From positions 19,530,001 through 19,594,000 of the forward strand of contig CM060733.1 in NCBI GenBank assembly GCA_030704615.1: 64,000 bases of DNA, in the 5' to 3' direction. Below the pieces are notes generated by a model, which did no database searches, had not been told where the DNA came from, and was given only the letters and a program-made list of their open reading frames with translations. This DNA is from Takakia lepidozioides (taxonomy: Eukaryota; Plantae; Bryophyta). This document shows positions 1 to 64,000 of the stretch, piece by piece. Both the position numbers and the translations under genes were made by a program. Within the stretch, counting starts at the first letter, position 1; each line of letters opens with the position of its first letter.

Positions 1-1380
1 TTACAAGCCTGGCCGTTTGCATCTTGTGGCAGATCATTTGTCACGACTAACAACAGGAGAGGCCGCCACAGGATCAGTTACCTGATGCGAGTTTATTTGT
101 AATGGAGGTGCAAGGAAGTGCAGATGAATGGTTAGATTGGCAGTGGCCAATCAGATACTACCTTGCTCATGGTCAGTGCCCACCTAGTTATGGTAAGGAG
201 CAGAGGAAGAGAATCGCTATCAAAGCTTTACCTTATACTATGGTAGGAAGCAGAATGTATAAGTTAGGACCTGATGGAGTACTAAAACGATGCTTGTACC
301 ACCATGAAGTAAATAAAGTTTTGGCGGAAGTTCATAAAGGAGTGGCTGGAGGTCATTTTGGAGAAGAGACTACCAGTAGAAAGATACTACTCGCAGGATA
401 CTGGTGGCCTACTTTGTTCAAAGATGTACACGAGTATTGTCAGAAGTGTGATGAATGTCAGAGGCCAGAGATCTGGAAGGATGGCCTTGCATCCTACAAT
501 GCCTACGGAACCATTTCAGAAATGGGGACTAGACTTTGTTGGACCAATTAACCCACCATCCAAGAATACACGAAACAGGTACATAATTACAGCCACTGAT
601 TATACTACAAAGTGGGTGGAAGCTAAAGCTTTGAGGGACAACACAGCCAAGTCCACAGCAAGGTTCCTGTACGAGAACATACTTACACGATTTGGCTGTC
701 CCTTAGAATTTATCAGTGATCAAGGAAGTCACTTCATGAATGAGACCATTGAGTTGTTGACTAAAGAGTTTATGATTGTGCATAGAAAGAGTACAACATA
801 TTACCCACAGGGTAATGGGCAGGCAGAGGCTACCAACAAAATACTATGTACTATCTTGGCTAAGATAGTCAATGCAAACAGAACGGATTGGGATACGAAG
901 CTGCTGACAGCTTTGTGGTCATACAGGACTTCATATAAAGTCACCACTAAGTATACACCATTCCAATTAGTTTATGGTATGGAAGCCTTACTTCCAGTGG
1001 AATTCCTGTTACCTACCATGAGAACGGAGTGGGGAAAAAGAATGGAATTGCAAGACTCCATCAAGGTCAGGAAACATGATTATACCATGTGGAAGAAGAA
1101 GTCATGCTGATGCAGCTGATAATATGACCAGAATTCAGATGAAGCGAAAGGAACAGTTTGATGAAGGCAAGTTAAAGACTTTTAAGACAGGAGATTTGGT
1201 TCTATGGTTGCAGAAGAAAGGAAAGATTCAAGCTTCTAAGCTTAAATCACCGTGGAAAGGACCTTATGTCATACAAAAGATTGTATGATAACAACACCGC
1301 CATGTTACAAACCATTAACAAAGAAATGCTGGAAGAGTCAATGCGCATAAGTTGAAGGGGTACAGTGGTATCCATGACAA
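1..1380 (+). pseudogene. pol C-terminus (RNase H linker plus integrase), frameshifted
   Basis: ORFs 102-551, 358-1110 and 1076-1288 tile the integrase of the 2146-aa ORF at 30176-36616 almost residue for residue. Confidence 0.93.
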
Positions 1381-1499
1381 ACCCCTGCAGCATGATTTGC
1401 ATGTTGAACCGCAAGAGCAGGTCAAGGGCTGCACCAGTGTTACGAACGGAGTATGGAACACTTGTCGCTAGACCCAGCATATATGACCAGGGTTGGCAA

Positions 1500-1806
1500 A
1501 ACAAACGTGACACAGCCTATCCAGCCCAGCACGGCAAAAGCACAGCCTATCACAAGCCAATCACGACGTGAAACAGATCACAAGCCATCACGACGTACAC
1601 AGCAGCCTATCACAGATCGGACACCAATCCATCACAGCCCATACGACGTGACACATCCTATCACAGCCCAGCCACGGCGCAACACAGAGCCTATCACAAC
1701 CTACCCACAGCGTGTCACAGCCTATCACAGCTTACCACAGTGCATCACAGCCTATCACAAACGTAACACCTTAATGACACAGCCTGTCACAGCTCAACAC
1801 AGCCTA
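1500..1806 (+). repeat. Degenerate tandem array (CACAGCC / CACAGCCTATCAC) downstream of integrase
   Basis: Repeated acacagcctatcacag units. The homologous, longer array is at 30030-30480 in copy A4. Confidence 0.85.
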
Positions 1807-2503
1807 CTAAAGTTACACGATCCATAGAATCAGTGACAAGTGGACACATAATAACTTCAGGAAAATGGCTGACGGAAGAGGAAACGGAAATTACTTTAAA
1901 AATGGACACGTGGAGGTCGGGCGCGACACACACAGCCGAGAAGGAAGTGCAAGAACAGGTGTCAAAAAGAAAGAGGACAAGAACGGCCGTCAAAAGGGAT
2001 GAAAGGCGGGCCCATTAATGAGTACGGAAAAAGGGAAACGGAACGAACGGCAAGTACAGAAAAGCGGAATTATTGTCACATGTGTGATCCTAGTGGACTA
2101 TCCAACAGGGAAAGTCCACTAAAGAAGATAAAATCTAAAATCCAGTCACAGCGGATACAGCCAATAGAAAACCAGAGAAAGGATCAAGAAAATGGAGGGA
2201 AATTGAGCGCAAGAGGCGGCGTCGTTCTGAGTAACGGGCGTCTCGACAGGACAGACCATCAATGCTATACCTTGGAAACTATGGAGGAACTAACAGACTA
2301 TACGCTCGCAATATTACTTACGCAGTGGCATAGACACGAAAGGACAGAGCGGAGCTTTTCTCTTGAGCGATGCTTGCAAGCCCCGCAGGCTTACAAGAAA
2401 TTACCCATAGCTTTCTGCGTTATGCTTTGCGCACTACAGGCATTCCTGCAGTTGTTACAGCCAAAACAGTTCTGTGATTCTAAAATGAAGAGAGTGAGAG
2501 GAG

Positions 2504-4872
2504 ATGGAGGAAATCAGGGTGAAGAGCACCACCATTCTGCAGAAACAAACAATTCTCCGCACAGGCGATACAGATACTGGAGGAGCTGAGATTGCAAGGA
2601 TTGCAAAGCCTAGATGGACACTACACCATAACAGTACATGTTACAATTTTTGCAGAACTTTGAGCCAAGGACAGGAACAACAACGGTGAAGGAGTTGAAT
2701 TATGAATACTCCCCTATACCTCCAGCAATTGTTTCGATTACCAGCAGGTCAGGTGCAAGTGCATGTGAGCACCAGGGCAAGACTGCAAAGAGGACTTATT
2801 CCAAGAAGGGAGTTTCTTTAAAACTCAGGGTTATGCTTGTACCAAAGGCTGTGTACCCAGGGTTAAAAGAGGTAGGCCAGGTATTGAACGTTCTGATTGC
2901 CATGAAACAGAACCAACAGTATTTGAGCAGATCCTTCACGGGAGGAAATACTCAAAGGCCTGAAGGGACGAGAGGTACAATGGGCGGACATAATGTACAA
3001 CGCACTGGTAGAGGAGATGAAAAGATTACAAGGTACTACCGCAAAGTCTCCTATAATAGTGTCTGGCCCAATCATTGCTCAAATAATCCTTGATTCTGGC
3101 ATACTTAATGCGCAAGAAAGAAAGGAAATGGGAGTGTTTGAGCCAGCAACAACTGCAATGGAAGAGCAAGGCTCTTCACATAGTGAGGGTGGACTAGCAG
3201 GGCAACCCGAGACTAAGAGGCAGAGACGGGGAAAGACTGTAGTGGCGGATCCACTGGCTTCACGGATTCCGCATGATAATGTTTCCCAAGCTCATGGCCA
3301 GGAAGGGGCACAGCAGCACAGAGAAATGCTATTTACTGGAAGCAGGACCTTCGGAGAGGGAGGAGGAAGTTACTTCTGCATCACAACCATCACAGCCACC
3401 TGAACGACTTGTCACAAGGTCACAAGTTCCATGCAGCTCAACAGAAATAATTGATTTGGAAAGTGAAGGGTTAGATATTCCAACTACAGAACAGATAGTG
3501 GCAGAAATAGAGAAGGGGGATCTTCTCTATGAATATTCTGGTCTGGTCAAGGAGACAGAAATCCCAGAGGTGCAACAGTTGCCCAAGGGAAATCCTGAGG
3601 TGCATAAATACACACACCTGTGTCGGAGGTACCACAGGCGGAAGGTCATGACACTGTAGCACCGGTGATAGATGAAGTAGTTCAGGAAGAAAATCCGGTG
3701 GGACAATGGCCTGAATGGTTAGTGAGACATCACACTGTTGAAGATCGAGGAACAGCAGCAACCTCAGCACCTCAACATGAGAACCTCAACAGGCAATGCT
3801 GATGAGTTCCATAGGCAGGACACTTAATTTGTTGGGGACTTATGTCAAATCCCATGTTCCAATACCCCAATTGACAGCCTTGAAAGAGGAACTCAGGAAG
3901 GAGTTTGAGGCTCGAACTTGCCACTGAGTGTGCAAACAAGGTCGATGAAGAGTCACTCTCAAGATGAAAGCAGGACTTGGGAAATACAGAAATGGCTTTG
4001 CAATGGCCAAGGAACGTTGATTGAGGCAGGCCTCGCGCAAGACCAGTTGCACGAAGCACATAAGCAACAGCTATACCAAATGCAGGTGCAAGCATGAAGC
4101 AAGTTGCAAGAACTGAATGCACTACAATACGGAGTTGCGACAGATGCATAACTGATGACGATACAATGTGCTACATTTACAACTATGCTTGACCAATTCT
4201 ACAAAAGAAATAAAAGTCAAGCGGAAAATGTCCGAAGGCAGAAGAAGAGAATGTTGAGCAAATGAAGCTCATTGTAGATATGAAGAATACCAATCTGTTG
4301 CAATGAAGATACTTTCAAGCAATACAGGCAGATTGAAGCTTATCAAGAGAAGCACATCATGGAGTTGCAAACAAACCATCATGGCCAATAGAAATGAAAT
4401 CGCGGTCAAATAACAAGGCTTGGAAGGAAGGCAAATAATCTACTTGCTGCTTATGCGCAGTTTGGTTGAACCTCAGGAAGCGCATGGAGGCTTTACAACA
4501 GCATTGGAATTGTACAAGCTAAGAGAGGGCAAAATCTCAGGGGAACCACAAGCAACTTGGTGGATAACAGCCTTATGCAGGTCTGGTTAGCACAATGGGC
4601 CAGTAGAGGGCAAAGCACCACGGAAGCTCACCCAAAGCGAGATGAATGAGCTCAGGCTGCAGGTGCAGAACATTGCCACAACTACTATAGACAATGTCTA
4701 TAGTAGGATAGCAGAGTTACAAGAGGAGTCGACGACTGCAGACTCAAGTGGAAGACCTCACTTCAAACATCGACCAAAGAGTCTATATCCCTCAGGACAG
4801 CTAATGGCTTCTTATTTACAAGCCAGAACTTTGGCTTTTCAGTCTTCACAGGAGGTGCAGGAGATGCAATGA
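2504..4872 (+). pseudogene. Family A extra ORF3 (sense, downstream of pol): plant-retrotransposon accessory domain, acidic low-complexity linker and coiled coil; frameshifted
   Basis: Fragments join as QFLQNFEPRTGTTTVKE..LNVLIAMKQNQQYLSRSFTEEILK.L.G.EV.WADIMYNALVEEMKRL..MNELRLQVQNIATTTIDNVYSRIAELQEE. The same peptides recur in copy A3 (ORFs 25563-25859 and 23905-24231). Confidence 0.7.
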
Positions 4873-6038
4873 TACAAGAGCAAGATCCACCCACCACCAC
4901 CACAACAGTCACTGTACCAGTAGCTGAACCTGTGGTTACTACAACCACACCACAGCCACCACAGCCGGGAGGTATGGGGCAATGCCGCTTTTAACCCACC
5001 TAAAACTCCAACTGCAAGGGAGAGTACAGTAGGGCTATGATTATGCCCCTTCAACCAAATTCCCATCATGTTGGATTTGGCTTGGAAAGAATTTAGTCCT
5101 CCGCAGTCATTCGCACATTACTACAAATCATGCGTATTTGGCTGCTAGTGGCAACTAGGACTAAAGTTCTTCCGAACAATCGACATATTGAAGATCATCA
5201 CTTTGCACAATACTGGCACGAGGCAGGTACCATGTTGAGGGAATTGATTGCTTTCCAGGTTGTACATGGACTCATTTATACCAAGACCAAGGAGATAGCA
5301 AGTATTGTCATGGGGTGCGGGTTATACTACACTGCTTGTTTTCTGGTACGTTACCACATTGAACAACAAAAGATGCAAACACGCTTTCAAAGTTATTCCA
5401 GTGGAGATCATTGGGTATTACCTTCGGTGCCACCTCATATGTACCTATATGACCCAAAAGTTATGATGCAAAAGGATTCTCAAATTCGTTCATGGTTTCA
5501 AGCGGCCTGGAACCATTTGTCAACACAGAAATTCGGCATTGATGACATTTTCTATAAGGGACATGTGGCATGGAAGTACTTGCACGCTGCACCAGTAATT
5601 GGTACTCCACTCACCTGGACAGACAAGGAGCTCAGTGTCTACACCAATTTTGCTATTCAGCGGTTACACCATGTTGTAAAATACAAACTTCCAGACATGG
5701 TAGGACAACATTGTATGCCCCAAATGATTCCACAAAAAGTTCGAAAATTAAAACACCTGAGAGGCGATGAGGATTCTGATACAACTGTTTCTTCACCGAA
5801 TTCTTCTGACATGGCAGAAGACTATGCAATTCAGATGGAAGAGAAGAAGCGAAGGGGATCTCCTATGCCGGAAAGATTACCTCGATATCAGCCTCTAGAG
5901 AGCCTGACTTATCCAGGTAGTGATCAACCATCTCCGTCAACCAGAGACAGACCTCGGGCTTGTACACACAGTCCGCCAAGAAACTCTCAACGTCAAGAAG
6001 GTGCTCACTCACAAAGGTTTCCTAGTCGAAATCAGTAA
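4869..6038 (+). CDS. Family A extra ORF4, unknown protein (302-aa open segment 5130-6038; probable start ATG at 4869 with frameshifts before 5130)
   Basis: Long open frame ending just before the PPT. Its C-terminus (EKKRRGS.MPERLPRYQP.E.LTYPGS) is conserved in copy A3 (23602-23802). Confidence 0.65.
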
Positions 6039-6076
6039 ACCGTGAGGACACGGCTTTTTGAGGGGGGAAGGGGTAA

Positions 6077-7135
6077 TGTTAGAGGACTGTCGGGGACTTA
6101 GACACTTATACGGGATCTGTAGGGTACCCTTAATTTTTGCACAGACTGAGACCAACAGGAGCCTTAGGGGTGACAGCAGCGCACTGTAGAGGGGGGTTAC
6201 ACAGCCCGTCACAGCCGTCACAGTCGTCACAGCAGACACAGCCGACACAGCCGACACAGCCCGGCACAGCCAAACACACAGCCCGTCACAGTCGACACAA
6301 AGCCCGACACAGCCAACACAGCCCGTCACAATCGTCACAGCCAACACAGCCAACACAGCCCGTCACAGTCGTCACAGCAGACACAGCCGACACAGCCCGG
6401 CACAGCCACACAGCCAGTCACAGCCCGACACAGCCAAACACAGTCGCACAGCCAGTCACAGCCCGTCACAGTTTCACACAGCCAGTCACAGCTTGACACA
6501 TCTGTCACGATCATAGGGAACAAAGAGTAGGACAGGGAACGACTGTGGGGAACAACACCTGCGAAGGGAACATGTTAGTTCACAGACACGGTTAGTGAGG
6601 GAAACGGTTAGAACCGCGGATAGGAAGATAAAGGGAGAAACGGGGAATGAAGGGACATCATTCGGAGGAGGACTTCTTGGTGATAGATGATTGGGAGGAG
6701 ATCGGGTAGAGATGAGGAACGGAAGTGAAGATAGAGAGATGATGAGTAGATGCTTGATATAGGCAAGGCTGTAATGATATTGTAGAGCAGATTAGAGACA
6801 CAATGGCTTTGGCCTGATACCTGATAAATCATAATCGGATACTTTTACGATACAATCACACTGTGTAGAGAGATCTGAGTGAAGCTGTGAAATGAATGGA
6901 TGAGCTGATGGAATCCAATAGATTGATAAAGCAAATTGATACTTAATTATCAATGGTAAGATAGCTAACATGAATACCAAAAGGAAAACAAATAGGAAAC
7001 ACCCCCATGATACACTAGCTGTAGGTCATGACTGATTGTTCTGCGCGGGCTGAGTACTTAGAGATTTCCAACTCTTCTATCTTGGAGTTTCCGCCTCGAA
7101 TAGCGAAGGGATGGGTGAGTAAAAGCCGCGCGACA
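6077..7135 (+). repeat. 3' LTR of A1 (contains a CACAGCC minisatellite at about 6199-6495)
   Basis: TG..CA ends, preceded by the PPT. Matches the LTRs at 20376-21174, 22513-23560 and 37227-38325. Confidence 0.95.
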
Positions 7136-7889
7136 GATGCCAAGACAAACATTGGTAAGGCTCAACTAACCCAGGCCCGTAATTTTAACAAGCGTGTCAA
7201 GTATTCTAACCTGTTCAGGGGGACAGGACCGTGTGCGTTTGATTACAACATGGCAAACATGCATGCAAATCTAAGCTCAAGATCGTCGGTCCATACTTGA
7301 TCTATCAGATTTTATGTGGGGGACGTGCTCTCCTTCTTCCACAAGGTTCTAATACTGAAGTGCGGGATGAATCTGTTTCCTTGACTGACTTGGTGCATTC
7401 CGAGCTAGTTTTTGATGTTACATGTATCAATGTGGAGGGGCACACGGTGGGGTGATGTCTTGCTCTTCTTAGCCGATCTACTTCAGCTTGATCCACTTCT
7501 CTTCTCAATGGCTTAGTCTTAGTTTGCGGATGATGACTCTTGGGGTCCTAGGACTTGACCTCTCTAGGACTTAGAACATTTTTAGCTTCATGGCATATCA
7601 CCATCTGTACTCCCTGCACGGTTTTCCTAGCCAAGGGTTTTGTCCTCGGCCCAACTTGCAGGTGCCAGGTTTTCCCTTGGTAGGTTTTTCACCCAGCAGT
7701 GGGGGGTGATATTTTCCTATTATTTGTTTTCCTTCGCGGAGCTCACAATTTTTCGTGGGGGGGTAGGCTTCACAGATGTAAATCCCCATATTTGCTTAGC
7801 CTAGAAATGGCCCGTTTCATCCAAAACGGCGATACACATCCTAGTATATGTTTTTGGCGTATGAAGCCGTTAAACCGTTACAATGATAT

Positions 7890-8030
7890 TTATATTAGGG
7901 TTAGTTTTGGCTGGTGGCTCGATCCTGGCCCTTCGTCAGATCTAGGGCTACAAGGCGGCGCCATGGGCTTTGTCTTGTGACGCCTCGCCACGTGGCGGGC
8001 CACTACGGGTAGGGCTTTTGTATAAAGACG
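7890..8030 (+). promoter_or_regulatory. Orphan promoter-like cassette (telo-box-like, G-box, site-II-like, TATA)
   Basis: attagggtt 7894, cgccacgtggcg 7986, gggccca 7997, tataaa 8021. No credible ORF follows. Confidence 0.3.
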
Positions 8031-8244
8031 GTGCCCTGACACAAGGTCAGGGCGGTGTATTCGGGTGTTAGTGTATGTGTGATTTCGGTGTACAAACTTT
8101 GGATGAGAGCTCCTGTGTGTCAGATCCGCCTGCTTGATCCTCCTCTCGCGCATTGCTTGCTCTTTCGTTTGCTCCTTTGTTGTGTAAACTCGTTTCTTGA
8201 GAGGAAGGGAGGATATGCTTCAGGCTCGTTTTGAGGCTTCATAG

Positions 8245-8546
8245 TGTATAGCAGAGGAGAAATTCTCCTGACACCTGATGAGTCATGTCCTTCCTCTTCA
8301 TTCTCATGTTCGAAACCCTAAAAATTATTGACTACCTATTATGCAGTAAAAAAACGATTGCATGCCACTCTTTCTAAATTTGTTTTCGTGGCGAATTTTG
8401 ATGTACTTGCAAAATCTTATTGAGACATGAAAATTATTTATATTCAAGTACTTCATGTACACATACAACCCTGGACTATGAGTTCCATTTGAACACGGTA
8501 GAGAAGGGGGTCTAAAGCAACAGATTTCAGGCTCCAGCACTCCCAT
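8245..8546 (+). repeat. Third copy of the TBP downstream flank
   Basis: Aligns with 57571-57926 and with 51601-52073. Confidence 0.9.
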
Positions 8547-8696
8547 ATCTATACCGTGACTGAAGGTAGGGGTGTTGGTATATGTACAACATTACTACTC
8601 TCTCTTTTTCATGTCACTCCTAAGAGAAGATTGTTCACTTCATGTCTATCTATAAGTCATGTTCTGAAGGTAGGGGGTGTTGGTGGGCAGTGGCTT

Positions 8697-9574
8697 TACT
8701 ATCATGTTGTAAATACCTCAATCTGGCATTAGAAAAAGGATGAACTCCTTGAAATTTATCCCCAAGGACACTATCTACCACGGCCCCTTCAGGACATATA
8801 GGTAGGAAAGAACCAAAAGACCTCCTGCAGCAAGTTGTAAGGTCAAAACGAGCCCGAATTTTTATTGTGATCGGGCACAATCCGGCTGAGGGGAGCAGAA
8901 CATTATGTGAGAAGATGCCACAGAAAACGACATGGTTACATTGTTCACAAAAGAGATATGACCCTCCGACAAATCCATTGCAGACTACCGTGGGGCCGCG
9001 CCGTCTCCAAGCACGTCAGCCCTGGAAAAGTTGAATGAGGAAGATGAAACACATCGTACAAACCAAAAACAGACCCTCCGCGTAGTTAAGGGTGCGACAG
9101 TTGCTTTGAACAATGATAAATTTCTTAGGGTGATAGGCAAAGAATGGAGAGGGGGCTTCCTTTCTATGAATAGATTACAGGGACGTAATTGCAAGCTAAA
9201 AATTTATCATTGTTCAAAGCAATTGTTGCACCCTTAACTACGCGGAGGGTCTGTTTTTGGTTTGTACGATGTGTTTCATCTTCCTCATTCAACTTTTCCA
9301 AGACTGACGTGCTTGGAGACGGCGCGGCCCCACGGTAGTCTGCAATGGATTTGTCGGAGGGTCATATCTCTTTTGTGAACAATGTAACCATGCGCGTCTT
9401 CTCACATAACGTTCTGTTCCCCTCAGCCCGATCGCAATAAGAATTGCGGGCTGGTTTTGACCTTACAACTTGCTACAGGAGGTTCTTTCCTACCTATATG
9501 TCCTGAAGGGGTCGTGGTAGATAGTGTCCTTGGCGATACATTTCAGGGATTAAGGTATTTACAACATGATAGTA
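8697..9574. repeat. Long inverted repeat (arms about 8697-9123 and 9200-9574, spacer about 76 bp) made from TBP-distal flank sequence
   Basis: Left arm matches 56987-57376 in direct orientation; right arm is its reverse complement. Confidence 0.9.
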
Positions 9575-10197
9575 TTGTCAAGTTTGAAGGAGTGAAGAGA
9601 ATAGTTTGAATTATTTCTTTGTGTCAATATATCTAGCTCTACGAGCTTTTGTTTTTTCCTCTTGGGGACAATTTAACCCATTTGTACAGTCACTTGGCCC
9701 CACTTGGCTATTTTTATAAAGCTATGCAGGTTTGGGAAAAGGTGTTATATTGGAAACTCAGTATGTATTTGGGCCCATGGCGCCAATTCTTAGCAAATTC
9801 TCAGCTATATATTCGTCACTATTCTATCCATCCGGTACATCCCTCATTTTTCATTCCTTTACATTTCATAGTTGTCAACCTAAATATTCCCAAATGCTTG
9901 TAGAATAGCCCACGCTTTGATTTCCCTGTCATACTGTTACCTACTACTCATAAATTCCCCGGATCTTACAATTGGTTCTTACAATATTCCGACAACAATT
10001 CCAGTTACTTCGTTGAGCTGCACAGTTGCCATGGACTTATGAGTGCTGCCACGGACATTGAACATGCAGAGATAATAGGAGAGGAAGGGGGTCCACACCA
10101 ACAGGAACACAGGCTTGCACGATAAGTAGATCAACGAGCTTACGGTCCTTTGGTGAAGATCCAAGGTGAGAGTGTCAACATGAGATCACAACACCTC
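9575..10197 (-). repeat. Inverted duplicate of 55060-55569 plus 56881-56990 (without the 1.3-kb insert)
   Basis: Reverse-complement match; ORFs 9649-9903 and 55288-55560, and 9979-10164 and 55094-55279, are near-identical. Confidence 0.9.
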
Positions 10198-10377
10198 GGT
10201 CAGTGCCCACCCAGTTATGGGAAGGAGCAGATGAAAAGAATAGCTATCAAGGCTATACCATACACTATGATAGGTGGAAGATTGTATAAGCTAGGACCTG
10301 ATGGAGTTCTTAAACGATGTTTGTACCACCATGAGATAAATAAAGTTTTGGAAGAAGTTCATAAGGGAGTGGCTAGA
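10198..10377 (+). pseudogene. Family A-related integrase fragment (left target flank of element B)
   Basis: GQCPPSYGKEQ..VHKGVA continues after element B at 18711 (GGHFGEETTSRK). Confidence 0.9.
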
Positions 10378-11113
10378 TGTCGCGCACCTCACTTCGGTAA
10401 GCTCCCCTTCAAATCATAGTTACTCGCTTTGATGCGCGCGCCTAACTCCCAAACTGGCCGCCGGGCCAACTCGGAGCTTCGGCTGCTCACCTGGACATAA
10501 CGGTCCCCCTTTATTCCTCTACAAGACCCTCTCTCAATTTGGGCCTAGTGGAAATTCCCTTTGGATGTTGGTAGTCTGGAATAGCTCCCCACATCTTGGT
10601 CGCTTTCCGGCTCGCACGCTTACTCACTAGTTTTTGGTCACCAATGGGCTTGCACCATTCTCGGGGTTACTACTCCCTATATATACTTCTGTGACTGTCC
10701 GTGGGGGTTTCACAAACAACCCAATCATTTTATGGCGAACCACCATGAAAACCCTCGATTCCCGGTGATGAGTCGCGGTGAGTCTTGGCCCACCCACCAC
10801 GGTCCCATTGGACCGTGATAAGTCCCAAGACTCCCCACGACTCCCACCACAAGGTCTCCGCCCCCATGGTGAGTCCTATGCCACCCCCACTAAGTCCCAC
10901 TAAGTCCCACTAAGCTACCACCACCCCTCGTGGAACCACCCCCACCGCAACCCGGTGTGCGGGGCTCCATCTAGTGAGCACCTCCGCCTCCTTGAGTGCC
11001 TTGGGCACTCAAGGGTGCTTCAGCCCCCATATCTATTGTTGCCACTGCCCCCACCATAGGGGTAGCCCCTCTTGTGTCCCGACCCCCTGCCCTCAAGGCG
11101 AAGGGCCGCGACA
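10378..11113 (-). repeat. 3' LTR of element B
   Basis: tgtcgcg..cgcgaca termini; roughly 95% similar by eye to 17989-18710. Confidence 0.95.
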
Positions 11114-12016
11114 CACACCCCTACCAACAGGGAGTTGATGTCCTCATCGACTTGTCCATTTTGTAGAAACGAACATCCAAGTTGTGGCGTCCCACATCAA
11201 GGAGTTTGTTTCCGTACCATGGCGTCCCATGGCAAAGAACCAAACCCCCACTTGACTCAATTCTTCACTAGCTAGTTCGGCCGACTTCCTCCAAGTCCCG
11301 GCTAAGGGTGGAGCCTCTCAAGCTCCACCCAGTGCACTCTTCTTGGCCCACTTCAAGGCCAAGGAACGATCCTCCCCGAGGATCGAATCGCCTTACTGCA
11401 ACAACATTGCTTGCGATCGCTTATGATGCCGCTTTTGCAATCATCTTGAGCAAGGGTTCACCTTGAACCCTTTTTGACTAGGAAGATAACCTTGAACCAA
11501 CTGTGCGCCCCAATCACTACAATTGGGTCCGCCTTGGAATGCTGGCCTGAGGTACGGGAACACGGCGAAGCCGCACTACGACTTCGTCCCGAGGTTACAC
11601 GATTATAGTACGTGAACGGAAGCACGTAGCTTCCGCGTTAATCCGCACTACAAGACAACCCCCTCGGTAGTGCAGTTATAGTACGCGCACGCGCAAGGTG
11701 CGCACTAGCACGTGAACTCTCAAAGAAGGCGCAAGTTTCCTTGCCCCTTGGATGGGAGTCACCCGATTACGGCACTGCACAAACACACGATTAATCCAAT
11801 TTACCTCTCACATTTTTGTACGCTAGCATGCATTCTACACACTAGCCAACCATACCATGCATCACCATTCCAAACAAAATAGGACGCACAACATTTGGAA
11901 ACCATTTCATTTATAACAAAATTTGTATAATACAAGTTTTTGCAATCGGATTCATGAAGTAGCTAAGCTGGCTAAGCATGCATTTCCTCCCCCACGATCC
12001 AAGGTTGATGTCCCCA

Positions 12017-15000
12017 TCAACGTTTCTTCCGCTTTTGAGGTCGCCCTTCGAAAGCTACAACCGCCTCGGATGCGTTTCCCATTTCCGAGGCACGCACCCA
12101 AGATGTCTCCACATGATGATAGCCCTTCCATTTCACGAGATACTCCGTTTCTCGATTCTTGAACCTCCTCAACTTAAGCACTGCCTCCACCTCGTACTCA
12201 AGTTCATTTTCATGATCCAACAGCATAGGTGGCGGACGCAACACTTGATGCCAATTCGGACACGCTTCATCTTTGAAGTAAGGCTTCAAAAGGGAGACGT
12301 GGAATACCGGATGCACCTTGTTGTTTGCCGGCAGCTCCAATTCATACACATCCTCATTCATAACTTTCCGGATGCAAAAGGGTCCTGCATACGGAGGTAC
12401 GAACTTCGGACTCACTTCCGGAGGGAGTCGGAAATTCTTGATGTTCAACCAGACCTCCGTGCCTGCCTCAAACTTAACTTCCCTCTGCTTCCGATTCGCC
12501 TACCGTTCATACTGTTTCCTACCTTTGGCAATGTTGTACTTTGCGAGCTTCAACAAACGATCGCGTTCTTCCAGCACCGCTGCTGTTGCTGGTTCCTCAA
12601 CGTCTTGGGCGGCCCAACTTGTCGGCACCAAAGATGCTTTTCCATAGACCAATACGAAAGGGGAAACTTCCGTTGCGGAGTGTTTTGTGTTATTATAACA
12701 GAATTCTGCCGCATCCAAGTGCTCCACCCAGTTCGATTGGTCTGCCGACACGTAATTCCGCAAGATCTGCTTCACCACGGAATTCACCTTTTCTGTTTGG
12801 CCGTCTGTTGTAGGTCGGAAGGCGGTGCTCATCTTGAGCATCGTCCCAATTTTCTTTCAAAGTGCCCTCCAAAATTTACTTGTAAACTTTGGATCGCGGT
12901 CCGAGACAATATCCTTTGGGAGTCCATGATGCTTGAAGACGTGGGCGAAGTAAACTCGCCCCGTCTCCTGCGCCGTTGCCGTCTCCTTGGTGGGGTTGAA
13001 ATGGTCCATTTTACTGAACCTATCCACCACCACCATTCAATTGCATCGAATCCTTTTGACAGCGGCATAGCAGTCATGAAATCCATCGAGACACTTTCCC
13101 AAGACCCTTCTAGAATCGGCAAGGGTTGCAACAGCCCCGCTTGCTTTTTGTACTCGCTCCGGTTTTGTTGGCATGTGGTGCATGTCTTGACATACTTCTC
13201 GGCCTCCTCCCTCAGTTTGGGCCAGAAATACTCTTTCTTCAAGAGTGCCGCGGTGCGCTTGGCTCCGCTGTGGCCCGCAAGTGGGCCATCATGGCATTCT
13301 CTCAAGAGACTATCTCTGATCCTTCCCTTCGACACGTAGAGACGCTTTTGCTTGTACCGGAGCAGTCCATTTTGCAAGTGGACTGCGATTTAACCCCCAT
13401 CCTCAAGTCCCACATCACAGACTTCGCCATCTCATCCTTCTGGTAAGCCTTCCGGATCTTCCTTTGGAGCGTCGTCTCGCCCCTATACACCAACATGAGC
13501 TGATGCTTTCTACTTAAAGCATTGGCCACCACATTGTCCCGTCCCGGTTTGTACTGGATATCCACGTCAAACACCGCCAAAGTGTCTTGCCACCTCAGTT
13601 GTTTTGGGAACAACTTAGGCTGCGTGGCAAAATACTTCACTGTGACATTGTCCGTGAACACCTTCACCGGGTTGGAACCAACATAGTGGCGCCAAAGCTC
13701 AAGGCAATGCACCACCGCATTCATCTATTTCTCGTGCGTTGGCCACCGTCGCTCCACTTCATTCAGTTTCTTACTTTCGTAAGCCACTGGACGTTCATCC
13801 TGCATGAGTACACCCCCAATTGTGAAGTCCGACGCATCTGTATGAATCTCAAATGGACGGTCGAACTCCGGAATTTTCAAGACTGGAGCTTCCGCCATCC
13901 GCTGCTTCAACTCGGCAAAAGCTTGGCCACAAAAGGTGTTCCATACCCATACCTTGGACTTACACAGAAGGTCTGACAGCGGCCCCGTGATCTTGGCAAA
14001 ATTTCTCACATACTTTCGGTAATAGGAGTCCTAGGAAGGATCGCACTCCCGGGACCGAAGTTGGAGGCTCCCAGTGCAAGATCGCCCTCACCTTTCTGTC
14101 ATCCATTTTGATCCCATCCTGTGTAATCACATGCCCCAGGAACTCCACTTTTGTGACCCCAAATTCGCACTTTGAAGCTTTGGCATACAGCTTCCCTTCC
14201 CGCAATTTCTGGAACACCCTTTTGAGGTGTTCCAGGTGCTCTTCCTTTGTTTTCGAGTACACCAAGATGTCGTCGATGTACACGATCACAAAGTCATCCA
14301 ACCATTCCTGGAAAAGGTTGTTCATTAGCGTGCTAAAGGTCGCGGGTGCGTTGGTGAGCCCAAAAGACATCACCAAGAACTCATATGAACCATATCTTGT
14401 CCTGCACGCGGTCTTCTCCTTATCTCCTTCCGCCACTCGGATTGGATGGTAGCCAGAGCGCAAATCGATCCGGCTGAAATACTTCGCTCCTGCCAATCGA
14501 TCGAAGAGGTCGTCGATCCTTGGCAAGGGTACCGGTTCTTGATAGTCACCTTATTTAGAGCCCTGTAATCGACACACATCCGCAGCGTCCCATCATTTTT
14601 GTCTGCGAATAGCACCGGGGCTCTGTAAGGTGACTTACTTGGCCGGATGTACCCCCTTTGACATTAGATCCTTGAGCTGAGTCTTCAGCTCGACCAACTT
14701 CATGTGGCTCAACCGGTAGGGCGCCTTGGCAGGCGGCTCCAATCCCGGTATCACCTCAATCTTGTGGTCAACTCCTCTTCGCGGTGGCAAGCCGCTTGGT
14801 AAATCTTCCGACATCACATCTTGGTATTTCTCCAAGATCCCCTTGATCCAATCTGGGCTTGGCTCCCTATATTCTTCTCCCTCCACTTGTCTTACGTAAA
14901 GCAAGAACTGGGGCTCGTGTGGCTCCTCCACGGCCCACTCCTTTGCTGACAGCATGTTTATTCGCCCTCCCACTGGGTTGGGCGTTTCTGACACTCGTAA

Positions 15001-15568
15001 AACTTCGCCACCATTCTCACACGGTAGCGTGACTACTCTCATGTGGCCATCTATGACCGCTCCTGATTTGCTCAAAAAGGTCATCCCCAAAATGAGATCC
15101 ACTCCATCGATCTCGCAAATGGTGAAGTTCTCATGTCCCTCCCAACTCCCCAGCTGTAGAGGAACATCGAACGTCAATCTCGTCGCCAGTTGTGGTTCTC
15201 CTTTGGCAAAACGCACTTCAATAGAGGCCCCTACGTCACTGTCGGGAGCCCCAATTTCCGTGCCGTTGCCGGTGTCATGAAGGAGTGCGACGCTCCTGTG
15301 TCCACCAACAACGACACGTTAGTCCCGGAAATTATCCCACTCACGAACATTAACTGACTCCCTTTACGCAAGGGGCCAGTCTCCTGATACAACTCACAAG
15401 AGTAGTTGCCTACCTTGCAAGTCTTGGCGACCACCGCTTCCACCAAGTGGCTGATGGTATCTTCGGACAGCTTCGTGGTTGCCCAAGTCATGTTCAATTG
15501 ACGGGGCTTCGGGCACTTCTTAACCATGTGCCCGGGCTCCCCGCAATTAAAGCACACCCCATCAAAGG
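12017..15568 (-). pseudogene. Element B gag C-terminus and pol (zinc knuckle, protease, RT, RNase H, integrase, chromodomain), frameshifted
   Basis: CFNCGEPGHMVKKC; LVDTGASHSF; [10 protein letters not shown]; HTDASDF; SVSMDFM; YAGPF..HPVFHVSLLKPY; EYEVEAVL..EYLVKWKGY..SW (chromodomain). Confidence 0.95.
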
Positions 15569-15870
15569 GTGCCTGTACCCCTGTTTACCAACTTTGAAAG
15601 TCTTGAGGCTGAGCCAAAAGCCCAGGCCCTCTTGAGGCCTAGTTTTTGGGCAAATCACACACAGCAGATTGATGCTTGTGTGAAGGTATTTCTAGAGGAT
15701 ATCTGGAAAACCCGGATTAATTCTATATATGAAGGTAAGTCTTACTACCAACGTCAGCCCCTGACAGAGGTAGGTTCTGTCCCTTTTGTTCCCGCTCAAA
15801 CTGTGCGTAGGGTCAATGGCCACAAGGCTACGGCAAACAACGTCTTATGAGTACAATCTGTTATCTGTTT
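15569..15870 (+). mobile_element. 3' end of a LINE, inserted in element B gag
   Basis: Matches 62479-62637 joined to 63062-63190, i.e. the uninterrupted form of the LINE in the TPI intron. Confidence 0.85.
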
Positions 15871-15879
15871 TTGTGTACT

Positions 15880-16966
15880 TTCCTACTGCCACCTTGGCAG
15901 TAACTTGCAAAGTCACTCCAAACCACCACAGATCATCCCAACGAGCTAATGAATCTGATGAGAGGGCAAAACAAGCTGAAATAGGTCGAAGGTGCCCTCA
16001 CCACAAATGTGTTGAAGAAGGTACCTTCAATAGTAGTCCTTGCTCAAAACCGCTGCCGCTGCTATTTCTAGTTGACCATCTACCCAGGCAGATTTCTTGT
16101 AGCTATTGATCCACAAGGAATCAGACGTAATCTTGTGTGTGAAATCCGGCCCTCTTGGATGAATCTGGACCTCTATCCCTGGTCTTCAGCTATCCCTGCC
16201 TGTGTACAAATCATGAATACATCCTCAGCCTTGCTGCTAGCAACTGACACTCACGGCGTGAAGTTCTTTCAGTAAACAGCCCCAACCCTACTTATTACAG
16301 TAGTTCCAACTCATTGCCTGTCAGAAAAGTGTTCATTCCAAAGCTTATCTTCATCTCTGTGATCTGTTTTTGGGTACTTTCCTGCTGCCACATCGGCAGT
16401 ACCTGCAAAGTCACTCCAAACCACCACGAATCCCCCCAATGAGCTAACTTACAAAATTCAATATGCAATTTCAGGGTGAGTCTGATGAGAGGGCAAAACA
16501 GGCTGAAATAGGTCGAATCAGAAGGTGCCTCACCACATTGTCCTTGATCTTCTGTCATGACCCACAGAGGACTTGATTGACCATCAACCCAAGAGGACCT
16601 CTTGTGTGTGCCTACTTGTGTTTGTAGACAGGTAACGACGGATTGGTCAGTGAGAACCACCACGGTGCAGCTGAGCATGGCCTGCTAAGACCAAGCTGAC
16701 TCTCCCAAGAACCTTGTAAACATCTGGAAGAATACCAAATCAGGTACTAACAGGAGGCAAGAGCCCGCAATAGCAGGATGGAAAAAGTCTTCACATCGTA
16801 CCTAAAGAAAACGCCACACCTTGCGATTGTAGTTGTCCCACCATTGTCAATCCTCTAAAAACTCATGCCAGGTCTGCTCAGTGCTGCAATATCAGGGCTG
16901 ACTCTGATGAGAGGGCAAGACATGCTGAAATAGGTCGAAGAAGAAGGTGCCCTCACCACATTGTCC
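15880..16966. repeat. Three dispersed copies of a 65-160-bp motif inside the gag insert
   Basis: tctgatgagagggcaa.aca.gctgaaataggtcgaa..ggtgccctcaccaca at about 15954, 16481 and 16903. Confidence 0.8.
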
Positions 16967-16969
16967 TAC

Positions 16970-17305
16970 CATGCCCTGTGGAGAGGAGGGGAGAGGAGAG
17001 GAGGGAGAAAGCCCGCGGAAGGGAAGGCGAACGTGGGAGAGGAGTGGAGAGGAGATGAGAGAAGGAGAAAGAAAAGAGAAAGCCGCGGGAGGGAAGGGGA
17101 GAAAGAACGCGGAGAGAGAAAAAAAAAAAAAAAAAAAAAAAAAACAAAATGACGATCCTGCGGTGCATCGCGGCCTAAACGTCATTCTTACCACTACACT
17201 ATCCCTTGAAACTCAACAACCCCCTCCTGTAAAATTATATTTAAGGTGTTTTAAACCCCCCTCAGTATGTATAATGTTGTACATGGGGGGGGTTTAAAAT
17301 ACCTC
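16970..17305. mobile_element. Possible DNA-transposon (MULE-like) terminal fragment
   Basis: Purine-rich tract, an A-run, then the hairpin ggtgttttaaacccccc..gggggggtttaaaatacc at the junction with gag. Confidence 0.35.
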
Positions 17306-17933
17306 CTCCTGTGCACACACGTGGCTGGTACATTTAATGAGGAGTGCACCCCCCAGGGCGAGCCAGGATGCGTTGAGTGGAACAAACTGTATTTTCATCA
17401 GTTCCTTGAACCCACTCCAGTTCAAGGTTTCCGGGTTTGGACCTTGGTCGTGAAGGCGTTTCTGCCACCATTGTTGAGCATAGCCCCTCAAATAAGTGGG
17501 AGCCACTTCCACCCGATCCTCGTCACTCAACTTGGCCGCCCGGAAGTACTGCTCTAGCTCCAAGAGCCAGGTGTTGAGTGCCTTCCGATTTCGGACACCC
17601 TCAAAGGTGTCGGGTTCCTTAGGCTTCACCTTAAACTTTGCTTTAGTGGAAGTGACATTAGCCGCCTTCAACACGTCTTTCAACGTCCCGCCAAACTGCG
17701 CCAACAACCCTTCCCAAAAGGCTGCTGGCATGGGAGGCATCTGTTGGTATGCCGGAGCCCTCAGGAAGTCCTCGGCTCCGACTCCCCAGATTCCTCCCGT
17801 TCGCAGCCTCGCTTTCAAAAGCATGCATCACCTCCTCAAATTGCCGCTTCGGTGACACGTCGCCCCCATCGGGCTCACCAGGATCATCATCTTTCGGGTC
17901 GTTCCGCTTTCGCTTTGGCTTGCCCGACCCCAT
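17294..17933 (-). pseudogene. Element B gag N-terminal half
   Basis: ATG at 17933 after the PBS; PDTFEGVRNRKALNTWLLELEQYF..YLRGYAQQWW..WSGFKELMKIQF is a Ty3 capsid signature. Confidence 0.9.
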
Positions 17934-17988
17934 GATGAGGCCGATCCCAAGGACGATCGCGTACGGAACTCTAAGCTCTGATACCAAG

Positions 17989-18710
17989 TGCGAGCACCTC
18001 ACTTCGGTAAGCTCCCCTTCAAGTCATAGTTACTCGCTTTGATGCGCGCGCCTAACTCCCAAACTGGCCGCTGGGCCAACTCGGAGCTTCGGCTGCTCAC
18101 CGGGACATAACGGTCCCCCTTTACTCCTCTACAAGACCCTCTCTCAATTTGGGCCTAGTGGAAATTCCCTTGGATGTTAGCAGTCCGGAACAGCTCCCCA
18201 CACCTTGGTCGCTTTCCGGCTCGCACGCTTACTCACTAGTTTTTGGTCACCAACGGGCTTGCACCGTTCTCGGGGTTACTACTCCCTATATATACTTCTG
18301 TGACTATCCGCGGGGGTTTCACAAACAACCTAGTCATTTTATGGCGAACCACCACGAAAATCCTCGATTCCCGGTGATGAGTCGCGGTGAGTCTTGCCCA
18401 CCCACCATGGTCCCATTGGATCGTGATAAGTCCCAAGACTCCCCACGACTCCCACCACAAGGTCTCCGCCCCCATGGTGAGTCCTATGCCACCCCCCCTA
18501 AGTCCCACTAAGCTACCACCAACCCTCGTGGAACCACCCCCACCGCAACCCGGTGTGCGGGGCTCCACCTGTGAGCGCCTCCGCCTCCTTGAGTGCCCAA
18601 GGCACTCAAGGGTGCTTCAGCCCCGGTATCTATTGTTGCCACTGCCCCCACCACAGGGGCAGCCCCTCTTGTGTCCCGACCCCCTGCTCTCAAGGCGAAG
18701 GGCCACGACA
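17989..18710 (-). repeat. 5' LTR of element B
   Basis: Direct repeat of 10378-11113, adjacent to the iMet PBS. Confidence 0.95.
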
Positions 18711-18802
18711 CTGGAGGCCATTTTGGAGAAGAAACTACCAGTAGGAAAATACTACTTGCAGGTTACTGGTGGCCTACTTTGTTCAAGGATGTACACAAGT
18801 AT

Positions 18803-18879
18803 CGTGGCTCCTTTCTCACACCTCTGACCTCCATCATTTTTCTCATTTTTGCAATATCATCCCACCCGCCAGCCGCATA
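18803..18879 (-). pseudogene. 77-bp fragment of a PLS-class PPR gene (E domain) acting as junction filler
   Basis: Translates YAAGGWDDIAKMRKMMEVRGVRKEP, compared with the PPR E-motif consensus YAAAGRWDDVAKVRKMMKERGVKKEPG. Confidence 0.8.
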
Positions 18880-20375
18880 AGTAAGGTAGTATCTGACTGG
18901 CCACTGCCAATCTAACCAATCATCTGCACTTCCCTGCACTTCCACTGCAAATAAACTCGCATCAGGCAGTTGATCGTCTACCCCTGTGGCGGGCTCTCCT
19001 GTTGATAAACGTGACAAGTGATCTGCCACAAGATGCAAATGTCCAGGCTTGTAAACAACTTCAAATTCAAAATCGTGCAAGATAATCAACCATCTTGATA
19101 TCTTGTCACTTATCAAAGGCTTGTTCACCAGATAAATCAAAGCCTGATGATCTACATAAAACATAAACTTCCTTCCTAGTAGATAATGCCTGAATTGCTT
19201 GACCATAAATCATTGCCAAAGCTTATCTTTCAGTAGTGGTATAGTTCCTCTCAACACTGTTCAACAATCTGCTAGCATAGTATACATGTGAATCTATGTT
19301 TTCTGTGACATTTTGGGCTAACACAGCCCCCAATGCTTATCCTGAGGCATCACAATGTACATGAAATACCACATGTCAGTGAGGGTTAATCAGTACAGGT
19401 GTAGTTGTTACTGTCAACAGGCTGCAGAAAAATAAAAAGACCACATATTCACACTACAGAACTCTTGCATGAAATCATCCAAATACTCATGGAAAGATTC
19501 ACTTATCACTCTCTGGAAAGTTGCTGGTGCATTACAAAGTCCAAAAAGGCATGACTTTGTATGCATAAGCACCCTAGTCTGTGATGAAAGTTGTCTTTCC
19601 ATGATCTTTTTCAACTACTTGTACTTGGTTATACCCACTGAAGTCATCCATGAATGAGTACATCTCATGGCCTACCACAATGTCCAGTACAGCTTCTATG
19701 AATAACAAAGGAAATGGATCTTTCTTTGTACAATCATTCAACTTCTTATAGTTCACACAAACTCTCAATTTGCCATTCTTCTTGGGAACTATCACAATGG
19801 GTGATAGCCAAGTTGTATACTCTATCGGGTATATGAACTTAGCCTCAGCCAACTTCTTGATCTCTTCCCCAACCTTCTGTGCATGGTTGGGATTCATCTT
19901 GTACCTTGTCTGTTTGATTGGCACTGACCCTGGTTCCAGTTCAATCTTATGCTGGCAGATCTCAGGTGGCATCCCTTTCAGATCTTCATAGCTCCAAGCA
20001 AATACATCTTTGTATTTGATAAACAGACTTTTAGCTTCCTCAAAAACTTCTGGCTCCAAGTCAGCCCCTACTTTTACCATTCTTGGTTCTTCCTCAGTTC
20101 CCACATTCATTTCTCTCACCTGCTCTTCAGCTATGATTGTCCATCCAACCACTACTTCATCCTGTAAACTCACAGTGGCTGGTTCATCTAGGATTTCTAT
20201 TTCTCCCTCTCTTTCCTCATAGAAATGTGGTGGGTAACTACTTGTTTCCCCCTCAATTGGTGTTGTTGTTACTGCACCACAGCAGATACCTTTAAAGCAA
20301 CTCAGGCCTCCCAGTTGCATTTCTGCAACCTGCTCCCACTCTGGGTGTGCAGCAAACAAGGTAGTTTCCTGCTCC
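18880..20375 (-). pseudogene. Family A-related RT/RNase H fragment (A5) with an internal deletion and filler near 19415-19465
   Basis: ORFs 19574-20359 and 18763-19206 align to the 2146-aa polyprotein. Confidence 0.92.
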
Positions 20376-22512
20376 TGTTACATGACTGTCTGGGACTTAG
20401 GCACTTTTACGGGATCTGTGGGGTACCCTTAATTTTTACACAGACTGAGACCAACAGGAGCCTTAGGGGTGACAGCAACAGGCTTTAGGGGGGAGAGACA
20501 CAGCCCGACACAGCCCAACACAGCCCAACACAGTCGCACAGCCAGTCACAGCCCGTCACAGTTTCACACAGCCAATCACAGCTTGACACAGCGGTTAGTG
20601 AGGGAAACGGTTAGAACAACGGGTAGGAAGATAAAGCCAGGAGCAAGGACTGGAAAATGATCACTTCTTGGGGAATCACTTCTGGAAGGACTTCGGGGGG
20701 GGGATCACAACTGGGAAATGAAGCGGAGAGCGCATCTCTGAGAAGAAAGAGGGAGAGCACGGAGTAGGAGGAGAACGATCTGTTGATACTTGCTGAACGC
20801 AAGAAGTAGAGTTGTAATGTAGAGCAGAATAGAGATACCATGGCTTCAGCCTGATACTTGATAGATATTAATCTAATACATACTTCATATTCACACTGTG
20901 TAGAGAGATCTGAGTGAAGCTGTGGAATGAATGGATGAGTTGATGGAATCCGATAGATTGCTGAAGCAAACTGATACTTAAATACCAACAATAAGGTAAC
21001 TAGCTAACATGAATGCGGGGAGGAAAACAAATAGGAAACACCCCCATGATACACTAGCTGTAGGTCATGACTGATTGTTCTGAGCGGGCTGAGTGCTTAG
21101 AGATTTCCAACTCTTCTATCTTGGAGTTCCCACCTCGGATAGCGAAGGGATGGGTGAGTAAAAGCCGCGTGACATTTGGCGACCATACTGGGGAATTGGG
21201 TCATGAACAACCAGATGTGACAGGCATCTGGTGGGATCATGGTGGTTGGAGAATTAAAGAATTTGATGTGAATCGAATTCCCCGTGAAACTGAGAAGGAA
21301 AGATTGTCCAAACGATTCTTTCAGAGGTTCTTGGAATTGCCAGATGGTTGTAAGGAAAACATTCTTAAGAGAGTGCATGATGCTGACCCTGAGTGGGGTC
21401 TGGAGAAAGGAGTGATAAAGATTTATCAGGTGGCTTGTAGAGGAAGAGCACGTTGGTTACCAACACTGGTTTATGTGATAGCATTGCTATCCATTAAGCG
21501 AGTGGAGTTTGAAGGCTAGGAGGAAAGAAAGGTGAATGTTTATACTCATATGCATGAAGAGCTTGTACTGGTAAAGAATTGGATTCCAAAGGATATTTTG
21601 TGGATCAAACTCACACCAAGAACAGCTTTCCAGACTTGTTTGCCATATGGTTATATGGTAACGGAGACTTCTAGTATAGCCAAGGGTGCATTGAAGCTTG
21701 AAAGAAACCCAGGCATATACGAGAGATATTACAGAAGAGAGTTTTGGTTATTGCCACATTAAAAGAAATGAAAGACATGGGACATGAGTGATGAAAGAGA
21801 AGCTAGACGCCAAAGATATTCAGCAAAAAGAGAAAGCTATCTGAAAGCTAATTATCCATATCTTTGGGAGAGAGGAATAGACATAGGGGAATCATCTGGA
21901 CCTCTCACACCATTAAGATCAGAGAGTACATCACCCATACCGGAAGAACTAGAGTTGGATGCCACTCCTTCTTTTTCTTTGCAAGAAAGATTAAGGGAAT
22001 TGGTACGGGAAGAAGATCAATCACGAGGTGAAAGATCTGAGGTACATCCCTGGATAAAAGATTTGACAGAAATCTTTGATAAGAGTTGGCATGGAACACC
22101 AAAAGCAGGAACTCCAGTTTCTGAAGCGGAAGGTGAAGAAGGAGGAGAGGATGTGGCAGAGCCAACGGAGAGTTCAGACTCTCCAACACCATTGCAGTTG
22201 AGTTACATGAGTGAAGAAGAAACCCAAGGGCAGAACTTGGAGGATGAAAATAGAGAGAAGAAATTGGAAGATGAAGAGTATGAAGAAGTAGACCCAATAG
22301 CTGAGGTTGAGACTACAACCAGGACATCCCAACCCGTTGGACCTGGATCAAGTGGAGCACTTGGATCACAGGCCAACGAAGGTGTCGGCTCAGGGGGATC
22401 AGGTGGGCTGCCTGGATCTGGCTCTGGGGGGACAGGGAGTGTGGGAAGTAGTGCAACTGGAGCTGGGAATACTGTGAATATCGTGGGGCCAGTAGCAGGG
22501 AGTGCTCAAGGG
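20376..22512 (+). mobile_element. Family A copy A2, 5' end (LTR 20376-21174, PBS, ORF1, gag start), cut by A3
   Basis: tgtta..cgtgaca LTR, PBS tggcgaccatactgggga at 21177-21194, gag ATG at 21784. Confidence 0.93.
21067..21762 (+). pseudogene. Family A ORF1 copy with one nonsense change (TGG>TAG at 21517-21519)
   Basis: ORFs 21067-21519 and 21532-21762 together equal the 231-aa ORF at 36639-37334. Confidence 0.9.
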
Positions 22513-25500
22513 TGTCGCGCGGCTTTTACTCACCCATCCCTTCGCTATCCGAGGCGGAAACTCCAAGATAGAAGAGTTGGAAATCTCTAAGCACTCAACC
22601 CGCTCAGAACAATCAGTCATGACCTACAGCTAGTGTATCATGGGGGTGTTTCCTATTTGTTTTCCTTCCCGCATTCATGTTAGCTAGTTACCTTATTGTT
22701 GGTAATTAAGTATCAGTTTGCTTCAGCAATTTATCGGATTCCATCAACTCATCCATTCATTCCACAGCTTCACTCAGATCTCTCTACACAGTGTGAGTAT
22801 GAAGTATGTATCAGATTAATATTTATCAAGTATCAGGCTTAAGCCATGGTATCTCTATTCTGCTCTACATTACAACTCTACTTCTTGCATTCAGCAAGTA
22901 TCAACAGATCGTTCTCTTCCTACTCCGTGCTCTCCCTCTTTCTGCTCAGAGATGCGCTCTCCGCTTCATTTTCTAGTTCTGATTTCCCCCAAGAAGTGCT
23001 CCCCCACCCCTTCTAGCAGTGATTCCCCCCAGAAGTGATCCAAGAATCCCCCCCTTTTCCAGTCCTTGCTCCTGGCTTTATCTTCCTACCCGTTGTTCTA
23101 ACCGTTTCCCTCACTAACCGTCATCCGTGAAGTAACATGTTCCATTCGCAGGTGTTGTTCCCCACAGTCGTTCCATGTCCTGCTATCCGTTCCCTATGGT
23201 CGTGACAACTGTGTCAAGCTGTGACTGACTGTGTGAAACTGTGACCGGCTGTGACCAGATGTGTCGGGCTGTGACTGGCTGTGTGGCTGTGTCGGGCTGT
23301 GTCGGCCGTGCGAAGCTGTGACGGGCTGTGTTGGGCTGTGTCGGCTGTGACTGGCTGTGTTGGACTGTGACGGCTGTGTTGGCTATGACGGGCTATGTCG
23401 GCTGTGACTGGCTGTGTTGGCTGTGACGGGCTGTATAACCCCCCCCCCTAAAGTGCGCTGCTGTCACCCCTAAGGCTCCTGTTGGTCTCAGTCTGTGCAA
23501 AAATTAAGGGTAGCCCACAGATCCCGTAAAAGTGTCTAAGTCCCAGACGGTCCTCTAACATTACCCCTTCCCCTCTCAAAAAGCCGTGTCCTCACGGTTT
23601 ACTATTTGGGATTTGTAAACCTTTGTGAGCAAGCACCCTTATGACGTTGAGAGTCTCGTGAAGGACTCCGTGTGCGAGCTCGTGTTCTGTCACTGGTTGA
23701 GGGAGATGATTGAACACTACCTGGATATGTCAGTCCCTCTGGAGGCTGATATCGAGGTAATCTTTCAGGCATATGAGACCCCCGTCGCTTCTTCTCTGCC
23801 ATCTGTTCTCGCTTGTAAATAAGAAGCCATTAGCTGTTCCTCAGGTACATAGACTCTCTTGTCGATATTTGAAGTGAGGTCCTCCACTTGAGTCTGCAGG
23901 CTGTCTATATCCTCCTGTAATCCGCTATCCTACTATAGACATTGTCTATAGTAATTGTGGCAATGTTCTGCATTTGCAGTCTGAGCTCATTCATCTCGCT
24001 TTGGGTGAGCTTTCGTGGTGCTTTGCCCTCCACTGGCCCTTGTGCTAACCAAACCTGCATAAGGTGGTTATCCACCAAGTTGTTTGTGGCACCCCTGAGA
24101 GTCTGCTCCTCTGTGAGCCTGTACACATCTATCTGCTGCTTTAAAGCCTCCATGCGCTTCGCATGAGGTTCAACCAAACTCGCATAGGCAGCAGCCAGAT
24201 TATTGGCTTCCTTCCAAGCTTTGTTAGCCACGAGAGTTCATTTCTATTGGACATGAGTGTTTGTTTTCAACTCAAGGAGGTACCTCTCTTGGTCAGCTTC
24301 AACCTGCATGTATTGGGTTGAAGGTATTCTCATTGCGACAGATTGTATTCTTCATATCGACATGAGTTTCGTTTGCTCGACATTCTCCTGCCTCTGCCTT
24401 CGTACATCTTTCCGCTTGACTGTTTATTTCTATTGTACTTTGGTCAAGCATAGTTGTGAGTGTAGCACATTGTAATGGCCATCCTGTCATGCATGTCTGC
24501 AACTCCGTATGTAGTGCATTCACGTCTTTTGACAACTTGCTTTCATGCTTCACCTGCATTTGGGTATAGCTGTTGCTTATGTTCTTCGTGGCAACTGGTC
24601 TTGGCGAGGCCTGCCTCAATCAATTGTTCCTTGGCCATTGCAAAGCCACTTCTGTACTCTCTAAGTCTTGCTGCATCTTGAGAGTGACCTCTTCATCGAC
24701 CTTGTTTGCACACTCAGTGGCAAGTCGAGCCTCAAACTCCTTCCTGAGTTCCTTCCTCAAAGCTGCCAATTGGGAAGTTGGAACTGGGACTTTTGACATA
24801 AGTGCCCAACAAATTAATTGTCCTGCTTATGGAACTCAGAGCATGGCTTGTTGAGGGTCATCATGGGTGAGCTTGCTGCTGTTCTCCCCCCCCAGGTGGT
24901 GGCAGAAATTGAGAAGGGGACCTTCTCTATGAATATTCTGGTATGGTCAAAGACAAAACAGTGATTCCGGAGGTGCAACGGTTGTCCAGGGGAACCTGCG
25001 GTGCATATAATACACACACCTGTGACGGAGGGTACCACAAGTAGAATGTCAAGACACTGCAGCACCGGTGACGGATGAAGTGGTTCAGGAAGAAATCTGT
25101 GGGCAATGGCCTGAGTGGTTCGTGAGGCATCACACTCTTGAGTATGTCAGTATATTCATTTTGGGTGGGCTGTTTTGTTCACATATGTGGTTGGAGAGGC
25201 ATTATATTCTGTAGTGGGAATATCTAACCCTTCTTTTTCCAAATCAATTATTTCTGGGGGCACTGCATGGACAACTTGTGGTAACTCTGTGACAAGCCGA
25301 TCATCTGGCTGTGATGGCTGTGATACTGAAGTAACTCTTCTCTTCCCTTCTCAGGTCCTCTGCTTCCAAGAATAGCAGTTCTCTGTGCTGCTGTGTCCCT
25401 TCCTGCACAAGAGCTTGGGAAACATTAATCATGCGGATTCCGTGAAGCCAGTGGATCCGCCACTACAGTCTTTCCCCGCTCTGTCTCTTAGTCTGGGGTT

Positions 25501-26360
25501 GCCCTGCTTGTCCACCCTCACTATGTGAAGAGCCTTGCTCTTCCATTGCAGTGGTTTCTGGCTCAAACACTCCCATCTCTTTCTTTCTCGAGCATCAAGT
25601 ATGCCAAATCAAGAATTATTGAGCAATGATTGGGCCAGACACTATGAGGAGACTTGCAGCAGTACCCTGTAATCTTTTCATCTCCTCTACCAGTGCGTTG
25701 TAAATTAATGTCCGCCCATTCTACCTCTTCTCCTCTCAGGGGCTTGAGTATTTCCTCTGTGAAAGATCTGCTCAATACTGTTGGTTCTGTTTCATGGCAA
25801 ACAGAACGTTTCAATACCTGGCCTACCTCCCTTAGCCCTGGTACAACGCCTTGGTACAAGCATAACCTTGAGTTTTAAAGAAACTCCCTTCTTGGAATAA
25901 GTCCCCTATTTGCAGTCTTGCCCTGTGCTCCTCCACCATGCAACTGACCTGCTGGCAATCGAAACAATTGCTGTAGGTATAGGGGATTAAATTACTAATT
26001 CAACTCCCTTCACCGTTTATTGTGCTCCTGTCCTAGGCTCAAAGTTCTGCCAGAATTGTAACATGTAATGTCTATGGTGCAATGTCCAATCTTTGCTTTG
26101 CAATCCTTCCAATCGCAGCTCCTTCAGTAACTTTACCGCCTGTGGAGTAGCAATCGTTTGTTTCATGCAGGATTGTGGTGCTCTTCACCCTGATTTTCTT
26201 CCATTCCTCTCACTCTCTTCATTCTAGACCCACAGAAATGTTTTGGCTGTAACAATGAAGAATGTCTGCAGGGCACAAAGCATACGTATGGTTGCCACAA
26301 AAAGCTATGGGTAATTTCTTGTAAGCCTGCGGGGCTTGCAAGCATCGATTAAGAGAAAAG
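22513..26360 (-). mobile_element. Family A copy A3, 3' end (LTR 22513-23560, PPT, degenerate ORF3/ORF4 with a deletion of about 1 kb and an internal inversion)
   Basis: Reverse complement of A1 2355-7135. Lacks A1 4830-5831. Segment 24897-25140 is in the opposite orientation. Confidence 0.92.
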
Positions 26361-28897
26361 GGTAGAAGCATGGTACGGGCCATCCAAAAGCGGCAACTTG
26401 CAGTCCATAAAAATGGACATATGAAGTAGAAAACGCAGCACGCGGGAACGAAGTCGGAAAAAGTTGAATTTATTGTAGCCGTTGATTGTTTTTGTACATC
26501 AAGTTATTCGCCTTCATCGGGGGGTGGCTGGAAGATGGCTAGTCGCGTTGGGCTAGACTGAAGTGCGGGGACGACGAGCTGCCATGTATGACGCGCGATG
26601 CACAACTAGAAGCTAGCCAAGACGTACGAGTTGATTGGGATTGGAATGTGAAGAGATTGGGAAGAGATTGGGAATGTTTGATCACAAAAGTTTGCTTACC
26701 ATTTTGTAAGATTTTTAGGGTTTAGCTTGTGATTGTTTCATCAACTCTACGCATGCGTGAAGTTCATTTTCATTTCTGTGTTTCTAATGGGCGCGCTTGG
26801 GGGGTGGTAGCAGAGGAAGCGGGCGATGCGAGCAGAGCTTTAAAGTGCAACATTGTGTGTTGCTGCCATAGCAACAGAGGCATGAGGGTAGAGGAGTAGA
26901 GGAGGAGCTTGGGCGGGGGTGCTCGGGTGTGCCATCGCTGGAAAAGCACTTGATTGTTGCTTGACTCTACCCTTAATAAGTTTCGTTCAAGTTCGTGGCC
27001 AGTCGATTTGGTGTGCGGCATATCTGGAATTAGGTTCTGCAAGCATGAATGTTTCTGTCGAGCGCCTGGAAAGAGGATGGCAGATTGCCATCCAAATGAT
27101 GATCATGACTAGAACTTTCCACTTGAACTCTACAAGTACGAGCCACCGCTGCGATCTTTCACGCCTGATCTATACTTCTTGCATTGTGCATTTGAACACA
27201 GGTGTTAATTGCCTTTCTTGAATCTTGACAGTGATGCCTGTTTTGTTTATCATTCTCTATGGTGTGTTCCTTGTTGGGTTGGTATTTCTCCATTTTTTTC
27301 CCCGCCCAGAGAAGGATATACTTACGTCTTGTTAGTGAGTCTAGTTGAGCTAATTTTTGGAGCTACCTGCTAGCAATTCATGTTGTAAAACCCTAAAAAT
27401 TTAGCTGCACAGTCATTCATACAGACAGTTTGTATGTGACCATTACGGTGAGGGTACCTGCACGATGATTGATCACAAAGTCTGCTTACTGTTACCTTTG
27501 TGAGGGCTCACTCCAGTAGTTGGAGCTACCTGATATAAACAATTGGTTGCATCAATCTGCTGTGTCTGAGCTACCTAGCAATTAGACCCCAACAGGGCCA
27601 GGGCCTTAGGCTCAAAATCGATACTTTGAAAGTTAGTGAACAGAGGTGCAAGCACTATACGGTCCTGAAGAGGGTGGCTCTCTGAATTGACCCCCCGCCC
27701 TGGGGTTAAATTGTAGTTTAATTTTGAGGATAGGTAGGTCTTTCAGCCTAAGGTTCACCCATGTCACAAACTGGAAACAAGTTCAGGGATGTTTATTCCT
27801 AACTTATTTTTGTTCAAGCATTATTTCATGCTTCGGACGTGGCTTTAGACACTTCAGCCTCCAAGTGAGCTTCATCCAGCAGGGTCAGTTCTTCATGCCC
27901 AAACTTCAGGTACTTGAAACATCTCCTCTACATTTTTCTGCCATGACTTCAAACTGTTTAACAGGACGGTCTTGCTTCCAAGAAATAGAGTCTGTCATCT
28001 TAAGGTATCTGGTATTAGGCACTGAGCCCACCATCTGACCTTGAACTAACTCATGACTTTGAGAGCTCGAGGGTGGTGCGCCAAACTCGCCTTGAACAGC
28101 CGCATTAGCTATTGTAGAGCACGCTGACATGCTCTCTTTGAGCACCGACCTGAATGGATTTAAAGTTTTAGGCATGGTTGGAGTTGCTCTCCACACGGCA
28201 ATGCCTACTCCAAGGAAGGCCAACATGGTCGTTGTAACTTCAGTATTAATCCGTCTCAAAGTGGAAACATTTGAGTGAGAATATCCAAAGTTTGTGTTTA
28301 GTTGTTTGACCTATTTTGTGTATGTTCTCACAGTACAACTAGAGGAGAACTCCAAGCAAGATATGTGCTGGAAGGGAGCACACAATTGTGGCATTTATAC
28401 GTGGGGAGGGATTGAGGGGATCTGGCCTAATCTGGCCTACCATTAGACTTGTGAACTGTTGTCGCGGCTGGTTTTCAAGTGAGACTGCATGCCCTTTTTT
28501 GTCAGGTGACATTTGTATAGGGCTGTACCAAATGTGGTCGTTGTTATAAAAGGGACGATATCAGCGAGGCAGGGGAGAGTAGCAGATGTAGCATAGGTAG
28601 CATGAATGTAAAGTTGTCACCACTGGTAGTGTGTACCCAGTCCCAGTGTCTATTCACACAGGTGAACAGACCCCTGAGTTTGTTTCACTTATCTTGTGTT
28701 TATGACTTCAAACTACTCTCCAACAAGCTACCCCTTTTTGTGTTATAGTGAGGGGGGCAAGTGGATCCCATTTTTTGGAGACCTGGACCCGGTAGACCTA
28801 TTTTTCCTAGTGTGCCACAAAAAGGCCACAGTCTGTGACTGTTGATTTGCCAAGAATTTTGGGAGTGTCCTGTGTTGAAAATGTTTGGTTTCCTCTT

Positions 28898-29397
28898 NNN
28901 NNNNNNNNNNNNNNNNNNNNNNNNNNNNNNNNNNNNNNNNNNNNNNNNNNNNNNNNNNNNNNNNNNNNNNNNNNNNNNNNNNNNNNNNNNNNNNNNNNNN
29001 NNNNNNNNNNNNNNNNNNNNNNNNNNNNNNNNNNNNNNNNNNNNNNNNNNNNNNNNNNNNNNNNNNNNNNNNNNNNNNNNNNNNNNNNNNNNNNNNNNNN
29101 NNNNNNNNNNNNNNNNNNNNNNNNNNNNNNNNNNNNNNNNNNNNNNNNNNNNNNNNNNNNNNNNNNNNNNNNNNNNNNNNNNNNNNNNNNNNNNNNNNNN
29201 NNNNNNNNNNNNNNNNNNNNNNNNNNNNNNNNNNNNNNNNNNNNNNNNNNNNNNNNNNNNNNNNNNNNNNNNNNNNNNNNNNNNNNNNNNNNNNNNNNNN
29301 NNNNNNNNNNNNNNNNNNNNNNNNNNNNNNNNNNNNNNNNNNNNNNNNNNNNNNNNNNNNNNNNNNNNNNNNNNNNNNNNNNNNNNNNNNNNNNNNN
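28898..29397. other. Assembly gap (500 N)
   Basis: Fixed-length run of N. Confidence 1.
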
Positions 29398-30029
29398 AAC
29401 GTATGGTTGGCCGCAGAAAGCTACATGGGTACCTCTTGTAAGCCTGCGGGGCTTGCAAGCATTGTTCAAAGAGAAAAGCTCTGCTCTTTCGTTTCGTGTC
29501 TTCTGCCACTGCGTAAGTAATATTGCGAGCGTAATGTCTGTTAGTTCCTCCATAGTTTCCAAGTTATAGCATTTATGGGCCTGTCCTGTCTGAGACGCCC
29601 TGTTACTCTGAACGACGCCGCCTCTTGCGCTCAATTTCCCTCCATTTCTTGATCATTTTTCTGGTTTTCTATTGCTGTGGCCGCTGTGACTGGATTTTTA
29701 ACTTTTAACTTCTTTAGTGGACTTTCCCTGTTGGATAGTCCACTAGGATCACACATGCGACATGAATTCGGCTTTCTGTACTTGCCGTTCGTTCTGTTTC
29801 CCTTTTTCCGTAATCATTAATGGGTCCGCCTTTCATTCCTTTTGACGGCCGTTTCTTGTCCTCTTTCTTTTTGACACCTGTCCCTTGCACTTCATTCTCT
29901 GCTGTGTGTCGCACCCTGACCTCCACGTGTCTATTTTAAATTAAATTTCCGTTTCTTCTTCCTTCAGCCATTTTACTGAAGTTTTTATGTGTCCACTTGT
30001 CACTGATTCTATGGATCCGTGTAACTTTA

Positions 30030-30480
30030 GTAGGCTGTCTGAGCTGTGATAGGCTAGTGTTGCACTGTGCGTAAGCTGTGATAGGCTGTGACACGCTGCG
30101 GTAGGTTGTGATAGGCTGTGTCACGCTGCGGGTGTGTTGGCTGTGTCACGTCGTGACGGGCTGTGATAGGCTGTGTCACGTCGTGACGGGCCTTCGGTAA
30201 GCTGTGTTGCGCCTTGCTGGCTGTGGTTGGCGTGTCACGTCGTGATGGGCCTGTGATAGGCTGTTGTCACGCCGTGATGGGCTGTGATAGGCTGTGTGCC
30301 CTTGCTGGCCTGTGGTTGGCTGTGTCACGTCGTGATGGGCTGTGATAGGCTGTGTCACGCCGTATGGGCTGTGTATACTGTGGTGCCCTTTGCTGGCTGT
30401 GGTTGGCTGTGTCACGTCGTGATGGGCTGTGATAGGCTGTGTCACGCGTGATGGGCCTGTGATAGGCTGTGTCACGTTGT
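30030..30480 (-). repeat. Tandem array (gtgacacagcctatcacagcccatcacgac-type units) downstream of integrase
   Basis: Repeated gctgtgataggctgtgtcacg on the + strand. Confidence 0.9.
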
Positions 30481-33400
30481 TTTGCCCACCCCGGTCATAT
30501 ATACTGGGCCTAGCGACAAGTGTTCCATACTCCGTTCGTAACACTGGTGCAGCCCGTGACTGCTCTTGCGGTTTCAACATGCAAATCATGTTGCGGGGTT
30601 TGTCATGGATACCACTGTACCCCTTCAAACTTATTTGCATTGACTCTTCCCAGCATTTCTTTGTTAATGGTTTGTAACATGGCTGTGTTGTTATCATACA
30701 TCTTTTGTATGACATAAGGTCCTTTCCATGGTGATTTAAGCTTAGAAGCTTGAATCTTTCCTTTCTTCTGCAACCATAAAACAAATCCCCCGTCTTAAAA
30801 GTCTTTAATTTGCCTTTATCAAACTGTTCCTTTCGCTTCATCTGAATTCTGGTCATATTATCAGCTGCATCAGCACGTACTTCTTCCACATGGTATAATT
30901 CATGTTTCCTGACCTTGATGGAGTCTTGCAATTCCATTCTTTTTCCCCACTCTGTTCTCATGGTAGGTAACAGGAATTCCACTGGAAGTAAGGCTTCCAT
31001 ACCATAAACTAATTGGAATGGTGTATACTTAGTGGTGACTTTATATGAAGTCCTGTATGACCACAAAGCTGTCAGCAGCTTTGTATCCCAATCCGTTCTG
31101 TTTGCATTGACTATCTTAGCCAAGATAGTACATAGTATTTTGTTGGTAGCCTCTGCCTGTCCATTACCCTGTGGGTAATATGTTGTACTCTTTCTATGCA
31201 CAATCATAAACTCTTTAGTCAATAACTCAATGGTCTCATTCATGAAGTGACTTCCTTGATCACTGATAAATTCTAAGGGACATCCAAATCGTGTAAGTAT
31301 GTTCTCGTACAGGAACCTTGCTGTGGACTTGGCTGTGTTGTCCCTCAAAGCTTTAGCTTCCACCCACTTTGTAGTATAATCAGTGGCTGTAATTATGTAC
31401 CTGTTTCGTGTATTCTTGGATGGTGGATTAATTGGTCCAACAAAGTCTAGTCCCCATTTCTGAAATGGTTCCGTAGGCATTGTAGGATGCAAGGCCATTC
31501 TTCCAGATCTCTGCAAAGGTCCTAGCCTCTGACATTCATCACACTTCTGACAATACTCATGTACATCTTTGAACAACGTAGGCCACCAGTATCCTGCGAG
31601 TAGTATCTTTCTACTGGTAGTCTCTTCTCCAAAATGACCTCCAGCCACTCCTTTATGAACTTCCTCCAAGACTTTATTTACTTCATGGTGGTACAAGCAT
31701 CGTTTTAGTACTCCATCAGGTCCTAACTTATACATTCTGCTTCCTACCATAGTATAAGGTAAAGCTCTGATAGCAATTCTTTTCCTTTGCTCCTTACCAT
31801 AACTAGGTGGGCACTGACCATGAGCAAGGTAGTATCTGATTGGCCATTGCCAATCTAACCATTCATCTGCACTTCCTTGCACCTCCATTACAAATAAACT
31901 CGCATCAGGTAACTGATCGTCCACTCCTGTGGCGGCCTCTCCTGTTGTTAGTCGTGACAAATGATCTGCCACAAGATGCAAACGGCCAGGCTTGTAAATA
32001 ACCTCGAACTCAAACTCATGCAAGATTATTAACCACCTCGCTATCCTTCCACTTATCAAAGGTTTGTTCACCAGATATATCAGAGCCTGGTGATCCACAT
32101 AAAACATAAACTTTCTTCCCAATAGGTAATGCCTGAATTTCTTCACTGCATAGATCATTGCCAATGCTTCTCTTTCCGTTGTGCTATAGTTCCTCTCAGC
32201 ACTGTTCATCAACCGGCTAGCATAGTACACAGGTGAATCTATATTCCCTGTAACATTCTGGGCTAACACCGCTCCCAACGCTTCTCCTGATGCATCGCAG
32301 TGAACATGAAATACTACATGCCAGTGAGGGTTAATCAGCACAGGTGTAGTTGTTACTGACAGTGTAAGTTCCTCAAACGCCTGTTGACATTCAGCTGTCC
32401 ATGCAAACACTGCATCTTTCTTCAGAAGCTTGCTCAATGGTGCTGCTATTTGTGCATACCTTTTGACAAATCTTCTGTAATAACTGGTTTGCCCAAGGAA
32501 TCTCCTTAAACTCTTAACATTCACTGGTGGTGGAGAGACTTTAATGGACTCTGTCTTCCTGGGATCCACAAGAAGTCCCTTCTTACACACTATGTGTCCC
32601 AGAAGCACCCCTGAGTTCACACAGAAAGTACACTTCTCTGGATTCAAGCCCAGACCTCTCATCCTGCATCTGGCCAGGCATAACTCCAATTTATGCAAGT
32701 GCTCATTCTTAGAGCTGTACACACTGAAATCATCCAAAAACACCTGCATGAAATCATCCAGATACTCTTGAAAAGATTCACTTATCACTCTCTGAAAGGT
32801 CGCTGGTGCATTACAAAGTCCAAAGGGCATGACTTTGTATGCATAAGCCCCCCAGTCTGTGATGAAAGCTGTTTTCCCTTGGTCTTCTTCTGCCACTTGC
32901 ACTTGATTATAACCACTGAAGCCATCCATGAATGAGTACATCTCATGGCCTGCCACAGTGTCTAATACTGCTTCTGTGAATGGCAAAGGGAAAGGATCTT
33001 TCTTCGTACAAGCATTCAGCTTCTTATAGTTCACACATACTCTTAGTTTGCCATTCTTCTTGGGAACTATAACAATGGGTGACAACCAAGTTGTATACTC
33101 TATTGGGTATATAAACTTAGCCTCAGCCAACTTCTTTATCTCTTCTCCAACCTTCTGTGCGTAGTTGGGATTCATTCTATACCTCGCCTGCTTGATTGGC
33201 ACTGACCCTGGTTCCAGTTCAATTTTATGCTGACAGACTTCAGGTGGTATCCCTTTTAGATCCTCATAGCTCCAAGCAAATACATCTCTGTATTTGATGA
33301 ACAAGCTTTTAGCTTCTTCGAAGAATTCCGGCTCCAAATCAGCTCCTACTTTCACCATCCTTGGTTCCTCCGGAGTTCCCACATTTACTTCTCTCACCTG

Positions 33401-36400
33401 CTCATCAGCTGTGATTGTCCAACCAGTCACCACTTCATCCTGTAAGCTCACAGTGGCTGGTTCTTCTAGGATTTCTATTTCTCCTTCTCTTTCTTCATAG
33501 AAATGTGATGGGTAAATGCTGGTTTCTTCTTCCGTTGGTGTTGCTGTCACTACACCACAGCAGATACCTCTCAAACAACTTAGGCTTTCCAGCCGCATCT
33601 CTGCAACTTGCTCCCACTCTGGGTGTGCAGCAAATAGGGTAGCTTCCTGCTCCTCATCCAGTCCTCCCCTCCAGTCATACTCTCTGACTCCTCGAGGTCT
33701 TCTTGTAGCAGGTAATCTACTAGATTTCTTTGTGGTAATTTGTATCTCGTGCATCCCATTATGCACAGTTAGTAACTGAGAATTCCAGTCATGGAATACC
33801 CTGGCCTGTTTCAGCCACGGACGTCCCAATAATAAGGAGTAAGCCTCCATGACTTCATCCATTTTTAATACAGTTACTGTGATCAGAAAGATCATTTTCT
33901 GTATCTGTATCTTAACTCCTCTTATTAATCCCAATGGCTGTACACTTCTTTGATCTGCCATTGTTACTGTAAATGGGGCTGGTTTCATGTTACTTAGACC
34001 AAGCTTCTTCCTTAATTGGTCTGTCATGATATTTACTCCAGAACCACCATCTATCAGTACATCAGTTAGTTCTGTGCTTCCAATTCTCAATTGGATTACT
34101 GGCATAGAATCATCAAAGTCCATGACTGGTTCTCGCCCTTCCGGCTTCACATTATAACTGGTCACCTTGCTGTTCAGGTCTGTGTTTCCTGTTTCTTGGG
34201 CAATTCGATTGATTGCCTGATACAGCCTGTGCCTACAATAAGGTGCCACAGCTAATAGCTGTCCAATGGTAATTTCTGCTTTGGTCTGACATATTACTTC
34301 AGCCAAAGTCTCTTCATTACTTTGCATGTCTGCATCTTCTTTTCTCCTTTCTTCCTCACTCTCCTCTTTTTCTCCATCCGAATCAGAGGAATCTGCCACA
34401 GGAATATCAGTACTCTTTTGCATTTCCCTTATAGTATCTGCCACTTCCTTGTGCAGTTCCTTCTCATCCTTCCAAGTCTCTTCATCTTCAGGCATATCAT
34501 TGCCACTTCCAGTCTCATCTTCTTCCTCTTCTACTGGAGGTATTAGTTTAGCTTTACTTCTTGTTACTATCATTGTACTTACTTCTGGTACAACACATGG
34601 CCTAACCATGTGAGCTGCCACCACTGGGCCCTCATTCACAGGAGCTCTCATCTCATTCTGGTGTCTTATCCAGAATGAACAGGCTGCCTTGCGATGTCCT
34701 GGCTGATTACAATAGTAACATAGCTCTTCACCATTGGGTCCTCGCCCTTGGTCTGGTCTTGGATTATTTCTATAATCCTGATTCCCGGGCTGGTAATTCC
34801 CCCTTGGATTACCCTGATAGTTGCCTCTGGAATTTCCTTGGTAATTCCCTCTTGAATTACCTCTTCCTTCCATGCCATTGTTATAACCACCAGACCTACC
34901 ATAGTGGTCCTGATCATTGCTTCTTCTTGGCTGGGGTTGCACCTGATGCACCCTCACTTGCCTAGGTTCTCTGGCAGCTGTCCTTCTGTTGTAGTAACAA
35001 TTCTCAGTAGAATGGTTATCCATTTTACAGATAGTACAGTGTTTCTCCTTCATGTGGCATTCTGTAGTGGTATGGCCTTCATTCTGGCACTTTGCACACC
35101 ATACACCCTTCCTCCAATGTGTTGCAGCCTCTGTGGCATACTTCTTCAAGATTTCTTCCAATCTTTTCTCATAGTTATCCCTCTTCAACTTTTCCTTTCT
35201 CTTACTCTTTCTTTTTAGTTCTTGCTCTTCTTCTTCATCTGACTCATCTTCAGAGTCCTCATCTTCCTTTTTCTCTCTCCTGAGCATTCCCAATTGCTCA
35301 ATTCTGTTCGCAGTTTCAAATGCCTCCTCCACTGTATTATGGGGTAACATATCCACTTTCTTCTGCAACTCTGGTCTTAGTCCACTCACAAACCAAGTCT
35401 TCTGTAAACCGGGTGCTGGTACTGCAGCCAGCTTTTTCATCATCAATTCCATCTTCTCCATATACTCTTCAACAGTTTCATGCTTCTTCTGCTTCAGCTG
35501 TTGTAAACTTCCATACACTTCATCCTCAGTTTTACTTGTCCTGAACCTATTTCGAAATGCTGTATTCAAGCCATTCCAGGTTAGGAAATGATTATCAGGG
35601 AATCTTGCATACCATTCACTTGCTTTCTTGATAAGTGAACAAGGAAACAGTCTCATCTTGGCATCATCGCCATTCTCATTGTTCACTATACACATGTGCT
35701 CAAATTGGCTAATGTGTACATCGGGATCCCCTTTTCCTGAATATATTGGAAAGGGTGGTTTTGCCCGTGTTGGTTGTAACGCCATCTGTGGCCCTACCTT
35801 CTGCCCACTGACAGGTGCTGGCACCCTTGCTGGTGCTGGTCCTTCTGGACCTGTTGTTTTTGTGGTGGATCTTCCACCAAGTGGTGGCCCTTGAGCACTC
35901 CCTGCTTCTGGCCCCACGATATTCACAGTATTCCCAGCTTCAGTTGCACTACTTCCCACACTCCCTGTCCCCCCAGAGCCAGATCCAGGCAGCCCGCCTG
36001 ATCCCCCTGAGCCGACACCTTCGTTGGCCTGTGATCCAAGTGCTCCACTTGATCCAGGTCCAACGGGTTGGGATGTCCTGGTTGTAGTCTCAACCTCAGC
36101 TGTTGGGTCTACTTCTTCATATTCTTCCTCTTCCAATTTCTTCTCTCTGTTTTCATCATTCAAGTTCTGCCCTTGGGTTTCTTCTTCACTCATGTAACTC
36201 AACTGTAATGGTGTTGGAGAGTCTGAACTCTCCGTTGGCTCTGCCACATCCTCATCTCCTTCTTCATCTTCTGCTTCAGAAACTGGAGTTCCTGCTTTTG
36301 GTGTTCCATGCCAACTTTTATCAAAGATTTCTGTCAAATCTTTTATCCAAGGATGTACCTCAGATCTTTCACCTCGTGATTGATCTTCTTCCTGTACCAA

Positions 36401-36616
36401 TTCCCTTAATCTTTCTTGCAAAGAAACAGAAGGAGTGGCATCCAACTCTAGTTCTTCCGGTATAGGTGATGCACTTTTTGATCTTGATGGTGTGAGAGGT
36501 CCAGATGATTCCCCTATGTCTATTCCTCTCTCCCAAAGATATGGATAATTAGCTTTCAGATAGCTTTCCCTTTTTAATGAATATCTTTGTCGTCTAGCTT
36601 CTCTTTCATCACTCAT
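30176..36616 (-). CDS. Gag-Pol polyprotein (long acidic/Gly-rich N-terminus, capsid, three CCHC knuckles, PR, RT, RNase H, INT; no chromodomain). The last ~200 aa are frameshift read-through into the repeat array
   Basis: CAKCQNEGHTTTEC, CTICKMDNHSTENC, CYYCNQPGHRKAAC; LIDGGSGVNI; FMDGFSGYNQ..VFLDDF; HCDASG; GHFG..CDEC; WGLDFVGP. Copy A1 shows the true frame (VLWLQ..PWKGPY) after about 30785. Confidence 0.96.
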   Translation of the reverse strand: MSDEREARRQRYSLKRESYLKANYPYLWERGIDIGESSGPLTPSRSKSASPIPEELELDATPSVSLQERLRELVQEEDQSRGERSEVHPWIKDLTEIFDKSWHGTPKAGTPVSEAEDEEGDEDVAEPTESSDSPTPLQLSYMSEEETQGQNLNDENREKKLEEEEYEEVDPTAEVETTTRTSQPVGPGSSGALGSQANEGVGSGGSGGLPGSGSGGTGSVGSSATEAGNTVNIVGPEAGSAQGPPLGGRSTTKTTGPEGPAPARVPAPVSGQKVGPQMALQPTRAKPPFPIYSGKGDPDVHISQFEHMCIVNNENGDDAKMRLFPCSLIKKASEWYARFPDNHFLTWNGLNTAFRNRFRTSKTEDEVYGSLQQLKQKKHETVEEYMEKMELMMKKLAAVPAPGLQKTWFVSGLRPELQKKVDMLPHNTVEEAFETANRIEQLGMLRREKKEDEDSEDESDEEEEQELKRKSKRKEKLKRDNYEKRLEEILKKYATEAATHWRKGVWCAKCQNEGHTTTECHMKEKHCTICKMDNHSTENCYYNRRTAAREPRQVRVHQVQPQPRRSNDQDHYGRSGGYNNGMEGRGNSRGNYQGNSRGNYQGNPRGNYQPGNQDYRNNPRPDQGRGPNGEELCYYCNQPGHRKAACSFWIRHQNEMRAPVNEGPVVAAHMVRPCVVPEVSTMIVTRSKAKLIPPVEEEEDETGSGNDMPEDEETWKDEKELHKEVADTIREMQKSTDIPVADSSDSDGEKEESEEERRKEDADMQSNEETLAEVICQTKAEITIGQLLAVAPYCRHRLYQAINRIAQETGNTDLNSKVTSYNVKPEGREPVMDFDDSMPVIQLRIGSTELTDVLIDGGSGVNIMTDQLRKKLGLSNMKPAPFTVTMADQRSVQPLGLIRGVKIQIQKMIFLITVTVLKMDEVMEAYSLLLGRPWLKQARVFHDWNSQLLTVHNGMHEIQITTKKSSRLPATRRPRGVREYDWRGGLDEEQEATLFAAHPEWEQVAEMRLESLSCLRGICCGVVTATPTEEETSIYPSHFYEEREGEIEILEEPATVSLQDEVVTGWTITADEQVREVNVGTPEEPRMVKVGADLEPEFFEEAKSLFIKYRDVFAWSYEDLKGIPPEVCQHKIELEPGSVPIKQARYRMNPNYAQKVGEEIKKLAEAKFIYPIEYTTWLSPIVIVPKKNGKLRVCVNYKKLNACTKKDPFPLPFTEAVLDTVAGHEMYSFMDGFSGYNQVQVAEEDQGKTAFITDWGAYAYKVMPFGLCNAPATFQRVISESFQEYLDDFMQVFLDDFSVYSSKNEHLHKLELCLARCRMRGLGLNPEKCTFCVNSGVLLGHIVCKKGLLVDPRKTESIKVSPPPVNVKSLRRFLGQTSYYRRFVKRYAQIAAPLSKLLKKDAVFAWTAECQQAFEELTLSVTTTPVLINPHWHVVFHVHCDASGEALGAVLAQNVTGNIDSPVYYASRLMNSAERNYSTTEREALAMIYAVKKFRHYLLGRKFMFYVDHQALIYLVNKPLISGRIARWLIILHEFEFEVIYKPGRLHLVADHLSRLTTGEAATGVDDQLPDASLFVMEVQGSADEWLDWQWPIRYYLAHGQCPPSYGKEQRKRIAIRALPYTMVGSRMYKLGPDGVLKRCLYHHEVNKVLEEVHKGVAGGHFGEETTSRKILLAGYWWPTLFKDVHEYCQKCDECQRLGPLQRSGRMALHPTMPTEPFQKWGLDFVGPINPPSKNTRNRYIITATDYTTKWVEAKALRDNTAKSTARFLYENILTRFGCPLEFISDQGSHFMNETIELLTKEFMIVHRKSTTYYPQGNGQAEATNKILCTILAKIVNANRTDWDTKLLTALWSYRTSYKVTTKYTPFQLVYGMEALLPVEFLLPTMRTEWGKRMELQDSIKVRKHELYHVEEVRADAADNMTRIQMKRKEQFDKGKLKTFKTGDLFYGCRRKERFKLLSLNHHGKDLMSYKRCMITTQPCYKPLTKKCWEESMQISLKGYSGIHDKPRNMICMLKPQEQSRAAPVLRTEYGTLVARPSIYDRGGQNNVTQPITGPSRVTQPITAHHDVTQPTTASKGHHSIHSPYGVTQPITAHHDVTQPTTGQQGHTAYHSPSRRDNSLSQAHHDVTRQPQPARRNTAYRRPVTT

Positions 36617-36638
36617 GTCCCATGTCTTTCATTTCTTT

Positions 36639-37334
36639 TTAATGTGGCAATAACCAAAACTCTCTTCTGTAATATCTCTCGTATATGCCTGGATTTCTTT
36701 CAAGCTTCAATGCACCCTTGGCTATACTTGAAGTCTCCGTTACCATATAACCATATGGCAAACAAGTCTGAAAAGCTGTTCTTGGTGTGAGTTTGATCCA
36801 CAAAATATCCTTTGGAATCCAATTCTTTACCAGTACAAGCTCTTCATGCATATGAGTATAAACATTCACCTTTCTTTCTTCCCAGCCTTCAAACTCTACT
36901 CGTTTAATGGATAGCAATGCTATCACATAAACCAATGTTGGTAACCAACGTGCTCTTCCTCTACAGGCTACCTGATAAATCTTTATCACTCCTTTCTCCA
37001 GACCCCATTCTGGATCAGCATCATGCACTCGTTTAAGAATATTTTCTTTACATCCGTCTGGCAATTCCAAGAACCTTTGAAAGAACTGTTTGGACAATCT
37101 TTCTTCCTTCGTTTCACAGGGAATTTGATTCACTTCAAATTCTTTAATGGTCCAACCACCATGATCCCACCAGATGCCTGTCACATCTGGTTGTTCATGT
37201 CCCAGTTCCCCAGTATGGTCGCCAAATGTCGCGCGGCTTTTACTCACCCATCCCTTCGCTATCCGAGGCGGAAACTCCAAGATAGAAGAGTTGGAAATCT
37301 CTAAGTACTCAGCCCGCGCAGAACAATCAGTCAT
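36639..37334 (-). CDS. Family A ORF1, 231 aa, starts in the LTR, has an F-box-like motif; function unknown
   Basis: Open frame ending 22 nt before the gag ATG. 15 synonymous and 0 missense differences against copy A2 over 67 codons (FFQR..VEFEG). Confidence 0.85.
   Translation of the reverse strand: MTDCSARAEYLEISNSSILEFPPRIAKGWVSKSRATFGDHTGELGHEQPDVTGIWWDHGGWTIKEFEVNQIPCETKEERLSKQFFQRFLELPDGCKENILKRVHDADPEWGLEKGVIKIYQVACRGRARWLPTLVYVIALLSIKRVEFEGWEERKVNVYTHMHEELVLVKNWIPKDILWIKLTPRTAFQTCLPYGYMVTETSSIAKGALKLERNPGIYERYYRREFWLLPH
37207..37224 (-). promoter_or_regulatory. Primer-binding site TGGCGACCATACTGGGGA (probably tRNA-Arg)
   Basis: Lies 2 nt from the LTR end and is identical in A2. Resembles the plant Arg-type PBS TGGCGACTCCACTGGGGA; the tRNA assignment is inferred. 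Confidence 0.75.
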
Positions 37335-38325
37335 GACCTACAGCTAGTGTATCATGGGGGTGTTTCCTATTTGTTTCCCTTTTCGCATTCATCTTAGCTA
37401 CCTTACCATTGATAATTACGTATTAGTTTCCTTCACTCCTCCATTCAATCCACAGCTTCACTCAGATCTCTCTACACAGTGTGATTGTATCGTATAAATA
37501 TCAGATTATGATTTATCAGGTATCAGGCCGAAGCCATTGTATCTCTATTCTCCTCTACAATATCCCTACGGCTTTGCATCTAACAAGCATCTACTAATCC
37601 TCCTTCATCGTGCTCTCCGATCTCCGCTTCCGCCTGACTCCCAAGTCCTCCCCGAATAATGATCTCATCATAATCCCCGTTCTTCCCTTTATCCTCCTAT
37701 CCGCGGTTCTAACCGTTTCCCTCTCTAACCGTCGTATGTGAACTAACATGTTCCCTTCTCTGGTGTTGTTCCCCACAGTCGTTCCCTGTCCTACTCTTCG
37801 TTCCCTATTATCGTGACAGCTGTGTCAAGCGGTGACTGGCTGTGTTTGGCTGTGTCGGGCTGTGACTGGCTGTGTGTGCCGGGCTGTGACTGGCTGTGTG
37901 GGCTGTGTCTGCTGTGACGACTGTGACGGGCTGTGTGGGCTGTGTGGGCTGTGACGACTGTGACGGGCTGTGTGGCTGTGACGGCTGTGTGGGCTGTGTG
38001 GGCTGTGACGGCTGTGTGGGCTGTGTGGGCTGTGTGGGCTGTGTGGCTGTGTGGGCTGTGACGGCTGTGACGGGCTGTGTGGCTGTGACGGCTGTGTGGG
38101 CTGTGTGGGCTGTGACGGCTGTGTCGGGCTGTGTGGGCTGTGTGGGCTGTGTCGGCTGTGTGGGCTGTGACGGCTGTGACGGCTGTGTGGGCTGTGGGTT
38201 GTGTAACCCCTTCTACAGTGCTCTGCTGTCACCCCTAAGGTTCCTGTTTGTCTCAGTCTGTGCAAAAATTAAGGGTACCCTACAGATCCCGTATAAGTGT
38301 CTAAGTCCCCTACAGTCCTCTAACA
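37227..38325 (-). repeat. 5' LTR of A4 with an expanded CACAGCC minisatellite (about 37822-38200)
   Basis: TG..CA termini and homology to the other family A LTRs. Confidence 0.95.
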
Positions 38326-38641
38326 ACAGCTGTCACGATAATAGGGAACGAAGAGTAGGACAGGAACGACTGTGGGGGAACAACACCAGTAAAGGGAACA
38401 TGTTAGTTCACATACGACGGTTAGAGAAAGAAACGGTTAGAACCGCGGATAGGAGGATAAAGGGATGAAGGAGGGAGGATTATGATGATTTGGGGGAGGA
38501 CTTCGGAGACAGGCGGGAGCGGAGATCGGAGAGCAAGATGAAGGAGACAAGAGGATTAGTAGATGCTTGTTAGATGCATTCCGCCTTCGGATATTCCGCC
38601 TTCGGATAGCGACAGGGATGGGTTGAGTAAACCGCGCGACA
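38326..38641 (+). repeat. Partial, internally deleted family A LTR in the opposite orientation
   Basis: 38326-38580 is the reverse complement of about 37580-37823; ends ..ccgcgcgaca. Confidence 0.9.
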
Positions 38642-38642
38642 G

Positions 38643-39982
38643 ACATTCACCAAAGAACAATGTGCAAAGTTGTTTGGTGGACAACTGCAAACAGATGGCT
38701 ACTTTTACATGGGTTTTGTACTGACAGAGTATATTCAATTTCCCAAAATCGATGACCCTGTGGAGTAGTTTATTGGGTATGATTGTAGCCAACCGGTGGT
38801 ATCCATTGCAAACTTGATGCAATGGGCATTGTCTATGGAAAAAAAAGAACTGAACAAAAACTCAATTGGCCAGCATAAACGCCGGGCAATGAACAGCAAG
38901 CCAAGAAAGAATGAGGAGCATCGAGAAGCAAGGACCCTGGCAGCACAGAAGTAAGCCAAAGCTAGGAGTTTGTGAATTGAAAGACAGGCTACGCAAAACC
39001 CCAGGAGAGGCAAAGAAGGACTGAAACAAACGCCTGAGCAAGTGATTGCAGAGATGGAAAGGAAAAAAACATGAGCAAGAGTATGTGGCAACTGCCCTAG
39101 CGAGTCTTTCAGAACTACATGATTTGAAGTATGGGAGATGTGTGGGGCAAAGAGGAAAACATTGGAGAGGTTAAAGAAAGGGAGTTGGACTTGATGGAGA
39201 AGACGCGACTATTCGGGTGCAATGGAAGACAGACAATGGTGTCTTTGCAGACGTGTCAAACAAGATTGCAGACCTAGAGGCCAAACTCTCCACGAGGGTG
39301 CCACAATCCCGAAGCCGGGGAAGAGACCTTTAATGCCAAAAGTGGAAGAGAGTTCTTGGTTTTACTGAATTGTGGACAGGGAAGACAGTCTGAGATGCAA
39401 GGAAAACTTGACCAGAAGAAAATCAATTGAAAGCAGAATTTTGGCTTCAAATAATGTGATAAGACCGAAAAAGAGTTCAATGCTTTGTGTGATGCAGGGG
39501 AACCAGGAAGACAGGGACATTAGAGTGGCAGAGAATGTTGGTCGATGTTGCTGACACAGAGAGGAGTCTTATTCCAAGATCAGATTGAGGCCTTTGACAA
39601 AGGGGACAAAGGACTCGCCATCTATCCTATGCCTATATGTCATCCTCAAGTGATCAAAGATCGTACGTCCATCAAGGATTTCCTGAAGGTCTCTCCTTGC
39701 CCTGTTTGCCACAAAGGTTTCCACTGTTGGGACATGGTGGTGGCATCTTGTAAGCACACTTACCATCCTGCTTGTATGGCATCCCATATGAAGACGTCAA
39801 ACAGGTGTAGGGACTTCAGCTGTTCAGAGATCATGCATCCTGATTGGTGTTCTAGTTTTGGGTTAGGATTCTTGACCCAGAGGTGCAGGCACTTGCGGAA
39901 AAGCTGAGAGTGGTTGAGCTGCGCCAAAGGTGGATGTCAAAGCAACTTCACGAGCTAGGGTTAGAAACACCCAAGTTCCAGG
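38643..39982 (+). pseudogene. Degenerate gene with a coiled-coil region and a RING-H2-like zinc finger
   Basis: CPVC-x12-CKHTYHPAC-x10-C-x4-C in ORF 39545-39907; possible donor cag|gtaaga near 39981; upstream frames interrupted. Confidence 0.6.
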
Positions 39983-40149
39983 TAAGATTGATTGCAACAT
40001 TTCCATGTTTTCTCTTCAGAAAACTTGTGTGGTCCAAGGCTGTACCTCTTCATGTCCAAATCCTCAGGATTGTAGTCCCAAGATTGGACCTTCAACCCTT
40101 CAACTGACTATGAGTCTGAATGTGGGACTGCAAATGTTATTATTTGTCC

Positions 40150-40520
40150 TTTTAGTGGAGTGAATCCTTATTGAGGAGTGTCATTCTTAACTAGAATTCT
40201 GAGTCTTCAGTCATATGGAGTGTGAGTCCAAGTGCTGACTCATGTGGGAGTATGAGTCGATGTGGTTTAGTCATGGGGAGTGTGAGTCCACTTGCTGACT
40301 AATTACTTGGGAGTATGAGTCCTTAATGATTTCCACTGATTTCCAGTTTGGAATCAGAGTCCTGTGGAGGGTCAGTCCATGTGCTTAATCATGTGGAGTG
40401 TGAGTCCAACTGCAAAATAATGGATGTGGAATGCGAGTCCTTATTGAGGAGCTTGCTTCTCAACTTGGAATCTGAGTCATGGCCCAGATGGAGTGTGAGT
40501 CCTAATTAGGGAGTGTGAAT
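40150..40520 (+). repeat. Degenerate tandem repeats (catgtggagtgtgagtcc)
   Basis: About 8 recurrences of ggag(t)(g/a)tgagtc. Confidence 0.75.
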
Positions 40521-40938
40521 CTTGCTTGTAGTCCACCATCAGCTGCATAGAACTTGGAAGTTCTAATATTGGGGACAAAAAGTCCATTATGATGGACTGT
40601 GCACTCCCCCACATAATTATTGTAGTCCAACTGTTGGGACTTCAGCCAATGGTAAGGACTACAATGACTTGTCTGGACTCAAATTACAGTTAATGTTGTA
40701 TTGGTAGACAGTAGGCACCAAGTGATAATTCAGCCTTCTCAAACCAGTTGTAATGGGTGTAGGTGTGATAGCAGATGATGGCTTTCATTGATGCCAACAA
40801 ACGAAGACCAGGACCTCCATCTCAGGCCACCACCAACTATAGCGCATTCACCACCAACTACAGTGGAGGCCAAAGTGGACATGGTGGTAGTGCTGTGAAC
40901 CAAAACTTCCCTCGAACTCCAAGCTTCGTCAACTCTTC

Positions 40939-41529
40939 AAATGTCACCTTTGGGGCTGTCGCGGCCGGGGATCGTTGCACCAATTGTTGGTGATGATCCG
41001 TTGAACCCTGAGGTTGATGTCACACCTGATACCATCATGCAAGAGGTTTCAGCTTCAGGAAAGGATTATGTCAAGAAGTTCCTCATTCCTTGTTCTCCAC
41101 CAAAAAAGATTCTGGATCTCCACTGCAGGCTGCATTTGTTCCAGAGATTGTCACGACACATACGCTACAAGTACACACATGAAGATGTTGTGGACTTGAC
41201 AATCCCATCCACCTGTTGTTCCTCCTTATGTGGATGTGAAAAATGTCACCTTGGGGCTGTCGCGGCGGGATCGTTGCACCAATGTTGGTGATCCGTTGAA
41301 CCCTGAGGTTGATGTCACACCTGATACCATCATGCAAGAGGTTTCAGCTTCAGGAAAGGTTATGTCAAGAAGTTCCTCATCCTTGTTCCCACCAAAAAGA
41401 TTCCTGGATCTCCACTGCAGGCTGCATTTGTTCCAGAGATTGTCACGACACATACGCACAAAGTACACATGAAGATGTTGTGGACTTGACAATCCCATCC
41501 ACTGTTGTTCTCCTTATGTGGATGTGAAG
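40939..41529 (+). repeat. Tandem duplication of about 300 bp
   Basis: aatgtcacctt..tgtggatgtgaa occurs twice (about 40939-41240 and 41241-41529), differing mostly by 1-bp indels. Confidence 0.9.
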
Positions 41530-44250
41530 GTGAAAGAGATGGTGCCCAAAAACTGGACATGTGGCAACCCTCTCATCAGACTCAGAATTGGGTCACAAGG
41601 ATTTGAAACTGATGCTGGGGCCGACTCCCAGTTGATTCTGATACAGTTGTGTTGCACAGTACCATAGGTGGAGGCCCCTCACAAGTTTCAGATCCTATAT
41701 TTCATGTCACTCCACCAGTTGCTACCTCCCTTGTTGTCCGCCAATATCCATTTCCCGCAATTCCAGCTCAATTGGATGGTGGTTCTCCATTACCTATGTA
41801 GTATATATTCATGCCTTAGCAACAACCCATCCTGTTCTTGGACCAGTGTTGAACCCCCCCTGTAGCCCTTGTCAGTCCACATGTTCAGGCAACAGGGAAG
41901 CGTAAACGAGAACGAAAGAGATCTCGCAAGGCATTGAGTGCAGAGTATGCAAAGAAGCCCACCACTAGGGCGGATTCTAAGGTATCAATTGACAAGGATA
42001 TGGACAAGTGCCCAGGTGAAAGTACCCCCTCATCAAAGAGAGTTGTCGTGCACAAGCCCTTGGATACGAATGAAGACAACGATCTGAGCCACCATGATAA
42101 GAGTAACTCAATCCCACGGGACGGTGTTGTGAAGGCCCTCGGGGCCCTGTTGTGAAGTCACTGAACACCGTGAAGACTCCTCCCAACTTGACCACTCGGG
42201 GCCTGTTGTCAAGTCCCTTAATACTGTCAAGACCCCACCTAACTTGAAGATGGATGCAGGTTCTTCTGGTGCAGGCCCTAAGAAGAAGAAAAGAAAAACA
42301 TATCAACTAGGTACAAGCTGAGTACTGTACACTTATGCTTTTATCACTAATGTTAGAATAACTCTTGGTTGTTATTTTGCCAATTCATGCTCAAGTTTCT
42401 GATGCAATTTAACTCCTCTATGCATGATATATAGGACATACATCTAGTATACGTTGTGCTGAATTATGAGACAGAAGTATAGTAAGATCTTGAGCATTGG
42501 GTGGCAATGCAGGGCATGTGATAGCAGACCGCCCCTATGAGGACTTTACCACTCGCTGCTGTCATTGTGGGGACAGGTCTCGTCTCTTCTCAGTACTTGT
42601 TCATTTATGACATGGCCACTTTGGGAGGCAGGCACCAAGCAAAGGCTAGTCTTTCATCGATGGGGTAGAGGTTGGTGCCACGATATGTCAATGTTGAGCA
42701 GTTTAGAACTGCAGAGGATGTGTTAGTTGTTACCATTAGGTGCCCAGCCAAGTCATGTGATGTGGATTTGCCCTTGTGTTTCTCGAGTAGCTCACAATGG
42801 ACACATGACATGGATTGAGGGCATGCACATTACTGTTCTGTTCATTTCTGCTGATAGGTATGCTGTACATGTTTGAGTAAGGCAGCAATATCATTGACAG
42901 TGGTTTTTTGAAAACAATGCACTCTATTTTGCTATCTGTTTCTGATAGGAATTGCTAGAATAACTTCGTGCAGGCAGTCTACTATCATTCATGTCTATGT
43001 TCGAAGATGGCTTTGAAAGGCCCGTTGCTTTTCCTGCGTGTGCTACAATTCTCCAACATACGTGGGTTTAACAGAGTCTGCGCCTGAAATTTACTAACTG
43101 GTGGATGGTATGGCTACATCCGGTTGCGTACCTCTATCCTCCTTTGCTTGACTCTGATAGTTCATTTACAAAACTGCAATCGGACACCAACAATACAAGT
43201 CTCCATCTCTCAATGGTAATTAGTCTAGCTCCTTGGTGAAGATCCCTGGTATGGCTGACCGAAGCCTGGCCAACAGACCTCATTCCCATCATTCCCCTCT
43301 CTACAAGAGACAAGCTGGTTCTGTACCCAAGTCAGGACACTAATCAACTCACTAAAACAGAATATACCTCAGTAATGGCAGCTCTAAGCAATCTACCTTC
43401 GCTCAATTGAGCACATAAATGTGATTTGTAGTGCTGCCTGCCTAATTCTTCAGAGAGTTTGATAGTATCTCTCAACTTCATCCAAGCCCAAAAATTACTT
43501 GTGTGTTGATTTAATGCATGCAGTTCAATATGCAAGGATGGCTTAACTTTGAAGAGGGAATCAAGACAGTATGATAGCAGGTCTGCTGCTATTCCACTTG
43601 ATTGTCCCACTGTGTTTTGGAAGGCTGTTAGCAAACTCAACTAGAATGGCGCCCGGCTTCAGCAATGTTGAGGAACATGTGCCTTGAGGAACATGTGCCT
43701 TATTTTTACAGCTATGATCTTCTCACTTTCTTATCCAAAACGAGGGTGTGGAACTTTGAAAGGACCATGAAGTATGACAAGTTGTAGGGTTTATGATGAG
43801 GTTTTGCCCCATATATCTTCGTAGCCAGGCACTTTGCCAACCAGTTGGTATGAAGAGGGGGAGGACAACAGATTGTGTGATCAAGAGGAAGGCAGACACA
43901 CTCCAAATAACAAGAAACCCAATCACAGAAAGAAAACCAGACACATTAAAATTGAAATTCCCCGGCCTGTGAAGTGATACACCACAGCACTAGTGCGGGA
44001 ATCTAGTCACCAGGCACATTCAATTGAACAGTAACAATTTGGCCACAGCCACAGCCTCTTCAACCATAGCTTGCAAGATAGATTATAGATTATGAATTAT
44101 AATCTGCGGCCAAATAACAAAGCTACATACATACAAATTCCGAAAACAATCTCTCAGCTCACAAGCAACTTGTAATTCACATTGCTACATATTTGAGTTA
44201 CATAACCCAAGGGAGAATTGGACCCCATCCCGATAAGGGAAGTTGCCCCG

Positions 44251-47200
44251 TCAACCATGGATTGGCCTGCAACATGCCATCTTAGCGATCTTCCATTGCT
44301 GCCAGAGCTTCATTGATGTTTCCAATGCATCCGCAGACAAGGTGAAGACTGCATCCTTGCCTTTGACTCGATATGTCGCTGGAGGCATAACAAATTTGAT
44401 AGCCCTCACCAAATGCGAATACAGAAATGCCAAAGGCTGGTCAGATAGGAACTTGTAAGCCTTATCTCTTCTTCCACACAACTGGTAATATCTCCCTGCA
44501 ACCACATGCTCGCAAGGGTCAAAAGTACTTCCCCACCCATCTGTGAATGTCTCCATAACAACGTGAACCGACCTTTCACAACAGAGCAAATAGAAGTCCA
44601 CCCCTTCTGAGTTTCCAGCTTCAACATTGCAGGCAAAATTGTCCCCTGCATCCAAGCAGGAGGCCAAGTCCTCCCCATCTCCCCCAAACTCTTGTTCTTC
44701 ATCCCCTTCTTCTTCAATCTGCCTCCAGACAGCAGTTGTATTTGTAGGTTGCAGGGTTTGCAACTTCCATTTTTGTGCATGAGCAATACTGATGCAGTTG
44801 TCCCAATCAAGATCCAAACAATGCGGACAAAAACATGCTAAGTCTCGAACCATAAGTTTGGTTGGGTCTGACTTGTTCCTCCCAAGAATGGAATGTAAAG
44901 ACCGAGTTCGAGGTACGGTCTTGCAATCCCACTCTTGTGTACGGTCAACATCTTCTGTACCAACAAGCCAAAAATGTCTTTTCACTGCTGTTCTAATCTT
45001 AGAGTACGAAGAAGGAGGTCGGGTGGACAGGTTCTTGCGCAAAAAAACTACTGCCTCAGCAGCATTTTGCAGCTTCACACCATTTGAGTTTAACTGCTCT
45101 GCTCGTAAAGCCCTCTTGATCACAGCACCAGCCCCATCGTGCTCACCTTTCCCGTGCCCTGATCCAAAAAAGTTCCACCACATTGTGCAACCCCCTGTGA
45201 TGTGGGGGTACCTACTAACAAAATACCAAGGACGAGCACCTTTAAACTGAGCAGCACAACCGTCACTCCATACCCAATGCGATTCAGGTCTGAACCCTGC
45301 TTCAGCAAGGTAATTCCAATGAAACCGAAAGCAATGTTGTACGAACAGCGTGTCATGCTTGTTGTCATCAGAAATATAAAAGTGCATTTCTTTCAAAACC
45401 TTGGAATCGGGATCATTCACATCAGGGTGTGGATTCCACCGGTAGGTAATGTGCACCAATATAGTGATCTGGAAACTGTGCCAGTGCATCTCTTGCACTT
45501 CATTCTGAACCGTAAAAGTGTAGTTTTCAGCAAAGTCAACAACAGACAATATTGTATTCTCTGGCAAAGATTTCAAACTGGCTTTAAACTGAGCATCTTG
45601 CCATCGGGCTACAAAGTTATGACGAACAAAAGCCTGTAGCTTGGGTTTGAAGTACGACAAGAATTCAACAGAGGAAGTCGTTTGGTATTGGAGTTTCAAT
45701 CTCATTCTAGGGGCTCCATCTTTCTCCCCAACATTCTCTTTTGCATAGCATCTCCACTGCACTGTCAAATCACAACCATTTGCCTCCACGGGACAAATAG
45801 ATAACTTACTTGAGCCACACCTCAAGCACTCTCCCATGAGACAGTCTCGCCGATGCCATTCATCCAATTCCCCTTTGGGACAAACAATTTCTTGCCAAAG
45901 CCAAGTCACTCCTTTGTAGGGGTGCTTGTTCTCTTGACAACCAGCTTCACCATCTAATACTGGTCCACGTCGACAAATATTACAGTCACAAGTACATGAT
46001 GATGGAGAGTGGACACCCCTCTTGGCAGTCCGCATGTTGTTGAACCCATCCTTCAACTTCCGCATGATATTTGCAGCAACAAACATTACGATCCTTCAGG
46101 CGTTTGACAAAGAATGGCCTCAACAACTCAAACAATCGTTGACCCACTTTGACATTGGGATGGGCTGATTTGAAGCGAAGAAAGAAAGCAGTCTGCATTG
46201 CCACCACAACATGCACAAAGAGAATCCCATTTAGTGCATGCACTAAGAATACCTACTACTAGACCTAGACCAGTCCTAGACCTAGTCTTAGTCATAGTCC
46301 TTTCTCATCACATGTCAAATTGTACAAGTACTAATCAGTCCTAGTAGTCCTAGACCTAGTCCTTCTTAGTCACATATGAAGTAGTACATGTACTAATCAG
46401 TCCGAGTGTGAGTCCTTTCTAGTCACATATCAAGGAATGCATGTACTAACCAGTCCTAGTCCTAGTCCTAGTCATATACCAATGAATGCATGTCCTAATC
46501 AGTCCTAGTCCTACTTCTTTCTAGTCACATATCAAGGAATGCATGTCCAAATCGGTCCTAGTCCTAGTCATTGTCCTTTTCTAGTCACATTTCAAGGAGT
46601 GCATGTACTAATGGAGTACATGTACATCGACTTCTAGTCCCTCCAAATCAAATTACATGGATGCTATTTTGTCCTATCTAGTCATAATATAAGGAGTGCA
46701 TGCTAGTGAGTCGTACTTCTAGTCCATCCCAGGCCTGTTTACAATGAGTACCAGTCCATGAACAAGAGGGACATCTTCAAGACACTCCAATTCAGGACAT
46801 GAGCTGGACATAGTGTCCACAATTGAGTACAGTAATCTCAATCCACTGGTAGGTTTACAGGTGACGATGTACCTTGTCTAGGGAAAATGTACGAGGCAAC
46901 CCAAACAACACAATGACAGTTGACAAACTCCAACGTAGTCCAATACAGTTATGTACAGTAGTAAGTGTAGAAGGATTGTAAAGTACTGAGAGCCCACACA
47001 AACACTGTAAAGAGAGGGTTCGCTTACCTGAGTCTCAAGAAGATAGTGAGCAGGTTGTGTATCATAGACTTTCCTCGATACGCGCTGCCTCACGACATCT
47101 TTCTTGTTGGGTGACACTCGTGTCTCATTTACCCACCAAGCCAAAACGATCGCTCGGGTCGCATCTGGTACATGATCAGACCTTTTCTTTCTCCCACCCA

Positions 47201-48056
47201 AAGCCCACAAACCCTCACCTTCTGAATCAATGACTCTTCGTCGTACAATTGCACGACTAATATTGCTATGATGAATATTAAGAATACGAGCCGTTGCCCT
47301 CACAGCAGTGGTCTGGGTTCCACTAACAGACGCTGTTAAGAATGAGCGTTTACTCGCAAGCTTATCTAAAGACTGCACACCCTTAACAAGTTGCATGGAG
47401 CTCTGCTGGTTCTTCAACAGATCTGCATGCGCCTTGGCCTCCTTAGGCGGCAAGTAATAGGCAGGTAAGCTGAGTTTAATGAGATGGTGACCCAAAAGTA
47501 ACTCCATTACCTCTGTTTGTGAATGAAGTGTTGGGCATTCCCTCAATTGCTTGTAACATAAGTCGGCCATTTTCAAAGCTATTCTCCTCTTGTCTCGTTC
47601 TCCAAACCCCACCCTGGCATCTTCCACAGAACCTTGCCCAGACGTTGTAGTAGCCGCATTAATCTCTGCCTCTTTTTGGGCTTGAAGTCTCTCCCTATAC
47701 ATTCTTTTCTGGTCAGCGGCCCGGTCCTCCATCCATTTCGTGAACTGGAACTTTGCCCGGTCCTCCTCCCATTCATCCCCGGCCAAAGCCTCTCTCATTC
47801 TCATCTCCATATGGTGCTAGAATCTAAGGAACCCCTCATTCCCATGTCGGACATACAAAAGATTCAAACGCATTATGTCATTGTCCTTCAAATAATCCAG
47901 CACTACTTGCTTCACCACCTTCGCGGCCTCTGCGCTTGGATAGTCTTTTTTGTTGACCTGACTATCCCGTTCATGTGCATGTTTACGCTTTCTACCTTTA
48001 CGCCCACTTCCCGAGGAACCCCCTGACACTGCGTTCGAAGCAACGTTTCTGGACAT
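44251..48056 (-). pseudogene. Sola2-like DDD transposase, two exons (48056-47028 and 46192-about 44280), with one in-frame stop and frameshifts
   Basis: DFAENY, WSDGCAAQFK and GHGKGEHDG triad; VCCCKYH and C..CLMGECLRCG Cys clusters. A phase-0 GT-AG intron at 47027-46193 joins ETQ|TAFFLRFK. TAG at 47817-47819 is in frame. Superfamily assignment is from remembered motifs. Confidence 0.75.
46255..46750. repeat. CTAGTC(C)-rich tandem repeats inside the transposase intron
   Basis: Repeated agtcctagtc..ctagtcacat..gcatgtactaatc units. Confidence 0.8.
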
Positions 48057-48344
48057 GATGAAAGTACTCTGCGGAATAGACGCGGCTCCGTAACGGAAAA
48101 CTAAACCCAGACTATTGATAACCTTATATATTAGTAGACCAATTTCCTCACCCTCTATTGGTATAGTACCCAAAGCAAACTCTTCTGCAGTCCCAGGAGA
48201 AAAAGACAAAAACTCCTCCCCCACACAAATCCACTTTCTCCCCCCCCCACGCTCAGTCCTAGCCACCGAAGTTCAAACTCCAAGAAGCCCCAGAACCGCA
48301 CTCACAGAGAGAGAAAAAAGTGGGTTGGGAATGAGGGGTAGGCC

Positions 48345-48353
48345 CTTATATAC
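48345..48353 (-). promoter_or_regulatory. TATA box of the transposase gene
   Basis: gtatataag on the minus strand, followed by a CT-rich leader, about 290 bp upstream of ATG 48056. Confidence 0.5.
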
Positions 48354-48417
48354 TGCCTGGAGAGGCCTGGCATGCGACCGCCTCTGCTGCCCATTCACGC
48401 CTCGCCACGTGTCCAGG

Positions 48418-48905
48418 GAGCGGTCGCACCTATGGGTGGTCGCAGCTAATAACAAAACAAAAAAAGTGCTGCGACCCCTCCTTGCTGGTGGTCGCACCTT
48501 TTTAAAAACAAAACAAAAATGTACGACCCCCCATAAGCGGTCGCACCTAATAACAAAAAAGAAAAAGCCTGCGACCACCACCGGCTGGTGGTCGTACCCA
48601 TTTAAAAATAATTAAAAATGTGCGATCATCCCCTGCTGGTGGTCGCACCTATTTAAAAAAAAATGAAAAAGTTGTGACCACTACCTGCTGGTGGTTGCAC
48701 CCAATTTAAAAAAAAGAAAAAATGTGCGACCACCCTCTGTTTGTGGTCGCACCTATTAAAAAAAATAAAAATGCTGCGACCACCACCTGCTGGTGGTCGC
48801 ACCCATTTAAAAAATAAGAAAAATGTGCGACCACCCTCTTCTGGTGGTCGCACCTATTTTAAAAAAAAAATTTTGTTCGACCAACCTTTGATGACGATCG
48901 CATGA
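48418..48905. repeat. Subterminal array of about 9-10 palindromes (gtgcgaccacc-N5-7-ggtggtcgcac) spaced by A-tracts, period about 51 bp
   Basis: Units begin near 48470, 48521, 48570, 48620, 48673, 48724, 48775, 48825 and 48877. Confidence 0.9.
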
Positions 48906-49057
48906 TTGACAATATAAATCATAATATATGAATTTTATAGATAAAATAATGAAGTCCACGTAATGAGGCCACATCGGTTGCCACGTCGGTTCTCATAGTA
49001 AATAGTCAATAGTAAAGTAAAAAAATAAACATATTTATGTACAGTAACGTCGATTTA

Positions 49058-49162
49058 GGACGTGACGTGACGCACGTCCGTCGCTGACGTCGGACGCGAC
49101 GCTGGCGCGTCAACGCCACGTCACGTCCAAATTTGCAACTAGGTCTGCAATCCTAAGTGCTC
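49058..49162 (-). mobile_element. Probable terminus of the Sola-like element
   Basis: GC-rich hairpin (ggacgtgacgtg..cacgtcacgtcc), then ..cctaagtgCTC, i.e. 5'-GAG on the element strand, before an abrupt switch to AT-rich intron-like DNA. The matching other end was not found. Confidence 0.5.
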
Positions 49163-49334
49163 TTACCAGGCAGCCCTAAAGAACCAAGAAGAGCCACCAT
49201 AAAAAATAACTAAGCAGATCAAAGACTAAGCAGAATCAGAGCTTTACAGAAATAAAGAAGTTCTAAGAAATAATCTCTAATGTAAGAATTCTAAAATATG
49301 TCATGCCCATATTATACATAACTTACAAAGTTAC

Positions 49335-50333
49335 CGCTCATGTCTGTACCACAAGTGAAGTCTGAAATGCTTAATTTCGAAGCTCCGCACATCCACGAAT
49401 GCAAAAATTTCTGGTACAGAAATAGAAGAACCGCATGGCTGTCCCTTTGGCATCAAATGGCTGCATAATTGGTAAACCTAATAACTTTGCTTCTGTGGTA
49501 ACAGATAAAGATTTAGGTTGTCGCCTTTGTTTACCCAATCCCAATTTGGCAGCATTAATCATGGCTTCGTTACATGCTACTTGAGATTTTCGAAAACGAG
49601 GGTCTGTGGAGATGTTGAATTCCTCTTCCAAAACACCTGTGTTCACAATTCGTTTTTCTTGGTGCGCCCGGATGATCCTGTTGATTGATCTGAGCAAAGA
49701 TCCATACCTATACACACCAAAACATGCATTAACTGTGGATAAACTAGACCATTTATATAAAATCCCAGACAATTAATCCAGATTGGTCAAATGGATAATA
49801 AACAATGATATCTAAGAAAATTTCTGTAGCAACAAATCTGAGGACATAAACGTACACACATACTAAAACCGAACAAAAAGATCAACCAGATCAAACCTAT
49901 TACTAGGAGGTTCCAGCTTATGTCTCAGGAGGATACATATCACCATTTTTCTTCAAAACTTGACCAAAGAAGGTTGTGAGCATGTTATTCAGTAATGTCA
50001 TGTCACGATTTGAGATTTCCTCAATTGATTCTGTCAAAGACAACTTGTTGAGAACTCTCCAATCATTGAACTGGATCTTGCCCAATTCTCAGACTTCCAA
50101 CTTCTTCGTCGACCTCTATTCTCAACATTCTCAAGTTCTTCCTTGCTCACAGTACGGAATCCCTTAGAGAGATTTTCATCCAGTGGTATGTCACCGTCTG
50201 ATCCATTCAAGATGCTACCAGTGGATGGCAACATGTCCTCTGAAATATGCTCAGGGTTTGACTGGAAACTGTTAAGGTTTGGCTCAGAAGTAGTATCAAG
50301 ATATGGCTGATCATTATTAGACTTTAAGATCAT
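49335..50333 (-). pseudogene. Crypton/DUF3504-type tyrosine-recombinase gene fragment with introns (C-terminal catalytic part missing)
   Basis: FRTVSKEEL..NWA; LTTFFGQVLKKNGDMYPPET; SLLRSINRII..NISTDPRF..AKLGLG..TEAKLL..NFCIRGCAELRN, matching the CryptonA/ZMYM/QRICH1 pattern (F.LRG..E.R.L). Confidence 0.7.
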
Positions 50334-50749
50334 TGCAATTCAAGGCTTTATCACAATTTGAGTCAACGGGCAAAGCAATGTGCTCATTTTGATTTATCTC
50401 TGACATATCTGCAGAGACATCATTTTCTCTTTCAGAAGGACTCAAACCTAGAGAAAAAGATGGACAATGAAAGTTTGACATTCCACTTCTTGCAGGAACA
50501 TCTCTGGTTTCAGTGTTATGAAGCAGGATGAAAATCATTTTGCATGTAAAACTGCACACATTCAGTTCCACATAACCCCGTATGTTTCCATAATACCATA
50601 GGCAATCTGTCACATTAGAAAGATTTCAAATCTACTTTACAACTGTGAAGTAACTTGTGGAAAGACTTGCAGCCTTCCATCTATCTATAGAAGCCATTGA
50701 AATTTAGTGGAACATAACAACGCAGTCACAATAAGATGAGAATTACCTT

Positions 50750-51160
50750 CATGGAATATCTGAAATGATCTCAGTACAATGTTGCAAATGCAAAGAAACT
50801 ACATCTTGAAATGAAAGAACGACGAGTGAGTCTCGCTCCATTCCCTGCGAGCAGTGTAGCCTCAAACACATCATAAAGCAAAAACACAGAAATACACTTG
50901 AAAGGAAACAAAGACGACTGACTCTTGCCCCATTACTTGCAATTAGCTGCTACATGTACGATGAAATACCTGAAATGATCTGAGATGAAATACCTAAAAC
51001 GATATGATTACAGTGTTGCAAACTACATCTACGTGTCTCGCTCCATTTCCTGCGAGCAGTGTAGCCTTAGTCTAACCCATCATTGTACAAAAACACAGAA
51101 ATACACTTTGAAAAGAAACAGAGACAATTGCCCCATTGCCTGCAATTAACTACATGTAAC
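50750..51160. repeat. Diverged tandem duplication of about 200 bp
   Basis: gtctcgctccatt.cctgcgagcagtgtagcct..aaaacacagaaatacactt occurs twice. Confidence 0.8.
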
Positions 51161-51334
51161 CTGGTCCATCATGAATAGACAGAGATCACTATAGAACTCG
51201 AGCTTCTCGAGCTCGAGAAGCTTCTATACAAGACATTGCGGCGCGATAGGAGAGGTTAGGGATTGAAGATTGATGTTTGCCGAAAAATCGATCGCCGGAA
51301 AACTGATCGGGAAAATTGAACATTTCTACTACGC

Positions 51335-51439
51335 AGTGGAACTGGCGTGAGTTCGTCGGTTCCACCCAGTCACCTCCGTTCGCGCTCCCACGCTCACGGG
51401 GTTCTTGGGCGGAACCGGCTCACTCATGCCAGTTCCACT
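51335..51439. repeat. Hairpin with 34-bp arms upstream of the Crypton-like gene (candidate element end)
   Basis: agtggaactggcgtgagt..cggttccaccca pairs with tgggcggaaccgg..actcatgccagttccact. Confidence 0.7.
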
Positions 51440-51667
51440 ATACGTAATTGCGAATCCCGTGGAAATGGGCTCTCAAAATTTGTAGGACTCATGACTTGAA
51501 TTTCCAAAATTTCTAAGCTGGTGTAAAACAGGTGTAAAACTGTAATAATATCTAAAACTGTATGATCACTGGGTGAAGTCTTACATATAGGATGCACATA
51601 TTGTATAGCGGAGGAGAAATTCTCCTGACACTGATGAGTCATGTCCTTCCTCTTCATTCTCATGTTC

Positions 51668-51874
51668 GTAAAGCACTGCCACAAAATTTTCTTTGTGTTC
51701 ATCGTGCCGTGAAAGAAAAAGTATGACGCCTCCAAATCGTGCCGTTAAAAACCATAATTCGTCCGGGTGCATTCTGCATTTCGGAATGCACCCCATCAGC
51801 TCCCTCGAGTGCATTCCGAAATGCAGAATGCACCGGACATTAATTTTTTTTTAAATTTTGTGGCAGTTCTTTAC
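51668..51874. mobile_element. MITE-like fold-back element
   Basis: TIRs gtaaagcactgccacaaaattt / aaattttgtggcagttctttac plus an inner 30-bp inverted repeat. Absent from the paralogous flanks at about 8310 and 57640. Confidence 0.75.
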
Positions 51875-52603
51875 ACACGGTAATGCCCATCGTGTCGGGC
51901 ATTCCAGGATTTGCGGGCCTTCCCCTCTGGCTACCGCCCTCGGCGTCAGGCCCTTAAATCCGAGAATGCCCTCCACTACAGGGCATTACCCTATACGAAA
52001 CCCTAAAAAATACTGACTATTCTGCAGTAAGAGAAAGTCTAAAGCAATAGATTTCAGGCTCCAGCACTCCCATGCGCTTCATAGATTTGACCGGGGTCCA
52101 AAATGAAATGGTGCTTTATAACGTCCGCGGAAAGCTCATAGAGCTTATGGGACAAAATGGAAGAAAACATGAGAGAGGAAACAAAAGAAAGAAACAATCA
52201 GGCAGGTCGATGCCCTGGCCGGTGATAAGATTGCTTGCAAATATAAGGGAGTTTGGATCATGAATAACAGTTTGTACATACCTACACTGCAAAGCCTGAA
52301 CCTGTGTGGATCTTATGTACAAATTAAAATTTGACCTTCAAAGAAATAAAGTAATCACTTGCACCCTTCATGAGGGTACAGCTCATTATAGGTACAGGCA
52401 TCTCAGTTGCCAATGTTTGATATGGCAGAGAGGGGGATTGCAGCCCCATGATCAATCTATTAAACTTAAAACTGCTCAGCCTTTCAATGATCCTTAAAAT
52501 TGAATATGGACAAGTGCTTGATCAGCATCAATGTTTTGTAGAACTAAAAATCTCATAGCTTTAATTTAGATTGGCTTTCTGGCAACCTCGGATCCAGGGT
52601 TCA

Positions 52604-53224
52604 TTACAGCAGGTCTTTCCTAAAGCGGGACAGCACGGGGTAGATCTGCTCAAATGCCTTATAGATGTCCTTCTTATCCTTCGCACCAGCGATCACAATC
52701 TTGCCAGATGTAAAAGCGAGCACGACTAGCTTGGGCTCTTTCATTCTGTAGATCAATCCTGGAAACAATTCAGGTTCATAGGAGGCATCAGGCGGCTTTG
52801 GTCATACACCATCGTCTCCAATTTGATAGGGAACTTGACATCACACATGATGCAACCATATTCTGAATCTTGAAGTCCTTGAGGTGAACAGTGAAACCAA
52901 GCTTCTATACGATGCGCACGAACTTGGCGGCTGCCAGTCTCGCCAACGCCCTCACTCTTGCCACCCGTGCACACCATCTTCCCCGATGAAAATAGGAGGG
53001 CAGCTGTCTTGGGCTCTTTGATCCGCATCACCACAGCTTGAAACCGCTTGGGATTGTATTCGGCATTCCTAGCTTGCATCGCTATCTTCTTCAGGTCCGG
53101 CTTACAACCCATGCTCACTGTTACGACAACATTCTGAACCGTGGGGATCAGACCGGAGGGATGCACGGCGAAACTGCTCATTGCTACCTTCACCCATGAT
53201 CATCCGGTATTCAGAATCTGCCAT
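52604..53224 (-). pseudogene. TBP: TATA-binding-protein paralogue, frameshifted intronless copy
   Basis: Near-identical to 58387-59010, with an 8-bp deletion near 53170 and several further indels. Confidence 0.9.
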
Positions 53225-53724
53225 GTACGATCAGCTCTTTGAGAACTCTTGTATTTCCCTCAATGGACCAAATACGAGCACCAACAATAGCTCTCGTCTT
53301 TCCTAAGTAGACCAAACAACAGAATACCAGAGCCTTGCTCGATCTCGTCTCTGTGGGATATGTGCTACGGTATGTGCGCTCTAGTGTTGTGGCCGGATGT
53401 TTGATCCTGCCACTGGTTGATCAGCGGATTGAGGCCACTTGGCTACAGCCGGGAAAAAGTAAAAACATTAGCTAATTTTGGTATTTTTAGTCTGCATTTT
53501 AAGAGTGGCAGGTATCCAGATTTGGATGCCACGCGGCGCCCGGCTGTTCTCTGCCATTGCGCGAAATCGCTCTTCTCTCTTCTCATTTACGTCTGGCCCT
53601 GCCCTCTTCTTCTTTGTTCTGGAGCCTCTTCTTATTCTTGTTCTCTCTCATCCTCTCTGTCGACCTTGCCCTTATTCTCTTGCCAGTTCTCTCATCATTC
53701 CTGCCTTATATTTTTCTCGTGAAT

Positions 53725-54141
53725 ATGGTGAAGCGGGGCTATATGGCGATTTTCACCACGGTGACTGCAAGTGGATCCCTCCATGTCAAGATCTTGAAGG
53801 AGCCAAAGGTGAAGGAGGTGGCCGAGGATAATTTCTCCAAGAAGCGGTCCAAGTCTAATGAGCTGAAGCCATTGAAGAGGCAGGTGGAGGAAGTGATGGG
53901 CTTCAAGGCGAAGGGAAAGCCTAAGGAGGGTGTGTTGATGGCGATTCAAGAGAAAATGATGGCCAGCGCGTCGAAACTTCGGAAGAGCTACCAGCACCAA
54001 CTCGAACTCAAGCATGTCATCAAACTTCTGGATCTCGAGGACGTAGTGAAGAAGCAAGGAACTTGCCATGATGGGAAGAAAGTGCCATTAAAGGGGTCGA
54101 GAAGGCTCCAACGTACACATACAACTCATACACAGTATTGA
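53725..54141 (+). CDS. Hypothetical Lys/Glu-rich coiled-coil ORF (possibly TE-borne)
   Basis: 138-aa frame from ATG 53725 after a CT-rich leader; no recognisable domain. Confidence 0.3.
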   Translation: MVKRGYMAIFTTVTASGSLHVKILKEPKVKEVAEDNFSKKRSKSNELKPLKRQVEEVMGFKAKGKPKEGVLMAIQEKMMASASKLRKSYQHQLELKHVIKLLDLEDVVKKQGTCHDGKKVPLKGSRRLQRTHTTHTQY

Positions 54142-55569
54142 TCTGGTTTACATATAGTTTATGACCTTGGTGTAGATCTACTCTCTTATAATCTTTGACT
54201 TTTCAGGCCGACATGGCTCTGTACCATTGGTGAGGATGCTTAGTGGTTGTAGTCTGGATTTAAAGTTCACCAGTGGCCGCCTTTAGTTTCTCCACAACAA
54301 TATATCGCTGCTGGTAGGCAAGGATCCTATTGAATTCCTTAGAGTTTATTGGTTCGAAAGCTAAACTCTGATCTCCTTCTAGGGATGTTAATATTATGTA
54401 GTGGTCCAACTTAGCTCTGATCAGCTTCCCTCAGTTGGGGAAACTTGCAGGAGCTGTCTCAGACGCTACCTGTACAGCTTGGCATCCACCAGACCTGTTG
54501 TAGAATATTGCCGTCAATCGAGGGCAATCTGTTATGATGTAGAATTGAGATCCACAAAATTATAGGACAATTTCAAGACTATTCACTTGAGATTCAGTCC
54601 TCATCTCAAAGTGAATCCTTTATGAAAGAAACATGCAGGGTGCATATTCTGCCCTTCAGGCTCCGAAAAAACCCTCGATTTTTCTCCAAAGAATTGTAGC
54701 TGTGTCGAGGCATTTCCTCAAAAACTGGGGCTTTGACGTGAATAATGGGTTCCGTGTGTTGGAGCCGGAACCTCATAGATCTCTATATCTAGCTCTACGA
54801 GCTTTGGTTTTTTCGTCTTGGGGACAGTTACACCCATTTGTACAGTCACCCCCCTTGGGTCTTTTTATAAAGCTATGTAGGTTTTCTCTCACAGATCAGA
54901 TTGTCTGATCTGAATTTATTAGATGGTTTTAGGTTTTTAAAATGTGTTTCTTCCTCATTTTCTAGAGCTGTGCCTGCAGATAGCGCGGCCGCACGCTAGT
55001 CTGCAATGGATTTGTTGGAATGTTTTTCCCTGTAACCTATCCCTGGAGCTTGGTAACATGGAGGTGTTGTGATCTCATGTTGACACTCCCACCTTGGATC
55101 TTCACCAAAGGACCGTAAGCTCGCTGATCTACTTCTCGTGCAGGCCTGCGTTCCTGTTGGTGTGGACCCCCTTCCTCTCCCGTTATCTCTGCATGTTCAA
55201 TGTCCATGGCGGCACTCATAAGTCCATGGCAACTGTGCAGCTCAACGAAGTAACTGGAATTGTTGTCGGAACATTGTAAGAAACATTTTAAGATCCGGGG
55301 AATTTATGAGTAGTAGGTAATAGTGTGACAGGGAAATCAAAGCCTGAGCTATTCTGCAAGCATTTGGGAATATTTCGGTTGACAGTGTGAAATGTAAATG
55401 AATGAAAAATGAGGGTAGAATAGGGACGAATATATAGCTGAGAATTTGCTGAGAATTGGCGCCATGGGCCCAAATACATACCGAGTTTCCAATATAACAC
55501 CTTTTCCCAAACCTGCATAGCTTTATAAAAATAGCCAAGGGGGGCCAAGTGACTATACAAATGGGTTAA

Positions 55570-56887
55570 TCAAAACGACCCAACTTGGGTCGGTTGGGTT
55601 TAGAGAACAGGCTGGTTATCCCTTAGGTTAAGCTTGATGTGGGCCCACATAGGCTCATTCTATTGGAAATCAAGTCAGGTGTATAACATGGAATTTCCCA
55701 ATTGGTCATATGTCCTGGAAATTTCCACGTGGAGAGCGTAGAGTAGAGTCCGCCACACTAGTGATTTTGAGGCCACTTTCCACCATCTAACCTGCCCTGA
55801 GGATGACGTGACAACCGGGGTCATGTTAGGGTGAAATTCCATGCACCCCCCATGGCAGGGTGGCGCGTCTCCCAACACCCTTTATTGCTCCACTTACCCC
55901 TAAATGGCACCCGCAGCCGACCTGCCTTGGAGATCCTCCATGCCATCCAAACTCATCCAAATTCATCCAACATCATCCGTGGAAGTATGGATGTAGAAAC
56001 CTCCCACATTCATCCAAATGCAAATCCTGTTGGCATATTCCGTCCACTTTGTGAAATCCGGCAAGTTTTGTTTTCCTGTCATGAAAACCGGGACACATTT
56101 CCGGCATGGGTGGCCCATGAACGCGTGGGGTGGGTGACCCCAAAACCCAATAAACATAGGGGTGGCCCGAACCTGGGTTGGGGTGTGGACATGCCTTGGG
56201 AGGGGTGGAGGCCTAATCAATTTAGGGACGGGTAGAATGAGGCACCCCCTAAAACCCTCCACAAGAGAGCGCTACTGGCCAAAAATGATAGACGTGCAAT
56301 TGCAAGTCTCATGGGCAGGGGGTAAAAAGACCTAGTACGAGACTCAGATTGGCCAGAAATGTTTTAGGGGAAAAGCCATACCCACCCACAACATTCCCAC
56401 CGGAGCGATTGCCAAATGAACGGCTCAAAAGTTTTCCTCAATTTTCTGAACAAACATTTTTTCCTGCCCGAAGGTAAACCCCAAATTTGACCCCCCATTG
56501 TTAGCATACAAAGCAGCCCACCTGAGATTATGTCAGAAAAAGATGAAATTTGCAGGGAAGGTGTCTTATATGACAGGGCACCAGATTCTGGAGAGTGTCA
56601 TGTCAGACCAGTTCGCAGATGGGAAATTCGATAGAAAAATCACTTTTTGTTTCCCTATTTACTTCATGTTTGTTTTCTTTTTGCACCACTTTAGACATTA
56701 TATTCTTTGGATCTGCTGGTTGGAGTTAGACAGGGATTTTTGTGGTCATAGGTGGGGTGGTTGAGAGTATATTCCAACGGTTAGTTTTACAGGGCCTTAG
56801 TAAATCTCAAGATATAAATGTTTTAGAGGGCCAGGGTCCAGTTTTTGAGGTCTTGGCAAAAATTGGCCCTTGTCCTTTAGGGGTTAA
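55570..56887. mobile_element. 1.3-kb insertion with one piggyBac-like end (..GGGG-TTAA)
   Basis: Absent from the paralogous sequence at about 9675. gggttaa occurs at both junctions; no matching left TIR. Confidence 0.45.
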
Positions 56888-58386
56888 ACTGTCCCCAAGA
56901 GGAAAAAACAAAAACTCGTAGAGCTAGATATATTGACACAAAGAAATAATTCAAACTATTCTCTTCACTCCTTCAAACTTGACAATACTATCATGTTGTA
57001 AATACCTTAATCTGGCATTAGGAAAAGGATGAACTCCCTGAAATTTATCCCCAAGGACACTATCTACCACGGCCCTTCAGGACATATAGGTAGGAAAGAA
57101 CGCCAAGTTGCTAGGTCAAAACCAGCCCGCAATTCTTATTGCGATCGGGCTGAGGGGAACAGAACGTTATGTGAGAAGACGCGCATGGTTACATTGTTCA
57201 CAAAAGAGATATGACCCTCCGACAAATCCATTGCAGACTACCGTGGGGCCGCGCCGTCTCCAGGCACGTCAGCCCTGGAAAAGTTAAATGAGGTAGCTGA
57301 AACACATCGTACAAACCAAAAACAGACCCTCCGCGTAGTTAAGGGTGCGACAGTTGCTTTGAACAATGATAAATTTCTTAGGGTGACAGGGAAAGAATGG
57401 AGAGGGGGCTCTTTTTGATGAACAGATTACAGGGTAATTGCTAATCCCCGCAGTGGAAATGAGCTAGCTCTGAAAATTTGTAGGACTCATGAATTGAATT
57501 TCCAACATTTTTAAGCTGGTGTAAAACAGGTGTAAAACTGTAATGATATCTAAAACTGTATGATGCACATATTGTATAGCGGAGGAGAGATTCTCCTGAC
57601 ACTGTGGAGTCCTGTCCTTCCTCTTCATTCTCATGTTCGAAACTATTTTGAAGAGCTTTCCACAAGATTCGGCCTTCAGGTGACAGTTTCAACTTTCTTT
57701 TAAGCCCTAAGTAAAACATGTTGACTATTCTGCAGTAAAAAAAAGATTGCATGCCACTGTTTGTGGCGAATTTTGATGTGCTTGCAAAATCTTATTGAGA
57801 CATGAAATTTGTTTATACTTTAAGTACTTCACATGTGTACACATACAGCCCTGGACTATGATATCCATTTGAACACGGTAGAGAAGGGGGTCTAAAGCAA
57901 CAGATTTCAGGCTCCAGCACTCCCATGCACCTTGAGCTTCATAGATTTGACGGGGTCCGAAGGAAACAATCAGGCAGGTCGATGCCCTGGCCCCGGCTGA
58001 AAAGATTGCTTGCAAATATAAGGGAGATTGAATCATGAATAACTGTTTGTACATACCTCCACTGAAAAGTCTGAACCTGTGTGGATCTTATGTACAAATC
58101 AAAATTTGACCTTCAAAGAAATAAAGTTATCACCTGTACCAATTCAGGGTACAGCTCATTATAGGTACATGCATCTCCGTTGCCAATGTTTGCTATGGCA
58201 GAGGGGGTGATTTCAGCCCCATGATCCATCTATTAAACTTAAAACTGTTCAGCCTTTCAATGATCCTTAAAATTGAATATGGGCCACAAGTGCTTGATCA
58301 GCCTTGATTAATGTTTTGTGTAACTAAAGATCTCATAACTTTAATTTAGATACTTGGCTTTCTGGCAAACTCGGCACCAGGGTTCA

Positions 58387-59010
58387 TTACAGCGGGTCTT
58401 TCCTAAAGCGGGACAGCACGGGGTAGATCTGCTCGAAGGCCTTATAGATGTCCCTCCTATCCTTCGCACCAGCGATCACAATCTTGCCAGATGTAAAAAC
58501 GAGCAACACTAGCTTGGGCTCTTCCATTCTGTAGATCAATCCTGGAAACAATTCAGGCTCGTAGGAGGCATGGCGGCTTTGGTCATACACCATCGTCTCC
58601 AATTTGATAGGGAACTTGACATCACATGAGCCAACCATATTCTGAATCTTGAAGTCCTTGAGGTGGACAGTGAAGCCAAGCTTCTGTACGATGCGCACGA
58701 ACTTGGCGGCTGCCAGTCTCGCCAACGCCTCACTCTTGCCACCCGTGCACACCATCTTCCCCGATGAAAATAGGAGGGCAGTTGTCTTGGGCTCTTTGAT
58801 CCGCATCACCACAGCTTGAAACCGCTTGGGATTGTATTCGGCATTCCTAGCTTGCATCGCTATCTTCTTCAGGTCCAGCTTACAACCCATGCTCACTGTT
58901 ACGACAACATTCTGAACCGTGGGGATCAGACCGGAGGGATGCACGGCGAGATCTACAAACTGCTCATTGCTACCTTCACCCACGATCATCCGGTATTCAG
59001 AATCTGCCAT
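58387..59010 (-). CDS. TBP: Intronless, divergent TATA-binding protein (207 aa)
   Basis: Both TBP repeats are present: [32 protein letters not shown] and [33 protein letters not shown]. First ATG at 59010. Confidence 0.95.
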
Positions 59011-59663
59011 GTACGATCTGCTCTTTGAGAACTCCTGTTTTTCCCTCACTGGACCAAACACGAGCACCAATTGATAATTACTCTCGTCTTTCCCTCAGTA
59101 GACCTAGCACCAAAGCCTTTCTCACAACAATTTCACTCTCCAAGCGTTTCTAAACAACAGTTCGATCTCGCCTTACTCTTAGTAGACCAAACACCAGCAG
59201 AGCCTCGCTCCACAGCAATCGAAAGAGGCATATGTTTGATCAACGGATTGAGGCCGCTTGTGAACAGCCGGGCAAAAGTAAAAACATTAGTCACTTTTAC
59301 TATTTTTAGGTTGCCACTTGTGAACAGCCGGGCAAAAGTAAGAACATTTGTTACTTTTGGTATTTTTGGGTTGCATCCTATTGTTTTCCATTTATTAGTG
59401 GATAATATTACCATAATTGTCATGCTTATGTCACAGAATCTTCGGACCGTTAAGAGGGTGGACCCCTAAGCTGCCGAATGCAAGAATGCCACGTGAAGAG
59501 ATGCCACAGGTCGGACCATGGTGATGTGAGTGCAGCGGCTCTCTCTATCTGCAACTCCCGCGCTCTCTCGCTCTGTCTGTATCCTCTCCCTCTCGCGTTC
59601 GTTTTGAGGTTTGGGATTGCGGTCTAAGAATTCGGTTGCCACTCATCCTTCCTGCTCGGCACG
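59011..59663. promoter_or_regulatory. Shared divergent TBP/TPI intergenic region
   Basis: 653 bp between the start codons; G-box gccacgtg near 59488; CT-rich TPI leader; a tandem duplication of about 58 bp at 59253-59370. Confidence 0.55.
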
Positions 59664-62097
59664 ATGACGCGTAAATTTTTCGTCGGAGGAAACTGGAAAT
59701 GTGTAAGTATTGTTCTCTCTGTGTCTGTTGATTGTTTCATGTCGGTCGAGTATAATCCCGTGGAAAAAATGGAAGGGAAGGATAAGGGATTCTCACAACA
59801 AGAACGTCAGATCTCTCTACATTTTAATGCTGAAATCTTCAGCATTGCTGTTGACAGTGATTTGGCGGAAATTTGAAACTCTTTTCGCGGATATTTTCCG
59901 TCAGTAGAATTTGCTTCATTGCTGGACGGTGTCTACATTTTCTGGTTTGACAGTCTTTGGTCAGACATATCTCTATGTTTTGTTCGGTTGATTTTCTTCA
60001 CACCACTGGGAAATTCTGCACAGAGCGGAACAATTCTTCTTCAGCAGAGATGATCGTTTAGAGCGTTTGACCGGTCTTCTTCTTTCATGAAAGAGGCATT
60101 TCTGAGGGACTGCCGCTCTCGCACCGTGCGGTTTTGTAAAATCCAGCGATCATATTGTGACTCTGGGGAGTACTGTAGCTGGAGACAGGATTGAGCTTGT
60201 GAGAGAAGTGCAATGAGCCTGCAATTAGCTTGACTGCGCCAGCCTGCATGGCATGGTCCTCACATGCCAGTTTCCATGAACCAACTCACAGGACAGTGCC
60301 TCAACTATGTTTCCAAAGCTAGTGTAATGTGCAATAGTTATCGGGCATGTCTTATCTAACTCCCGACATCATCTCAGCCGACGTTTTCGGGGATGTGTAC
60401 AACGCGTGAGAGTGAAATTGACCTTTCATATCAAGTCTATATGCAAAGCATATGCATATGGCCTGGCAACTGCGCAAATGTCTGTAGCAGACTGCGCTGT
60501 GCGTGTTCCCCGAGTGCTTAGGCAATTTGTACACCTGGGGCACCTTGAAGCTATGCTTGGTGAGCAAGGTATTCCAAGGTGGAGTGGCATCAGTCAGATC
60601 TTAGTTGAACATCTTTTGTCTTTATGCCGTTTGAGTATCGCTCAGTCAAGCGTTGGAAGCCTTCAAAGTCTTGCAGCATATAATGCCAGTGTTTTGAGTT
60701 CTGAATTGCACTGACTGTCAAGGATCTCATATAAATGTTAGGCTATTCACTTTTCAGGTACGTAGCGCTCAAATTGGTTAGAACTGCTGACTTCTCATCT
60801 TCTCTGTTCATTGCGCAGAAGCAATGAGTTCTGAACTTGTCTCTTTTGAAATAGGAAAATGTGTATTTTCTCTCATTCAATGTAAATCTGAAATGTAGTT
60901 TGACCCTATGAAGCTTAAATTCCCTAAGGAGTCATGTTATGAGGTTCTTGACTGTAGAATGGAACTGTGGAGGAAGTGAAGAAGATTGTCTGTATGCTAA
61001 ACCAAGGGGAAGTACCATGCCCTAATCACATAGGTGAGCTACTATTTATCTTGCTGTATATCTCTAAACTATTGTCACAAGATAATTTCTGCAAAAGTGG
61101 CACATACATGGATTACTTTCCTGCATCTTATCAGTTCTGCGAAATGCCTCTTCTGTACATCCGGCCACACCTCTTACACCGTACACACAATCCTTTTCTT
61201 TCTGAGAAGCAGCTATTTGGCCGCAGAGACGGTAATTGCACCTCCAGCTGTGTTTCTCCAAACTGTCAAGTGTACGCTGCGCCCAGATTTCCATGTTGCT
61301 GCACAGAACTGTTGGATAAAGAAGGGTGGTGCTTTCACTGGAGAAATTAGGTTCTGACTGAAAACCCCTACTACTACCTGTTACCAGTTTCACATACAAG
61401 ATAGACATGGAGCCCTGCTTTTGGGCTCTTTAGTGGCAGTGGCTAGACGGACATGGTGTAGTAAGATTCTCTTTTATGGTTGGCCGGTGCAGTATGAAAA
61501 CCAGTATATCGCTCATGGCTGTCTGCATGATCAGCTAGTGGTGGTGGTTGTCCAACTTATTGCTACTGTCTTCCGGATAGTGGTAGCTCAATACTTTGAT
61601 GGAGATATGAGTGACTTGGAGCCCCTTTACACATAGTTTAGTTTTCTATGCTTGTCACATATATATTCACCCCACTCCTTTTTCTCAGTTGTGCCATCAG
61701 TGCCCACTACGAACTAGTCTTTGGGTATTATCTGAGGTGGTTTTTGCCAAAGCTCATTGACATTTTTTAATAAGAAACAGGAGTATGTTAAGTTGGATAG
61801 TCAGTATATATGGCTCTTCTACCTAGAGAGAGAGATGGCAATAGTAGTACTAAGTTTTGCTTATTATTGCAAATGGGGACTGTTGTAGTGCAGAGATGTT
61901 GGTCAACATGGGCATTCCATGGGTCATTCTGGGCCACTCCGAAAGGCGGACTCTTTGCGGGGAAACCAATGAGGTACAGTGTTGTCTGCTTTTCTTACCT
62001 GATTCTTGTGTGGCAAATGACATGCACTGTAAACTTCTCAAATATTGTGGGACACATTGTTCTGGAGCACCCTACCCAACTCCATTGAAACCCCTTC

Positions 62098-62128
<31 letters not shown>

Positions 62129-63694
62129 TCTTCCCTGTTTTTGTTTTTCTTTCCATTTTGTCCCATAAGCTCTATGAGCTTTCCGCGGACGTTATAAAGC
62201 ACCATTTCATTTCGTTTCATTTCCCTGAACCTGTTTCCAGTCTGTGACATGGGGGAGGATATCATGGATGACCTCAAGGGTCTACCCACTCTTGGCACCA
62301 GACTGAAATTTAAACTCAGGGCAGGAAGCCTACCTTTGAACATTAAACAGAAGCAGAGAGGAAAGGGAGAGTGCAATTGCCCGTTGTGTGGGCAACCCGA
62401 AGACAATATTCATTTTCTGATTCACTGTCCGGGGTACTCTCACCAGAGAGAAGCTCTCCTCCAATCTATCAAGAGAATTGTGCCTGTACCTCTGTTTACC
62501 AACTCTGAAAGTCTCGAGGCTGAGCCAAAAGCCCAGGCCCTTCTGAGGCCTAGTTTCTGGGCAAATCACACACAGCAGATTGATGCTTGTGTGAAGGGAT
62601 TTCTAGAGGATATCTGGAAAACCCGAATCAATTCTATGTGACATTTTGGGCTAACACAGCCCCCAATGCTTATCCTGAGGCATCACAGTGTACATGAAAT
62701 ACCACATGTCAGTGAGGGTTAATCAGTACAGGTGTAGTTGTTACTGTCAACAGGCTGCAGAAAAATAAAAAGACCACATATTCACACTACAGAACTCTTG
62801 CATGAAATCATCCAAATACTCATGGAAAGATTCACTTATCACTCTCTGGAAAGTTGCTGGTGCATTACAAAGTCCAAAAAGGCATGACTTTGTATGCATA
62901 AGCACCTCAGTCTGTGATGAAAGTTGTCTTTCCATGATCTTCTTCAACTACTTGTACTTGGTTATACCCACTGAAGTCATCCATGAATGAGTACATCTCA
63001 TGGCCTGCCACAGTGTCCAGTACAGCTTCTGTGAATAACAAAGGAAATGGATCTTTCTTTGTATAAAGGTAAGTCTTACTACCAATGTCAGCCCCTGACA
63101 GAGGTAGGTTCTGTCCCTTTGGTTTCCGCTCAAACTGGGCGCGGGGTCAATGGCCACAAGGCTACGGCAAACGTCTTATGAGTACATTCTCTTTCTGTCT
63201 TTCTAGCTGCTATGGTAGGTGTGGAATCAAATGCCCATCTTGATTTCAAGAACAGATGAATTTGATATAAGCAGAGGGACCAGTTGACTTCACTAGACGA
63301 GACGAAAGTACCCCAAGATAGTAAGATGGACCTGTCAAACAGGGCAGATCACATGTGGAATTTTTATGGTAATGAATATCTCAAGCCCAGACATTCCAGG
63401 CAAAGGAGTGGAGGATCACAGCCTAATTTGAAGAACGCACTATTAAAGGCCCTTCCAATGCTGGGAATAATGGATGAAGATAGCAAGGATAAACCAATTC
63501 AATCAACTTCATTAGTTCCTTAGGTCTCCATCTGATATGGACTACGTAGTGGTGCTTGCAGATTGTTGCAGAAAAGACAGAGTATGCATTGGGTCAGGGA
63601 CTGAAAGTGTGCCTCTGTGTGGGGGAGACACTGAGGGAGCGCGAGGCTAATGAAACTGCTGCTGTTGTGGCCAGGCAGGCCCAAGCTGTGGCAG
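59664..63694 (+). CDS. TPI: Cytosolic triosephosphate isomerase, exons 1-5 (59664-59702, 60958-61033, 61227-61350, 61889-61973, 63562-63694); continues beyond the window
   Basis: [13 protein letters not shown]|[34 protein letters not shown]. All introns are GT-AG; exon sizes 39/76/124/85/133 keep the frame and match the plant cTPI layout. Confidence 0.95.
62230..63205 (+). mobile_element. 5'-truncated LINE (C-terminal CCHC finger and 3' UTR) in TPI intron 4
   Basis: [31 protein letters not shown]; ends in a short tct-rich tail; interrupted at 62637-63063. Confidence 0.8.
62637..63063 (-). repeat. Copy of the Gypsy RT/RH fragment 19306-19730 inserted into the intronic LINE
   Basis: Only about 7 differences in about 425 bp, and it shares the private deletion-plus-filler junction. 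Confidence 0.93.
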
Positions 63695-64000
63695 GTTGGG
63701 CTCCATCAGGACCTCCATCCTTGAGTAGGGAAGTTCGAGGAGAAGAACTGTTAAAGTGGTAGTAGAATTACGGAGGTCAGTTGGTAAGGTTCCATCAGGG
63801 TTCAGGAACCCGTGAGTAGCAATAGAGAAGTCAGCACTGAAACCATCTCTTGTTACAATCCCCATAGTTAGCACTTGCAATCAAATGAGGCAAAGTTTGG
63901 AATCTCTGTAATTTTATGTCATTCATGTCTGATTTGTCATCCTCAACAACGTTGGCTTATTGGTCTCGAGTTCCACATTCAGTTTAGGGTTTAGGGTTAA

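What the first reader, a model, noticed from the sequence alone, without database searches (positions are those of the whole stretch)
36639..37334. Retrotransposon accessory gene that starts inside the LTR, reads through the PBS, is under purifying selection and has an F-box-like motif
Seen: the only in-frame ATG for the N-terminal part of this 231-aa ORF lies about 107 nt inside the 5' LTR. The frame crosses the CA end and the tRNA PBS (..SRAT-FGDHTGE..) and stops 22 nt before gag. Against copy A2 (21067-21762) I count 15 synonymous and 0 missense changes across 67 codons (FFQR..VEFEG). All four full LTRs keep the ATG and an open frame, with synonymous variation even in the LTR part (ttt ccg cct cga vs ttc cca cct cgg). 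The conserved block begins FQRFLELPDGCKENILKRV, resembling the F-box pattern (L..LP.E....IL..L). Known: Ogre/Tat elements have 5' extra ORFs, and polerovirus P0 uses an F-box-like motif to engage SCF and destabilise AGO1. Inference: this may be an element-encoded SKP1 adaptor or anti-silencing factor, with coding sequence overlapping att and PBS.
Basis: partly seen in the sequence, partly recalled or inferred. Interest (0 to 1): 0.85.

Follow-up and report, generated by a model that had tools for sequence, protein, structure and literature searches.

The report
Conserved extra gene before gag
A plant jumping gene (Ty3/gypsy LTR retrotransposon) carries a real, strongly conserved 231-codon extra gene in front of gag that starts inside the LTR and runs across the primer-binding site; extra genes of this kind are known, this one has no detectable relatives, and the suggested F-box identity is not supported.

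Summary
On the minus strand, 36639-37334 is a 231-codon ORF. Its ATG lies 107 nt inside the 5' LTR. The frame crosses the LTR end and the PBS and stops 22 nt before the gag-pol ATG. Against copy A2 (21067-21762), codons 84-231 show 19 synonymous and 0 missense changes (p about 1e-13), plus one TAG in A2. That is at least as constrained as RT (omega 0.11). Codons 1-83 are looser (omega 0.35), but they stay open, have no indels and use gag-pol-like codons (p about 0.003). So this is a genuine coding accessory gene, a 5' extra ORF of the kind known from Ogre and Retrosat2.

No F-box signal was found. An exhaustive search of 1.84 billion protein representatives found no relative, and elements with related pol lack the ORF. 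Use of the LTR ATG, the transcription start and any splicing could not be tested, because no usable RNA data were found. Function is unknown. The most likely role is a family-specific factor needed for the element's own replication. First readers noted the same ORF on three other pieces of this genome.

The parts
36639..37334 (-). ORF0: 231 codons plus stop, an extra ORF upstream of gag
   Evidence: the only open frame of six; omega 0.09 against copy A2
37227..37334 (-). Codons 1-36 of ORF0, encoded by the last 108 nt of the 5' LTR (presumed U5)
   Evidence: LTR end shared by four LTR copies, ATG and frame kept in all; gag-pol-like codon usage, empirical p 0.011
37208..37224 (-). tRNA-type primer-binding site (17 nt, begins TGG), inside codons 37-43
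   Evidence: follows the LTR end after TT; identical in B and A2
37086..37151 (-). Codons 62-83: variable, charged linker
   Evidence: 7.5 non-synonymous against 3.5 synonymous changes, omega 0.48
36642..37085 (-). Codons 84-231: conserved basic, Trp-rich C-terminal domain (pI 9.1)
   Evidence: 19 synonymous, 0 missense, p 1.5e-13
36617..36638 (-). 22-nt spacer between the ORF0 stop and the gag ATG; B has one extra A compared with A2 and the read contigs
   Evidence: a 1-nt indel puts gag out of frame in B; in the other copies gag is in frame but behind two stops
30176..36616 (-). gag-pol polyprotein (2146 aa; gag, CCHC, PR, RT, RH, INT)
   Evidence: Pfam domains in Ty3/gypsy order
37227..38325 (-). 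5' LTR (TGTTA...GACA) with a 9/18-nt tandem array at 37813-38196
37327..37392 (-). Conserved 21-codon upstream ORF in the LTR that overlaps the ORF0 ATG by 8 nt
   Evidence: present in all four LTR copies
21067..21762 (+). Second full copy of ORF0 (element A2), with TAG at codon 151 (21517-21519)
7028..7135 (+). LTR-encoded part of ORF0 in the 3' LTR of element C
22513..22620 (-). LTR-encoded part of ORF0 in the LTR that closes element B

Best explanation
ORF0 is a genuine protein-coding, family-specific extra gene (an eORF-5'F) of a large non-chromovirus-type Ty3/gypsy LTR retrotransposon.

Shown: the frame is open only in this phase. The C-terminal 148 codons have evolved under very strong purifying selection between two subfamily-level copies. 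The frame physically spans the LTR end and the PBS. It is a cistron separate from gag-pol.

Inferred: the protein is translated from the full-length genomic RNA, most likely from the U5 ATG at 37334. It would then consist of a loosely constrained acidic N-terminal part (encoded by U5, the PBS and the leader), a variable linker, and a conserved basic Trp-rich domain. Because selection on a transposon acts through successful copying, the domain is most likely needed for the element's own replication cycle, for example binding RNA or Gag or helping particle assembly or trafficking. Gag-pol would then be reached by reinitiation or some other non-canonical route 22-25 nt downstream, as in bicistronic LINE-1 RNA (that comparison rests on my own knowledge). 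The biochemical activity is unknown, and the F-box reading is not supported.
For: Coding: 19 synonymous against 0 missense changes in codons 84-231 (p 1.5e-13). By comparison omega is 0.11 for RT, 0.08 for RH, 0.20 for INT and 0.39 for the gag N-terminus. The other five frames carry 5-17 stops. There is no indel in 696 nt, while indels lie just outside on both sides.

N-terminal part: it is open in both copies, there is no in-frame ATG between codon 1 and codon 162, its codon usage matches gag-pol (codons 1-83, empirical p 0.003; codons 1-36, p 0.011), and omega for codons 1-61 is 0.20.

Separate cistron: the spacer indel changes the phase relative to gag.

Known kind: extra ORFs, mostly orphans, are common in plant LTR retrotransposons (PMC6317226), Retrosat2 carries an ORF0 (PMC3485330), and the Ty1 PBS lies inside its GAG ORF (PMC4974528). 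First-reader notes list 692-696-nt copies of this ORF on three other pieces of the genome (unchecked).
Against: There is no RNA, ribosome or protein evidence. The runs found are DNA-like contigs without joints. The selection test rests on only two full copies. The 36 LTR-encoded codons show no selection signal of their own (2-3 synonymous against 3-4 non-synonymous), and their conservation could equally reflect U5 cis-functions. Six to nine short upstream ATGs lie in the last 250 nt of the LTR, so a plain scanning ribosome would struggle to reach this ATG unless transcription starts close to it. No homologue, domain or confident fold was found, so the proposed role in replication is inference only.
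Confidence: 0.72

Rival explanations
1. The conserved domain (codons 84-231) is real, but it is not started at the LTR ATG. Translation would begin at a non-AUG codon, an internal entry site or a spliced-in exon, and the open frame across U5 and the PBS would be incidental.
For: The LTR part has no selection signal of its own. Conserved short upstream ORFs precede the ATG, one of them overlapping it. The transcription start is unknown. A consensus GTGAGT donor-like site sits at codons 30-31 in all four LTRs.
Against: There is no other in-frame ATG before codon 162. Codons 1-83 are open in both copies, have no indel, and show gag-pol-like codon usage (p 0.003). Codons 37-61 have 2 synonymous and 0 non-synonymous changes. 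The contigs show no joints.
Confidence: 0.2
2. ORF0 is an F-box-like SCF adaptor or silencing suppressor, in the manner of polerovirus P0.
For: There is a loose local match at residues 88-103: LP, then IL six residues later, then a hydrophobic residue. A pattern of that looseness occurs in only 0.3% of shuffled ORF0 sequences.
Against: No Pfam family matches at E up to 10 and there is no PDB sequence match. The strict pattern fails at three of seven defined positions. The region where an F-box would have its second and third helices is predicted as a beta-hairpin, although at low confidence. One short motif found while reading many ORFs is expected by chance.
Confidence: 0.04
3. ORF0 is a former or conditional N-terminal extension of Gag. 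In most copies it is in frame with gag and would be joined to it by read-through, in the manner of glyco-Gag.
For: In A2 and in the contigs of two runs, ORF0 and gag are in the same frame, 25 nt apart.
Against: Two stop codons (TAA and TGA) separate them. Copy B has a 1-nt indel in the spacer yet keeps both ORFs intact. The closest pol relatives show no ORF0-like sequence at their Gag N-termini.
Confidence: 0.04
4. The conserved domain is a captured, highly diverged fragment of a hAT-transposase-like (DUF659 / ZBED1 RNase-like) protein.
For: The language-model feature search puts only such clusters on top, both for the whole protein and for residues 78-231.
Against: The scores are 0.76-0.80, a level that a third of shuffled proteins reach. 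There is no Pfam hit and no hit in the exhaustive phmmer search.
Confidence: 0.04

Closest known systems
Extra ORFs upstream of gag (eORF-5'F) in plant Ty3/gypsy non-chromoviruses: Ogre ORF1 and Retrosat2/RIRE3/RIRE8 ORF0 (PMC6317226, PMC3485330)
   Same: A sense-strand ORF between the 5' LTR/PBS and gag-pol, in a large element with a long 3' region and tandem repeats in the LTR. It has no known domain, is family-specific and fast-evolving overall, and its function is unknown.
   Different: There is no sequence similarity to those ORFs or to the Pfam domains reported for some of them. At 231 codons it falls below the 250-codon cut-off of the REXdb survey. Its start lies inside the LTR. Its C-terminal domain shows RT-level or stronger constraint, whereas Retrosat2 ORF0 evolves faster than pol. 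The host element has no detectable aRH domain, so it is not a Tat/Ogre member.
[quoted passage not shown]
   Same: The first coding sequence of the genomic RNA begins upstream of the PBS and reads through it, so the PBS serves both as a cis-element and as codons.
   Different: In Ty1 that ORF is gag itself, in a Ty1/copia element. Here it is a separate accessory cistron ahead of gag in a Ty3/gypsy element.
Bicistronic LINE-1 RNA (ORF1, a short spacer with stops, then ORF2); own knowledge, not checked here
   Same: Two consecutive cistrons on one retroelement RNA are separated by a short spacer, so the downstream replication genes need non-canonical translation.
   Different: LINE-1 is an unrelated element class with unrelated proteins, and the translation mechanism here is untested.
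F-box proteins and polerovirus P0
   Same: Only a short LP...IL...V spacing at residues 91-103.
   Different: There is no profile match, and the strict consensus fails at three positions. No evidence was found for a three-helix fold or for SKP1 binding.

Membership tests
F-box (Pfam PF00646 / PF12937 type) | Significant match to an F-box profile | tested here: not met
   hmmscan against Pfam-A at E up to 10, on the whole protein and on residues 84-231, returned 0 families
   ORF0 has F..LP.G....IL..V. The strict pattern is absent, and a loosened one occurs in 0.3% of shuffles
F-box (Pfam PF00646 / PF12937 type) | Three-helix bundle of about 40-50 residues | tested here: inconclusive
   AlphaFold2 single-sequence models have pLDDT 31.6 and 37.9. 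They show a helix and then a beta-hairpin after the LP motif, but are too poor to use
F-box (Pfam PF00646 / PF12937 type) | Binding to SKP1 | not testable with these tools
Polerovirus P0 silencing suppressor | Sequence similarity to the P0 family | tested here: not met
   No Pfam family matches at E up to 10, and the exhaustive phmmer search gave only two repeat-protein false hits
5' extra ORF (eORF-5'F) of plant LTR retrotransposons (a structural class) | Sense ORF between the 5' LTR/PBS and the polyprotein ORF, not part of the polyprotein | tested here: met
   ORF0 ends 22 nt before the gag ATG, and a spacer indel changes its phase between copies
5' extra ORF (eORF-5'F) of plant LTR retrotransposons (a structural class) | At least 250 codons (the survey criterion of PMC6317226) | tested here: not met
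   231 codons. The criterion is operational, not biological
5' extra ORF (eORF-5'F) of plant LTR retrotransposons (a structural class) | Carries one of the recurrent eORF domains (plant mobile domain, Transposase_28, Athila ORF-1) | tested here: not met
   No Pfam hit. Most eORFs lack these domains too (PMC6317226)
Tat/Ogre lineage of Ty3/gypsy | Additional archaeal-type RNase H (aRH) domain in pol | tested here: not met
   Pfam finds only RT_RNaseH and RT_RNaseH_2, with no second RNase H and no chromodomain. The lineage remains unassigned. The closest pol proteins, at 48-56% identity, come from unnamed environmental contigs and from the liverworts Riccia and Marchantia
Ty1-like arrangement (first ORF starts in U5 and spans the PBS) | ATG inside the LTR and PBS inside the ORF | tested here: met
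   The ATG is 107 nt before the LTR end and the PBS lies in codons 37-43. Actual use of the ATG is not testable here
hAT-transposase DUF659 / ZBED1 RNase-like domain | Profile or fold similarity | tested here: inconclusive
   Atlas feature scores of 0.76-0.80 are at chance level, and Pfam gives no hit

The most novel reading that the evidence does not exclude
ORF0 is an element-encoded antagonist of host defence, for instance a silencing suppressor or an adaptor that recruits a host ubiquitin ligase. It would be translated from an AUG in U5, so that its N-terminus is written over the att site and the PBS. That would be a retroviral-style accessory gene in a plant (possibly bryophyte) retrotransposon.
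Probability: 0.05. Interest if true: 0.85.

Novelty: new member of a known kind. Interest (0 to 1): 0.4.

Why it matters
Extra ORFs are widespread in plant LTR retrotransposons, but the main survey questions whether they have any function (PMC6317226). Here the coding signal is unusually clean for an orphan 5' ORF. A 148-codon domain has no amino-acid change against a synonymous divergence of 0.24, reaching 0.45 in its first half, so it is at least as constrained as reverse transcriptase. That makes it a good candidate for asking what such genes do. The layout, with an ATG in U5, the PBS inside codons, and gag 22 nt after the stop, also raises a concrete translation-control question. It remains one more member of a known class, with a precedent for PBS-spanning coding in Ty1.

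Tried and rejected
Homology searches all came back empty:
- The word-indexed protein search found nothing.
- The exhaustive phmmer search over 1.84 billion representatives gave only two tandem-repeat proteins, which are spurious.
- Pfam at E up to 10 gave nothing.
- PDB sequences gave nothing.
- Back-translated scans of metagenome and viral contigs gave nothing.
- The exact-sequence contig lookup gave nothing.
- ORF0 has no similarity to its own gag-pol.

Relatives. A gag-based search found nothing. A pol-based search found many relatives. Three contigs encoding the closest ones (L001-L003) have no ORF0 homologue upstream of gag. The 155-aa ORF upstream in L001 looks like a split-off Gag N-terminus.

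Structure. Two single-sequence AlphaFold2 runs gave pLDDT 31.6 and 37.9. No fold search was run because the matches would be meaningless. A deeper alignment could not be built.

Atlas feature search. It gave only chance-level scores, for DUF659 and ZBED1 clusters.

RNA evidence.

Other points. A conserved RNA structure instead of coding is rejected because the changes sit at third codon positions of one frame only. An antisense gene is rejected because those frames carry 5-12 stops. Complex prediction was not used because no SKP1 sequence was available.

Full report
**Anatomy**

The finding lies on the minus strand. ORF0 (36639-37334, 231 codons) sits directly upstream of a 2146-aa polyprotein ORF (30176-36616, minus strand). 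That polyprotein carries Retrotrans_gag, zf-CCHC, aspartyl protease, RVT_1, RT_RNaseH, Integrase_H2C2 and rve domains in Ty3/gypsy order. Pfam reports no chromodomain and no second RNase H.

A self-comparison of the window shows a nest of related elements:
- **Element B (minus strand, 38325 down to 22513).** Its LTRs are about 1.1 kb, run TGTTA...GACA, have a polypurine tract before the 3' LTR, and hold a 9/18-nt tandem array in U3.
- **Copy A2 (plus strand).** Its LTR is 20376-21174, ORF0 is 21067-21762, and gag starts at 21784. It is cut off at 22512.
- **Element C.** This is a 3' end at 1-7135.

An alignment of the four LTR ends fixes the LTR boundary at 37227 in B. After a TT spacer a 17-nt PBS beginning TGG follows at 37224-37208. 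The ATG at 37334 is therefore 107 nt inside the LTR. Codons 1-36 are LTR-encoded, codons 37-43 are the PBS, and the stop lies 22 nt before the gag ATG.

**Is it coding?**

B and A2 differ at 35 codons over 696 nt with no indel: 24 synonymous and 11 non-synonymous, one of the latter being a TAG at codon 151 of A2. Nei-Gojobori estimates by partition:

| Codons | Synonymous | Non-synonymous | omega | Note |
|---|---|---|---|---|
| 84-231 | 19 | 0 | 0 | dS 0.24; binomial p 1.5e-13 |
| 84-150 | 15 | 0 | 0 | dS 0.45 |
| 1-61 | 4 | 3 | 0.20 | |
| 62-83 | 3.5 | 7.5 | 0.48 | |
| 1-36 (LTR part) | 2 | 3 | 0.43 | not significant |

The same changes read in the other sense frames give omega above 2. Those frames carry 16-17 stops, and the antisense frames 5-12.

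Baselines from other copy pairs in the window are omega 0.11 for RT, 0.08 for RH, 0.20 for INT and 0.39 for the gag N-terminus. The C-terminal domain of ORF0 is therefore at least as constrained as the enzymatic core. The locally raised synonymous divergence, together with very different U3 regions in the two copies, suggests that they represent different subfamilies or a mosaic. That makes the complete amino-acid identity more telling.

**Is the N-terminal, LTR-encoded part translated?**

This is not shown directly.

In favour:
- There is no in-frame ATG between codon 1 and codon 162.
- The frame is open in both copies.
- There is no indel inside the ORF, although indels lie just outside both ends.
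- A codon-usage score trained on gag-pol is positive in this frame only. It is 0.195 for codons 1-36, 0.098 for codons 37-83 and 0.14 for codons 1-83, against 0.186 ± 0.057 for gag-pol chunks. The empirical p values against windows of presumably non-coding sequence are 0.011, 0.036 and 0.003.

Against:
- Among the four LTRs, the 36 LTR codons carry about as many non-synonymous as synonymous variants.
- The near-invariance of this stretch could be a U5 cis-requirement.
- The last 250 nt of the LTR hold six to nine short upstream ATGs. One is a conserved 21-codon uORF that overlaps the ORF0 ATG by 8 nt.
- The transcription start is unknown.

They show the family in two organisms. They also show that most copies have the A2-type spacer, one A shorter, which puts gag in frame with ORF0 behind two stops. 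They show no joints or RNA ends.

**What is the protein?**

It has no detectable relatives.
- The word-indexed search found nothing.
- The exhaustive phmmer search of 1.84 billion representatives found only two tandem-repeat proteins, which are spurious.
- Pfam at E up to 10, PDB sequences, and metagenome and viral contig scans were all empty.
- The closest pol proteins (48-56% identity) come from unnamed environmental contigs and from the liverworts Riccia and Marchantia. This hints at a bryophyte-like host, but that is inference only.
- Three contigs encoding the nearest relatives have no ORF0 homologue upstream of gag.
- Two single-sequence AlphaFold2 runs failed (pLDDT 31.6 and 37.9).
- Atlas feature scores of 0.76-0.80 for DUF659 / ZBED1-like clusters are at chance level.

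By composition the protein has an acidic N-terminal third (pI 5.1) and a basic, tryptophan-rich conserved domain (pI 9.1). It has no transmembrane-grade hydrophobic segment.

**The F-box claim**

A pattern loosened to what ORF0 actually satisfies appears in 0.3% of shuffles. That is unremarkable for one motif noticed while reading many ORFs. No F-box or P0 profile matches. SKP1 binding could not be tested. I rate this reading at about 4%.

**Most likely mechanism**

Shown: ORF0 is a separate, selected cistron that overlaps the LTR end and the PBS.

Inferred: it is translated from the genomic RNA, probably from the U5 ATG, perhaps after reinitiation past the short uORFs. Because only copies that transpose leave descendants, the domain very likely serves the element's own replication. 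Gag-pol must then be reached by reinitiation or another non-canonical route 22-25 nt after the ORF0 stop.

**Comparison with known systems**

- Extra ORFs are common in plant LTR retrotransposons, especially large non-chromovirus Ty3/gypsy elements. They fall into hundreds of unrelated groups, and most lack known domains (PMC6317226).
- Retrosat2, RIRE3 and RIRE8 carry an ORF0 upstream of gag-pol with no assignable function (PMC3485330).
- Coding sequence that spans the PBS has a precedent in Ty1 GAG (PMC4974528).

This is therefore a new member of a known kind. It stands out for its very clean selection signal, for its LTR-internal start, and for being short enough (231 codons) to escape the 250-codon survey threshold.

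First-reader notes list the same 692-696-nt ORF on three other pieces of this genome, and different 5' accessory ORFs in another family. These notes are unchecked. They are consistent with a multi-copy, often intact gene.

Noticed in passing
window 22513-23560 versus 37227-38325: The two LTRs that bound element B are only about 85% identical over their last 330 nt. The 5-bp flanks do not match (GCTGT against CCCTT in element orientation). The 3' one resembles the A2 LTR (92%), and the 5' one resembles the LTR of element C. B is therefore probably a recombinant of two subfamilies rather than a single clean insertion.
   Followed up: partly
window 37242-37247 (minus strand): A consensus 5' splice-site hexamer (GTGAGT, preceded by GG) sits at ORF0 codons 30-31, 15 nt before the LTR end, and is invariant in all four LTR copies. 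It could be a leader splice donor, as in retroviruses, or chance. The contigs laid showed no joints.
   Followed up: partly
window 37327-37392 (minus strand) and further upstream in the LTR: Conserved short upstream ORFs precede the ORF0 ATG in all four LTRs. One of 21 codons ends 8 nt inside ORF0. This suggests uORF-controlled translation of the leader.
   Followed up: partly
window 36636: Copy B has one extra A in the A-run of the ORF0-gag spacer. A2 and the contigs of two public runs lack it, which puts gag in frame with ORF0 behind TAA and TGA.
   Followed up: yes
window 28898-29397: A run of 500 N (an assembly gap). The ORFs of 211-275 aa listed around 28700-29634 are artefacts of this gap.
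   Followed up: yes
window 37813-38196 (and 6199-6500, 23209-23434): A tandem array with a 9/18-nt period (about 34 copies) lies in U3 of the LTR, and its copy number differs between LTR copies. The A2 LTR is about 300 nt shorter here.
   Followed up: partly
window 38326-38578: An inverted fragment of the same LTR (89% to 37575-37823) abuts the outer end of the B 5' LTR, another sign of rearrangement in this nest.
   Followed up: no
window 30045-30477: The 3' end of the gag-pol ORF runs into a tandem-repeat region. The last roughly 250 residues after the integrase core do not look like a normal integrase C-terminus, and they match copy C at only about 60%. A frameshift in one copy is possible.
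   Followed up: no
L001 7720-11893; L003 7777-10741: Contigs encoding the closest pol relatives carry two or three further ORFs (293-675 aa, no Pfam domain) downstream of pol, that is, 3' extra ORFs. In element B the corresponding 6.6-kb region (23561-30176) has only short open frames.
   Followed up: partly
window 40939-41528: A tandem duplication of about 300 nt (94% identical), unrelated to the element studied.
   Followed up: no
window 12614-14943 (minus strand): A pol fragment of a second, distant Ty3/gypsy family (29-36% identical to the B polyprotein).
   Followed up: no

What the first reader, a model, noticed from the sequence alone, without database searches (positions are those of the whole stretch)
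58387..59010. Divergent intronless TBP paralogue lacking one TATA-contacting threonine: a candidate plant TBP-related factor
Seen: an intact ORF with no introns. The four intercalating Phe, both Asn, the first-repeat Thr (VCTG) and the TFIIB-binding YEPE stirrup are retained. The second-repeat V(I/L)TG is VIAG in both copies, and helix-2 ARKYAR is AAKFVR. By hand it is only about 70% identical to the Arabidopsis core as I recall it, low for plant TBP, yet many substitutions are conservative. Known: plant TBP genes normally have several introns; two Asn and two Thr make the minor-groove hydrogen bonds; helix 2 is a cofactor surface; TRFs are known mainly from animals. Inference: a retrogene evolving altered promoter or cofactor specificity.
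Basis: partly seen in the sequence, partly recalled or inferred. Interest (0 to 1): 0.75.

Follow-up and report, generated by a model that had tools for sequence, protein, structure and literature searches.

The report
Intronless extra TBP with remodelled surfaces
This plant carries, besides its ordinary TATA-binding protein (TBP) genes, an old intronless extra copy whose DNA-binding face is almost unchanged but whose partner-binding surfaces have been rewritten, so it likely acts as a specialised transcription-start factor like the animal TBP-related factors, although its expression is untested.

Summary
Window 58387-59010 (-) is an intact, intronless 207-aa TBP, 71-72% identical to Arabidopsis TBP, with second-repeat Thr changed to Ala. 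A frameshifted copy lies 5.8 kb away. It is not the only TBP: RNA contigs of the same species label carry canonical TBP transcripts about 80% identical in DNA. Against them synonymous sites are near saturation (dS about 1.2, dN about 0.2 over 32 codons), so the gene has long been under purifying selection. The larger changes are on cofactor surfaces: helix-2 Arg (human R235) to Ala, seen in 0 of 441 homologues, and 10 of 13 residues around the NC2-contact site (yeast F182). No orthologue was found, but unrelated orphan divergent TBPs exist in a fern (one with the same Thr-to-Ala) and in strawberry. Best reading: an old TBP retro-paralogue that likely still binds TATA-like DNA and TFIIB but is regulated differently. 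Expression and altered specificity are untested. New variant of a known kind; interest 0.42.

The parts
58387..59010 (-). Intact intronless TBP paralogue, 207 aa
   Evidence: AlphaFold model pLDDT 91.8 matches Arabidopsis TBP at rmsd 0.8-1.3 A for most entries
52604..53224 (-). Broken tandem copy of the paralogue (four frameshifting indels, stop at codon 109)
   Evidence: 19 substitutions in 616 aligned coding bases
57959..59112 (-). Core of the duplicated segment (gene plus flanks), 91.7% identical to 52187-53321; smaller matches at 57434-57642 and 59233-59309
   Evidence: blastn
59011..59663 (.). 653-bp interval between the divergent start codons of the TBP paralogue and TPI; likely shared promoter; holds a 62-bp tandem repeat (59253-59374) whose unit is also kept upstream of the broken copy; no TATAWAW match
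   Evidence: the promoter role is inferred
59664..63694 (+). Cytosolic-type triosephosphate isomerase gene, head to head with the paralogue; five exons seen (59664-59702, 60958-61033, 61227-61350, 61889-61973, 63562-63694), running past the window end
   Evidence: exon 3-4 GT..AG splice in an RNA contig with 0 mismatches

Best explanation
This is an old, intact, intronless duplicate of the plant's own TBP gene, kept under purifying selection, which likely arose as a retrocopy and is predicted to still bind TATA-like DNA and TFIIB while being regulated through different partners. Shown: intact ORF, normal predicted fold, separate canonical TBP transcripts, dN/dS well below 1, a canonical DNA face apart from Thr180Ala, an intact TFIIB stirrup, and changes concentrated in residues 136-148 and in helix 2. 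Inferred mechanism: a cDNA copy inserted head to head with the TPI gene and was switched on by that promoter. The protein nucleates a Pol II preinitiation complex through the kept Phe/Asn saddle and the two stirrup Glu. It probably binds more weakly or briefly (one minor-groove Thr lost; Ala100-equivalent changed to Gln beside an intercalating Phe). It probably responds differently to NC2 (Phe182-equivalent to His) and to the factors that share the helix-2 basic patch, namely TFIIA, Mot1, TAF1 and Brf1 (Arg235-equivalent to Ala). By analogy with animal TRFs and plant pBRP2 it is most likely used in a restricted, perhaps reproductive, cell type; that step is analogy only. A later tandem duplication gave a second copy that has since died.
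For: (1) Canonical paralogues exist. RNA contigs of both same-species-label runs align at about 80% and read canonical residues at the differing codons I decoded; two synonymously different forms appear in X1. (2) Long selection. Over 32 codons there are 14.5 synonymous changes on 24 sites and 12.5 nonsynonymous on 72 sites, dN/dS 0.16, Fisher p 0.0003. In a neutral simulation giving 73% amino-acid identity, 9.85% of 2000 ORFs stayed open and 0.05% also kept 13 key residues. (3) Recent selection. Of 11 nonsynonymous or stop codon differences between the tandem copies, 6 are derived in the broken copy, 1 in the intact copy and 4 cannot be polarised; all 4 indels fall in the broken copy (polarised by hand). 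(4) DNA face: 15 of 16 residues in the list of PMC12529657 Table 1 are canonical; both stirrup Glu are kept. (5) Surfaces: 10 of 13 positions in 136-148 differ from all nine canonical-type plant TBPs used as the reference set, against 41 of 175 overall (p 3e-5 before correcting for choice of segment). His147 maps to yeast F182, whose V mutant is NC2-defective. Ala102 maps to human R235, an N-lobe signature whose R235E mutant abolishes basal transcription; Ala is in 0 of 441 homologues. (6) Origin at home: DNA identity to the own canonical transcripts is 80% and 81% in two segments, against maxima of 74% and 75% among 80 metagenomic TBP loci. Mungbean TBP has seven introns and the neighbouring TPI keeps its introns.
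Against: No transcript of the paralogue was demonstrated. The dN/dS rests on 32 codons from segments that passed an 80% alignment threshold and averages over the whole history, so recent silencing is not excluded. The tandem-copy contrast in codons 109-207 is only borderline (pN 0.039, pS 0.11, p 0.052), and codons 1-108 have no synonymous difference, which suggests gene conversion. The DNA face is not significantly more conserved than the rest (1 of 16, p 0.12) and helix 2 is not significantly enriched for change (6 of 17, p 0.24). Segment 136-148 is fairly variable among TBPs anyway. Four other helix-2 basic residues (98, 103, 106, 110) stay basic. In a third segment 8 of 80 foreign loci reach or beat the own transcript's 80%. 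Trees do not place the protein. No poly-A remnant was found. No orthologue turned up in four searches, so conservation across species is not shown.
Confidence: 0.5

Rival explanations
1. A relaxed, redundant spare TBP: expressed weakly from the TPI promoter, selected only to keep folding and basic activity, with surface changes that are tolerated drift and no new specificity.
For: Many changes are conservative, and helix-2 enrichment is not significant. Similar long-branch orphan TBPs occur independently in Adiantum, Fragaria, Neltuma, Dioscorea and Acer at 57-79% identity to the Marchantia core, as expected if spare copies drift. No orthologue was found.
Against: Persistence to dS above 1 beside canonical transcripts of at least two forms is long for pure redundancy. 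Several changes are at nearly invariant sites (12 positions with consensus at least 85% and the query residue at most 3%) while the DNA face and stirrup stay almost untouched.
Confidence: 0.28
2. A formerly functional paralogue that has recently been silenced; the ORF is intact only because too little time has passed.
For: The twin copy is already dead, and the locus sits among transposon debris.
Against: All four indels and the stop are in one copy, and the intact copy has 1 clearly derived amino-acid change against 6. The adjacent TPI is transcribed and spliced in X1, so the shared interval is active there.
Confidence: 0.13
3. A horizontally acquired TBP from an alga or other eukaryote, intronless because it came as cDNA or from an intron-poor donor.
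For: It is about equally distant (65-72%) from plant, algal and protist TBPs. Under LG+G4 it pairs with Micromonas (68/83, not starred), with which it shares 8 of 42 diagnostic residues. Placement with four fungi is not rejected (p-AU 0.09). GC3 is 0.65 against 0.50 in the TPI exons.
Against: Under the mixture model it falls on the streptophyte side of an 87/82 branch. The highest identity is to plant-type sequences. Its DNA is closer to the species' own transcripts than to any of 80 foreign loci in two of three segments. No candidate donor above 72% exists in the searches.
Confidence: 0.07
4. It is the organism's only, ordinary TBP, and it merely evolves fast.
For: Complete fold and key residues; no genome was available to locate another TBP gene.
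Against: Both runs of the same species label hold canonical TBP transcripts, and X1 is tied to this genome by a mismatch-free spliced TPI contig. Contamination of both runs would be needed.
Confidence: 0.02

Closest known systems
Canonical land-plant TBP (Arabidopsis TBP1/TBP2; PDB 1QN3-1QNE, 1VOL)
   Same: Fold, short N-terminus, four Phe, two Asn, Pro191-equivalent, Thr82, stirrup Glu; 72% core identity.
   Different: No coding introns (mungbean has seven); Thr173 to Ala, Ala58 to Gln, helix-2 Arg95 to Ala, helix H1' region rewritten. Canonical plant TBPs are 89-95% identical to the Marchantia core; this one is 71%.
Animal TBP-related factors: TRF1 (dipterans), TRF2/TBPL1, TRF3/TBPL2
   Same: Extra TBP-fold paralogue beside canonical TBP. 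Like TRF1 and TRF3, which can bind TATA (PMC10005294, passage), it keeps the intercalating Phe.
   Different: Independent origin. TRF2 has lost an intercalating Phe and does not bind TATA; this protein has all four. Restricted expression and dedicated targets, known for TRFs (PMC3044737, passages), are untested here.
Unstudied divergent plant TBPs in databases: Adiantum capillus-veneris KAI5055695.1 (GOP47_0029216) and GOP47_0027424; Fragaria vesca XP_004305147.1
   Same: Long-branch plant TBP paralogues beside a canonical gene. KAI5055695.1 has the same second-repeat Thr-to-Ala. The Ala100- and Gly174-equivalent sites are changed in all three, as here.
   Different: Only 54-57% identical to this protein. 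The Adiantum pair forms its own clade (99/96), although a clade with the query is not rejected (p-AU 0.21). The Adiantum proteins change 4-6 of 16 DNA-face residues against 1 here, and all three keep the helix-2 Arg.
Plant TFIIB variant pBRP2 (Brassicaceae)
   Same: Lineage-restricted duplicate of a general transcription factor in plants; a model for a reproductive role (PMC3044737, abstract and passages).
   Different: A B-factor, not a TBP; expression and phenotype are known there and unknown here.

Membership tests
TBP family (PF00352) | Two TBP repeats forming the saddle fold | tested here: met
   Pfam, 2 stretches, E 1.9e-67; model TM 0.97 to Arabidopsis TBP
TBP family (PF00352) | Four intercalating Phe, two Asn, Pro on the concave face | tested here: met
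   15 of 16 listed DNA-face residues canonical
TBP family (PF00352) | Two stirrup Glu for TFIIB/Brf (C.L3.2, C.L3.4) | tested here: met
   Glu151, Glu153 = human E284, E286
Canonical land-plant TBP orthologue | About 90% or more core identity to other land-plant TBPs | tested here: not met
   71% to the Marchantia core, against 89-95% for canonical ones
Canonical land-plant TBP orthologue | Intron-containing coding region | tested here: not met
   Single-exon ORF; seven introns in mungbean
Canonical land-plant TBP orthologue | Both minor-groove Thr and the full N-lobe basic signature | tested here: not met
   Ala180 and Ala102
TBP-related factor (functional sense) | Coexists with a canonical TBP in the same organism | tested here: met
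   Canonical transcripts in runs X1 and X2; the canonical gene itself was not located
TBP-related factor (functional sense) | Maintained by purifying selection | tested here: met
   dN/dS 0.16 over 32 codons; neutral simulation
TBP-related factor (functional sense) | Expressed, typically in restricted cell types | tested here: inconclusive
   Only two small contig-level RNA runs of unknown tissue were available
TBP-related factor (functional sense) | Distinct promoter set or complexes | not testable with these tools
   Needs DAP/ChIP-seq and pull-downs
Animal TRF2/TBPL1 clade | Loss of an intercalating Phe; metazoan orthology | tested here: not met
   All four Phe kept; highest identity is to plant-type TBPs
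Retrogene | Loss of the parent's introns | tested here: inconclusive
   No introns here, but the parent gene in this genome was not seen; introns inferred from another plant
Retrogene | Poly-A remnant and target-site duplication | tested here: inconclusive
   No A-run of 6 or more within about 1 kb downstream of the intact copy; expected to be eroded at dS above 1; target-site duplication not searched

The most novel reading that the evidence does not exclude
Land plants have repeatedly and independently evolved their own TBP-related factors. This gene, the Adiantum pair and the strawberry paralogue are separate origins that changed the same sites (the Ala100- and Gly174-equivalents in all, the second-repeat Thr in two). 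This one is a TATA/TFIIB-competent, NC2-resistant TBP that runs a dedicated, probably reproductive, transcription programme from a promoter shared with a TPI gene.
Probability: 0.2. Interest if true: 0.7.

Novelty: new variant of a known kind. Interest (0 to 1): 0.42.

Why it matters
The papers I read describe TBP-related factors in animals, and plant variants of the basal machinery on the TFIIB side. A selected, divergent plant TBP with an intact DNA face and rewritten cofactor surfaces would extend promoter-machinery specialisation to plants. It is also a natural mutant at sites studied in yeast and human TBP (F182, R235, T215). The value is limited because it is so far a single-lineage orphan with no expression evidence, and comparable orphan paralogues already sit unstudied in public proteomes.

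Tried and rejected
Whole genome: none held, so the parent gene could not be located. Sequencing runs: no RNA holder listed. In the two same-label runs no contig of 95% identity or more was listed on the paralogue; contigs show presence only, so this is not used for or against expression, nor are depths used to rank genes. The exact sequence is not in the collection. A search with the divergent Adiantum protein found no bridging family (120 of 3149). Three trees (39, 33 and 21 hand-picked rows out of 347-442 proteins) left the query unplaced; none of four constrained placements was rejected. A recalled DUO1-type motif occurs once in the intergenic region, but the window count (37) is within chance (mean 31): rejected as evidence. 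The sigma-70 promoter scan is irrelevant to a plant. Ten literature searches listed no paper on a divergent plant TBP paralogue; the library lacks most subscription papers. One supplement of PMC7221094 (a scanned PDF) and the supplements of the bioRxiv preprint were not seen; they may hold residue-level contact or mutation lists. Earlier-finding look-ups by sequence, by words, for TBP in this genome and near this place were blank.

Full report
Observation. The ORF at 58387-59010 (-) encodes 207 aa without interruption. It has two TBP repeats and aligns to Arabidopsis TBP1 with only a 2-residue gap in the N-terminal tail; identity is 71% by BLASTP and 72% over residues 30-204. The second copy (52604-53224, -) lies in a duplicated segment 91.7% identical to 57959-59112. 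It carries an 8-bp deletion, insertions of 1, 2 and 2 bp and a stop at codon 109.

Context. The window is transposon-rich plant DNA. No genome is held, and I did not determine the lineage. A cytosolic-type TPI gene starts 653 bp away on the opposite strand and keeps its introns. An RNA contig of run X1 spans its exon 3-4 junction with no mismatch, which ties X1 to this genome and shows that the neighbour is transcribed there.

Is it the only TBP? No. Contigs of both runs with the same species label align to the ORF at about 80% (record pieces with 20 of 100, 23 of 120, 5 of 35, 16 of 81 and 7 of 44 other letters). The listed differences read as canonical residues, for example Glu-Glu 163-164 as Lys-Gln and Thr173 as Val. 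Two overlapping X1 records differ at synonymous sites around codons 65-74, so there are probably two canonical genes or alleles (read by hand).

Selection. Over the 32 codons where differences are fully listed there are 14.5 synonymous changes on 24.2 sites and 12.5 nonsynonymous on 71.8 (dS about 1.2, dN about 0.20, ratio 0.16, p 0.0003). These segments were picked by an 80% alignment threshold, so the numbers are rough. Because canonical plant TBPs barely change, nearly all amino-acid change is on the paralogue's branch (inference): its constraint is relaxed relative to canonical TBP but far from neutral. Neutral mutation to 73% identity left 9.85% of 2000 simulated ORFs open, and 0.05% open with 13 key residues intact, without even modelling indels. 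Between the tandem copies the coding region differs at 19 of 616 bases against 32 of 414 in the 3' flank. Of 11 nonsynonymous or stop codon differences, I polarise 6 to the broken copy (45, 77, 109, 169, 171, 185), 1 to the intact copy (163) and 4 not at all. Against this, codons 1-108 have no synonymous difference where about 6 are expected (p 0.003), which suggests gene conversion, and the contrast in codons 109-207 is borderline (p 0.052).

Where the protein changed. Offsets are query+35 = yeast, query+133 = human and query-7 = Arabidopsis; they reproduce E284, E286 and F305 of PMC7221094. Of 16 DNA-facing residues listed in PMC12529657 Table 1 (passages) only T215 is changed. Of nine further or overlapping Arabidopsis contacts named in a duckweed preprint (10.1101/2025.01.26.634961, one passage), Arg65 is Lys and Thr173 is Ala. 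The TFIIB stirrup (149-157) has no change. Thr180Ala is rare (2 of 434, one spurious). Ala65Gln (4 of 440) sits beside intercalating Phe64; from recall, not from a call, yeast A100P alters TATA binding. On helix 2, Arg102Ala is in 0 of 441 homologues. It equals human R235, named among the N-lobe signature residues of the patch shared by TFIIA, Mot1, Brf1/2 and TAF1, where R235E abolishes basal transcription (PMC7221094, parts 2-5 of 11 read). That mutant is a charge reversal, and residues 98, 103, 106 and 110 stay basic. Tyr104Phe lies at yeast Y139, whose Ala allele is cited among TFIIA-binding mutants (PMC13626347, passage), but Phe is common there (50 of 440). The most changed segment is 136-148: 10 of 13 positions, against 41 of 175 overall. 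It includes His at yeast F182, whose V mutant is described as NC2-defective (PMC1896006, passages), and Thr at G174 (Spt3 contact, recalled). Neither DNA-face conservation (p 0.12) nor helix-2 enrichment (p 0.24) is significant on its own.

Relatives. No orthologue above 72% appeared. The search did expose other divergent plant TBPs: Adiantum KAI5055695.1 and GOP47_0027424 (59% and 67% to the Marchantia core), Fragaria KAL6133112.1, in the cluster of XP_004305147.1 (57%), and milder cases in Neltuma, Dioscorea and Acer (76-79%). KAI5055695.1 has the same Thr-to-Ala and has also lost the first Thr. Position 139 is changed in 7 of these and similar 8 paralogues examined. The Adiantum pair groups apart from the query (99/96), but a joint clade is not rejected (p-AU 0.21). 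The query is a long branch (0.5-1.0 against medians of 0.09-0.17) with no starred placement. Horizontal origin is therefore not excluded by trees. DNA identity favours the host lineage in two of three segments (80% and 81% against maxima of 74% and 75% of 80 loci; in the third, 8 of 80 match or exceed 80%), with the caveats that the segments were defined by the own transcripts and that no other land-plant coding sequence was available.

Mechanism. The most likely history is retroposition of a full-length TBP cDNA beside the TPI promoter, long survival under selection, and a recent tandem duplication whose product died. Retroposition is inferred from the absence of introns where mungbean TBP has seven (PMC11394781, passage); no poly-A trace remains. 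The protein is predicted to bend TATA-like DNA and recruit TFIIB, with weaker or shorter binding and altered control by NC2 and helix-2 ligands. Mouse work shows that even closely similar TBP cores can differ strongly in binding dynamics and function (PMC12093143, passages). Restricted, reproductive use is an analogy to TRFs and pBRP2 (PMC3044737, passages) and is untested. I put this reading at 0.5, relaxed redundancy at 0.28, recent silencing at 0.13, horizontal origin at 0.07 and sole TBP at 0.02.

Known or new. It is a TBP-family member but fails the tests for a canonical plant orthologue and for the TRF2 clade. It meets two of four functional criteria for a TBP-related factor; the other two are open. 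The passages I read treat TRFs as animal (PMC10005294; PMC7221094; PMC13134418; PMC7408454), and ten searches listed nothing on divergent plant TBPs, within a library that lacks most subscription papers. PMC2275077 (two passages) added only that K138T/Y139A impairs HIS4 expression. Verdict: a real, selected, lineage-restricted TBP variant; new variant of a known kind; interest 0.42.

Noticed in passing
window 59664-63694 (+): The head-to-head TPI has several Cys in the exons seen and may be a minor isoform; whether the organism has another cytosolic TPI was not tested.
   Followed up: partly
window 30176-36628 (-): Uninterrupted 2150-aa gypsy-type gag-pol frame, a candidate recent LTR retrotransposon; decayed relatives at 1-7100 and 19400-26400.
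   Followed up: no
window 44251-46095 (-) and 46878-47816 (-): Two long ORFs (614 and 312 aa) that look like a DNA-transposon pair (from recall); no Pfam hit.
   Followed up: partly
window 62100-63200: High-copy repeat in TPI intron 4, starting at a TC microsatellite, with a Cys/His-rich ORF (62249-62641) like a LINE 3' end (from recall); covered by many RNA contigs in both runs. A 68-bp piece of it sits inverted in the 3' flank of the broken TBP copy (52101-52167).
   Followed up: partly
window codons 1-108 of both TBP copies (58687-59010; about 52900-53224): No synonymous difference between the copies in the 5' half against 7 in the 3' half: likely gene conversion.
   Followed up: partly
P0255, P0364 (Adiantum capillus-veneris); P0229 cluster (Fragaria); P0209 (unnamed ENA): Strongly divergent plant-type TBPs. 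The Adiantum pair changes 4-6 DNA-face residues and is a better candidate for altered DNA specificity than this gene. The Fragaria cluster has members on Logan contigs of about 1.1 kb.
   Followed up: partly
window 28898-29397: Assembly gap of 500 N.
   Followed up: no
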